Of a stretch of 64,000 nucleotides of DNA, positions 1-64,000 are shown piece after piece. How positions within the stretch are numbered: position 1 is the first letter of the stretch; every line of letters begins with the position of its first letter. The stretch comes from Phyllobates terribilis (lineage: Eukaryota): assembly GCF_046119375.1 (NCBI RefSeq), contig NW_027362767.1, positions 256,494,001 through 256,558,000 of the forward strand. The letters are read 5' to 3'. The notes under the pieces are model-generated. The model worked only from the letters and a program-made list of their open reading frames with translations, had not been told where the DNA came from and did not search any database. The position numbers and the translations under genes were made by a program.

Positions 1-318
1 GAAACTATCCATTTCCTCTTGATAGATTGGTTATTTAGTGGCTGCGGCCTGCAGCGCATTCACTTCTGCAGCGGAAGGCGAATGGCTCTGATGACATCCA
101 GTCCGCAGGTGCAGGGTAGGACATGTACATGGATGATGGGTATCTGCACACGACTTATAATGGACAGGACTGGTGCACACGTCCTGGCAGGCACCTGTCA
201 ACAGTTAGCAGCGGCTCTCCTGATGCAGAATGGAGCATGGCGGAGCAACCCTTTAAGATTTAAAAATCTTATGTTTTAAGTTGATAATTCGTTCTACTTT
301 TTTTTGTAATGAAAAACT

Positions 319-339
319 TTTATTTATTACAATTTTATT
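319..339 (-). terminator. Cluster of three AATAAA poly(A) signals for SLC51A-like
   Basis: tttatt on + strand at 319, 323 and 334, about 180 nt beyond the stop codon. Confidence 0.6.
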
Positions 340-519
340 GCAACAAATAAAGAAGGTTTTATCCATCTGTATGGAGTGTGGGTATAAAGGGCGGAGAGGG
401 GAGTGCATTATGTGACAGCCAGAGATCAGCTCCAGGATATTTCACAAACGTATTTAAAGCTTTGGCCACCAACCAACTTGGCACCCTCCGAGAGACATCT
501 ATTTCCATGGGATTAGCTT

Positions 520-971
520 TCAGACTACTGTTGCATCATTGATGCCAATATAGTTTATCTGTGCTTGTATTTGTAGTCCACCTTTAGCTGATGCTTGTGG
601 TTTTGCTACTTCATAGGCGTCTGTAGGAGTCATGTTCATGCTTCCCATTTCTATGCCTCGGGACTGAGGTTTGGCCATGCTTTGTCTGGGCAGGACCACG
701 TTGTTCTGCAGGAAGTCGTACTTGTCAAGTGGTGCATGCTCGATGTGGCAGAGGGTCTCATCTCCCTCACTCATGTAACCAGCGTTGGTGCCCCTCATAT
801 CCTCCTCTGAGAGGCTGTACAGGTCCGGCAGGGTGGTCTGAGACGATTTATTATGCATCTCCTCCCGGCTGATGGAGTCATTGTCAGAGCACGGCTCCAC
901 CCTCCGGAAACAGTAACGGGCAAAGAGACTGATGAAGAACATCTCCATTGTTACAGAATAATTGTAGATGG
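520..971 (-). CDS. SLC51A-like: SLC51A-like last coding exon
   Basis: ccgcag| acceptor; last TM segment [23 protein letters not shown], then a long hydrophilic tail and TGA at 522-520. Confidence 0.88.
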
Positions 972-3900
972 CTGCGGAGGTGAAAAAACAGGAAGATTTA
1001 TTACTCTCCATAATTCCGATTGGACTCCGGAACATAGAAACAGCAGATTTTTACATGAATAATATACAAGCTGCACTGGACCTTCTTCCACAGATGTACA
1101 CATCCACCTGCCCCGGTCCTTCTGCCCAATACCACTCTCTGCACTTCCAACTGAATTTTCAATAGTCCCTTTAATACGATTTTCCTCTTACAAGTAGCCA
1201 TTTTTCCAACTGGATCGTTATCTCACCACCACCTAATCTAATGAGATTTTACCTAATACCAGGAGGGTGTTGGATAAAGGGTGAAAGTGGAAAACCCTTT
1301 TAAAGGGCATCTGCCATCATACCTCACAATACAAGCTGTAGATCTGATGAGACTGTTGTACTTGCTTTGATACGCCATGCCAGAATGGCTGTATAATACT
1401 TTATGAAAGTTAAAACTCAATCTAACGCCCACTTAGTTTGATTGACAGCTCCTCAGTGTCCCTCCTCTTTGCTGTTGCTGAGATGGCACACTGCTCAGTA
1501 CAAGCTGCAGCTGTCAGGCTGAATAGACAAAAAACTGAATACACTATGGCTGCATTCTCCCTCTGGACTCATTTTAATATTGGAATCATACCGCAATTCG
1601 GATATGGATTTTCACAGTAAGTGCACCTGCCTCATCAGGTCTAAGATATCTAATAATTTATGTATTGTGAAATCTGATGACAGATCTTGCTCCGTATAAT
1701 CCGCAGAGGTCCCCAAGCTGTGATGTCGCCATATGGCCACATCATGGCGCTTTGTAGATATTAAATCTTTAATAGCCTTATGTCCGGCAATAACATCTAA
1801 TCTTCTTCTATATAGACAATGTGAAATCACTTACTCTGAGAGCGCGTCTCCACCGTGAAGGGGGGGACACAAGGAATGGCTCCCAGGGCGGACATGGTCT
1901 CTAGGATCCCGTTCTGCAGCCCACACAAGACCAGCACCAGGGTGATGCAGATGAACTTGGATCTGGGACTGTAGCCCTCCAGTGCTTTCTTTGTGGCTTT
2001 GTAGAACAGCAGGTAGCCGTAGAAAGAAAGAAACGTAGACAAGCTGATGATGATGTTGATGTAGGAGTTGGGGTTGGTGTAGTCCACCTGGAAGTCATAA
2101 AATAGACTAAAGAAATGCCTTTTGCCATCTAGAATTACAGCCGTGGCCTGCAGATCTAGGGCTTGTGTCATCCGCATTGGATCAGTAAGTATAAAATAGG
2201 TTTTGCATAAAAAGTAGATGTAAAACCCTTTTATTTGGAGCACAGGAATGGAGGGACGAAGCATAAGGCGGGCTCTCTGTGTGTTAGGCCCTTCAGTTAG
2301 TCATGTGGCCACTAGAGGCGCTATGTTAGTGATAATAAGAGTCAAAGCCGTCCATGTATTCATACTCACATCCCCATAGTCATACTTCTCATCAGTCCAG
2401 AGAATGAGGCCCATGAAGAACAGAAGGGTCCGCACCACTGACAGCTGGTACACGGCAATATTCATCCACCGCAGGTTACTCCTGACACCGGGAACAAGAC
2501 ATGCTGGATTATTCTGTACATGTATCATGGCAGCAACGTCTACATCCTGCTCAGGGGAAGGCTTAGGCTGAATTCACACATCCTTGTTTTTTAACAATCA
2601 GCACAGTGATGGCATCTATGTGCCGTCCATTACAACATGGACCCATTCACATCCTGTTTTTTTTGAGGGTTTGCATCAGTTCAGGTAAAGAACATACAAC
2701 TGTGAATATTTGGTTTTCTCTTTATTTTGAAGAAAACAACAAATAGGAGAAAGTAACTGAGAACTTCAGTGTGCATAACTATTCACGCCCCTAAAGTCAG
2801 TACTTTGTAGAGCCTCCTTTTGCAGCAATTACAGCTGCAGGTCGCTTTGTATAAGTATCTATGAGCTTTCCACATCTTGCCACTGGGATTTTTGCCCATT
2901 CCTCAAGGCAAAACTGTTCCAGCTCCTTCAAGTTAGATGGTTTTCTCTGATGAACACCAATCTTCAAGTTGGACCACAGATTTTCAATTGGATTAAGGTC
3001 TTGGCTTTGACTAGGCCACGCCAAAACATTTACACGTTTCCCCTTAAACCACTCGAGTGTTGCTTTAGCTGTATGTTTTGGGTCATTGACATGTTGGAAG
3101 GTGAACCTCTGTCCCAGTCTCAAATCACTGACAGATTGAAATAAGCAAAACCTAAGAATAACCCTGTATTTCGCACCATTTATCGTCCCCATCAACTCAG
3201 ACCATTTTCCCTGTCTCCGCTTCCGAAAAACATCCCCACAGCAGGATGCTGCCACAATCATGTTTCACTGTGGGGATGGTGTTCTTGGGGTGATGAGCTG
3301 TGTTGATTTGGCACCAGACATAGCGTTTACCTTGGTGGCCAAAAAGTTCAATTTTGGTCTCATCTGACCACAGCACCTTCCTCCATACATTTGGGGAGTC
3401 GATCACATGTCTTTTGGCAAACTCAAAACGAACCTTACAAGTTTTGTGTGTAGGTAAAGGCTTTTTTTCTGCCCACTCTTCCATAAAAGCCACCAGCCTG
3501 AGAGTTTTGGTGGGCGGCCCTCTCTTGGCAGGTATGTTGTGGTAACATGCTCTTTCCATTTGATGATAATGGATTTGATGGTGCTCCGGGGATCATCAGA
3601 GATTGGGATATTTTTTTTTTTTTATAACCCAACCCTGACTTGTTCTTCTCAACAACTTTGTCCCTGACTTGTTTGGAGATCTCCTTGGTCTTCATGGTGT
3701 TGTTTGGAGATCTCCTTGGTCTTCATGGTGTTGTTTGGAGATCTCCTTGGTCTTCATGGTGTTGTTTGGAGATCTCCTTGGTCTTCATGGTGTTGTTTGG
3801 AGATCTCCTTGGTCTTCATGGTGTTGTTTGGAGATCTCCTTGGTCTTCATGGTGTTGTTTGGAGGTCTCCTTGTCTTCATGGTGTTGTTTGGAGGTCTCC

Positions 3901-6900
3901 TTGGTCTTCATGGTGTTTGGTTAGTGGTGCCTCTTGTTAATGGTGTTGCAGCCTCTGTGGCCTTTCAGAAAAGGTAAAGTGTATATACTGACAGACATGT
4001 GACATTAGATTGCACATAGGTGGATGTCCTGTCACTAAGCATGGGACTTATGAAGGGAATTGCTTGCACCAGAAATTTTTAGGGGCTTCATACCAAAAGG
4101 GGTGAATACATATGCACGTGACAAGTTATCTGATCCCATAAATGTAATTTGTGCCTATATTTTTCTCACTTCACCAACTTAGACTATTTAGTGCTGATGC
4201 ATCACACACAAATCGGATTACAAAAATATTTAAACACAGGTTCTAATGTAATAAAATAGGTAAAAAACCAAGGGAGTGAATTCTTTCGCAAGAGACTGTA
4301 TATACTATCATGGGTGCATGTTATATCTTTTTTTTTTTTTAATTCAGCTTTTCTAAAAAAAAAGCTTTTTCAGCGTTTTTAGAAAACCAGACCCTTGACA
4401 TCACCCTGTCCTTTGCCCTTTTATACATTCCCTGCAGACACTATAACCCATCTCCTCCATTTATGTTTTGCCGCAAAACAATATGAACGTTTTTTTTTTC
4501 TCCCGATGCCCACACCACAAACAGGGCACCACATTCTATTGTACCCACCTGTTCACAACAATGTTGGGGAAACAGCAGCAACAGCAGCACGGGGGCGGGT
4601 TGGGGGCGACCGTCTGACCCCCCAGTTCTTCTAACATTTTTGCTTTACCACCAAAGAAATCCGTTATCAGGTCCAAGAATTTCCAAAGTGTTATGGAGTG
4701 ATATCTGCAAAGAGACACAAACGGTGATGAGGACGGCACGTTCATAAGCTCGGACTGGCAGCACGGTGCGTGACGTCAGCAACAGTTCTACGGAGTTTCA
4801 ATCGGCGCCCGTGATCATCGATACCAGGAGCAATGTCATTGTATGTGAATGGGATTTATCTATACCATCTGGGCAGTGGGGAAATTCTACAGAGCCCCCA
4901 GATATGCACCCAGCCTAGTTACACTGTAAAACACACCACTGGGGACGCTTTTGCTCTAGGGTATGTTGTCAAATGTGTTCAGAGTAAATTACAACTTACA
5001 TAGAAGCCACGAAGTTACAGATGGAGGAGGAGCGGGGAATGTACATTCCTATAATGGAGGCGATGCAGATTACCTGGCCAAGGGGGAAAAAGGGGCTGTT
5101 AGTTAACCCATAATCTACCAAAACGGCATCAGCGTCTCCACTTGACTCGACATATCGAATGTCGTCTTACAAATTCACTTAATTATTTAACGGGGATCTC
5201 CACCTGATTATATTTTATTGTCATGTGGATACATTAACCCGTCTTCTCACAGAGCATATACATCTATACAGTGGCATGTAAAAGTTTGGGCACCCCTGGT
5301 CAAAATTACTGTTATTGTGAACAGTTAAGCAAGTTGAAGATGAAAGGCCTAAAGTTAAAGATGAAAGACAAAAAAGGGGGTGGGGTGGAAAAGCGCAGTG
5401 CTTGTGTGAACCTGTATGGAAGTAGAATATACGTGCAGATACAGTGGTCTGCTCACTTGGGTGGGTTGTGCAGACCGCACAACCCAGGTTAAACAGCTAC
5501 TGGCGCTGATAGCGCTGCCACGATGCCTTCAGTGTCTCCTCTGGATTAGCAGATGGAGCTTCCAATCATGTGATTCCGGGTGGGGTCACATGGGTGATGA
5601 CATCATTGCAGGTCCTACAGGTCCTGCAGCTGAAATTGTATCCAGTTTTCTGCAGCCTCCAGCCACAACTCCCAAGGGAATAGTGAACAGTGTGCAAATT
5701 GAAGTGGTCAGTGGGGCGCTAGAAACTGGATAAGGCGCTGGAAAAGGATAAAACAAACCTCTTTATTGAAGTATTAATGCCCACAACGCGTTTCTGCAGC
5801 GGTCTGCTGCCTTCATCAGGTGGAGTGAGTCACTCACTCCACCTGATCAAGGCAGCAGACCGCTGCAGAAACGCGTTGTGGGCATTAATACTTCAATAAA
5901 GAGGTTTGTTTTATCCTTTTCCAGCGCCTTATCCAGTTTCTAGCGCCCCACTGACTACTTCAATTTGCATAAAGTTAGAGATGACACATTTCCTTTGTAT
6001 TTTAGGGGAAAAAATTGTAATTTTTTACATTATAAAAATTACAAAAAGGAAAATGGGTCGAAGCAAAAGTTTAGGCACCCTTGGAGATCTGTGTGCTCAG
6101 ATAACTTTGACCAAGGTTTCAGACCTTAATTAGCCTGTTAGGGTTATGGCTTGTTCACTATCATCATTAGGAAAGGCCAGGTGATACAAATTTCCCAGCT
6201 TTATAAAAACCCAGCCTCCTCTAACCTTGTGCCGAAAAACAGCAGCTGTGGGTCCTTCTAAGCAGCTGCCTAGCACTCTGCAAATGGTGGAGGCCCACAA
6301 AGCAGGAGAAGGCTATAAGAAGATAGCAAAGCGTTTTCAAGTTGCCCTTTCCTCATTTCAAAATGTAATTAAGAAATGGCAGTTAACAGGAACAGTGGAG
6401 GTCAAGATAAGGTCTGGAAGACCAAGCAAAATTTTAGTGAGAGCTGCTCATAGGATTGCTAGAGAGGCAAATCAGAACCCCCGCTTGACTGTAAAAGACC
6501 ATCAGCTAGATTTAGCAGACTCTGGAGTTGTGGTACATTGTTCTACTGTTCAAAGACACCTGCACAAATATGGCCTTCATGGAATCATCAGAAAAAAACC
6601 TCTCCTGCATCCTCACCATAAAATTCAGCGTCAGAAGTATGCAAAGGAATATCTAAACAAGCCTGATATATTTTGGAAACAAATCCTGTGAACCGATGAG
6701 GTTAAAATAGAACTCTTTGGCCACATTAATCAAAGGTACAGTACAGACCAAAAGTTTGGACACAACTTCTCATTTAAAGATTTTTCTGTATTTTCATGAC
6801 TATGAAAATTGTACATTCACACTGAAGGCATCAAAACTATGAATTAACACATGTGGAATTATATACTTAACAAAAAAGTGTGAAACAACTGAAAATATGT

Positions 6901-9692
6901 CTTATATTCTAGGTTCTTCAAAGTAGCCACCTTTTGCTTTGATGACTGCTTTGCACACTCTTGGCATTCTCTTGATGAGCTTCAAGAGGTAGTCACCAGA
7001 AATGGTTTTCACTTCATAGGTGTGCCCTGTCAGATTTAATAAGTGGGATTTCTTGCCTTATAAATGGGGTTGGGACCATCAGTTGTGTTGTGCAGAAGTC
7101 TGGTGGATACACAGCTGATAGTCCTACTGAATAGACTGTTAGCTGCTTTTTTCTTGCCATAATACAAATTCTAAGTAAAGAAAAACGAGTGGCCATCATT
7201 ACTTTAAGAAATGAAGGTCAGTCAGTCCGAAAAATTGGGCAAACTTTGAATGTGTCCCCAAGTGCAGTTGCAAAAACCATCAAGCGCTACAAAGAAACTG
7301 GCTCACATGAGGACCGCCCCAGGAAAGGAAGACCAAGAGTCACCACTGCTTCTGAGGATAAGTTTATCCGAGTCACCAGCCTCAGAAATAGCAGGTTAAC
7401 AGCAGCTCAGATTAGAGACCAGGTCAATGCCACACAGAGTTCTAGCAGCAGACACATCTCTACAACAACTGTTAAGAGGAGACTTTGTGCAGCAGGCCTT
7501 CATGGTAAAATAGCTGCTAGGAAACCACTGCTAAGGACAGGCAACAAGCAGAAGAGACTTGTTTGGGCTAAAAAACACAAGGAATGGACATTAGACCAGT
7601 GGAAATCTGTGCTTTGGTCTGATGAGTCCAAATTTGAGATCTTTGGTTCCAACCACCGTGTCTTTGTGCGACGCAGAAAAGGTGAACGGATGGACTCTAC
7701 ATGCCTGGTTCCCACCGTGAAGCATGGAGGAGGAGGTGTGATGGTGTGGGGGTGCTTTGCTGGTGACACTGTTGGGGATTTATTCAAAATTGAAGGCATA
7801 CTGAACCAGCATGGCTACCACAGCATCTTGCAGCAGCAGCATGCTATTCCATCCGGTTTGCATTTAGTTGGACCATCATTTATTTTTCAACAGGACAATG
7901 ACCCCAAACACACCTCCAGGCTGTGTAAGGGCTATTTGACCAAGAAGGAGAGTGATGGGGTGCTATGCCAGATGACCTGGCCTCCACAGTCACCAGACCT
8001 GAACCCAATCTAGATTGTTTGGGGTGAGCTGGACCGCAGAGTGAAGGCAAAAGGGCCAACAAGTGCTAAGCATCTCTGGGAACTCCTTCAAGATTGTTGG
8101 AAGACCATTTCCGGTGACTACCTCTTGAAGCTCATCAAGAGAATGCCAAGAGTGTGCAAAGCAGTCATCAAAGCAGAAGGTGGCTACTTTGAAGAACCTA
8201 GAATATAAGACCTATTTTCAGTTGTTTCACACTTTTTTGTTAAGTATATAATTCCACATGTGTTAATTCATAGTTTTGATGCCTTCAGTGTGAATGTACA
8301 ATTTTCATAGTCATGAAAATGCAGAAAAATGTTTAAATGAGAAGGTGTGTCCAAACTTTTGGTCTGTACTGTATGTGTGGAGAAAAAAAGGCACAGAATT
8401 TCAGGAAAAGAACATCTCGCCAACCATTAAGCATGGGGGTGGATCAATCATGCTTTGGGGTTGTGTTGCAGCCAATGGCATTGAGAACATTTTATGGGTA
8501 GAGGGAAGAATAGGTTCAATGAAATTTCAGTAAATTCTTGATGCAAACACAACACCATCTGTACAAAAGCTGAAGCTGATATGAGGATGGCTTCTACAAA
8601 TGGATAATGATTCTAAACACAAGTCAAAATCCACAATAGACAACCTCAAAAGGCGCAAGCTGACAGTTTTACAATGGCCCTCACAGTTCCCGGATCGAAA
8701 CATTACTGAAAATCTGGCTACACCTCAAAATAGCCGTGCATGCAAGACGACCCAGGAATTTCACAGACCAGGACGGATTGTCCAAGGAAGGATGGATGAA
8801 AATCCCTCTAACAAGAACTGAAAGACTCTTGGGTGGCTACAAAAAGTGTTTACAAGCTGTGATACTCGCAAAAGGGTGGGGGGTGGGGGGGTTACTACAA
8901 GGTAGTTAGCGTGCAGGGTGCCCAAACTTTTGCATTGGCCCATGTTACGTTTTGTAATTTTTAAAATGTAAAAAATGACTATATATTTTTATTTTTTGCC
9001 TAATATAAAAAAGGAAATTTGTCATCTTTAACTTTTGGCCTTTTAGAGATCATTTCATCTTCAACTTGCTTAACTGTTCACAATAACAGTAATTTTGACC
9101 AGGGGTGCCCAAACTTTTACATGCCACTGTATCCATACTTTAACTCTTTGCACAGTTCATGACTCTCACCGGATATACTCCCAGAATCCATAGGTACAGA
9201 CAGGTTCTCCGCGTGCTCCGAACATTCCGCAGGAAAAATCCCATCTCCTCCAGAAATAAAGCCAACTGAACACACCCGACCAGTACGGGAATGATGAATA
9301 TCCACAGGTCCTTCTTTATCACTATAAAAGAGGTGAATAGTACAGAAGGGCAGATTGCGGACAAACAGCAGGGGGCACTCGCCTGAGAGTGTGGGAAAGG
9401 GGTCCTGCCAGCTGACACACTAAAGCTAGATGATGACAATAGAGTAAAGTCCACCAGCTCAGCAATGACCACATGTTCAGCCAACGTTACTGAAGTAGTG
9501 TCAGACTATGACCATGCTCGCCCAATGTATTGGCCTAGTGCAGCTTATAGAAGGGGTATGAGTGTATTCAGCATCAGCCTATAGGGCTGGGTACTTTATA
9601 ACTTTATGTGTAAACACCATAGTACCTTGGAAAAACTCGGATGATAGGGGGAAGCTCCCCCCATCCATGGAACAGTTGGCCCCCTTCACCAT
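520..9692 (-). CDS. SLC51A-like: Organic solute transporter alpha-like (SLC51A-like), 7 coding exons, 1266 nt = 421 aa
   Basis: Exons 9692-9626, 9321-9170, 5073-5000, 4704-4549, 2481-2370, 2087-1835 and 971-520. All introns are GT-AG and phases are compatible. The ATG has a strong Kozak context (caccATGG) with an in-frame upstream TAA. The protein has the OST-alpha cysteine tract ([10 protein letters not shown]) and FLEE and IPRS motifs. Confidence 0.9.
1835..2087 (-). CDS. SLC51A-like: SLC51A-like exon 6
   Basis: ttccag| acceptor, |gtaagt donor; [14 protein letters not shown]...[14 protein letters not shown]. Confidence 0.9.
2370..2481 (-). CDS. SLC51A-like: SLC51A-like exon 5
   Basis: gtcag| acceptor, |gtgagt donor; [17 protein letters not shown]...YDYGD. 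Confidence 0.9.
2650..4298 (-). mobile_element. Degenerate Tc1/mariner transposon in a SLC51A-like intron
   Basis: Frameshifted transposase pieces (ORFs 3435-3695, 3197-3559, 2797-3261: [35 protein letters not shown]). One end ...gcaagagactg|TA at 4298; the other end is eroded, so the start is approximate. Confidence 0.85.
3669..3916. repeat. 31-bp tandem repeat x8 spanning the Tc1 start codon
   Basis: Unit ttgtttggagatctccttggtcttcatggtg. Confidence 0.92.
4549..4704 (-). CDS. SLC51A-like: SLC51A-like exon 4 (Cys tract)
   Basis: ttgcag| acceptor, |gtgggt donor; YHSITLWK...[11 protein letters not shown]. Confidence 0.92.
5000..5073 (-). CDS. SLC51A-like: SLC51A-like exon 3
   Basis: ggccag| acceptor, |gtaagt donor; [24 protein letters not shown]. 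Confidence 0.9.
5365..5969 (-). mobile_element. Penelope-like retro-insertion with a 277-bp palindrome and a hammerhead motif
   Basis: About 15-bp TSD taaagtta(a/g)agatga at 5350-5364 and 5970-5984; palindrome 5693-5969 centred on 5831. The PLE assignment is inference. Confidence 0.7.
5780..5824 (-). ncRNA. Type I hammerhead ribozyme motif (minimal, palindromic stem III)
   Basis: UCCAC-CUGAUGA-AG-GCAGC-AGACC-GCUGC-A-GAAA-CGCG-UU-GUGGG: stem I UCCAC/GUGGG, intact core boxes, stem II 5 bp. Confidence 0.65.
6739..8371 (+). mobile_element. Tc1-like element nested in the outer Tc1
   Basis: TA|cagtacagaccaaaagtttggacac...gtgtccaaacttttggtctgtactg|TA; transposase ORF 7189-8013 ([22 protein letters not shown]) ends in a premature stop. 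Confidence 0.95.
9170..9321 (-). CDS. SLC51A-like: SLC51A-like exon 2
   Basis: tttatag| acceptor, CCG|gtgaga donor; [11 protein letters not shown]...LFLEEMG...GVYP. Confidence 0.9.
9626..9692 (-). CDS. SLC51A-like: SLC51A-like coding exon 1 ([22 protein letters not shown])
   Basis: caccATGG start, CAAG|gtact donor, phase 1 fits the next exon. Confidence 0.85.
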
Positions 9693-10599
9693 GGTGTGCT
9701 CCCGTCGTTCCTCTTATTCTTCTGAGCCATCCATCTTTTCTGGGCGGCCTCTCCCCATTTCCTGAGACATCCGCCTCCTTCCTGGATCCAGAGATCTCCC
9801 TCCACTCTTGAGGATGCTCCCAACCTCTGTGCATTAATCATTAATAGGGGCTGGTGCGGGCGTCCAGGTAACTGACTGAAGTCCACAGGTGACATCTACC
9901 TGGATAGGGTGCCGTTCACACCCGCCTTTCCATTGATCACCATTATAGTGCTGCATTATCAATCTGTAGACAAAGATTGTGCTGTGACCCTGAAATCCAG
10001 AAATGCTAAACGAGGTCATGTTATTCAGATGCCCCTTACAAAACCCATTTACCTTGAATTTTTCTACAGTGGTCCCTCTGCCAAGATGTTAAGTGTTCTT
10101 AGGAATAAATAAAGTTTATTGAAATGTGGTCACAGTCACACCCCTGGCCCTGGGTACGGAGCCTTCACAAATAAAAGGGCAGTATAAAATGTCTATTATC
10201 ACTGTTCAGAATCCTTCCACCCATACATTAGACCCCTGAAATTTTGGAAATATTGGGATTAATATATATGGTCAGACGAGTCAATAAGTAACCCTGGAAC
10301 ATGCATATTTATGGTCGGCTCCTGCAATGGCCTGACTTCTGCATGACCCTGTTTACTACAGTCTTCATTGCTAGGTTTATGGTTGTGGTGTTATTACTGT
10401 AGAGCAAAGGAAGGAGGGTTTTATGTTTATTCGTGTCTATAAGTCTATTGGTAAAGTGTCTCTTCAGAGAAGACGAGGACTTGAACTCTAGCTCCACCTG
10501 TTGGAAGCAGCAGTCCTACAAGTCAATATCGACCCTTTAACGAGCATTGCCACATGACATAGGATAAAAGCCTCCTCATACTGGAGTGCCAGACATGGC

Positions 10600-11010
10600 T
10601 TGTCACTCTCCACAAGGAGAAACCTCACCCCTTAGATCCAAGTCTATTGTATCATTCCAGGAAATCAGAGGGCAGAAAAGTCACCACCGCTCTGCTGACC
10701 CCATAACTGCAGAGTCCAGACCTCCTCTGGTATAATATCAGCACAAACACAGCGCCCCCACCAGGAGCTTCATGGCCGAGCAGCTGCATGCAGCCGTACA
10801 TCACCAAGCACAATGCCGAGCGTCGGATGGAGTGGTGTAAAGCCGCCACCACTGGACTCTGGAGGAGACGTGTTCTGTGCAGGGATGGATCGCACTTCTC
10901 TATCCAGCGTTTGATGGAGGAGTCTGGGTTTGGTGATTCCAGGAGAACGTTACCTCCTGACTGCATTGTGCCCCCTGTACAGATGGTGGAGGAGGATAAT
11001 GTTATGGGCT
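10600..11010 (+). mobile_element. Degenerate Tc1 transposase fragment
   Basis: ORF 10788-11063 resembles the Tc1 linker (ITKHNAERRMEWCKA, DGSHFS); boundaries approximate. Confidence 0.55.
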
Positions 11011-11370
11011 GTTATCATGGTTTCCGTTTTTTTGAAATTTCAGGCCTTTACCTGCTCCTGTGACCCTATTATAACACAGATGATGATTCCTCTTAATGGC
11101 ATCAGATTTTGGCCTTTTGTCGTCAACATGGTGGCACGATGATGGGCTCCTGTTCGGGCTGCCATTAAGCTGCTCGGCCTCCTGAGTGAGTAAAGCCATT
11201 TGTCATAAATCTGAGCCGTGTCTGAGACTTTCTTTCTGAGGCCTAAACCGCATGGACACGTGATTGAAATTCACAGCATGTCCCTATGATAACACAGAAG
11301 CGTCAGAGCGCAGAACGGGAGGTGTTGCCCTCAGGACGCAGACATTAATACTCTGCTAAGAAGCAGACGC

Positions 11371-14300
11371 ATGGGCAGGGTAAATCTTGTGTTTATGCCT
11401 GAAGTTTAAAGGAGCAAACTTTTTTTAATTCTATTTTTTTTGCCCAATCCGGGATCAAAGTCTTTAAAGTTTGGTGGAAACTGCATCAGAAATCACTGGT
11501 TTGTGATATTGGCCCTTTTTGTGTTAGGGAGTGAAAATATATTGTTATTAAAAAAAGGGAAAAACAAAAAAAAACAACAATATAGAAACTATCCTGAGCA
11601 GTGGGAACTAACTGTATGTGGCCCTGTAGGGGTTAATGGAGTGAGGGTGGGTGCAGGGGATTGGTCCTCTCTGTGCCTGGCTCAGCACATCTCTCCCTGA
11701 ATATGCAGAATCTCTGCCCAGTTCTGGAATCTGCCCCTTCTCTCGGGCACTGTGGGGGCATTCAGGGAATAAATGTGGGTGGTGCCAGGACCTGCGTGTT
11801 CAGTGCACAGAGACCCTCACACTCCATCGTACAAACCCAGCCACTGGGGCAAGATGCCAGAGGGAAAAGGTACGTTGTGCACTATAGCTGGGCACGGGCA
11901 GACCTAATGGGAAGCAGAGTCCGGACCCTCACATCTGGGGACCCTCTATAGGAGGCTGCATCCAAAGTGGGGACCCCCGCACTGACAGCTGTGTATGGGA
12001 ATGTGGGGGAGTATCACTAATTAGGCAGGATTTCTGTTCCCAGGATTGCTCCAGGCGGCGGTGCCCACACTGATATTGTGTCTGAAGCGGACGACTATTT
12101 ACTGGGGGTTCAGGGGTCTTTCTGGTGGTGGGTTGGTTGTCACACGTCCGGATGCATTAGTGTAATTCGGATTAATTGCTTCTGTTTTCACCCACAGGGG
12201 ACAAGACGGATAGAACTCTGTACAAGGTAAGGGCAGCCCGGTGCCAGCCCGGTGCCGCTGACGGGTGGAAGAATCATTTCAATACTTTATACAGAAATGT
12301 TCCTGGTGGTCAATTTGGAGGGAGGGGGCTTCTGACAAAAATAGAACCATCACTAAATGGCGCAGATGGGGTAATATATTTCTTGTATTTCTCTTTCTTG
12401 TGCTATTGTACCCATACATCAATATTTTGCTTAGAAAATCTTCCCCATAGACTTGTCACATGTAGAAATGTAAATTAATGAGCTGATAAGCGAGTAATGC
12501 AGCCTGTCACCAGATTTCACAATGCACATCTTGTACACCTGATGAGGCTGGTGTGTTTACTTTGATAATCCATGTCAGGCTGGCTCCACAGTATAGTCCT
12601 GATATTAATACGGGCATTCCTTGAATCCAGATAGAGCTCATTTAATATCAGTCAGCAAAACTTTCACGACACATAGTATACAGCCATGTTTACATGTATT
12701 TTAAAAGTAAGTACATTGGCCTCAGCAGGTCCAAGATATATATGAATTAATCTATGCAGTTTGTATTGTGAAATCTGATGATAGATCAAGTTTAAAAGGG
12801 AGATTAATATGAAAACTGTTCCTGATTTATTGCGCCTTCCCGTCCAGGAGAGAGGTCTAGTGTCAGCGTATAGACAAGCTCTTTCTGCACCAAATGAGAA
12901 GGAAAAAATAAGAAAAAGTGAGCGCTCAGGATCCTTTCACTCGCTAAGTTGGGAATCTTGTTCGTCAGTCTTTTCTTGTGACGATTTGTACCTTTATTCT
13001 CTCCTCAGAATCTGCCAGAACACCGGCACCGGGTGCAGGAGAAAAAAACACATGTTAAGAAGCAAAGAGGTAACAAAGTAAAAAAATTTCACAAATAGTC
13101 AAAATATGGAAAACACTTGAATTGTCATCATTATTATACAGAAGGGGCAGGGATTGTGGGGGGAGCTATGGTCATTATACTGGAGGGGCCTAGATAGTGG
13201 AAGGAGCTATGGTCATTATACTGGAGGGGCAGGGATTGTGGGAGGAGCTATGGTCATTATACTGGAGGGGCAGGGATTGTGGGAGGAGCTATGGTCATTA
13301 TACTGGAGGGGCCTAGATAGTGGAAGGAGCTATGGTCATTATACTGGAGGGGCCTAGATAGTGGAAGGAGCTATGGTCATTATACTGGAGGGGCCTAGAT
13401 AGTGGAAGGAGCTATGGTCATTATACTGGAGGGGCCTAGATAGTGGAAGGAGCTATGGTCATTATACTGGAGGGGCAGGGATTGTGGGAGGAGCTATGGT
13501 CATTATACTGGAGAAGCCTAGATAGTGGAAGGAGCTATGGTCATTATACTGGAGAGGCCTAGATAGTGGAAGGATCTATGGTCATTATACTGGAGGGGCC
13601 TAGATAGTGGAAGGAGCTATGGTCATTATACTGGAGGGGCAGGGATTGTGGGAGGAGCTACGGTCATTATACTGGAGGGGCCTAGATAGTGGGGGGAGCT
13701 ATGGTTATTATACTGGAGGGGCCTAGATAGTGGAAGGAGCTATGGTCATTTTACTGGAGGGGCCTAGATAGTGGAAGGAGCTATGGTCATTATACTAGAG
13801 AGGCCTAGATTGTGGGAGGAGCTATGGTCATTATACTGGAGGGGCAGGGATTGTGGGAGGAGCTATGATCATTATACTGGAGGGGCAGGGATTGTGGGAG
13901 GAGCTATGGTTATTATACTGGAGAGGCAGAGATTGCGGGAGGAGCTATGGTTATTATACTGGAGGGGCAAGGATTGTGGGAGGAGCTATGGTCATTATAC
14001 TGGAGAGGCCTAGATTGTGGGAGGAGCTATGGTCATTATACTGGAGGGGCCTAGATAGTGGAAGGAGCTATGGTCATTATACTGGAGGGGCCTAGATAGT
14101 GGAAGGAGCTATGGTCATTATACTGGAGGGGCAGGGATTGGGGGAGGAGCTACGATCATTATACTGGAGGGGCAGGGATTGTGGGAGGAGCTACGGTCAT
14201 TATACTGGAGGGGCCTAGATAGTGGGGGGAGCTATGGTTATTATACTGGAGGGGCCTAGATAGTGGAAGGAGCTATGGTCATTTTACTGGAGGGGCCTAG

Positions 14301-17300
14301 ATAGTGGAAGGAGCTATGGTCATTTTACTGGAGGGGCCTAGATAGTGGAAGGAGCTATGGTCATTTTACTGGAGGGGCCTAGATAGTGGAAGGAGCTATG
14401 GTCATTTTACTGGAGGGGCCTAGATAGTGGAAGGAGCTATGGTCATTATACTGGAGAGGCCTAGATAGTGGAAGGAGCTATGGTCATTATACTGGAGGGG
14501 CCTAGATAGTGGAAGGAGCTATGGTCATTATACTGGAGGGGCAGGGATTGTGGGAGGAGCTATGGTCATTATACTGGAGGGCAGGGATTGTGGGAGGAGC
14601 TATGGTTATTATACTGGAGGGGCAGAGATTGTGGGAGGAGCTATGGTTATTATACTGGAGGGGCCTAGATAGTGGGAGGAGCTATGGTTATTATACTGGA
14701 GGGGCCTAGATAGTGGGAGGAGCTATGGTTATTATACTGGAGGGGCCTAGATAGTGGGAGGAGCTATGGTTATTATACTGGAGGGGCCTAGATAGTGGGA
14801 GGTGCTATGGTCATTATACTGGAGAGGCCTAGATAGTGGGAGGAGCTATGGTCATTATACTGGAGAGGCCTAGATTGTGGGAGGAGCTATGGTCATTATA
14901 CTGGAGGGGCAGGGATTGTGGGAGGAGCTATGATCATTATACTGGAGGGGCAGGGATTGTCGGAGGAGCTATGGTTATTATACTGGAGGGGCAGGGATTG
15001 TCGGAGGAGCTATGGTTATTATACTGGAGGGGCAAGGATTGTGGGAGGAGCTATGGTTATTATACTGGAGGGGCAAGGATTGTGGGAGGAGCTATGGTCA
15101 TTATACTAGAGAGGCCTAGATTGTGGGAGGAGCTATGGTCATTATACTGGAGGGGCAGGGATTGTGGGAGGAGCTATGATCATTATACTGGAGGGGCAGG
15201 GATTGTGGGAGGAGCTATGGTTATTATACTGGAGAGGCAGAGATTGCGGGAGGAGCTATGGTTATTATACTGGAGGGGCAAGGATTGTGGGAGGAGCTAT
15301 GGTCATTATACTGGAGAGGCCTAGATTGTGGGAGGAGCTATGGTCATTATACTGGAGGGGCAGGGATTGTGGGAGGAGCTATGATCATTATACTGGAGGG
15401 GCAGGGATTGTGGGAGGAGCTATGGTTATTATACTGGAGAGGCAGAGATTGCGGGAGGAGCTATGGTTATTATACTGGAGGGGCCTAGATAGTGGGAGGA
15501 GCTATGGTCATTATACTGGAGGGGCAGGGATTGTGGGAGGAGCTATGGTCATTCTACTGGAGGGGCAGGGATTGTGGCTGGAGCTATGGTCATGATACTG
15601 GAGGGCCTAGATAGTGGGAGGAGCTATGGTCATTATACTGGAAGGGCAAGGATTGTGGGAGGAGCTATGGTCATTGTACTGGAGGGACAGGGATTGTGCG
15701 AGGAGCTATAGTTATTATACAGGAGGAGAATGGGATTGTGGGAGGAGCTATGGTCATTGTACTGGAGGGCAGGGATTGTGGGAGGAGCTATGGTCATTAT
15801 ACTGGAGAGGCCTAGATAGTGGGAGGAGCTATAGTCATTATACAGGCGTGTGAATAGTGGGAGGGGCTATAGTCATACAGAAGGGGCATGAATTGTGGGA
15901 GGAGCTGTAGTCATTATACAGGCGTGTGAATAGTGGGAGGGGCTATAGTCATACAGAAGGGGCATGAATTGTGGGAGGAGCTGTAGTCATTATACAGGAG
16001 GAGCAAGGATTGCAAGTGAAGCTATAGTCAGAATATAGGAGGGGTCGGGAACTGCTGGTGCAGTTATAGTCTGCAGGGAGAGTAGGAGGGGCAATAGTAA
16101 TTCAGGATGGGCAGGGATTGTGGGAGGGGCTGTAGTCAATGGACAAATAAAGCCAAATTAAAAAGGTCAGAAACAAGAGGGGGTACAGGCCATGACACTG
16201 GTAATTCTCACCCCTCTAGTTCTGCACCACTGCCATACACGTGGTTATTTTTGCCTTTTTTATATAATACCCAGTGCACACCATTTCATTTATGCCCGTT
16301 TTAAAAACACAGAGGATGAGGGGGTGAATGATTTTAATTCTAGAACAATCTAATTTTTGTACTATACTTATTTCTTGCCAACCATGCCCAGTTTGACTTA
16401 AAGGGAAAGTGTCATCAGAAAATGACCTAAGAATTTTTATATTCTTTTTCACCTTATCACAAGATTGTGAAATTGTGCAGTTTTCTCTTTGAGCCTCACA
16501 TCACATGGGTGGTCCTGTAGAGATCAGATAGTTTGCTGTTTCTGGGCCACCTGAACAAACGGACAAGTTCAGAAATTGAACTCCGTTTGTGTCATTGCAG
16601 TCTGTGGTCCCATCAGCATCCGTCTGAATCCTGTTTTTTTTTTTGGGGGGGGGGGGGGGGGGGATCAGGTGGATTCCCCAAACACACCACAGAAAATGCA
16701 ATGTGTACAGTGCCTTACATAGGATCCACCATTCACAATGGGCGGTGTCACAGCTCACCTCCTCCCCTCCCTGCACAATGACTTCTGCACAGGTCACTGA
16801 GCAAGCCCACAACTCTGTCTCATCAAAGTCAATGTACAGCTCCAGACCATAATATACTATAGTGGATACATTCTCTTTAAAAGAGAGAGATGCTAGAGGA
16901 GAGGGCTATTAAGGCTATACTGCCTTCCTCTATGTCGAGATCTGAGCATTTAATGTTACAGGCCCAAAGCCTGAGACTGCACTACTGAGGGAGACTGATG
17001 ACAACATACCGAGTGGTGCGGTTACGCCGGCCTCACGCGGATCCAAATCCATAAACACGGATATTACTTACTATGCATCTACTTGTACACATTTTAGTAA
17101 CATCTGACCCTCTTCCTGTCCCCTTATCTCCCCCCAAGGACAGCCGCCGAGAGCGAAGCGGTAATTTCCAGTCCTTTGTGCGAATGGCACTGGAGACGCT
17201 GCTGGGTTCATGTCGCAGAAAACGCGGGATCCACCACACCTCCACAGAGCACGTGCAGACCAGCAAAACCTTTATGTCCTGGCACCGCCACAGTCTTCCC

Positions 17301-17555
17301 GTCAGACCCTTTCTACTGGTGCGAGCCGACCGCGGGGTCCGAGTGTGAGAGCGTTAACAGATGAGCGCACGTGACTTCCACCCTGCCTGACCTTACAGTG
17401 TGTGAATGAGTATCTGGCAGTGAGCGCGGAGTCGTGAGCCGATGACCCCTCCAGCCTGGCGGCCGCGGGGAAGGCGCATACGTGTAGTGGAGTGTTCCTG
17501 TCCATACGTGATGTTGTGTGCCTTCTGGAATAAAAAACGTGCTGCAATGGTGTCC
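11371..17555 (+). other. Candidate unannotated spliced transcript (coding status unknown)
   Basis: Putative exons: one ending 11379, one ending 11869, 12198-12226, 13009-13069, and 17139 to about 17555 with AATAAA at 17529; strong splice signals in the right order; no recognised homology. Confidence 0.35.
13143..15850. repeat. 41-bp G-rich minisatellite, about 65 copies, decaying to about 16140
   Basis: Unit ggagctatggtcattatactggaggggcagggattgtggga, with interspersed variant ...ggaggggcctagatagtggaa. Confidence 0.95.
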
Positions 17556-17607
17556 GTGTCACTAAACTTTATGGATCATACACAAAGCACAATTCTTACA
17601 AAACAAC

Positions 17608-17613
17608 TTTATT
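17608..17613 (-). terminator. PORCN poly(A) signal
   Basis: AATAAA on - strand about 300 nt after the stop, followed by GT/T-rich sequence. Confidence 0.6.
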
Positions 17614-17914
17614 AATGGAATCCGGGCAGATGGAGAGGTCATGACCTTGCAAGACCTGAATTTTATCACTCCATATTACGCCCAGAGGATATATATGATT
17701 ATGTAGCGGAGGCGGCGGGTCCTAACAATGTCCTCCGCGAGGTGGCATCTTGTTCATTCATTTCCCCAGCTGCTGGCAGGATGCCCGTATACACCCATTA
17801 TATACCAGCCGGAAGCGCTCCAGCTCTAGTCTGCTCAGAAACACCGAATGGCAGAGTTTGGTCACACCGCTGCAGGTGTCGACAGATGGCACCGACTCTA
17901 TAGATGTCTTCCTT

Positions 17915-18016
17915 TCAGCCAATCAAACGATAGAAAACCCAGCAGCCAAATGTGAGCCAGTGGCCAGCCCAGCTCAGCTCGGACCACTTGTTAACAGTAT
18001 GTGCCATCCCATAGCC
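17915..18016 (-). CDS. PORCN: PORCN last coding exon ([16 protein letters not shown]...RLIG*)
   Basis: atccag| acceptor, TGA at 17917-17915. Confidence 0.93.
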
Positions 18017-21000
18017 CTGGATAATGAGAGGAGTATCAGCAGCAATGGAGGCAAACATTACACAATGACTACCAATATGAGGTTGCCACCCTACTGGTAA
18101 ATGGTCTAATTAGAGGGGTGGTCCACCTTTGGATACAATTTTTTTTCTTAAATGCATATATTTTTGGCAATCGGTTTCATTAAAAATTTTGCACAGTTTG
18201 TTGCCTATAGTCTCTGTGTTGCATGGCTACAGAACGAGGTTACTGAGAATCCATCAGTGAGCTGACTGAGATGGTCTGGCGGGTAGTTTGTAACACTTTT
18301 ATCTGTCTTTATTTGAGATCCTTTCAACTGATTTATATTATATTAAAGTTGACTGTACAGTAAAACAAGAAGCCTGTAAAAGCCAAACGGTGCAAAATGG
18401 TTCATGAAACCCAACTGCAAAAATTGTTTATAGCCCCCAAATACATGCATTTAAGTAACATAAAAAAAGTCCCCATAAAGTGGACAAATCCTTTAAAAGC
18501 AGCAGTGTACATTTTCCATTGAGCAGCCTGGACAGGTTATGTTTCACAGAATTTGAAAGGTATGAGAAAAAGCACCATCATGCTCACCTGATCGGGCTGT
18601 GTACACACAACCCTGAAAGAGACTTAAGCCCCCGTCTCATATAGCGAGATCGCTGCTGTGTCACGGTTTTGGTGACGCAACAGCGACCTCACCAGCGATG
18701 TCGCTATGTGTGACACTTTGCAGCGATCAGGCCCCTGCTGTGAGGTCGCTGATCGCTGCAGAATGTCCTGGACCATTTTTTGGTCGTTGCCCTCCCGCTG
18801 GTCAGCACACATCGCTGTGTGTGACCAGCGGGAGCAGCGATCAGGCTGGTAACCATGATAAACATCGGGTTACTAGGGGCACACGCGCACTTAGTAACCC
18901 GCTGTTTATCATGGTTACAAGCCTGCTAAAGTGAGCGGTAACCTCCCGCTCACCGTAGCAGAGTGGTAACCATGATAAACATCGGGTTACTGGGGGCACA
19001 CGCGCACCTAGTAACCCGTTGTTTATCATGGTTACCAGCCTGCTCCTGCTTCAGCAGGCTCGTAACCAGGAGCAGGACATCGTGGAAAGATTCTTTCCAC
19101 GATGTCGCTGCTCCCCTGATCGTTGGTGAGCCTGCCTGTTTGACAGCTCACCAGCGACCACATAGCGACGCAGCAACGATCCCTGACAGGTCGTATCGTT
19201 GTAGGGATCGTTGCAGCGTCGCTAAGTGTGTCGGGGCCTTTAGCCTGCTGCAGACCACCGAGGAAGAAAAAGGCACTGTAAACAATATGGGTTAAACTGC
19301 GCTGCCGTCGAATGATGATGAAAAGACATAAATCAATTTATGCAGTTTATTCGTCAACGCGTTTCAAAGTTTCAAACTTCATCAGGACAAAACCACGGTG
19401 GTTTTGTCCTGATGAAGAAGTTTGAAACTTCGAAAATGATTCCAGTCTTTTCATCATCATTCGACGGCAGCGCAGTTTAACCCATATTGTTTCCAGTGCC
19501 TTTGATCACAAAATTTGAAAGGAAGAGTGACCCCTAGTGGACAACTTATCAGGAACATCATTTTTTTTTTTTTTTTTTAAATAATTTATTCATACACCGT
19601 TTTACCTCTTCTTCGCTGGTATCTTCAGCGTCTGTATCAAATAAAGACCCCAAGTACGTCAGCTGAAGTATAGCCATGACGCCGAACAGCGTGTTAATCA
19701 GGAGCACCAGAGGACCCTGGTAGGAAGGCGAAACACGAGAGCTGGTCACAGTCTGACAGGTCACATACAAAAGCCAATGACTGCTTAAAAGTGAGTGCAG
19801 AAAAACAACAGGTTTTACAATAAGGAATGCAAACAGGCAGCGCGCGCGTGTGCGTGCGTGCGTGTGTGCGTGTGTGGATAAATGCGTGATGTGGCCCATT
19901 TAGTGCCGTGATCCTACCAATGTTTTACCTTTTTGTTATGGTGGGTGCAGGATGATGAGCATTTCTTGGACAGTATGCAGGCACTGAAGACCTCTGCAAG
20001 TCTCCTCCGGAGCACTGATATAGAGAGGGGGGGGGGGGGGGGGGGGGGGTGGGACAAATTAGGGGGCTATAAAAGCAACAACAACAACGAGGCAAACATG
20101 ACCATAAAATTGTACGAATGGTATGGAGATATCCTCCAGAGCAGCGATCAGTGAAGATGCTCCCACACGTGAAGACCTGCTAGATTCAGAACAAGATGGT
20201 TCCTGGGCCACAATCACAGCGGGAAATATTACGAGGCAGAACCACAACCACATACAATATACACTGTGTTCCAAATTATTATGCAAATAATATTTTCTCA
20301 AATTACCTATATGAATTGCAGTCATTGTAATTTTCCAGTCAAATAACTATTAGAGCACAATTGAAAGGTTTTTGTACAAACTGCCTATGATAACAGTATA
20401 TTTTAAAAAAAATAAACTCAAACTGCACTCAAAATGCATGTTCCAAATTATTATGCACAGCAGAGTTTTCAACCTTTTCATTTTAATAAAGAACAAAAAA
20501 ATGGTCATTTTTGAAATTATAAGCATTAGCAGGTTATTACAAACTGAAATCAAACAGTTTTCAACTCAAAACTTTATTCTAGGTGATGTTACATTTGCAC
20601 ATAGGACCGCTTGTTCGAAAGGAGCTTCTGAACTCTCTCGTCCATTGAATTTGTCAGGTTTTGGATGGTTTCTGCTTCAATTGTTTTGCATGAGGACAGA
20701 ATACCCTCCCAGAGCTGTTGCTTAGATGTGAACTGCCTCCCGCCATCATAGACACTCCTTTTGATGATGCTCCTGAGGTTCTCAATGGGGTTGAGGTCAG
20801 GGGAGCATGGGGGCCACACCATAAGTTTGTCCCCTTTTATGCCCATAGCAGCCAGAGATGCAGATGTGTTATGTGCAGCATGAGACGGGGCATTATCATG
20901 CATGAAATGATCTCAATGGTCCAGATGGATGGAGTGGAGGATGGCTGGTTGATGGACACCCCATGAAAAAACGGCTAAGGCGCTAACAAGGAGGAGGTGG

Positions 21001-24000
21001 AGTAATGCTTTGGGCTGGAATCATGGGGAGAGAGATTGTCGGCCCTTTTAGGATCCCTGAAGGGGTAAAGATGAACTCCATAATGTATGTTGAGTTTCTC
21101 AAACAGCACTTCATGCCATGGTTCAAGAAGAAGAACCGTGCACTCCGCAGCAAGATCATTTTCATGCATGATAATGCCCCGTCTCATGCTGCACATAACA
21201 CATCTGCATCTCTGGCTGCTATGGGCATAAAAGGGGACAAACTTATGGTGTGGCCCCCATGCTCCCCTGACCTCAACCCCATTGAGAACCTCTGGAGCAT
21301 CATCAAAAGGAGTGTCTATGATGGCGGGAGGCAGTTCACATCTAAGCAACAGCCCTGGGAGGGTATTCTGTCCTCATGCAAAACAATTGAAGCAGAAACC
21401 ATCCAAAACCTGACAAATTCAATGGACGAGAGAGTTCAGAAGCTCCTTTCGAACAAGGGGTCCTATGTGCAAATGTAACATCACCTAGAATAAAGTTTTG
21501 AGTTGAAAACTGTTTGATTTCAGTTTGTAATATCCTGTTAATGCTTATAATTTCAATTTTTTTGCTCTTTATTAAAATGAAAAGGTTGAAAACTCTGCTG
21601 TGCATAATAATTTGGAACATGCATTTTGAGTGCAGTTTGAGTTTTTTATTTTTTTAAAAATATACTGTTATCATAGGCAGTTTGTACAAAAACCTTTCAA
21701 TTGTACTCTAATAGTTATTTGACTGGAAAATTACAATGACTGCAATTCATATAGGTAATTTGGGAAAATCTGAGAAAATATTATTGGCATAATAATTTGG
21801 AACACAGTGTAGATGGAAAACAGTCGGATGACTTACCATGTTCGACGTAAGTGATGAAACCCAGAGATAAAAGCACAGCCGCCAGGTGGAAGCTGAGACC
21901 CTGGGAGAACACAAAGGAATATGTAATTAAAAGGGTTAACCACCTGTGGGGGCTTACTTTTCTTAATCAAATAACATAATTTTTGTAATTAGGTTTCATG
22001 AAAAATTTAGCAACGTTTGCCTTCTCCCGTTTACCTCTGTACTGCACTGTCCATTGCTGGCTGCAGAATGAGTTAACTGAGAATCTGTCAGTGAACTCAT
22101 TAGGCAAGGCTGATGGCCACACACCACATTACTGTTTAACGGTGCAAAATTTCTTTGACGTCCAATTGCAAAAATGATTTTTCACCCCAAATCCACGTAT
22201 TTAAATAAAAAAATAACATTTTACCCAAAAGTGAACAATCACTTTAAACCTGTACAGACATCGTATAAATACATCTAACATGAGACTCACATGAAGTAAA
22301 GCGCTGGCGGCATATGTTACAATGATGGCGTGAAACGTGCCGAGCTTCAGAGCGTTCTTGAACACATCTGATGAGAAGATTTAGGAAGGTTAAAAAAGGG
22401 GGCGAAGATCTTATTGAATCCAATATCCAAGCTTTCCTACAGCCATGTTCCTGCATAAGACGCCCCAGAAGACGGACAAGGTACAGAGTCCTGCATGCCA
22501 GGAATATCCTTACATGTGTGCAGCCATCGGGACATGGGCCGGTTCCAGCTTGTCACCACGTCCACCATGGAGCGAGGAATCTCTACATTCAGTGGATAAG
22601 AAACCGAGAGATCCCTGAAGAGAAACAAAGATGGATCACCCTATGATGGCCGGGGATGAGGACGACAGATCATGGCCACGCGTGGACTCACCAGTGAACG
22701 TGGTCTTTCTCCTCCGTGAACCCAGCACCGGATAGGACGGCGGTCACCTCAGACAAGAACCCCACAAAATAATTACTGAAATGGAAAGATGACGCGTTCT
22801 CGTAGGCCCGCAGCCACCTGCACAGGACAGCAAAACATCAGCTCCGAGCAAGAACTCAATTCCTCCCACCCCCAAAAGTGAGCAGACTAATCACAGTGCG
22901 TGGCATGTAGCACGTCAGTCAGCGGATAATAGTGGGGTCACGTAGTATCTAGTGCTGGTGTCTCATATGGGCCTCCTTATCTCCATGGCCCGGGGGTGAC
23001 GGCACCCCACGGACCCCCTATACTTGAGCCGCTGGGGACAGGTGTAGGGGTATACGGACTATTCTCCATGGAGTTTTTAAAATTAAACAGTCCAACCAAA
23101 AATAAAACTTAGATGTTACTAAAAATGTGGGTGTCTTAACTTAGTAAGTTTTGTTCTTGCAGAATTTGCCATTACATTATGGTTTCTACACTGTAATAAC
23201 TCTCGAGCATCATTCCCCCATCTGACGCAGGCGAGTCAGGTGACAACTAAGCGAACAAGCGCCCAATTATAGGTCACAGATTGGGAGTTAGTTTTTTTTT
23301 TTTTTTTAATAAATATTACAAAAAAAAAAAAAAAAAAAGGCAAAAAGACCTTACTTACCGTACAACAAGACCCCTGCCACCAAGAAAAAATAAATAAATA
23401 ATATCAAGATCATGGCTAATGACAAGGAGGTGAATGTGGGTGTCGGGGGATGGGTGGTCAGAGTCGGGGTGTAAGTTATGGGTTACACAAGGTGAGGCGG
23501 CTGAGATGACATTAGAATTGTCACAACCTGTAACTCTATGAAGGGAACGGCACAGCAACACAATCAGTACAAATCCTAGATAATAATATTCCCGATGCTT
23601 TCTCCCTCTCCGCCATCGGGTGTGGAAAGGCAGGAGAGCGTGCTCCCATCTGACAGCTATCGTGCACGTGTCCTATTGATGAGGATGGCACCCGTGCATA
23701 ATAACTTTATTATCTAATAACTGCAATGGATGAAGGGATAATAATGAATGGACGCTTTGTATCACTGTGCACAGTGCAGCAGATTTACCAGGACGGGTGC
23801 AGGGGGAGCAGTTACGGGGGCAATTACTTTTCCTTTGCACCAGTTCAGATAAATCTGTTCCATGAGGAAAGGATGGATCAGGGAGGGGAGGACAGAGAAT
23901 ACCTGGCTTTACGTTTCTTACTGGAGAATCCGAGGAAACATAAAGGGAAAGGAAAAACAAAAAAAAAGAGCTGAGAAATACATAGTGAGGATGAAGAGCA

Positions 24001-27000
24001 GTACAGCGCCGTATTCCCGGAGGGACGAGACCCCCGCTGCCGTCACTACATGCGAGATTAGGGGGGTCACATATTCAGGAAGTGGTGACGAGTCTGGGGC
24101 TCATCCTTGACTAGAGACCCCTTTTATTTTTTCCGCAGTTCCATGCTATAGACAGATCCTAAATGTGAGAATGTTCTCATAGATCTCCCCCACAATCCAA
24201 CACAAGAACCATCATAACCTGGGTTCAGTGGAGCTGTGGAGGGGTCGGGGGTCACTGAAATGCTGATTTATCGTTGCAGGGAGTCAGCACACCAGTCACA
24301 TCTGGCTATACCCCACGGAGCAATGTCACCAGCTCTGATGAACTGATGCATAATGGATCATCTGCAACTTTCTAAATGACCGAGGTTCCATTTTTCATCA
24401 GATCTGTGCTTGCTGTCAGTAAATCATTACAGCCTTGTTTACATGCAGCGTGCCATCCCCACCCTGACCTGGTCCTGCTGACACAGTGGCACGCCTCGTT
24501 ACAGAGCATCAGTGTTCTCTTTTGTAACCAGCCGTGTACCGCTCAGCAGAACAATATGGGGATGGGGCTGAGTCTCCGGATATAAACAAGAAGCAGTTTA
24601 CCGGCAGGAAACAGAAATAAAATATAAAACCCAGAAATCTCGTCCCTCGCTGGCGCTTTGTACTCACTTTCTCAACAGCCGGTCTCCGTAGATGGGGATG
24701 AAGTAAGGGAAGAGATATGGAGAAATGCACGTGGACACCAGGAGGCAGAATACGCAGAGGATCAGGCTGCGGACCACCCGCCGGAACCAGCTGAAAGTCT
24801 GCGAAGAAGGAGGAATGAGACCACACCAGCAAGAAGCATTGGGAGGAGACCCCCAAAGCCCAGCCGCACATTGCCTGCATGGACATACTGGGAAAATGGT
24901 GCACAATGAATATGATGAGTGTCCGGCAGATTTAGTGGACGCTGCTCCAGAACATGAGACACTGGTCATTAAAAGGGGCGCAGACAACTCCGCAAGTGGC
25001 CATACCCCGCAAACAGCTGCTGACTAAACTCCTGGCCTACTGACAGCCCATCCTCTGGAGCCCCCGAAGACCTGCACGGGCAGGGCCGAGCAGGCAGGTG
25101 CTGTCTATGGGGAGTAGGCTGCTGCCAGGCACCTCTGCCCCCATCCTTCAGGGATGGTTTATCTCCTATCAGAACAAACAGATCGGGCATATTGCTATCG
25201 AACATGCCCCATCCCTCCTGACAATACACACTATACGAGTCAACCTCTGACACAATGTTTCTTCACCATCTGCTCTTATCAGCCCCGGTCCCCGCCATTA
25301 TCCTCACCATTTTCCGTCCATTCACTGCATCCAAGTAACTGGTAAAACTTATCCAAGGGCCGAAGATGACGGTGCCCACAAAGTAGACGTATCCCATGAA
25401 TTCCACTGGAGATGGAATGGTGCGCACGATACCGCGATCCACATCGAAGCCCAAAGACACTGCTTTCATGGCCACGATCATCTGTGCACCTACATGGTGA
25501 GAAAGAAGGGAAGTGTCAAAGGTCAACCCAAAGAATAGGGGTCCGGCATGGAAAACCAACCTCGCATCTTGTGCCAGCTGACGGTGTCCACCATGTGCAT
25601 CTCCCTGGAAGGAGGAGACAAAGGCGTCAGTGAGTTTCTGTGCAGTCATCCGTGTGCCGCACTGTGGGGCGCAGAACGGCAGCTCTCACCCCATCAGCAG
25701 ATAGATGAGGATAGTGACGGACAACAGGACCCCGCGATGCTGCGAGTGACGGCACAAGAACAGCACCAGGTAACACAGCAGGCTGAGGAGGACCACCCAA
25801 ATCATCTGCAGCTGGAAGAAGTGGTAGAGGCAGAAGAAGCCCCCGGCAATGGTGAACAGGTGCTTCACGTGGGAAGGGAGGCCTGCGGAGAGCGATGGGG
25901 GAAAGGAAACATCAGGAGCTACAGCTCACAGCAGGGTACACAGCGCAGACATGCAGCCAGGATACGCAGGGCGGACACGCAGCCAGGATCACACAGCCAA
26001 GACCCCTAGCCAGGACACGCAGCCAGGACACGCAGCCAGGACCCGCAGCAGATGCAGCAGTAGCAAGAGATCTCTGCTCGCTCAGTGAATGATACCATCT
26101 GCTCTCTGGCTGATGAACTGTACAGACCTAACACCTCTGAAAGCAGAGAGGATTACACTGCACACATCCACAGCCCAAACCTCTGCAGACCCGGCGGTCC
26201 ATTACAGTGCATCGGTGTAGGTAATATGTACTGGAGACCCCGCAGTTCGTTACAGTGCATCGGTGCAGGTAACACATACACAGGACTTTCCAGCCTTTCT
26301 CACTATGTAACAATAGTGTTGAGCCAACGTGCTCTGATAAAACGTTATCCAAGCACGGTCGCTCAACAGTAGTGATCAGCTGTGTAACTCGCACACCTAC
26401 ATGACTGCGGCGCACACCTATACAAGACGTCGGCGCACACCCATACAAGACGGCGGCCCACGCCCACACAAGACTGCGGCCCACACCCATACAAGACTGC
26501 GGCCCACACCCATACAAGACGTCGGCGCACACCCATACAAGACGTCGGCCCACGCCCACACAAGACTGCGGCCCACACCCATACAAGACGGCGGCCCACA
26601 CCCATACAAGACGGCGGCCCACACCCACACAAGACGGCGGCCCACACCCACACAAGACGGCGGCCCACACCCATACAAGACGGCGGCCCACACCCATACA
26701 AGACTGCGGCGCACACCTATACATGACTGCGGCGCACACCTATATATGACTGCGGCGCACACCTATATATGACTGCGGCGCACACCTACATGACTGCGGC
26801 GCACACCTACATGACTGCGGCGCACACCTACATGACAGCGGCCCACACCTACATATGACAGCGGCGCACACCTATATATGACTGCGGCCCACACCTACAT
26901 GACTGCGGCCCACACCTACATGACTGCGGCCCACACCTATACATGACTGCGGCCCACACCTATACATGACTGCGGCCCACACCTATACATGACTGCGGCC

Positions 27001-29081
27001 CACACCTATACATGACTGCGGCCCACACCTATACATGACTGCGGCGCACACGTACATGACTGCGGCGCACACCTATATATGACTGCGGCGCACACCTATA
27101 TATGACTGCGGCCCACACCTACATGACTGCGGCCCACACCTATACATGACTGCGGCCCACACCTATACATGACTGCGGCCCACACCTATACATGACTGCG
27201 GCCCACACCTATACATGACTGCGGCCCACACCTATACATGACTGCGGCCCACACCTATATATGACTGCGGCGCACACCTATATATGACTGCGGCGCACAC
27301 CTATATATGACTGCGGCGCACACCTACATGACTGCGGCGCACACCTACATGACAGCGGCCCACACCTACATATGACAGCGGCGCACACCTATATATGACT
27401 GCGGCCCACACCTACATGACTGCGGCCCACACCTATACATGACTGCGGCCCACACCTATACATGACTGCGGCCCACACCTATACATGACTGCGGCGCACA
27501 CCTATATATGACTGCGGCGCACACCTATATATGACTGCGGCGCACACCTACATGACTGCGGCCCACACCTACATGACTGCGGCCCACACCTACATGACTG
27601 CGGCCCACACCTACATGACTGCGGCCCACACCTATACATGACTGCGGCGCACACCTATATATGACTGCGGCGCACACCTATATATGACTGCGGCGCACAC
27701 CTATATATGACTGCGGCGCACACCTATATATGACTGCGGCGCACACCTATATATGACTGCGGCGCACACCTACATGACTGCGGCGCACACCTACATGACA
27801 GCGGCCCACACCTACATATGACAGCGGCGCACACCTATATATGACTGCGGCCCACACCTACATGACTGCGGCCCACACCTACATGACTGCGGCCCACACC
27901 TACATGACTGCGGCCCACACCTACATGACTGCGGCCCACACCTACATGACTGCGGCCCACACCTACATGACTGCGGCCCACACCTACATGACTGCGGCCC
28001 ACACCTACATGACTGCGGCCCACACCTATACATGACTGCGGCCCACACCTATACATGACTGCGGCCCACACCTATACATGACTGCGGCGCACACCTATAT
28101 ATGACTGCGGCCCACACCTACATGACTGCGGCCCACACCTATACATGACAGCGGCCCACACCTATACATGACAGCGGCGCACACCTATATATGACTGCGG
28201 CCCACACCTACATGACTGCGGCCCACACCTACATGACTGCGGCCCACACCTACATGACTGCGGCCCACACCTACATGACTGCGGCCCACACCTACATGAC
28301 TGCGGCCCACACCTACATGACTGCGGCCCACACCTACATGACTGCGGCCCACACCTATACATGACTGCGGCCCACACCTATACATGACTGCGGCCCACAC
28401 CTATATATGACTGCGGCCCACACCTACATGACTGCGGCCCACACCTACATGACTGCGGCCCACACCTACATGACTGCGGCCCACACCTACATGACTGCGG
28501 CCCACACCTACATGACTGCGGCCCACACCTATACATGACTGCGGCCCACACCTACATGACTGCGGCCCACACCTACATGACTGCGGCCCACACCTATACA
28601 TGACTGCGGCCCACACCTATACATGACTGCGGCCCACACCTATACATGACTGCGGCCCACACCTATACATGACTGCGGCCCACACCTACATGACTGCGGC
28701 CCACACCTATATATGACTGCGGCCCACACCTACATGACTGCGGCCCACACCTACATGACTGCGGCCCACACCTATACATGACTGCGGCCCACACCTATAC
28801 ATGACTGCGGCCCACACCTATACATGACTGCGGCCCACACCTATACATGACTGCGGCGCATGTCATCGGTTTTCGGCACTACATGCACTTGTCCCCGTGC
28901 TCTAACGTCCCCCTTCCTGTTTGTGCCCCTGGAACGTGATCTTACCAAACCTCCACAGCAGCCGGCAGCCCAGACACAGCAGCAGCAGCACCCAGATCTG
29001 CTCCAGGCCTTGCACAGCGGTGGGGAGGATGCAGCCATGAAGGAGCTGTTCATAAAATTCTCTGCGGCTGAAGGCGGCCAT
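17915..29081 (-). CDS. PORCN: Protein-serine O-palmitoleoyltransferase porcupine (MBOAT), 14 coding exons, 1386 nt = 461 aa
   Basis: Exons 29081-28946, 25882-25690, 25604-25561, 25489-25308, 24798-24668, 23920-23903, 23373-23359, 22817-22692, 22614-22514, 22367-22291, 21900-21837, 20014-19929, 19716-19606 and 18016-17915. The catalytic His falls at codon 341 (ASALLH). C-terminus WVFYRLIG. Confidence 0.97.
18627..19239. mobile_element. Non-autonomous MITE, probably PIF/Harbinger
   Basis: TTA flanks at 18624-26 and 19240-42, imperfect TIRs (agcccccgtctcatatagcga / tcgctaagtgtgtcggggcct), internal duplicated hairpins. Confidence 0.7.
19268..19503. mobile_element. Palindromic Penelope-like relic with hammerhead cores
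   Basis: Inverted arms around 19397; CUGAUGA...GAAACGCGUUGAC on the - strand. Confidence 0.6.
19606..19716 (-). CDS. PORCN: PORCN exon ([12 protein letters not shown]...YLGSLFD...EE)
   Basis: taccag| acceptor and |gtaaaa donor, 111 nt. Confidence 0.92.
19929..20014 (-). CDS. PORCN: PORCN exon ([18 protein letters not shown])
   Basis: atcag| acceptor and |gtaaaa donor, 86 nt. Confidence 0.92.
20262..21809. mobile_element. Fold-back Tc1 derivative (two inverted 3' halves)
   Basis: TA|cactgtgttccaaattattatgc...cataataatttggaacacagtg|TA; 20262-20913 is an inverted copy of about 21153-21809; transposase C-terminus ([17 protein letters not shown]) on both strands. Confidence 0.92.
21837..21900 (-). 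CDS. PORCN: PORCN exon ([21 protein letters not shown])
   Basis: cccag| acceptor and |gtaagt donor, 64 nt. Confidence 0.93.
22291..22367 (-). CDS. PORCN: PORCN exon with catalytic His (VFKNALKLG...ASALLH)
   Basis: catcag| acceptor and |gtgagt donor, 77 nt. Confidence 0.93.
22514..22614 (-). CDS. PORCN: PORCN exon ([16 protein letters not shown]...WN)
   Basis: ttcag| acceptor and |gtaagg donor, 101 nt. Confidence 0.93.
22692..22817 (-). CDS. PORCN: PORCN exon ([18 protein letters not shown])
   Basis: gtgcag| acceptor and |gtgagt donor, 126 nt. Confidence 0.93.
23359..23373 (-). CDS. PORCN: PORCN 15-nt microexon (GLVVR)
   Basis: ttttcttggtggcag|GGGTCTTGTTGTACG|gtaagt. Confidence 0.85.
23903..23920 (-). 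CDS. PORCN: PORCN 18-nt microexon (KKRKAR)
   Basis: Long pyrimidine tract + ctccag|TAAGAAACGTAAAGCCAG|gtattc. Confidence 0.88.
24668..24798 (-). CDS. PORCN: PORCN exon (TFSWFRR...PYLFPYFIP)
   Basis: tcgcag| acceptor and |gtgagt donor, 131 nt. Confidence 0.93.
25308..25489 (-). CDS. PORCN: PORCN exon ([15 protein letters not shown]...GPWI)
   Basis: tgtag| acceptor and |gtgagg donor, 182 nt. Confidence 0.93.
25561..25604 (-). CDS. PORCN: PORCN exon ([14 protein letters not shown])
   Basis: ttccag| acceptor and |gttggt donor, 44 nt. Confidence 0.92.
25690..25882 (-). CDS. PORCN: PORCN exon (LPSHVKHLF...YLLM)
   Basis: ccgcag| acceptor and |gtgaga donor, 193 nt. Confidence 0.92.
25960..26060. 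repeat. Short tandem repeat (gcagccaggacac-like)
   Basis: Several imperfect copies just upstream of the PORCN acceptor at 25883. Confidence 0.6.
26390..28858. repeat. 21/23-bp CpG-containing minisatellite in a PORCN intron
   Basis: Unit catgactgcggcccacaccta(ta); variant block cccacacccatacaagacggcgg near 26420-26710. Confidence 0.95.
28946..29081 (-). CDS. PORCN: PORCN first coding exon ([17 protein letters not shown]...)
   Basis: ATG at 29081, G|gtaag donor; upstream acceptor at 29122 implies a non-coding first exon. Confidence 0.92.
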
Positions 29082-29207
29082 TTTTGGTCCTGGGAATCTG
29101 GGGGCTCAGTGGTCCCGACCTCTGGAAACAGAGAAAACCCCATCACCTACATAGATAAATGTACAGAGGCCTGGGACATAAGAACATGGCACAGCAATAA
29201 GTGTCAC

Positions 29208-29610
29208 CTCACTGCCAGCTGTAGCTCCTCTATGCCATCCCTGCTACTGCCATCCCTGCTGCCATTCTCCCCTCTCAGGGGGATACTCTTATCACTGCTA
29301 CTTGAAACAAACCAATAAGAGCTGAGTAAAGAGGAACTCCACCAATCACAACTCAGAACTGCATCCTGCAAGCCAATCAAAGAACAGAGGAAACCAACCA
29401 ATGACATAAAGGAATATGGGAATCCTGACCAATCACAAGCAGAGATGAATAACTATGCGCGTCACAGGCCGAAGCAACAGCAAACAACCAATCATGGGAA
29501 AGTATCCGACAGCTGGACCAATCAAAAACCAGGACGTCAGGGAACGCGCGAAGCTGCCAATCTGCTAAACGACTGACTTGATTGCCAGATCTATTGACCA
29601 ATGAAACGTA
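29208..29610 (-). promoter_or_regulatory. Putative PORCN promoter and non-coding exon 1 with a CCAAT array
   Basis: Nine CCAAT boxes from 29312 to 29602, a GC-box-like gaggcggg, and a candidate donor GAG|gtgaca at 29207. Confidence 0.5.
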
Positions 29611-29779
29611 GAAAGAGGCGGGATTAAGCGCGGAACTTACATATAAGTATTAAAATGACATTTTCGATAGTTGTGATTTCTGTATTATAACTGAAAACAT
29701 GCAAGTACATTATAAATCTAAATCAACGTGCGAAATGATCAGACGAATAATAATGCAGCGTTTTTATGTAGTCTACAGG

Positions 29780-31030
29780 CATCTAGTGAAATCTCTACTA
29801 CCACCTAGTGGCAGAATTAAATTACTACATGCAGAACATATGTTTTTGCTGTCACCTGGTGTTAAAACTAGATAATTACATTCATCAATACTAATATATT
29901 AATCTCTACTACCTCCTAGCGGCAGCATTAAATTACTACATGTAGCTCACAAGTTTTTGCTGCCATCTTGTGTTAAAACTAGGTAATTACATGCAACAAT
30001 ACTAATATATTAATCTCTATTACCACCTAGAGGCAGAATTAAATTACTGCATTCACAGCACATGTTTTTGCTGCTGCCTGGTGTTACAACTAGGTAATTA
30101 CATTCATCAATACTAATCTCTACTACCACCTAGCGGCAGCATTAAATTACTACATGCAGGGCACATGTTTTTGCTGCCACCTGGTGTTAAAATTAGGTAA
30201 TTAAATTAAACAATACTAATATATAAATCTCTACTACCACCTAGCAGCAGAATTAAATTACAGGGAAAATATATATTTTTGTACCGTGTTAGCCAGTAGA
30301 TAGAAAAATATTTAGATTTGAGAGTCCTCAGTGGTTGATACCTTTTAATGGCTAACTGAAAAGAGGGTAACAAATTGCAAGCTTGCGAGACTACATAGTT
30401 CTGGCTGTAAATATTGGAGCAGTTCATAGATAAGGAGTGTGAAAATGTTATTGTCTTGTTACTGAAGTCTGGTCCAGGGTTGTGGGGGCATCACAACCCT
30501 AGACCAGACCTCAGTCACAGGGCAATAAAACCTTCACACTCCTTATCTATGAACTGCTCCAATATTTACTGCCAGAACTGTTTCTCCCTCTCCCATAGTA
30601 ATATCTCTGCTTTACATCACCTGTCTCATCCATTACATTATTTCTGTGTCCTATTGTGTATAAATATGTGACTCTTCAGATTTCATGTTATATGATGCCT
30701 GATGTAGAGACCTGAGTAGTCTCGAAAGCTTGCAATTTGTTACCATCTTTTCAGTTAGCCATTAAAAGGTATCAACCACTGAGGACTCTCAAATTAAATT
30801 ACTGCATTCAGAGCATGTTTTTGCTGCCACTTGATGTTAAAACTAGTTAATTACATGCACCAATACTAATATATTAATCTCTACTACCACCTAGGGGCAG
30901 AATTAAATTATTGCATTGAAAGCACATGTTTTTGCTGCTATCTGGTGTTAAAACTAGGTAATTACATGTATCAATACTGATCTATTAATTTCTACTACCA
31001 CCAAGTGGCAGAATTAAATTACTACATGCA
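29780..31030. repeat. Degenerate AT-rich tandem repeat of about 130 bp (further copies near 31690-31930)
   Basis: Recurring aattaaattactacatgca...aatctctactaccacctag. Confidence 0.8.
30262..30791 (+). mobile_element. Penelope-like insertion with nested inverted repeats and a hammerhead-like motif
   Basis: 11-bp TSD aattaaattac at 30251-61 and 30792-802; terminal IR about 30309-30399 vs 30714-30791; motif at 30694-30736. Confidence 0.7.
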
Positions 31031-31039
31031 GAGCACATA

Positions 31040-31420
31040 CTGTATGGAGCAATATATGGAGCCCACACTGAATTTAGCAATATATGGGGCCCATACTGTA
31101 TGGATCAATATATTGTGCATTATTCTGTATGGAGCATTATATGGGGCACATTATTCTTTATGCAGCATTTTATGTGGTCAATTATACAGTATGGAGCATT
31201 ATATGAAGGTCATTATTCTGTATGGAGCATTATATGGGGCCCATAATTCTGTATGAAGCATTATATGGGGCTCATTATTCTGTATGGAGCAATATATGGA
31301 GTCCCTTATTCTGTATGGAGTAGTATATGGAGTCCCTTATTCTGTATGGTGCATTATATGGTTCTCATTATACTGTATGGAGCACTATGTGGTGCCCATA
31401 ATACTGTATGGAGGACTATA
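31040..31420. repeat. Degenerate tandem repeat of about 30 bp
   Basis: tattctgtatggagcattatatggggc-like units. Confidence 0.75.
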
Positions 31421-32004
31421 CTGTCCGGTCTGCACTGTGCGCTGCGAGGATTCACCGGTTTCTGAGCTATTGTGGAATTTACAATAGATAACGCTCATGT
31501 AATGTAAGAAGTGAAATCTTTGCATTGTACTATATATATATTTCTCTGCCGTATCTGTGCATCATGAATCGTGGTATGTGTTAAATGGGCCCACTGAAAC
31601 TCTTTCGCCCGGAGCCCAGAAAAACCTGGACCCGGCCCTGGGAGAAAGAAATGGTACATGGGCGTGGATTGGGGTGTGGTCAAGGGGCGTGGTGGAATTA
31701 AGTTACTGCATCTAGACACCATGTTTTTGCTGCTACCTTGTGTCACATACAGGTATTTACATGCATCAACACCAAGATATAAATCTCTACTGTCACCTAG
31801 TGGCAGAAATAAATTACAGGTAATTATCTGCATCCATACTAATACATAAACCGCTACTACAGTATTGCCTACTGGTAAAATTGATGTACTATATATAGAA
31901 TATAAATATGTAATGCCACCTAGTGTTATTGCTGTGGAACTACATACATATGAATAAAGAGAACATTTCAGCTCACCCCTGAGATGTAATCCCAGTCTGG
32001 CATG

Positions 32005-34000
32005 GAGCATGGCGTCCTCGCTGCTGCACGGCGTCCTTGCTTCTGCACGGCGTCCTCGCTGCTGCACGGCGTCCTCGCTGCTCCACGGCGTCCTCGCTGC
32101 TGCACGTCGTCCTCGCTGCTGCACGGCGTCCTCGCTGCTGCACGGCGTCCTCGTTGCTGCACGGCGTCCTCGCTGCTGCACGGCGTCCTCGCTGCTGCAC
32201 GGCGTCCTCGTTGCTGCACGGCGTCCTCGCTGCTGCACGGCGTCCTCGTTGCTGCACGGCGTCCTCGTTGCTGCACGGCGTCCTCGCTGCTGCACGGCGT
32301 CCTCGCTGCTGCACGGCGTCCTCGTTGCTGCACGGCGTCCTCGCTGCTGCACGGCGTCCTCGTTGCTGCACGGCGTCCTCGTTGCTGCACGGCGTCCTCG
32401 CTGCTGCACGGCGTCCTCGTTGCTGCACGGCGTCCTCGTTGCTGCAAGGCGTCCTCATTGCTGCACGGCGTCCTCGCTGCTGCACGGCGTCCTCGTTGCT
32501 GCACGGCGTCCTCGTTGCTGCACGGCGTCCTCGCTGCTGCACGGCGTCCTCGTTGCTGCACGGCGTCCTCGCTGCTGCACGGCGTCCTCGTTGCTGCACG
32601 GCGTCCTCGCTGCTGCACGGCGTCCTCGTTGCTGCACGGCGTCCTCGTTGCTGCACGGCGTCCTCGCTGCTGCACGGCGTCCTCGTTGCTGCACAGCGTC
32701 CTCGTTGCTGCAAGGCGTCCTCATTGCTGCACGGCGTCCTCGTTGCTGCACGGCGTCCTCGTTGCTGCACGGCGTCCTCGCTGCTGCACGGCGTCCTCGT
32801 GCACTGCGTCCTCGTTGCTGCACGGCGTCCTCGCTGCTGCACGGCGTCCTCGTTGCTGCATGGCGTCCTCGCTGCTGCACGGCGTCCTCGTTGCTGCACG
32901 GCGTCCTCGCTGCTGCACGGCGTCCTCGTTGCTGCACGGCGTCCTCGCTGCTGCACGGCGTCCTCGTTGCTGCACGGCGTCCTCGCTGCTGCACGGCGTC
33001 TTCGCTGCTGCACGGCGTCCTCGTGCACTGCGTCCTCGTTGCTGCACGGCGTCCTCGCTGCTGCACGGCGTCCTCGTTGCTGCACGGCGTCCTCGTTGCT
33101 GCACGGCGTCCTCGCTGCTGCACGGCGTCCTCGTTGCTGCACGGCGTCCTCGCTGCTGCACGGCGTCCTCGTTGCTGCACGGCGTCCTCGTTGCTGCACG
33201 GCGTCCTCGCTGCTGCACGGCGTCCTCGTTGCTGCACAGCGTCCTCGTTGCTGCAAGGCGTCCTCGTTGCTGCACGGCGTCCTCGTTGCTGCACGGCGTC
33301 CTCGTTGCTGCACGGCGTCCTCGTGCACTGCGTCCTCGTTGCTGCACGGCGTCCTCGCTGCTGCACGGCGTCCTCGTTGCTGCACGGCGTCCTCGCTGCT
33401 GCACGGCGTCCTCGTTGCTGCACGGCGTCCTCGCTGCTGCACGGCGTCCTCGTTGCTGCACGGCGTCCTCGCTGCTGCACGGCGTCTTTGCTGCTGCACG
33501 GCGTCCTCGCTGCTGCACGGCGTCTTCGCTGCTGCACGGCGTCCTCGCTGCTGCACGGCGTCCTCGCTGCTGCACGGCGTCCTCGCTGCTGCACGGCGTC
33601 TTCGCTGCTGCACGGCGTCCTCGCTGCTGCACGGCGTCCTCGCTGCTGCACGGCGTCCTCGCTGCTGGCACGGCGTCCTCGTTGCTGCACGGCGTCCTCG
33701 TTGCTGCACGGCGTCCTCGCTGCTGCACGGCGTCCTCGTTGCTGCACGGCGTCCTCGTTGCTGCAAGGCGTCCTCGTTGCTGCACGGCGTCCTCGTTGCT
33801 GCACGGCGTCCTCGCTGCTGCACGGCGTCCTCGCTGCTGCACGGCGTCCTCGCTGCTGCACGGCGTCTTCGCTGCTGCACGGCGTCCTCGCTGCTGCACG
33901 GCGTCCTCGCTGCTGCACGGCGTCCTCGCTGCTGCACGGCGTCTTCGCTGCTGCACGGCGTCCTCGCTGCTGCACGGCGTCCTCGTTGCTGCACGGCGTC
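32005..34000. repeat. 19-bp GC/CpG-rich minisatellite, about 105 copies
   Basis: Unit gctgcacggcgtcctcg(c/t)t; 19-aa periodicity in the overlapping ORFs. Confidence 0.97.
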
Positions 34001-34359
34001 TACCACTATATGGTCACCATATGGCGGTAATATCAGCGCTGGTCTTTGTATAATGAATTATTTCCAGTAACAGTGTGGTCATCTGCTGAGTTTCCCCTAC
34101 ACCCACTATTAGGCTGCACCGCCGTAGTTGTATGCAGGGTTACTGGTTAGGGGCCCACTCTGATGTTCACCTTCCAGAAACGTTCCCCCTTAGCCCGCAG
34201 TCCAGAGTCTCTCACCTAGACAATTTGCATATTACATACAGTGCACACTTATACTGACACCTGCTGGCAAAATATCATTACTACTTCTAGTGAACGTTAT
34301 ACAGTGAATAATCTAATCTATACAGTGGGCCGGAATGGATGCAAACGCTGTAATAGTCT

Positions 34360-34661
34360 GGAGCCAATCAAGTACTGGGGGCGGTCCTTTTTCACATATT
34401 TCAGCCAATAGGCGTTGATAGAACGAGCGTCGTCCGAGGTTCATAGACCACATAGGCTCCACCCCTAACTTTATTCACCCAATCACATGTCGCCTTTTCC
34501 AATAGGGAAGCGGAGCTGCCTTGAAGTTAATGAATGAGCCGACAATGTGTCCGTGTAACGTCGGCTCCTGATTGGCTGAATGGTGACAATGTCGTGCAAT
34601 GATTGGGGGAAGAACGCAAGAGGGCGGGGTTATACTGGTCTCTGTCTACTTGATGTAAAAG
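34360..34661 (+). promoter_or_regulatory. EBP promoter and non-coding exon 1
   Basis: CCAAT at 34364, 34405, 34479 and 34499; ATTGG at 34571 and 34602; GC boxes at 34377 and 34621; AAG|gtgagt donor at 34662. Confidence 0.7.
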
Positions 34662-34665
34662 GTGA

Positions 34666-34760
34666 GTGAGACCTGAAGGTGCGGGGAGCAGTGCGGAGGT
34701 GAGACCTGAAGGTGCGGGGAGCAGTGCGGAGGTGAGACCGGAAGGTGCAGGGAGCAGCGG
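34666..34760 (+). repeat. 33-bp tandem repeat (about 3 copies), each unit starting with a GTGAG donor-like motif
   Basis: gtgagacctgaaggtgcggggagcagtgcggag at 34666 and 34699, diverged copy at 34732. Confidence 0.8.
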
Positions 34761-34926
34761 TGAGGCCTGGAGCCCCAGCCTTCTCTACTCCTGTNNNNNN
34801 NNNNNNNNNNNNNNNNNNNNNNNNNNNNNNNNNNNNNNNNNNNNNNNNNNNNNNNNNNNNNNNNNNNNNNNNNNNNNNNNNNNNNNNNNNNNNNNNNNNN
34901 NNNNNNNNNNNNNNNNNNNNNNNNNN

Positions 34927-35434
34927 NNNNNNNNNNNNNNNNNNNNTGTGTGTGTGTGGAGCTGTGCTGTGTGTGTGTGGAGCTGTGCTGTGTGTGTGTG
35001 TGGAGCTGTGCGGTGTGTGTGTGTGTGTGGAGCTGTGCGGTGTGTGTGTGTGGAGCTGTGCGGTGTGGGTGGAGCTGTGCGGTGTGTGTGTGTGTGTGTG
35101 TGTGGAGCTGTGCGGTGTGTGTGTGTGTGTGTGTGGAGCTGTGCGGTGTGTGTGTGTGGAGCTGTGCGGTGTGNNNNNNNNNNNNNNNNNNNNNNNNNNN
35201 NNNNNNNNNNNNNNNNNNNNNNNNNNNNNNNNNNNNNNNNNNNNNNNNNNNNNNNNNNNNNNNNNNNNNNNNNNNNNNNNNNNNNNNNNNNNNNNNNNNN
35301 NNNNNNNNNNNNNNNNNNNNNTGGAGCTGTGCGGTGTGTGTGTGTGTGGAGCTGTGCGGTGTGTGTGTGTGGAGCTGTGCGGTGTGTGTGTGTGTGTGTG
35401 GAGCTGTGCGGTGTGTGTGTGTGGAGCTGTGCGG
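34927..35434. repeat. (GT)n-GGAGCTGTGCG compound repeat flanked by N gaps
   Basis: Visible between N runs; true length unknown. Confidence 0.85.
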
Positions 35435-36493
35435 NNNNNNNNNNNNNNNNNNNNNNNNNNNNNNNNNNNNNNNNNNNNNNNNNNNNNNNNNNNNNNNNNN
35501 NNNNNNNNNNNNNNNNNNNNNNNNNNNNNNNNNNNNNNNNNNNNNNNNNNNNNNNNNNNNNNNNNNNNNNNNNNNNNNNNNNNNNNNNNNNNNNNNNNNN
35601 NNNNNNNNNNNNNNNNNNNNNNNNNNNNNNNNNNNNNNNNNNNNNNNNNNNNNNNNNNNNNNNNNNNNNNNNNNNNNNNNNNNNNNNNNNNNNNNNNNNN
35701 NNNNNNNNNNNNNNNNNNNNNNNNNNNNNNNNNNNNNNNNNNNNNNNNNNNNNNNNNNNNNNNNNNNNNNNNNNNNNNNNNNNNNNNNNNNNNNNNNNNN
35801 NNNNNNNNNNNNNNNNNNNNNNNNNNNNNNNNNNNNNNNNNNNNNNNNNNNNNNNNNNNNNNNNNNNNNNNNNNNNNNNNNNNNNNNNNNNNNNNNNNNN
35901 NNNNNNNNNNNNNNNNNNNNNNNNNNNNNNNNNNNNNNNNNNNNNNNNNNNNNNNNNNNNNNNNNNNNNNNNNNNNNNNNNNNNNNNNNNNNNNNNNNNN
36001 NNNNNNNNNNNNNNNNNNNNNNNNNNNNNNNNNNNNNNNNNNNNNNNNNNNNNNNNNNNNNNNNNNNNNNNNNNNNNNNNNNNNNNNNNNNNNNNNNNNN
36101 NNNNNNNNNNNNNNNNNNNNNNNNNGGCTGTAGATACGCGGTGTATCCTGTGTCTGCCTGTGTGCTCTGCTCCCCTTACCTGGCTCTTGGGGATGGAGAT
36201 TTTGTTCTCATATTATAGCAGACTATCAGGGTTTTGTGATACATTATTTGTTTGTTATTTTTGTTTGATGTTTTTTTTCCACTTTATTTTTTTACTAGAA
36301 ACGTTGTGTATATATATTTGTAATTCTCTGTTGTAGTAGTTGTGTAGCGGGGTCTCTGGCCTGTGTGGCTTGTGAGGGGCCGCTAGCTCAGGGCATTGGC
36401 GTTAGCTTCTGCAGACAGCTGAAACATTTTTACTAAATAGCCAAAGAAAAATCAGAGCCCTGGCATCGTCACATCATAGAGTTACATCTGTGT

Positions 36494-37006
36494 AGGCCAG
36501 ATTCAGACGGCCGTATATTCTCTCATCCAAGAGAATCAGGCCGATTATGCTAATCACACTCCCACCAGAGTGCTGGGGCCATGTGACTGCCCGTGTGGTC
36601 AGAGTGCCAGCGCCGTGTGACCGCAATGTGATCAGAGTGCCAGCGCCGTGTGATCAGAGTGTGATCCAATTCTCTCAGATGGGAAGATAGAGAAAAACAA
36701 TGTCTCCCATCTTCTCTATTCTGTCAGTCTGTGGAAATCTGACCATACTCAGATGTCATCCAAGTGCGGTTTGATGGATTCCACAGACTCATTGATCTAT
36801 TGATTTGCATGGCCAAGTGCAATCCGGCTATCAGAGGAAATTAACGCATGCAGCGTTTTTTGTTTTGTTTTGTTCCCCCCCCCCCCCTCGGACAAACACT
36901 GTCTTAGACATGTACAAGGCTGCATAATATGACACTGGTCCGAGTGCGATCCGATGTTTTGTCAGATCACATTCGGACAGACATGACGCTGGTGTGAGTG
37001 AACCCT
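36494..37006. mobile_element. Degenerate Harbinger-like MITE
   Basis: Ends aggccagattcagacggc / gctggtgtgagtgaaccct, internal gcatgcagcgttttt; family call is inference. Confidence 0.4.
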
Positions 37007-37675
37007 AATAATAATGGAGGTCAGTAAGGGAAGATCCGCACATCTATCTGCGAATCAATATGACGAGAGCACAAATAAGGTTCAGATATCACATTGCTGT
37101 TAATGATGTAAAAGGTGCGAGAGCATCAAAAAGGCCGGTGCGCTAATCCGCATGTTACATGATCCAGAAACTCAAAGGGTTTGTGTGAGATCAGTTTAGT
37201 CAGTTGTCAGAACAAACAACCGCGGTTCTTAAACCTCACACACAAAGTAATAGGCATCATTTGCGATTCACTATCCCGACTCATGTCCGTTTTCTGACTT
37301 TTTTTTTTTAGACATAATAAACCATTTTTTATTTGTAAAGAGTTTTTTCTTTGTATTTAACATTTTAAACATTTTTTTTCAAGAGGTTTAAGAAAAAAAA
37401 TTAGTGAGTGATGCAATGTAATTATATAATAAAAGACCCAGCATGTCATCTCCGGGGGTCCTAGCTGTTCTCTGCTAATGATTTACTGTGTACACACTTT
37501 ACTGCTGCGGCCAATCACTGGCTTGTGTTGTCCAGGGGCTGATGGGGTGCAAGATGGAGCCCCTGTCCCGACTCTGTGTGATTGCTTTAGATACCAATAT
37601 CGCCTGCAGTTTCATATGTACAGAGTGTGGTGAATTGATCTACCCCCTTGGTGGCAGACTCCGTATATCAGCCTA

Positions 37676-37878
37676 AGGCCACGGCCCCACTATCAGTATT
37701 TGGTCAGTAGTCGTCAGTATTTTTCTCAGGAGTGGGAGGCAAAACCAGGAGTCGGTGATAAATGCCGAATTGGTGACTTGTTTCTATTATACCTTTTCTC
37801 TGATTGTTCCTCACCTGGTTTTGGCTCCCGCTCCTGAGATAAAATACTGACCAAATACTGATAGTGGGGTCTTGGCCT
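37676..37878. mobile_element. MITE of about 200 bp
   Basis: TIR aggccacggccccactatcagtatttggtcag / ctgaccaaatactgatagtggggtcttggcct with TA(A) flanks. Confidence 0.7.
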
Positions 37879-38061
37879 AAGGGCCATGTTTCCATTGTTG
37901 CAGACGACATTACCACCATGTGGGTCATGTTCACACTTCACTCATTGCTGGTGCAGATATTGGCAGATCTGTTCTCCATGGACGGTTCAGTCTTTGTGAT
38001 GTGAATGCCACAGTCTGATGATCTCCTTTATCCCCAGCAGGTGTAACACTCAGGACACAAT

Positions 38062-38362
38062 ATGGCTCCAGACACAGGATCTCCTGTCCCTCATCCTTTC
38101 TGGCCCCGGGATCTCCAGATCGATGGCTACCGTCCCAATGACCGGCCAGTGTCCGAGATCTTGATCTTCTTGTTCTCAGTGTCTGGGTTTCTGCTGGTCG
38201 TGACTTGGTTCCTGACCGGTCGGGTGACTGGTATGAGCGCCCCGCGCCGCCTGGGTGTCTGCTGGTTCATGGTCTGTGGTTTCATTCATAGCGTCATTGA
38301 AGGCTGGTTTGCCTTCTACTACCCAGTGATCCCCAAGGACCAGGCGTTCCTGTCACAGCTGT
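38062..38362 (+). CDS. EBP: EBP first coding exon
   Basis: NAGNAG acceptor (ccccagcag|) at 38037/38040, ATG at 38062, |gtaaga donor. Confidence 0.93.
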
Positions 38363-39899
38363 GTAAGAATGGGATGGGGTCCTGAGTCGTATCCGTGTTT
38401 GCTAAGACTAGGTGACAGCCGTTATGGGGGCTATTGCAACTCTGGGAAGGCATTAACAAGCTGCCCTGGAATGACAATTCTGCCCATGTATCAGCACCGC
38501 GTCTCCTGCTCCATCGTCATTGTCTTATCACTTGTCACCATTTTATCTCTCTCTCCAGGGAAAGAATATGGGAAAGGTGACAGTCGGTACATGATGTGAG
38601 TATCATCCTCTGGTGGCAATATCTTAATTAGTAAATATGTCTAAATGTAACTTCTGTCTGCCCTGATGTTTTAGGCTGAAGGCGGGAGCTAATAGAGGGG
38701 TGTTGCGAGGTGGAGACCCCCATTATGATGTCCATTGCGCCCTAATAAAACATAAAGGCTCCTGTTGTACTGATAGCACATACCCGGAGGCTGATCTTTT
38801 TGTTGTGATGGGTTATAGTTGTGCATTATTAGCGGACTCTTTTTTTTTGTGTGAGGCCTTTATATGTGCAGTTTACCGGGGTTCTCTATTCACCTGGGAA
38901 TAATTCTCTCTCCAATAACCTGGGTCTACAGTCCAAGCAGAGAAGGGACTATGAGATTTGGCAGTGCCCAAACTACTTTCTGCTTTATTAATTAGATTTT
39001 CCAAAAATGCATTTGGCTGGAGAAGCATTAAGAGCTTTCTGACCTGCCCTTGTGTAGCCCTGGTGTAAGATTGTGAGACTTCAGTCCTCTGTCTGCACTG
39101 TTTTCTTGCAGAGGTGATAACTTCACAGTCTGCATGGAGACCATCACAGCGGCGGCATGGGGACCACTGAGCGTCTGGACTGTGATCTCCTTCCTGCGGA
39201 ACAAGCCCTATCGCTTTGTGCTGCAACTGATAGTGTCACTTGGTAAGAAGTAGTAGACATTTAATACCTGAAAGTTAGAAATATATATATCTGTGTATAT
39301 GGGTTCTACTATACAAACTGTTGTCTCCCAATAATCTAAAGTGGCCTAGAAAATGCTATTTCACTAGAGTGGAGATAAGCGGCATCAACAGCGTGCGCTC
39401 CGCTAATCTCCATGAACAAATAAGCCAGCCCTGGATTATATGGGGTTATCTCCAGCATGAGACACTGAGGACTATTAGACTGTTCCCATAGACATTGGAC
39501 CGGTCATTTCCACACCCAGATGATTAATTTTATGTAAACCAGCATGTAGGCCACCTGCAATGTCCATACAATGATTGCTGCAGACCCTGCCAGCCTGACG
39601 CTGCCAGGAGCCCCCAGACATTATGGTGGCATTGTACTTCCAGGGATCGTCTGACCCTTCTCTCCGTGTCCACAGGGCAGCTGTACGGGGATGTCCTCTA
39701 CCTCTACACTGAGTATCGGGACGGATTCATTCACAGCGAGAAGTGGCACCCCATTTACTTTTGGTTCTACTTTGTCTTCATGAATGCGCTGTGGATCATC
39801 TTTCCATCTATCCTCATCGTGGACTCGTGGATCAACCTGAGCAAGTCACAATCCACAGCCGACAGGACCAGATCCACGGGCAAGACAAAAAGGAACTGA
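38062..39899 (+). CDS. EBP: 3-beta-hydroxysteroid-delta8,delta7-isomerase (emopamil-binding protein), 693 nt = 230 aa
   Basis: Exons 38062-38362, 38559-38595, 39112-39242 and 39676-39899; [32 protein letters not shown] and [12 protein letters not shown] motifs; C-terminal KxKxx ER-retrieval signal. Confidence 0.97.
38559..38595 (+). CDS. EBP: EBP 37-nt exon
   Basis: ctccag| acceptor and |gtgagt donor. Confidence 0.93.
39112..39242 (+). CDS. EBP: EBP 131-nt exon
   Basis: ttgcag| acceptor and |gtaaga donor. Confidence 0.93.
39676..39899 (+). CDS. EBP: EBP last coding exon
   Basis: ccacag| acceptor, TGA at 39897-39899. Confidence 0.93.
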
Positions 39900-40103
39900 A
39901 TGTTGGCAATGGAGTATGATGCCGCATTACTATGACATGAGGCTGGGGTATAACATCAGATATAACATTTAAAATAATGGCGATGTCTTTGGAAACCAGA
40001 TTTCTGCTTTCGTCCTGCATGTTAGTTGGAATCTGATTGCTGTGGGAAGTCACATTTTACTTATAGTCCAGACTTTTATATTCACTTTTATGCTTAATTA
40101 TCA

Positions 40104-41660
40104 TTCGTAGAATCATAGAATGGTAGAGTTGGAGGGGACCTCCTGGGTCATCTGGTCCAACCCCCTGCTCAAAGCAGGATTCACTAGATCATCTCAGACA
40201 GATGTCTGTCCAGCCTCTGTTTGAAGACGTCCATTGAAGGGGAACTCACCACCTCTCGTGGCAGCCTGTTCCACTCATTAATCACCCTAACTGTCAAAAA
40301 GTTTTTTCTAATATCTAATCTGTGTCTCCTCCCATTCAGTTTCATCCCATTGCTTCTAGTTTTTCCATGTGCAAATGAGAATAAAGATGATCCTTCTACA
40401 ATGTGATAGGCCTTGAGATATTTGTAGACAGCTGTTAAGTCTCCTCTCAGTCTTCTTTTTTGCAAGCTAAACATTCCCAAATCCTGTAACCATTCCTCAT
40501 AGAACATGGTTTGCAGACCGGTCACCATTCTGGTCGCTCTTCTCTGAACTTGCTCCAGTTTGTCGATGTCTTTTTTAAAATGTGGTGCCCAAAACTGGAC
40601 GCAGTATTCCAGATGAGGACTGACCAAAGAGGAGTAAAGACCGATAATGACTTCACGTGATCTAGACTGTATGCTTCTGTTAATACATCCCAGAATTGTA
40701 TTTGCCTTTTTTGTTGCTGCATCACACTGTTGACTCATGTTCAGTCTATGATCTATTAGTATACCTAAGTCTTTTTCACATGTACTGTTGCTTAGCTCTA
40801 TTCCTCCCATTCTGTATATGCTTTTTTCATTTTTATTGCCCAGATGTAGTACTTTGCATTTTTCCCTGTTAAAAACCATTCTGTTGGTTGCTGCCCACTG
40901 CTCCAGTTTATTTAGGTCTTTCTGAATCCTCTCTCTCTCTTCTCTAGTATTAGCTATCCCTCCTAGCTTTGTGTCATCAGCAAATTTAATCAGTTTACCC
41001 TCAATTCCTTCATCTAAATCATTGATAAAGATGTTGAACAATACAGGTTCCAGGACAGAGCCCTGTGGTACCCCACTTGACACATTCATCCAACTGGATG
41101 TGAAGCCATTTACGACCACTCTTTGAGTCCGATCACTAAGCCAGTTATGAATCCACCTAACAGTTGCCTTGTTCATTCCATACTTGGTAATTTTTTCAAT
41201 AAGGATGGTGTGAGATGCTTTGCTGAAGTCAAGATATACTATATCTACAGCATTTCCCTGATCCACCCAGTCAGTGATTCTGTCGTAGAAGGAAATTAAG
41301 TTAGTCTGACATGACTTTTTAGTTACAAACCCATGCTGGCTCTGGTTAATCACTTAATTTTTATCCAGGTACTTACATACATGTTGTTTAATAATTTGTT
41401 CAAAGATCTTTCCTGGTATAGAAGTCAGACTCACCGGCCTATAGTTCCCTGGGTCCACCTTCTTCCCCTTTTTGAAGATAGGAACAACATTTGCTCTTCT
41501 CCAGTCTTCTGGGACTTCTCCTGTTCTCCAAGAATTTTCAAAGATTATGGAGAGTGGTTCTAAAATTTCTTCTACGATCTCCTTCAGTACTCTGGGGTGT
41601 AATTCCTCTGGACCTGGAGACTTGAACTCATTTATTTTAGCTAAATATTCCCTCACAATC
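40104..41660 (-). mobile_element. 5'-truncated CR1 LINE (reverse transcriptase region)
   Basis: ORFs 41354-41656 and 40184-41353 are in one frame separated by a single stop; NYRPVSLTS, YLDFSKA, PQGSVL and KFADDTK motifs; 3' attctatg-type repeat. Confidence 0.95.
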
Positions 41661-41844
41661 TCTCACTGTATATATGTAAGGTCCTGTGACTTTATGTTCA
41701 GATTTGCCATCATTTTTATTTTTAATTTTTTACAAAGGCATTTGTTTTATTGTGAACACCATTTTACAGTTTACATATAGATTTAATCTACCCAAGAGTC
41801 GCATTCTTTATTTTGAACTGATCCTTCGTTACTTCCTGTATTAT

Positions 41845-41975
41845 ACTATTATACTCCAGAGCTGCACTCACTATTCTGCTGGTGCAGTCACTGTGTACAT
41901 ACATTACATTACTTATCCTGTACTGATCCTGAATTACATCCTGTATTTTCCTCAAGAGCTGCACTCACTATTCTG
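41845..41975. repeat. Fragment of a dispersed tandem-repeat family
   Basis: ccagagctgcactcactattctgctg occurs twice; recognised from memory as an anuran repeat, unverified. Confidence 0.45.
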
Positions 41976-42750
41976 CTGTTATTGGAAACCGTCAACAAGA
42001 TTGTTATCAAACAGGCAAGCTCCTACAGTGGGACAGTAATGGGTTATTATTCACATTATATGAATGTTGACCGAACTCAATGATTTTGGTGGAACCACCC
42101 GACCACGTAATGTGTATAGGGGTCTCCTAACTCTGTCACAGTAGATGAGTCTGGGGAAAATAAGAATCGGGCATATTGAATTTCAATTTGCTGAATCCTT
42201 TTGTTCTTTAGGGAGTTGTCCCCTCGCTATTGAGAACACATGCACGCTCACCTGAGCTGATCATGCATGTATATAGGAAGGTTGAGAGGTAAATCTGTCA
42301 CAAGAACTAGGTGAGCTTCCCTGGCAGCCGGAGGCCAGACGGTGGCACCTGCCCACTGAGGTCCTATTTGTGGATATCAGGTTTTCCTGATTACTGGTGC
42401 GATCACTGGCTCGGTCTGTGATCCTGTATTTTTCGGTCCGATGCCACACAAACGCTGGTCTCTAGGACTGACGCCTCTTATCGGTCTTACAGAGCGATAC
42501 TGTCTCCTGACCTTTGTTTTCTGGTAATTCCAGGGCCGCGTCCTTGTCCCTTTTATCTCTGCTTATAGAGAGAATATGATAAGAGCGCTGTTATACAAAG
42601 TATAATATGTACAGGGTGATTGAATCGTCCTTTAATCTTGATCCTGATCTCTACAGACCCAGAATGAGGCACAGTGAATCTCTGTACAAGTGCCCCCCCA
42701 TACATGGTGCTGTGATCCTCCCAGCTGATCTGCCCATGTCATTATTAATT

Positions 42751-43189
42751 CTTTACTTAGCTGCTTTTTTCTTGCCATAATACAAATTCTAACAGTCTAT
42801 TCAGTAGGACTATCAGCTGTGTATCCACCTGACTTCTGCACAACACAACTGATGGTCCCAACCTCATTTATAATTCAAGAAATCCCACTTATTAAACCTG
42901 ACAGGGCACACCTGTGAAGTGAAAACCATTTCCGGTGACTACCTCTTGAAGCTCATCAAGAGAATGCCAAGAGTGTGCAAAGCAGTCATCAAAGCAAAAG
43001 GTGGCTACTTTGAAGAACCTAGAATATAAGACATATTTTCAGTTGTTTCACACTTTTTTAAGTATATAATTCCACATGTGGTAATTCATAGTTTTGATGC
43101 CTTCAGTGTGAATGTACAATTTTCAAAGTCATGAAAATACAGAAAAATCTTTAAATGAGAAGGTGTGTCCAAACTTTTGGTCTGTACTG
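42751..43189 (-). mobile_element. Terminal fragment of the same Tc1 family as 6739-8371 and 52597-54191
   Basis: Near-identical to 53750-54191; ends ggtctgtactg|TA. Confidence 0.9.
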
Positions 43190-44796
43190 TATATCAGATA
43201 TTTGATCTCGGTATATATCTTGATTTTTTTACTTATGTGTATTTATCAGATTTCAAAAACATCCAAGATATTACACTTCACCCTCAGATACTCGTGAGGA
43301 AATTATTTTTCTGATAATACACTTCAGTCTATTAGTATGCGCCTATATGTATATATATCAGAGTCCTAAGATATTGCACTTTGCCCTCAGATATTCATAA
43401 AAGAATTCAGTTCGTAACAGTACATTATTACATGCCTTTATAGACTTTAACAGCCACATAGATGCATCAGTATTGATATTATTGCATCTTGACCTCAATT
43501 CAGGTGACTATTAACATAATAACCCTGATCAAATTTCATACACTAGATCCCCTTTAAGGGGTTTTCTCATTGAATCAGATAACTCCCTACCCGGCGGCAC
43601 AGACACCGAGCTTTTATAAAAGATACTCTGCCCCCTCACTCTGCTGCGCAACCACGCTGGCCAATCATCCTTGCCCACACAATGGACCACAGATGCGGTT
43701 GCGTTCGCGTCAGCTGTTTGCCGGCTGTATTCTGGATTCCAGATGCTACAGAAAAGGTATCGAGGAAGCTTTAACCGTTCATGATCTGATGTTCTCAACT
43801 TGCTCTATTCTGAACAGTCATATCATTTAGTATTTAGACAGATCCTCCACATTTCATTATAGGCATGGCAATATAAATCCATATCTTGTTATGCTTGGGC
43901 AATATCAGATGTATATTATATCCCCAGTTTATCTAACCATTTAGGAACGTATATAAATCCTTTATCCTCTCTGTATGTCTATAAGTACATTTATTTATAT
44001 CAATTATATGAGCTTTCCAAATTAGCAAAAACCTACACACGGTCTGGTTATTATTACAGACGAAACTTATTGCTAAGCAAAAATGAAAACCAAAGTTATT
44101 AAGCTGAATATAAATGGATTTAAATGTTAAAAGCAAGCTGTAAAATATCATCCATAAGAGCAGTCAGCCACAACAGAGTTGAGTTGGTGTTCCGGCACTT
44201 ATAGTACAGAGAAGGATGTGCATATCACCCAGGAACAGTAGACCTGAGTTGACAGGTATGTGGCTATAGGAGATCTGGATGTGCGGATAGTACCCAGGTG
44301 TGTCTTGATTCCAGCGATCCATATGATGGCAGCATGCACTTGGTACCTGAATATTCAGGCCTGAGTCGGCCTTAAAGGCCTTAGATGATGACATCAGAGC
44401 TGTACACCCAATTATTATAGAAACCTGATGTGCTCTAGCACAGAGGGAGCTAGAAGTAAAGGAAGAAGGAAATAAAGCTTGGCGCTGGAGGTAGGACCAG
44501 GTGAGTTAACACAAACCTGGATCTCTATAGTGCTATAAGTTGGGTTTGGTCGAACTGTATGAGGTCTGAGTGTGAATCGAAGCACAGGCCACCTTCTGCT
44601 GCTGTAATCCAAGAATATTTGGGTTACAAAAGTGAGATGGTGCACCAGTAACGGGAAGATCAGTAAGCCTAACCTATTCTGATGTTCATGCAGATTGTCG
44701 CTTTGTGGTTTCAAGAGGCTGCTGAGATTTTTGCAGATTGTTGTATATGTACATGGTAGTTCTGCAGTAAAAATATGGAGAGTCATTGCTTTAGGC

Positions 44797-45122
44797 CAGG
44801 GGTGGGGAATCTTTTTTCGGCCAAGGGCCATTTGGATATGTATACCATCCTTCAGGGGCCATACGAATCGCACACTAACTCCACCCACAAAGTACATGCT
44901 GACGCTGGTGTCAGGACATAATCTTTCCTTGCATGCACCTCAGCGTTCAGTAGTGAACACTGCGTACATGTGCTCGCAGGGCAAGAAAAAATTAATGGGC
45001 CGACAGCTGTCAAGACATAACAGCCGGCCCAAGCACTGCGGTTCCTGGGAATCTACCCCGGGGCTGGCTAAAAGGTCATCGAGGGCCGCAAATGGCCGTG
45101 GGCCTGAGGTTTCCCTCCCCTG
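44797..45122. mobile_element. Non-autonomous hAT element
   Basis: CAGGGG...CCCCTG ends, perfect 8-bp TSD ctttaggc. Confidence 0.9.
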
Positions 45123-45339
45123 CTTTAGGCTATGTGCAGACTAAGGCTTCATTCTGCCATCTCTGAAATACGATCCCTGTACGGACTGGCTGTGGGTCTC
45201 CCAATCCGAACTCAAGGGCCTCTTATGTCTTAGGCTGTCAACTTCGGGTCAGAAGACCCGCGGCTACTCTATGCATTGAGGTCCCTATATGGACAGTGTC
45301 TCTCGGATGTCTGAGGGTGGCATGTGTCATATCCAGATG

Positions 45340-45660
45340 ATGCCAGGACCTGAGGTTTCCCAATAAAACATTGCCCCATCACACTGCCTCTGCCAGCTTG
45401 TTTCTCTTCCCATAATACATACTGGTGCTGTCTCATCACCAGATAAATGATTCACCTAGCCGCCCACATGATGTAAAATGTGATTCATCTGACTATTGCA
45501 CCATGGTCCAGTAATGATGCATAAATGCCCATTTGTGCTACTGTAGCTCATGTGTGGGATCGGACTAGATGGGCCCACAGACAATAATGAGCCTTGGGTG
45601 CCCATGACCCTGTCACTGGTTGTCCGTTTATGGAACATGTTTGGAAGGTAATAAGCACTG
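45340..45660 (-). mobile_element. Highly degenerate Tc1 fragment
   Basis: Remnants such as aacattgccccatcacactgcctc and gtgattcatctgac; boundaries approximate. Confidence 0.4.
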
Positions 45661-46630
45661 CTTCAGAAAAATCCCATAAGACCTGTCATATACCGGGAAC
45701 AATCCACAAGACCTGCTGCATACCGGGAACACCCCACAAGTGCCGTTATACAGAGGAACACCACACAACGAATACAGCGGAATACTCCTCAAGACCCGCC
45801 GCATACTGGGAACACTCCACAATTTCTGCAGTATACTGGGAACACCCCACAAGTGCTGCTATATAGAGAGGAACATCTCACAAAACCCGCCGTAAAGCAT
45901 GAACACCTTCTAAGACCCGTCATATACAGGGAACACCTTATAGGATCTGCCGCATATCAAAAATACCTCAGAAGAGCTGCCATATACTGAGGAAACCAGG
46001 GCTGTGGAGTCGGTATAAAATGGACCGACTACTAAAATATATAATACATTGGGTTCACTAGTTAAGTGCAGGATGTGCTGTAAATGTTTTCATAAGAATT
46101 TGGGAAAGTTATGAAATGTCCTATAAATGTCTGTTCTGTTCCTGATCTAAGGATCTTGGCTTTTAGTTGAGATGAATCTGTGCTGCACTTTATGTACACG
46201 CTCAGTAGTGAGGAGTCGAGAGTCAGGGAAATTGAGGAGTCTGAGTCGATGATTTGGCTTACCGACTCCACAGCCCTGGAAGAAACCCCACAAGATCTGT
46301 TGTATACTAGACAGAACCCACAAGACCCATCATATACTGAAAATACCCCACAAGAATTGTATACTGGAACACACAAGTCCTGCCATCTACTAGGACAAGT
46401 TCTGCTGTATACCGGGACCACCCCACAAGTTCTGCCATATACCGGGAACACCCGACAAAACCCTCTTTTTACCAAGAATACCCCACAAGACACAGCGTAT
46501 ACCAGGATCACCCCACAAGAACTGTCGTATACTGGAAACACCCACAAGACCGACTGTTTACCAAGAACATCCCACGAGTTCTTCCATTTACTAAGAATAC
46601 CCCACAAGACCTGTCGTATTCTGGTATCAC
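45660..46630. repeat. Degenerate tandem repeat of about 38 bp, interrupted by a hAT MITE
   Basis: Recurring gtatactgggaacaccccacaagacctgcc-like units. Confidence 0.7.
45997..46278. mobile_element. hAT-type MITE (cagggctgtggagtc family)
   Basis: TIR cagggctgtggagtcgg / ccgactccacagccctg; TSD gaggaaac / gaagaaac. Confidence 0.85.
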
Positions 46631-46649
46631 CCTAATGGGTGGGTGTATG

Positions 46650-46652
<3 letters not shown>

Positions 46653-46716
<64 letters not shown>
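46653..46716. repeat. (TA)n microsatellite
   Basis: About 32 TA units. Confidence 0.95.
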
Positions 46717-46719
<3 letters not shown>

Positions 46720-46842
46720 CAACATATTCTAATATGTTGAGTTTTAACACCTTCAAACCTTTGGTGAATGTACTGTAATATATTTGCATATATAGCAATC
46801 CCCTGTGTAGTACTATAGAGAACTGCTTTATGGACAGATTTA

Positions 46843-47416
46843 TGTGACATAAAGCCGTGAGACAGGGTAGTCAGGAGGTCCAAGGTCAGATGCCAGGAGG
46901 GCTCGTAGTACAGAGTTGCAAGACAAAGGTGTGGTCAGGTAACAGTCCGGGGTCAAATGCCAGGAGGAAACGTCAAGATAGAGGGATAAGAGAAACGGAT
47001 AGTCAGAGGCTAAATCCGGGGTCTGGTACATGAGGTCAGAGAGTGTCAAGAGCAAAAGGTATAATACACATGAATAGTCAAGACAAATACAAGGTCTGGC
47101 AACATAGATCAGGATATCAGATACTGCGCACACAGAGCACTGAGGACAACTACAACTGACAATGGTCTGCTCATAGCTAGTCAGTTAAATAGCTAGTGAA
47201 TTTTCAAGAACCTGGAGGAACGCTCGCAGGCTAGGCCAGATTGAGCAGCAGGTCTGTCAATCAAAATATTGGCAGCCCAGCACGCCCCGGCCTCAGATTG
47301 GAGAACTGGGCTGTCACTCACCATACTGACAGTCCAGCACACTCCACATCCTATAGGGCGGCTGAGCTGTCACCCATAGCGTCCCTAAGCCACAGTGAGT
47401 GATGAAAGCGTGACCA
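46843..47416 (-). mobile_element. Possible solo LTR
   Basis: TG...CA ends (tgtgaca / gcgtgacca), near-TSD attta / attca. Confidence 0.45.
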
Positions 47417-47485
47417 ATTCATTGCATCCTGTGTAATATTAGAGGATAATAACAGGGATTATGTCCGTGCTTTATTTTAGCACAC

Positions 47486-47765
47486 ATGAAGGACTTGGCA
47501 CTCCAATGTATTTGTAAATATTAGGAATATCTATCTAAAATAAGCAATAACGTTTTGGCATTTCATGAGAAACAGACTGCAGGGTATAATAGAAAATCTA
47601 TACAAAAAAGAATTCTGAGAGCAGCGTTTATTATTTAGGGTGATGGCAATCTGTTTCTGACGAAGGCCTGACAAAAGGAGAAACGTTATCTTTATATACA
47701 GGGGATTGCTTTTTTTGATAAATATTCCTAATATCTGCATCTACTTTGGAGTGCCAAGGCCTTCA
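47486..47765. mobile_element. Degenerate inverted-repeat relic with a hammerhead-like core
   Basis: atgaaggacttggcactccaa / ttggagtgccaaggccttcat arms; CUGACGA...GAAACGUU at 47657-47687. Confidence 0.4.
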
Positions 47766-47979
47766 TCTGTATTCTACCTGGAGTGGAATCCGACTGGAGC
47801 TCCCACCCATTAGCAATGGCCGCAGCTCTAGGTCTATGTGCTTTATTTTAGGTGATACATTACTACAGCCCTGCCCCTTTATCAGTGATTGCTGGGGCAG
47901 AATGACAGGGCTCATAACAATGAGTAAGATCAGTCTGAAGGGAGGGAGAGAGCGGCGTGAGAGGACGTGATGCGTGTCC

Positions 47980-48192
47980 CTCCTGCAGGAGCCATCTTGT
48001 CGTAGTCTGTGGAGCATAATGAAGAGCATGGAGTACACACAAACATGGCGGCTGCAGGGAGTGCACGTGACGGCAGGGGAGCGCGCTCTAGTAGTGGAGG
48101 GCGGGATGGAATCTTACGGGCTGTAGATGACGTCATTCCCGGATGTTCTCCAGATTGAGGAGCAGCGGCAGCGGAGGAGGGAGGCCCGGGAC
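47980..48192 (+). promoter_or_regulatory. TBC1D25 CpG-rich promoter and 5' UTR
   Basis: YY1-like GCCATCTTG (47991) and AACATGGCGGC (48042), CACGTGAC (48064), full CRE TGACGTCA (48128). Confidence 0.65.
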
Positions 48193-48243
48193 ATGGAGAT
48201 GGAGGAGGAGGAGGAACGGGAGGTGGTGCGAGTCCGGGTCCGG
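48193..48243 (+). CDS. TBC1D25: TBC1D25 exon 1
   Basis: gacATGg Kozak context, CGG|gtgagt donor; upstream in-frame ATG at 48127 is less likely. Confidence 0.8.
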
Positions 48244-51200
48244 GTGAGTTGGGGCTTCTGTTGTGTGCCGGTGTGTACAGTGCTGTCCGTGCACCGGAGA
48301 ATGAGCGCAAAAACTCAACTCCAGTGTCCTGTACCCAAATCCTCTGCACCCAAGCCCAGTGTCCTGTACCCAAATCCTCTGCACCCAAGCCCAGTGTCCT
48401 GTACCCAAATCCTCTGCACCCAAGCCCAGTGTCCTGTACCCAAATCCTCTGCACCCAAGCCCAGTGTCCTGTACCCAAATCCTCTGCACCCAAGCCCAGT
48501 GTCCTGTACCCAAATCCTCTGCACCCAAGCCCAGTGTCCTTTACCCAAATCCTCTGCACCCAAGCCCAGTGTCCTGTACCCAAATCCTCTGCACCCAAGC
48601 CCAGTGTCCTGTACCCAAATCCTCTGCACCCAAGCCCAGTGTCCTGTACCCAAATCCACGGCTCCCACCCCCAGTGTCCTGTACCCAAATCCTCTGCACC
48701 CAAGCCCAGTGTCCTGTATCCAAATCCTCTGCACCCAAGCCCAGTGTCCTGTATCCAAATCCTCTGCACCCAAGCCCAGTGTCCTGTATCCAAATCCTCT
48801 GCACCCAAGCCCAGTGTCCTGTACCCAAATCCTCTGCACCCAAGCCCAGTGTCCTGTATCCAAATCCTCTGCACCCAAGCCCAGTGTCCTGTATCCAAAT
48901 CCTCTGCACCCAAGCCCAGTGTCCTGTATCCAAATCCTCTGCACCCAAGCCCAGTGTCCTGTATCCAAATCCTCTGCACCCAAGCCCAGTGTCCTGTACC
49001 CAAATCCTCTGCACCCAAGCCCAGTGCCCTGTACCGAAATCCACGGCTCCCACCCCCAGTGTCCTATACTCAAATCCTCTGCACCCAAGCCCAGTGTCCT
49101 GTATCCAAATCCTCTGCACCCAAGCCCAGTGTCCTGTACCCAAATCCACGGCGCCCAAGCCCAGTGTCCCGTACCCAAATCCTCTGCTCCCACCCCCAGT
49201 GTCCCGTACCCAAAGCCACGGCGCCCACCCCCAGTGTCCCGTACCCAAAGCCACGGCGCCCACCTCCAGTGTCCCGTACCCAAAGCCACGGCGCCCACCC
49301 CCAGTGTCCCGTACCCAAAGCCACGGCGCCCACCCCCAGTGTCCCGTACCCAAAGCCACGGCGCCCACCCCCAGTGTCCCGTACCCAAAGCCACGGCGCC
49401 CACCCCCAGTGTCCCGTACCCAAAGCCACGGCGCCCACCCCCAGTGTCCCGTACCCAAAGCCACGGCGCCCACCCCCAGTGTCCCGTACCCAAAGCCACG
49501 GCGCCCACCCCCAGTGTCCCGTACCCAAAGCCACGGCGCCCACCCCCAGTGTCCCGTACCAAAATCCGCTGCACCGCACACACATGCCGGCCGTACACAC
49601 ACTCAAACATATGGAACACAATACAGATGCAAAAATGTTTTATATTTTTTCTGGATGAAAAACGGACAGTTTTGCAAACGCTCGTGTGAACCCGGCCTAC
49701 TGATCACACTCGCCATTTCCCTCAAATTCCGCACAGCCGGTGGATTGGCATTAACCAACAGTGTCTTATTAAATGGGGCTAATTGTCATCCAGATTTCTC
49801 AGAAATATCGTAGTACAATTGGGAGCATAGCCGTACCTGGCGACCACAGCTGTACCTGGCACCCAGTTGTTTAGGCCATTTGTGCTGGGCCTTTCTCCAG
49901 TGACTGCAGTGGTCCAGAGATGCACTACAAGTACCAAGCACAGCTGCTCCACATTGCGTGAGAGTGAAGGTGTAAAATGCTGGGGCCGCCGGCTACTACA
50001 GGGTTCTGGCATTTTAACAGAAAGCAAAAGATGCAACCTACTGAAATCCAATATGGCAGACCCTAATTCCTCTGCTTTCTGGGGTGAACATGTTATCTGC
50101 TGGTGGTCCGAGTGTCTGCGCATCATGTACTGTGAGACCAAATCTAGGCTCGTCTCCATGTGATGTGATGCTTCTGATATATCTAAAATAAAAGCTGACA
50201 TGAGCTGCTTTGTGACCACCAGTTGATAATACACAGTGCAGTGTGTAGTGTGCGCAGGTTTAGTGTAATATACTTGTGTCCTCCTCTCAGAATTTGCTTT
50301 GTTTCCTTTTTTTATTTTTTAGAAATGTGAAGGCATCTTACAGCCCGAATCTCGCTCCTTCGCTGTGGACCCCCAGATCACCTCATTGGATGTCCTACAA
50401 CATATCCTGACCCGGGCCTTTGATCTGAGTGGGTGAGCTGCTTTGTATATCAGTACACAAAAAAGGGAACATTGTTAACCCCTTCTCCCCCAAGCGATTT
50501 TTCATTTTTTTTTCCAGGGCTGTGGAGTCAGTAAGCCAAACTCCGACTCCTCAATTTCCCTGACTTCGGACTCCACGACTCCTCACTACTGAGCGTGTAC
50601 ATAAAGTGCAGCACAGATTCATCTCAACTAAACGCCGAGATCCTTAGATCAGGAACAGAACAGACATTTATAGGACATTTCATAACGTTCCCAAATTCTT
50701 ATGAAAAAATGTACAGCCCATCCTGCATTGTACTACTGCACCAATCAGGGTTGTGGAGTCGGTAAGCCAAACCTCCGACTTCAACTCCTCATTTTCCATG
50801 CCTCCGGCTCCCTCATACATGGCTCATGTTTAAGTGATAAATTTACTGTAGCACAGATTCATCTCAGCTAAAAGTCTAGACCAGGGGTCGGGAACCTATA
50901 GCTCACGAGCTAGATGTGGCTCTTTTGAAGGCTGTGTCTGGCTCCCAGACGAGTGACCGATCATCTAACTGCCACTGACAGTTTAAAATGGCGCCGCCGC
51001 TTCTGATCTGCACCACAGAAAGCCGTCATCGGGATATAAAGCGCCCGCTCTCCTGACAGCTAGAGCGGCACTTGAGCTAGCGGAGCTCAGTTGCTGCTTG
51101 CACTGGGTGAGGAGAACGATGGCTGACAGCGCGGGAACTCCCTATACCTGCTGGTGAGCTCTCCTCCGGTCTGCGCTTATTCATTAAGCTCCGCTCGCTC

Positions 51201-54200
51201 AAGCGCCGCTCTAGCTGTCAGGAGAGTGGGCGCCTTATATCCCGGTGACGGCTTCCTGTGTTGCGGATCAGAAGCGGCGGAGCCATTTTAAACTCCACTG
51301 CCAGGAATCTGCAGCCGCATCAGTCGGAGAGTTTCTGAATACAGGTAACGCTAGTAATTCATACCACCTACGTTTCTGGTAACCAGTCAATTAGGGGAAC
51401 GCCAGTTACCACCACATATCAACCAGACTGCAAAGCCATCAGCAAAACCATGCAGCACCAGAAGTCACATTAATGGTAAGAAGTACTTTATCCATCATTG
51501 GTTAGCAACAGCACAACAACGTTATTAAAAAGAATTCAGAGACTTATTGTACTTTAAAAGTGTTGGTCTTGCATAAAATGCACACATTTACTTGTATTTA
51601 GTTTTAAACATATTGTATGGCTCACGGAATTACATTTTAAAATATGTGGCGTTCATGGCTCTCAACCAAAAAGGTTCCTGACCCCTGGTCTAGACCCTTA
51701 GATCAGGAATAGGACAGACATTTATAGGACATTTCATAACTTTCCCAAATTCTTATGAAAAAAATATTCCCCACAAACTGCATTGAACTACTGCACCCAA
51801 TTTATTATATATTTTAGGAGTTAGTCGGTCCATTTTATACAGATTCCGACTCCACCAAATTGGACACTGACTCCGACTCCACGACTCCTACTCCACAGCC
51901 CTGGTACCAATTTACATATAATTTAGGTGTCAGTAGGTCCATTTTATACCGACTCCAACTCCACAGCCTTGTTTTTTTTCCTCCCCTTCTTCCCATACCT
52001 TTTTTATTTTTTCGTCAATATAGCCATGATGAGGGCTTGAATTTTGTGGCACCAGTTGTACTTTTGAATAACACTATTGATTTTACTATATAGTGTACTG
52101 AGAAATGGGAGAAAAATTCCAAGTGCGATGAAATTGAGAAAAAAAAAAAAATGCAAATCCACAATTGTTTTTTTTTTTTTTTTTACTTCAATAGGAGACT
52201 TGAAGCTGTGATCATCCGATCACCTGTGCTTCAGCCCTGCTATGTGTAACATAAATCATGGTCTTCTGCAGATCCCCAGCTGTCATGACATCAGTGCCCC
52301 CCGATCACTTGACAGGGGCAGAGATTGACAGAGACATTTAACTTAATAGCCGCAGTCAGATCGCAATTCCACCCGCGGCTGTTAGAGGCACATGGCAGCT
52401 GATCAAATCAGCCATCATGTGCCGGGAAAGATGCTGGCTCAGCNNNNNNNNNNNNNNNNNNNNNNNNNNNNNNNNNNNNNNNNNNNNNNNNNNNNNNNNN
52501 NNNNNNNNNNNNNNNNNNNNNNNNNNNNNNNNNNNNNNNNNNNNNNNNNNNNNNNNNNNNNNNNNNNNNNNNNNNNNNNNNNNNNNNNNNNNNNNGGACA
52601 CACCTTCTCATTTAAAGATTGTTTTCTGTATTTTCATGACTTTGAAAATTGTACATTCACACTGAAGGAATTAACACATGTGGAATTATATACTTAACAA
52701 AAAGGTGTGAAACAACTGAAAATATGTCTTATATTCTAGGTTCTTCAAAGTAGCCACCTTTTGCTTTGATGACTGCTTTGCACACTCTTGGCATTCTCTT
52801 GATGAGCTTCAAGAGGTAGTCACCGGAAATGGTCTTCCAACAATCTTGAAGGAGTTCCCAGAGATGCTTAGCACTTGTTGGCCCTTTTTTCCTTCACTCT
52901 GCGGTCCAGCTCACCCCAAACCATCTCGATTGGGTTCAGGTCTGGTGACTGTGGAGGCCAGGTCATCTGGCGTAGCACCCCATCACTCTCCTTCTTGGTC
53001 AAATAGCCCTTACACAGCCTGGAGGTGTGTTTGGGGTCATTGTCCTGTTGAAAAATAAATGATGGTCCAACTAAACGCAAACCGGATGGAATAGCATGCC
53101 GCTGCAAGATGCTGTGGTAGCCATGCTGGTTCAGTATGCCTTCAATTTTGAATAAATCCCCAACAGTGTCAACAACTAAGCACCCCCACACCATCACACC
53201 TCCTCCTCCATGCTTCACGGTGGGAACCAGGCATGTAGAGTCCATCCGTTCACCTTTTCTGCGTCGCACAAAGACACGGTGGTTGGAACCAAAGATCTCA
53301 AATTTTGACTCATCAGACCAAACCACAGATTTCCACTGGTCTATTGTCCATTCCTTGTGTTCTTTAGCCCAAACAAGTCTCTTCTGCTTGTTGCCTGTCC
53401 TTAGCAGTGGTTTCCTAGCAGGCCTGCCATGAAGGCCTGCTGCACAAAGTCTCCTCTTAACAGTTGTTGTAGAGATGTGTCTGCTGCTAGAACTCTGTGT
53501 GGCATTGACCTGGTCTTTAATCTGAGCTGCTGTTAACCTGCAATTTCTGAGGCTGGTGACTCGGATAAACTTATCCTCAGAAGCAGAGGTGACTCTTGGT
53601 CTTCCTTTCCTGGGGCGGTCCTCATGTGAGCCAGTTTCTTTGTAGCGCTTGATGGTTTTTGCAACTGCACTTGGGGACACTTTCAAAGTTTTCCCAATTT
53701 TTCGCACTGACTGACCTTCATTTCTTAAAGTAACGATGGCCACTCGTTTTTCTTTACTTAGCTGCTTTTTTTCTTGCCATAATACAAATTCTAACAGTCT
53801 ATTCAGTAGGACTATCAGCTGTGTATCCACCAGACTTCTGCACAACACAACTGATGGTCCCAACCCCATTTATAAGGCAAGAAATCCCACTTATTAAACC
53901 TGACAGAGCACACCTGTGAAGTGAAAACCATTTCCGGTGACTACCTCTTGAAGCTCATCAAGAGAATGCCAAGAGTGTGCAAAGCAGTCATCAAAGCAAA
54001 AGGTGGCTACTTTGAAGAACCTAGAATATAAGACATATTTTCAGTTGTTTCACACTTTTTTAAGTATATAATTCCACATGTGGTAATTCATAGTTTTGAT
54101 GCCTTCAGTGTGAATGTACAATTTTCATAGTCATGAAAATACAGAAAAATCTTTAAATGAGAAGGTGTGTCCAAACTTTTGGTCTGTACTGTATATGTGT

Positions 54201-57200
54201 GTTTAGACCTGTGTGATGCATATGTGGGTCTTATATGTAAAGATAAACCACTTACAAAATTTATTTATAAACTTATATAAAATTACTCACAGGAAGAACT
54301 TTGGAATCAGCTACTTGGGTCGGGATAAGCAAGGACATGAGTTCTACCTGTCCCTGATGTCAGACTGGGACTTGGGAACCGCGTTTGCCAGTGCATCCAA
54401 GCCGTACCTGCAGCTGAAGCTAGACATCAAGCCATCAGAGGACAGTAAGTCATCACACCAAGGTGAAGGTGGCAGTGCTTGCCAGTAGGCAGTCTGTGAT
54501 GGCAGGTTGTCTGTTAAACCATGTGCCAGCCATAATCACAGTGCACCTTCATGATAAGTGGAGCCTGCAGGGGCGTCACACTTCTCTCTCACCATTCATC
54601 ATTCTGCTCTGTGTTATACACTAAGGTCCCCTGCTGGAAGACTGGGACATAATCAGCCCTAAGGATGTCATTGGCACAGACTTGTTTTTTGTGGATAAGC
54701 GGACGCTCAGCGCGGCTCTGCCATTCACTCAGTCCATCCTGTCCCAGGTGAGACCTGTCTTGTGCCCCTTGATGTGATTTTTCTGATCCTGTATAATTGG
54801 GGGGCAGGGGACGACTACGTATTATTGGCCATATAGTCACATTCTGATTTTGTCTTTCCTGGGATACAGGTTGGGCGTACAATCTCCAGGATGCAGCAAG
54901 CCCTGAGCTGGACTTATGGTGAAGATGTGAAGCCTTTCAAGCCACCGCTGAGTGATGTGGAATTCCACACCTACCTAAACCATGAGGGGCAGCTCACCCG
55001 CCCCGAGGAGCTGCGTCTGCGTATATACCATGGAGGCGTCGAGCCTTCATTGAGAAAGGTAAGGTTTTATATTTTCTGAATATGATCCATACTTGTCAGA
55101 CGATTGTTGTGGATATTTTTGTACATATGAAATTACAACCATTAGTCCAACAATATTTATCTGGGACTTTTTTGTTTTAAGAGGGTTTCTAGATTGTTAT
55201 AATGTGGTCCTCCTCCCATAAGCCGATCCTTGTAGGAAGTTCTCAGAATTAATCATTGGAGGGCAACAATCAGAGCAGAAGACTCATTGAAATCAAGAAG
55301 TTGCTTACTGGTCTTGTCATTTTCCCTTTAAACTCCATCTTATGCAAATATTGAGTGTCTGTCATCAGTGGCTTTGTACACCTCGCCCTGTTGCTTGCTT
55401 TACCATTTGCTTCTAAGTCAAACTGGAAGGTCAATGGGTCTGCTGCCAAACACCAATATTGTCTTTTAACCTGAGACTCCCCACCCTCACGGACAACTAA
55501 AATGTTTGACCTCTTAAATGTCTTTGTAAAGGAACAGGTTTTATGGTTAGATTGTCATAGATCAGTCACAAGGAAGATTTCTAAAGATGGAGGGACTGAC
55601 GAGAAGCATTTCAGTTATGTGACTTGTACAGAGATAGGACAGTACACGGAATACAACAGTGGCGAGCTTATCCATAGTCACATAGGACTTGTCGAATTCC
55701 TTATGGTGAAAAAGTGCATTATATATTGCAAGTATTAATATTTTTCTTCTGTGTGTTTTCCTTGCCCTCTATTAGATGTGAATTTCCCATACCCTGTTCC
55801 TGTATTCTCCTATGTTTTTTTCCCGATCAGGTCGTCTGGCGATATCTCTTGAACGTGTACCCAGATGGTCTGACGGGGCAGGAGCGTATGGATTACATGA
55901 AAGCTAAAACCCGAGAGTATTACCAGCTGAAGAGTGAGTGGAGGGATCGGTGCAGCCAGGAAGACTTGGAGTTCATCCAGGGCAACGTCATGAAAGATGT
56001 CCTGCGCACAGATCGTACCCATCCCTATTTTTCAGGTTCAGAGGACAACCCTCACCTTCAAGCCTTGCACGACTTGCTAACCACATACGCTGTTACCCAC
56101 CCACAGGTGTCTTACTGCCAGGGCATGAGTGACATCGCCTCACCCATCCTGGCTGTGATGGACAATGAAGCCCATGCTTTTATCTGTTTTTGTGGCATTA
56201 TGAAAAGGTTAGAAGGGAACTTTCGCATGGATGGGGAATGCATGTCTGTGAAATTCGCTCATCTCAAATTACTGCTGCGGTATTCTGACCCAGAGTTCAA
56301 TACTTACCTAATGTCTCGGGGTGCAGATGACCTCTTCTTCTGCTACCGCTGGCTGCTTCTAGAGCTCAAGAGGGAATTTGCTTTTGAGGATGCTCTAAGA
56401 ATGTTAGAGGTGATGTGGAGCTCATTACCTCCTGATCCTCCAGAGAAAGAAGTGGAGCTTATGGGACCTCCGTGTGCACCAGGGGAATGTCTAAAAAATA
56501 CCCGGAGGAGGCACATGATGCGTCCAGACCGTGGGCTGAGCCCGGAGGGTGAGGAGGAGGTTTCGTCGACCCAAGTAGAGACTGAGAGAGAACAAACAGA
56601 GATGATATTGGAAAAAACAGAACCCGATGGAGAGCAAGAATCAAGCCCTGAGAGGTGTCCAATGTTGAAGCAGGCCAGCTTTGGAGAGTTTAAGTGTTAT
56701 GGTGCTAATGATGGCAGGTCAAGCTTTGAATCGGAGGATCTGCCTCTGACTCCTATCCTCCAGGTTCGGCAATCCACTGAGGTGGACGATGAAGAACGGT
56801 TTTGGGAACAAGAGCCTCTCATTAAACCTCCTGACTCGTTGGGGGTCTCCAAATCCATGTCCAATCCTTCATTGACCTCTTGCACTCCTACTTCTCTGAG
56901 CCCTACATCTCTTGCTACGACTGACCCCAGTGAACCAACCTCTGCTGCTAAGGATGAAGGCGAGTCTCAGCTGGAAGCTGAGCAGACAGCGGCCAGTTCC
57001 CCAGCTCCGATCAGCCTACCTCCGCCCCAGGAATTTGGACGAGGGAACCCCTTCATGCTCTTTTTATGTCTTTCCATTTTGTTGGAGCATCGTGAGCAAA
57101 TTATGAAACAAAACATGGGTTACGATGAGCTTGCAATGCACTTTAACCGCCTGGTCCGAAGGCACAACCTAAACCGCGTGCTCCACCGCGCCAAAGCTCT

Positions 57201-57282
57201 CTTTGCTGACTACCTACAGTCTAAAGTGTGGGATTCGGAGGAAGGAGATGAGGCCGCTGCAGAATCTCCTTCCACCTCCTGA
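48193..57282 (+). CDS. TBC1D25: TBC1 domain family member 25 (Rab GAP, OATL1), 6 exons, 2076 nt = 691 aa
   Basis: Exons 48193-48243, 50323-50432, 54293-54444, 54626-54747, 54870-55058 and 55831-57282; EEEEREVVRVRV N-terminus, LIR EDWDII, Arg finger DVLRTDR, Gln finger YCQGM. Confidence 0.95.
48321..49560. repeat. 35-bp C-rich minisatellite, about 35 copies, two sub-arrays
   Basis: cccagtgtcctgtacccaaatcctctgcacccaag, switching to cccagtgtcccgtacccaaagccacggcgcccacc near 49170. Confidence 0.95.
50323..50432 (+). CDS. TBC1D25: TBC1D25 exon 2
   Basis: tttag| acceptor and |gtgagc donor; KCEG...SFAVDPQITSLDVLQHIL. Confidence 0.93.
50746..51903. mobile_element. Second copy of the same MITE family inserted into the first
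   Basis: cagggttgtggagtcgg...ccacagccctg; TSD gcaccaat / gtaccaat. Confidence 0.8.
50882..51687. mobile_element. hAT (Charlie/Buster-type) non-autonomous element
   Basis: caggggtcgggaacct / aggttcctgacccctg TIRs, perfect 8-bp TSD gtctagac; internal inverted repeat of about 105 bp (about 50985-51105 vs 51185-51290). Confidence 0.92.
52597..54191 (-). mobile_element. Near full-length Tc1 element with a defective transposase
   Basis: ORF 52868-53869 has D-D-E motifs, but an extra A after ATG GCA AG puts the true start out of frame and a second frameshift follows RRVK; the left end runs into an N gap. Confidence 0.93.
54293..54444 (+). CDS. TBC1D25: TBC1D25 exon 3
   Basis: cacag| acceptor and |gtaagt donor; KNFGISYLGRD...SKPYLQL. 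Confidence 0.92.
54626..54747 (+). CDS. TBC1D25: TBC1D25 exon 4 (LIR)
   Basis: ctaag| acceptor and |gtgaga donor; PLLEDWDIISPKDV. Confidence 0.92.
54870..55058 (+). CDS. TBC1D25: TBC1D25 exon 5
   Basis: tacag| acceptor and |gtaagg donor; VGRT...GGVEPSLRK. Confidence 0.93.
55831..57282 (+). CDS. TBC1D25: TBC1D25 exon 6 (TBC domain)
   Basis: atcag| acceptor; VVWRYLLNVYP...; TGA at 57280-57282. Confidence 0.95.
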   Translation, partial: VVWRYLLNVYPDGLTGQERMDYMKAKTREYYQLKSEWRDRCSQEDLEFIQGNVMKDVLRTDRTHPYFSGSEDNPHLQALHDLLTTYAVTHPQVSYCQGMSDIASPILAVMDNEAHAFICFCGIMKRLEGNFRMDGECMSVKFAHLKLLLRYSDPEFNTYLMSRGADDLFFCYRWLLLELKREFAFEDALRMLEVMWSSLPPDPPEKEVELMGPPCAPGECLKNTRRRHMMRPDRGLSPEGEEEVSSTQVETEREQTEMILEKTEPDGEQESSPERCPMLKQASFGEFKCYGANDGRSSFESEDLPLTPILQVRQSTEVDDEERFWEQEPLIKPPDSLGVSKSMSNPSLTSCTPTSLSPTSLATTDPSEPTSAAKDEGESQLEAEQTAASSPAPISLPPPQEFGRGNPFMLFLCLSILLEHREQIMKQNMGYDELAMHFNRLVRRHNLNRVLHRAKALFADYLQSKVWDSEEGDEAAAESPSTS

Positions 57283-60200
57283 CCATTCATTCTGTTGTCT
57301 TTTTCTTGAATTCATCCACTGGTCGAGAGCCCAGAAAATTTCCAGACGAGACATTTGGTGTTCCTGTGGTGAACCAATTTAGTCCCAGGCTCGTACTGAA
57401 CAACACATTTACGGATTTGACCGTTTTCTAGCACTCTCGGGTGCATCAGCCTTCTGGCCTGGAACCTTCAATTGAGCCTCTGTTCATCCTGGCCTCTTAA
57501 ACTAGTTATATACTTCCCATTAGAAATTAGATTTATATCCACAAGTGTATATGTATCCCAACTGGAAAACATCACCAGGACCTTTGTTACAAAAAATTAT
57601 AGCAACATTGTTCCAACAAAGCCCAAAATAATATAAAACCTAGATTATTATAACCAGGGCCTGCAGGGACTTCTGTCTCATGTAATAGTTTCTGCTCTGG
57701 GGTCAGGTCTGCTGTGCTATGATATCCTATAACCAGAACATGTTAATATCAATACATTTATTGTAGCGTTAGTATCAGGGAGACGTACAAATCAGTTTTA
57801 TCTACATAGACTGCCATTTATGAGACCTAGATTAATAATTAGACCTTGTGTCCAGATCGGTAACGGGTCGGTGGGCGAGTCATGTCATGGCGTCATTCCG
57901 AGTTAGTAGTTGAAGCATGGAAGGAGATGCTGGGCCTCCTAGTTCTGCCACCACTCAAGCAGGTCTAGTTAATGTGGAGGTTATCTTTCATTTTATACAC
58001 TGCTTTATAAACACTCTGGATCCAGGACTCTCTTCTGCCCAGGACTTTTGCCCGTCACATTTACAGTGGCAGTAGAATAGGCTTTTGGGCTCTGTTGTCC
58101 CTATAATATGACCAGGGATAACCGCTGTTTGGACTGATGTGCATCATGTGAGCGAAGTGAGGAAAGAAGTGCTGAGCCTTCATATACAGGTCACTTATTG
58201 GTTTATCTGTGAAGCTGCATAATTACATCTTGTACAATCACTATCAATCACCAGGGGAGCAGATGAATGGTCCGTTCTGCAAGAACGCCATGTCGAGACT
58301 GTATAAGCCAAATCTAGAGATGAAGCTTATCTATCTGGCAATATAATCAGGCAAACCAGTCCGCACATAGCCAGCTGATCTCGAACAGGGGTTCCCCAGA
58401 TTATATTACCACCAGTGCAAAATGGACGTCAACGTTAGACTTTTAATCATACTGTCAGTTTCTAAAGTGCTCCCTAACATAAACCCCCAATATCTGCAGT
58501 GATATTTTTAAGATGTTGTGCCATTTAATAGACACACACCTTGGCACCAGGATAGTTTATTATTAATGGACTGTAAATTATTAGGACTAGAGCTTTGCTG
58601 TAAATGGACAGCAGGGGGAGCCAGAGTACCACAACAAATTGTGTAATGTGGGTTTTGTTTTTTTACAGATAGTATCATTTTCCTATTTTAGCTTAGCACA
58701 TGGTTTCATTTTTAGGTTGTGATAGCACACAGCTTTTGCAAATACTGAAGTTATAGAATTGGGAGAAGGAATGAATTCTTAGATGTCAGAGGCATCAATA
58801 TAAGCTTATATATCATTGCCCTATTTTTTTAGTTTTTTTCACTGTATCTTATCAATGAAATCAGAATATTACAGGATTACAAAGAGCTAAAATATTGCTT
58901 ATTGCAAAAAAAAAAAAAAAAAAAAAAAAAAAAGAAAACGAACTGCAGGCCAGAAGCAAACGCAGTGGCATCTGGAACCACTAGGTGGCAGCATAGTCTC
59001 CTTGCAAATCATGGGGCAGATATAAATAGAATGTTTGTATTATAAAAGGGCAATAGTCTGCAGGACAGGTTCTCTGGGTCCTCTCAGTCTGAGTGTGGTT
59101 GTGGAGGTAGGGTTCAGAGAATGATATCTTATAGGTCAAAGTGGGACTGTTACATTTCATCAGTTTAGCATTGTATAGACTTGTAATATTGCTCATAACT
59201 ATACAATAATATATAGTATTTCTATTCTGACAATAGACTGAATCTAAATAGCCTGTAAGGCCTGGGACTTGTCCCAGTATCCGCCATGACTGGGTATTTC
59301 CATTAAGAACAAAGTGTGTTTTGTCTAGATAACGGAGGCTGCATCCTGTACTGTAAAGCATGGGGAATGGATACCATACACTACATAATAGTCAGAGGTC
59401 CTATGCATTAAGGAGAGGTTCCAGGTTTCTTATAGCAATGCTGTGTCGCCTAAACGATGGGGTCCGTGGTGCATTATAGTCACCCTGGTCGATCTTCATT
59501 TCATTCCAGCCTCTTATTTGCACATGGGCGCGCTGTGCCTCCTATTTATTTTGTATTTGGTTCTGTTTTTGTACTTTGTATTTAATTATGTTGCTGCTTT
59601 TCTTCCGTTGAATTGTTTTTTTTGCCAAAGAATGTTTTTATAGATGCACAGGTGCAACAAGGTTTAGGATTCAGCAAGGGATTACACTACACTACTCTGG
59701 GAAAACATTCCCCTATTTATGTTCCATTATGGGATCGTTCTCCTAGTGATTTGCCTGGAAGCTTCCCTTTACACTGGCTAGGATTGCGAACTTAACGGTT
59801 GCAAAAATCTAAAATTGCGAAACTTTCTTTTTTAGCCGGATTGTAAGCCACGTGTAACCCTGACCTGTTTTCAGCATATCCATGGTTTTACATGCCACCA
59901 AATCTCACATGTTTTGGTCGCTCGTCATGTTTGAGACTTGCTGAGAAAAGTTATGGTGGAGCTGTAGCCTCAAAGGCTCATCTGTCATTTTTCAAAATTT
60001 GGGTAAAAGTTGAAAAATAGTATAGAATAAAAAAAATAAATTAAAAAAAGCACAAAATTACTTACCTATTTGATCCCTTATTGGTACGGTGATCACTACG
60101 GGTCCGGCAGTGATAATGTCACATCCATCTTTTACCTGCCAGCAGTGGGCACTGACATTTCTGTTTGCACCCCAATCTTTACCCTCAGTAAATGCCACAT

Positions 60201-63000
60201 AGTGATGGAATGATATAGACCATTGATTAAATAAAAACAATTGTTACTTTGTGCCTTACAGGTGTATGACAACTAGTAAAATATATTAGTGTAATATTAC
60301 ATTGCTGGAAATCGATATATAAAGTAGCAATCCTCAGCTGTTACCAGTAGCGCTAAAATGTCTCCATGCAGCACAGGCCCTATTCCCAGCTCAATCTTGT
60401 TATATATTCTTTGTATACCAGTGATGTGCAGCCCTGGGGACTACAGGTGTCAGCATGCCTGACTTCTGCACACTTGGTGTCGTAGGTTCCCAGTGACTGG
60501 AGATTTACAGGTAGGAAATCACTGCTGTGTACAATCCTTAGAGAACATCCTAGTCATTTCTAGACTGGCTTTTCTGGCAAACAAGTTTACTTGTAGTGAG
60601 TATACACTGGTAGACCATTCAGTAAGATCTTGTGGAACTACGAATCTTGCTGTCTACTGCTATCAGGTCATGTTGGGTCTCTTGGTTTCCTGATATAACC
60701 TCACCTATGTCCAAAAAGGATGTTCATTTTGTAATGCTGGAAAGCACTTTGCACCAAAAGCTGTGTCTGTGCTATTGCGCAGGTGGAACAAAAGTAATTG
60801 TTCATGACTTATTCCTTCTGATGCAATAGAAACAAATGACAGGATATATCTCTGCACATATATTTCCTATAAACCTATACCTAACACTAATGCCCATATC
60901 TAAATAGACGCTAAGGGTCCAACTGCTGGCACCCATCAATCCTGAAAATGGGGTTCTGCAGAGCTCTATTGAATAGAGAAGAGAGTGAGTATTCGCCCAT
61001 CGCTCTTCATTCATTTTCTATGCCGGAGACAGTGGAGTGCTGCACCCAACAATTTCTGGCAGTCCTGTGGAGAATGAATGAAGTCGTAGTGCACATGTTT
61101 GACCTCGGCTCTGTTCAGACATGGCTTTTTAGAGTCCCATTTTCAGGATTGTTAGTGGGGGGGACCCAGCTACCCAACAATCAACATGTTATCCCCTATA
61201 CTAGCAATACAACCCCTTTAAGAATGAATCATACTGTCACGTACCAGCATGATGGAGGCCAAAAGGACACTGTTTTGTTCTCAATCGGGTCAATGGGAGC
61301 TTAAGAATATTTGACATGAAATGAGAGCTTTCCCGGCACATAAATTAAATGGACACTGCAAGCACAGAGTGGCTCAGCCTTAAACTACCTTGAAAAGGAA
61401 AGACCCTTTTTTTAGGTGCAGAACATTTCAGAACTGGTTGAGCAATGACAATGTCCTGCTTTGTGCACCTGCTTGTGCTCCATTAGTAAATGGGCATGAG
61501 TACCAATCTCCTTCTACTCCACTAACATCACGTCTTGGTATAGAATCGTTTCTAACCTCAGGCCCAGATGCTTTCAATCTGCCTCTGCATGGTCCGACTA
61601 CCTACAGCAGGAATAGAAAGAATGTATTCCTTATTACCAAGCAGACCTCTAAATATAAGGCTGTCTATATGACGGGCTATGCTAGCAGGTGCAATGGAGG
61701 TGTATAATGTATGAAAAAATAATTGTTTCAGCTAAGCCATCGGGCTGACTCACCCACAGTCGCCTTGTATAGCAGTCAATTAGGTCTGAGTGAGTTGTCT
61801 CAAAGTGTTATTAGGGCATCTTATAAATGGTCTTTTGGTGATGGATCCACATTACTCCAGGGGCAACACAGAGACTTTGGTGGGGGCACATGTCGTGTTG
61901 TCAAAAATTACTGCTACCTCGCAGCATAGTGCAAGTGAATGGGGTTACATTATGACTCCTAAGGTACCGCGACAAGCAAATTATTAAAGTCAGAACCCGT
62001 TGGATAGATCTGTCTCGTGTCCAAAGTTGCCATGTAGCTCCACCTCAGAATGTATCTACCCTCATCCTTTTCTTAGAAAGATCTCCCAAGTCCCTTCACA
62101 TTCCTCTCCACCATAGGACTTGTTAGAAGTGTAGCAGATGACCATGACCCTTCTCCATTATCATAGGAGAGGGCAGGTCTAGTTCATTGTGGAGAGATGA
62201 CGGATGCTGATAATGTACCGGTGTGGGGAAATTATGATTTGTTCCTCTTTTTGCTTCTTTTGCGTTCCAGACATGTAACATGACCAGGCTTGGCCTTTCA
62301 TTTTGATTCATGTAGTAGCAGATGGGGCACAAGAACATAAATGATCCTCTCCTTACTAATTCCAATTGAGAACATTCTGCACCGCAAGACGATGAGTGTC
62401 CATATATCACCCCCCAGGCAATCTGAAAATGAGGAATGGATGAGAAGAGACTCGTGTGGATGTGATCACTCCATAATAAATATTACCGGACACTGCGCCT
62501 TACAGGGAATCGCCCCGTAAAATATAAGCTGTTTTTGTGACCTTTTCATGTAAATAAACAATTATTAAGGGTTAAATCCGAGTCGCTAGTTATTCCGCTT
62601 TCATAGCACTGACCTAAACTGCAGTGCACATTGCCGTGTTATGTGCTTGGTCTTTTCATTGAGATTCCTGGCTGGAGCAGATGGAGCACAAAAATCTGAG
62701 TGCTGATCTTAACACCTGAAAACGAAGAACATTCTGCACCCCAGGACGAAGTGTCCGTAGTCCAAGCTATAATACGGCACCATAGCTTTCTATTGGACCG
62801 TGCTGTACCTCTACAATTTCTTATGCAGTCATAAGAAATTTCTTGGCATGCTCCATCAGATATCTAAGAAGAACATCTCCGTAGTATGGTGTTTGCTGTC
62901 CATGTGCCTCCTTACAGACTCATTCAGGCATCCGTTTTTCACGTATGTGGTCTATCTGCACACATACCCATTGTCTATTAAGTTGTTGACATGTTATTTT

Positions 63001-64000
63001 TATTTTTTTTTTGGTAAAATATTTTTATTGAATTTTAATAGTATAAGAAAACAAAACTACTAAACCCCAACAGCCCATCCCAATATCCCCATATCAGGTT
63101 TTACCACTTCTGAGAAAACAGTCTTATAAACTTGAAAATAACTACTCACATAATGGCTTGGGAGATCACCTGTCATGTTGTATTTAGTTTTCATCACTTC
63201 ATTGGACAAGAGACAGGCATTATATTTCAATATTAAAAAGAAGATCTTAATAAAACCGTATACAATCTCCTAACAAGCTGGAAGGGGTCAAACCCCGGCT
63301 CATTGTGCCTATGAAGCCTCATATTTCCCAATTGTATGTCACTTCTGATGAATGCCTTTCTTCATTGAAATAAGCCAGCTGACCTTGTCAACAAATTCTC
63401 GTTTAGAAGGTGGTAGTTCCTGTACCCAATGTTGTACAATAATCTTTCGAGTCATATATAACATACGCGCTACTGCTGTTTTATGTGGTTCAGAGGCATG
63501 GAGGTCTTCTATATATTCCAAGATACATACGAAGGGAGAAAGAATCTGTGAATGTTGCTCTATTTATCAGCGCAACCACCCCAACCCAAAACCTTTTCCA
63601 GGTAAGGACAAGACCACAACTTGTGGAGCAAATCCACATGTATTTTACATCTGTAACACAATAGGGAGTCCTGAAGTCCAATATTATACAAAAACAGAGG
63701 TGTGTTATATACCCTGTGTATCATGTATATCTCCCTCCCACTTTTCTATTTATACATTGGGTATTGCTCCAATATTCTACTTTCAAGATTTTGATATTTC
63801 TTCTTTATAAGTTCTGTTGTCCTTTCAGCAGAACCTAACATGAGATATTATATCCCTTGAGATTAGTAAGCTGTTTAATGTATTCTTCTCTACCCAGTTG
63901 TCAGAGCGTGCCTCAAATGCAAATACTTACAGAACTGATTTGCAGCTAAATCAAAGGTGGCCTGTATATTTAAATATTGTTTAGTAACACCATTATCCAT
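63001..64000 (-). mobile_element. 3' end of an L1-type LINE, continuing beyond the window
   Basis: AATAAA and A-rich tail at about 63001-63025 on the - strand; degenerate ORF2 C-terminus (CYRC...H..W.CP knuckle, RKIIVQHW...PP). Confidence 0.75.

Follow-up and report, generated by a model that had tools for sequence, protein, structure and literature searches.

A palindromic hammerhead insertion in an intron of Phyllobates terribilis and how its Penelope-like family may have formed it

How does a nearly perfect palindrome with a hammerhead motif in each half come to lie in an intron, and does it act on the gene around it? The question is raised by a locus in the window, the whole stretch of 64,000 nucleotides of Phyllobates terribilis DNA analyzed here. 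The first-pass annotation of this stretch described a retro-insertion at 5365-5969 flanked by a target site duplication (TSD), and this description holds. The insert is 605 bp long, and the palindrome inside it (277 bp, 5693-5969) has its axis at C5831 and arms of 138 bp with two mismatches (5814/5848 and 5706/5956). The two copies of the 15-bp TSD (5350-5364 and 5970-5984) differ by one mismatch. The empty site with a single copy of the TSD was found 1,295 times in the genome, a 10.6-Gb frog assembly, and the reversed sequence used as a control gave 0 matches; these counts establish the TSD as real and show that the insert landed in a high-copy Tc1-like transposon. The inner 4 nt of the left TSD also fit a continuation of the element, +421 to +424 when counted from the predicted hammerhead cut site, which is the numbering used throughout.

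The host gene is an SLC51A/OST-alpha-like gene on the minus strand (523-9692, seven coding exons by tblastn), and its nearest proteins are OST-alpha-like (SLC51A-like) proteins of poison frogs, with 99% identity over one exon. As annotated, the insert is found in intron 2, between the exons at 9328-9167 and 5073-4999 and about 290 nt before exon 3. A small contig elsewhere in the assembly (G000:C7988:11654-13098) carries an intronless Solute_trans_a frame of 433 aa, which is a retrocopy or a contaminant. The DNA transposon that received the insert in its left end occupies 5269-9129, has 80-bp perfect inverted ends and TA flanks, and was judged Tc1/mariner-like by eye. Most of intron 2 is taken up by nested Tc1-like elements, with inverted ends at 6737-7010/8100-8373 and at 6009-6081/8915-8987, and further copies lie at 42749-43191 and 52668-54193. 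In the other long palindromes or inverted-end elements of the window (18839-19045, 30397-30579, 50980-51294 and 20292-21769) no match to the hammerhead core was found. Minisatellite arrays with periods of 41 nt and 19 nt are present at about 13000-15900 and from 31873.

The limits of the arms need a correction, since the true element arms begin at 5826 and 5836 and are separated by a junction of 9 nt (5827-5835) which does not belong to the family. This junction is symmetric, with a 4-nt duplication per arm around the axis. Both arms start at -42 and point outward. The long arm (5365-5826, element sense on the minus strand) ends at +420 and the short arm (5836-5969, element sense on the plus strand) at +92; the 328 nt at 5365-5692 form an asymmetric tail on the minus strand, between two putative start sites of reverse transcription. 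The insert thus consists of two pLTR stubs without an ORF, and its long arm has 7 differences in 462 nt from a full-length copy (L061).

The minus-strand hammerhead (5824-5780, predicted cut between 5785 and 5784) is of the minimal type I with a palindromic stem III, as had been described, and its core is the family consensus. CUGANGA, GAAA and UH are present together with stems I and II, and A9 is separated from G10.1 by an additional A, as is usual for the hammerheads of Penelope-like elements (PLEs). Stem I of the annotation exists, with the correction that it is made of four Watson-Crick pairs plus a U.G. An AATAAA (5762-5767, minus strand), 18 nt past the cut site, is part of the pLTR and lies within the hairpin that the two arms can form. 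The plus-strand hammerhead (5838-5882) does carry the G8C change, at 5848, and the change is private to this copy; in a PLE of Anolis G8C abolishes cleavage (PMC11167929).

An Infernal-type search, which had been suggested as a check, scored the motif at only 10.6 bits (Rfam Hammerhead_1 on 66 nt, E=6.1, cut-off 34), and an Rfam scan of the whole window gave no hammerhead, only miRNA-hairpin look-alikes under the cut-off. Because this score is far below the cut-off, the hammerhead call rests on family conservation and covariation. The other check asked for was covariation. It is present in both stems I and II when nine family representatives are compared: pairing is 94% in stem II (52% when shuffled) and 85% in stem I (46%). 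None of 5000 shuffles reached the value of either stem, which is not to be read as a probability since the families are related. The G.A mismatch at the base of stem II and the GUU cleavage site had been taken as possible weaknesses of this copy; both turn out to be the family state, found in 414 exact genome matches to the 34-nt core. When stem II is left free in the search pattern, the matches rise to 4,525 and come from many families. At 10.1/11.1 the G.A recurs in other families, and the nine representatives have G-C (4), G-U (4) and G.A (1). G10.1.A11.1 is the normal state of the family and no damage. Lunse et al. 2017, as cited in a review (PMC6765202), reportedly describe PLE hammerhead variants and may already cover such G.A variants.

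The parent family was recovered by pattern searches, which were used instead of an initial DNA search that mostly hit one segmental duplication (24/30 loci). One family insertion has been amplified together with the sequence flanking it, as a large tandem or segmental repeat that is spread over at least 24 contigs, most of them small (L003-L020, L024-L030). The full unit is 5,375 bp and codes for a reverse transcriptase (RT) together with a C-terminal GIY-YIG endonuclease upstream of the same hammerhead, which bears out the earlier proposal of a Penelope-like insertion with inverted pLTRs and a hammerhead of the dimer type. RT, GIY-YIG and a DKG motif sit in copies about 97% identical to the window pLTR and are absent from the window copy. 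The domain scores are slightly under the curated Pfam cut-offs (RVT_1 24.3 bits, E=3e-5; GIY-YIG 21.9 bits, E=2e-4). P0002 has a CCHH motif, YVVYLLQCGCGLQYVG with downstream histidines, in which two cysteines lie between GIY and YIG; this is a feature of EN+ PLEs (PMC8557442). P0002 also has the CX2-5CxxC linker between RT and EN (CRSPGCLCC); by this linker motif, which is also found in Nematis, the clade would be Neptune-type. Partial tandem pLTRs and inverted 5'-truncated copies with TSD both occur in the family, as in EN+ PLEs. The hammerhead strand is the element sense, and the window holds two sense stubs facing outward from the axis. The copy is almost certainly a non-coding, promoterless stump of a Neptune-type PLE, head-to-head and 5'-truncated.

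Canonical EN+ PLEs have a single ORF. In L061:4392-5993 (G000:C3:215109000-215118999) an ORF of 533 codons lies before and overlaps the RT-EN frame, and the same stop after 533 codons is found in three of nine matches carrying the first ATG. This may reflect an arrangement in two ORFs, an additional intron or a frameshift that the copies have in common; the 533-aa product matched no Pfam family, and its residues 1-190 had no Atlas match. Several independent insertions have near-identical target flanks (L034, L097, L222, L098, L290; L041, L111, L117; L035, L104), some across different families, which suggests that a few abundant repeats are repeatedly targeted.

The family is more informative than the window copy. 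The 3' ends of its arms, taken as alignment ends and hence uncertain by a few nt, fall in two tight classes at about +88 to +110 and +414 to +424. A scan of 143 loci left 64 distinct ones with arms on both strands, and 55 of these have both ends in the classes; in the other nine one end is deleted, off-class or read-through. Every one of the 55 pairs a short with a long arm (28 in one orientation, 27 in the other), with no long-long and no short-short pair, and the window copy (+92, +420) follows this rule. All 55 have a one-sided tail of about 325 nt, while 30-40 bp has been described as typical, not defining, for EN+ PLEs. TSDs of 13-21 bp flank 54 of the 55 (mode 15-16). Overlap between target and element at the 3' ends has raw means of 1.3 and 1.8 nt (44/54 insertions scored). 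A second, unrelated family ends at +71 to +96 and +467 to +482, which gives a tail of about 395 nt, and a third, judged by eye, near +100 and +435.

In the tails of four families a hairpin is conserved, and after it comes a splice-donor motif, some 90 nt short of the long end. In the window copy (5451-5486, minus strand) the hairpin is found at 5486-5462 and the GT of the predicted donor at 5456; the donor is the rare and weaker allele CAA/GTGAGC, seen in 3 of 121 motif matches in the fetched loci, against 115 with CAG/GTGAGC. The GTTGTG...CACAAC hairpin adjoining the donor (window 5486-5451; L157, L145, L147) is conserved in otherwise unrelated PLE families and may be regarded as a possible site of protein binding for the long start. 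In the family of the window copy a motif-based acceptor is predicted at +988, ahead of the first ATG. The long end itself was ruled out as a 3' splice site, as the sequence of the element goes on as TTTCAT and lacks an AG there. A real intron would mean that the long cDNA begins within it, on a template that must have been unspliced. A splice from +329 to +988 was found in none of the contigs of nine contig-only runs, a type of data which cannot reveal RNA starts, ends or strand. One contig of one presumed-RNA run (X2) leaves the element at the +329 donor (L061:3725) and continues into unrelated sequence, an exon absent from all fetched loci; it is possibly a chimeric transcript driven by the pLTR.

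To look at the 5' ends, arms were chosen by a motif at +69 to +92 in order to avoid a bias towards intact ribozymes; they are the first 100 of 598 listed places and not a random sample. Starts at -48 to -31 are found in 24 of these arms (1.3 expected), nine of them at -44, and starts at -1 to +7 in eight arms from seven insertions (0.8 expected), with windows drawn after inspecting the data; 38 arms extend past -600. The main peak is preceded, at a distance of about 30 nt, by a TATAAAAG box that begins at -75. For the second family the windows were fixed beforehand, and 97 distinct arms came from the first 100 of 1,610 listed places, again not random: 34 start at -52 to -29 (2.3 expected) and seven at -2 to +7 (1.4 expected), the seven representing five distinct events, with six arms at -1/+1. 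Both arms start at -48 to -31, like in the window copy, in 12 of the 55 two-ended insertions, a set enriched for intact ribozymes. Both begin at the cut site in L197, L202, L209 and L238, and L166 and L266 are mixed pairs. It was ruled out that a sub-family lies behind the cut-site starts, the GA/AT allele being common (113 vs 88 matches).

The simplest reading is that the main peak would be the capped start of the RNA and the minor peak the ribozyme cut. Transcription would then start some 43-45 nt ahead of the cut site and about 30 nt past the TATAAAAG box. Both cDNAs of the window copy would have reached the 5' end of an uncut RNA, which would put the mirror axis just before the ribozyme; as both arms start at -42, the copy records uncut RNA and has no TATA box. 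We find it likely that the mirror axis corresponds to the RNA 5' end. In a minority of copies the cDNAs would end at the cut site, which agrees with occasional cleavage in vivo, and we lean, with less assurance, towards taking these starts as a record of it. In one type of contig from three presumed-RNA runs, which probably stems from one insertion, a single extra G links ORF sequence to -42, as is expected for cap copying. The junction of L197 (700-1070) contains a second short piece of pLTR, which ends in a poly(A)-like run some 25 nt past AATAAA and is joined to +1; it looks as if a cut, polyadenylated RNA had served in a template jump.

The model that fits these observations best supposes that the element protein nicks both strands of the target, in a staggered cut of 15 bp, and primes a cDNA from each nick. 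Reverse transcription would begin at two internal sites, about +95 and about +420, the second within the predicted 5'-UTR intron, and the two cDNA 3' ends would be joined head to head via a few added or microhomologous bases. That priming from both nicks built the inserts is probable in our view, and for the explanation as a whole, two cDNAs from two nicks on unspliced and mostly uncut RNA, we would put the probability at roughly three in four. A 2-nt polymorphism has the same allele in both arms of all 34 informative insertions, which together with the arm extents fits two cDNAs made on one RNA or on sister RNAs of one source. In an Anolis PLE the protein nicks and extends both strands in vitro, two internal starts define the tail, and uncut RNA is used (PMC11167929).

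A palindrome may also arise when one cDNA, or an antisense template, folds back, primes itself and copies itself, after which the endonuclease resolves the hairpin and leaves the one-sided tail. Fold-back has been proposed in print for head-to-head palindromic junctions (PMC3846280), and resolution of a hairpin by EN for the tail (PMC8557442). The window copy by itself would suit this route: its arms share the start base and the 4-nt duplication foreign to the family, and for a mirrored duplication the simpler explanation is that one of the strands was copied from the other. The concordance of alleles (34/34) also fits, as do the ten of 55 insertions in which the two arms start within 5 nt of each other. 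In 26/55, however, the short arm reaches further to the 5' side (the long arm does so in 19) and has sequence absent from the long arm, while the long arm has the tail, and in nine the arms do not overlap at all; neither arm therefore copies the other, and fold-back cannot be the general route. We consider it quite unlikely as the origin of these inserts, and it may have finished the last few bases of the window junction. The palindrome could alternatively be a self-contained mobile unit, MITE-like or a retrozyme, copied as a whole. The 12 insertions of the same overall shape are what one would point to, but they differ in the junction and in the base where each arm starts and ends, arm lengths are continuous up to full-length elements, and no head-to-tail short tandem repeat was found; this idea is hardly credible. 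In L198:813-1409 both arms begin at +46 and are bridged by a palindromic foreign sequence of 159 nt.

Two further alternatives were weighed. The pile-ups of 5' ends could mark places where the RT stalls at the folded hammerhead, or hot spots of microhomology at the junctions, instead of RNA ends. Starts at +4 to +7 sit at the 3' edge of stem I, the starts of the main peak are scattered over -48 to -31, and short self-complementary words occur at many junctions, all of which would agree with this. The main peak lies 5' of the structure, though, which the enzyme has then already passed; just 1/100 arms starts at the edge (-9) of stem II, the more stable of the two stems; a TATA-like box precedes the peak by 26-31 nt in both families; and the second family has its six arms at -1/+1. 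Stalling is accordingly held to be unlikely in general, less likely for the main peak and possible for the starts at +4 to +7. The other alternative concerns the host, for the annotation had proposed that the minus-strand hammerhead, being transcribed within the SLC51A-like pre-mRNA, could cleave it. The motif is indeed sense to the gene, lies in intron 2 and equals the family consensus, and stem III is predicted to hold two isolated 45-mers together as a dimer (-35.1 kcal/mol, vs 2 x -13.4). In the pre-mRNA, on the other hand, the two arms would pair to form a hairpin of 138 bp, which leaves no room for the hammerhead fold: the predicted minimum free energy of the palindrome is -266.8 kcal/mol, and -188.2 with the hammerhead enforced (a difference of about 79), and for the nascent prefix the values are -113.5 and -47.2 (about 66). 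Transcription reaches the complementary arm first, and this arm would pair with the ribozyme, which would thereby be blocked. No same-strand partner with the family stems exists within the gene, the second copy being on the opposite strand and a further loose match at 1638 on the minus strand lacking these stems. Minimal PLE hammerheads were inactive as monomers and weak as dimers (PMC4209133), and this insertion is a young one within a transposon, one of hundreds. That it cleaves or regulates the pre-mRNA is highly improbable. The folding model makes us confident that the insert is inert towards its host, and the copy is ordinary and very probably harmless.

The inverted-pLTR architecture as such is already published, and pairs of hammerheads on opposite strands were noted in 2014 (PMC4209133). 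Pen2a_Av and other EN+ PLEs (PMC3846280, PMC8557442) share the head-to-head inverted 5'-truncated copy, the tail at one end, the TSD, a TATA/Inr-like motif in the pLTR and partial tandems. They differ in the length of the tail (31 bp and 30-40 bp, vs about 325 nt here and about 395 in the second family) and of the TSD (8-10 bp vs a mode of 15-16), and unlike them the window copy is two pLTR stubs without an ORF. Poseidon of Anolis carolinensis (PAc, PMC11167929) resembles the frog family in its two internal starts which define the tail, in the priming of both strands, in uncut RNA as the main template and in the effect of G8C on its ribozyme. The frog family differs from PAc in the Neptune-type linker, in an ORF that starts about 1 kb after the hammerhead instead of within it, in start sites about 325 nt apart, one of them in a predicted intron, and in cut-site starts, seen in a minority of the genomic arms, whereas Frangieh et al. 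(PMC11167929) found no PAc reads that end at the cut site. The minimal type I hammerheads of metazoan PLEs (PMC4209133) have the extra base after A9, a stem I of 4-5 bp, the palindromic stem III and opposite-strand pairs 100-700 bp apart, as here, but a highly conserved G10.1-C11.1 where the frog family has a fixed G.A. Non-LTR retrozymes (PMC7229834; bioRxiv 10.64898/2026.07.22.740005) have in common a type I hammerhead of pLTR origin, a non-coding nature and occurrence in amphibians; they are head-to-tail tandems of short units with ribozymes on the same strand, whereas the window insert is head-to-head with a TSD. PMC2377424 was also used. Searches of the literature on PLEs found no tail that is tenfold longer than usual and ends in a predicted intron, no strict pairing of long with short, no twin priming and no cut-site starts; this refers to literature other than Repbase reports, Arkhipova 2006, Lunse 2017 and the supplements of PMC11167929 (Fig. 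S2), which may bear on these points.

In the twin priming of L1 both target nicks prime cDNA, which results in an inversion. The arms of L1 do not overlap, and they start from the poly(A) and from an internal annealing site. In the frog family both arms start from fixed internal sites, and usually the same region is copied twice.

The start sites are about 325-395 nt apart, which makes the two ends unmistakable, so that the pairing of long with short and the 5' ends of the RNA can be counted in thousands of copies. The family bears on how the inverted ends and tail of PLEs are formed, on how an intron survives retrotransposition and on whether weak hammerheads cut in vivo, and it gives exact positions that can be checked by CAGE or RACE and in the in vitro assay that is already established. 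A wider proposal, offered tentatively and with the odds against it as a whole, is that the Penelope stumps of this frog are a genomic read-out of the life cycle of the element. One ribonucleoprotein would prime both nicks, using two fixed sites of the RNA that are separated by hundreds of bases and of which one lies in the 5'-UTR intron, and only unspliced RNA would transpose, so that the intron is retained. The palindromic stem III of the hammerhead would pair sister RNAs as templates, and in a minority these would be cut together, which would leave both arms at the cut site, as in L197, L202, L209 and L238.
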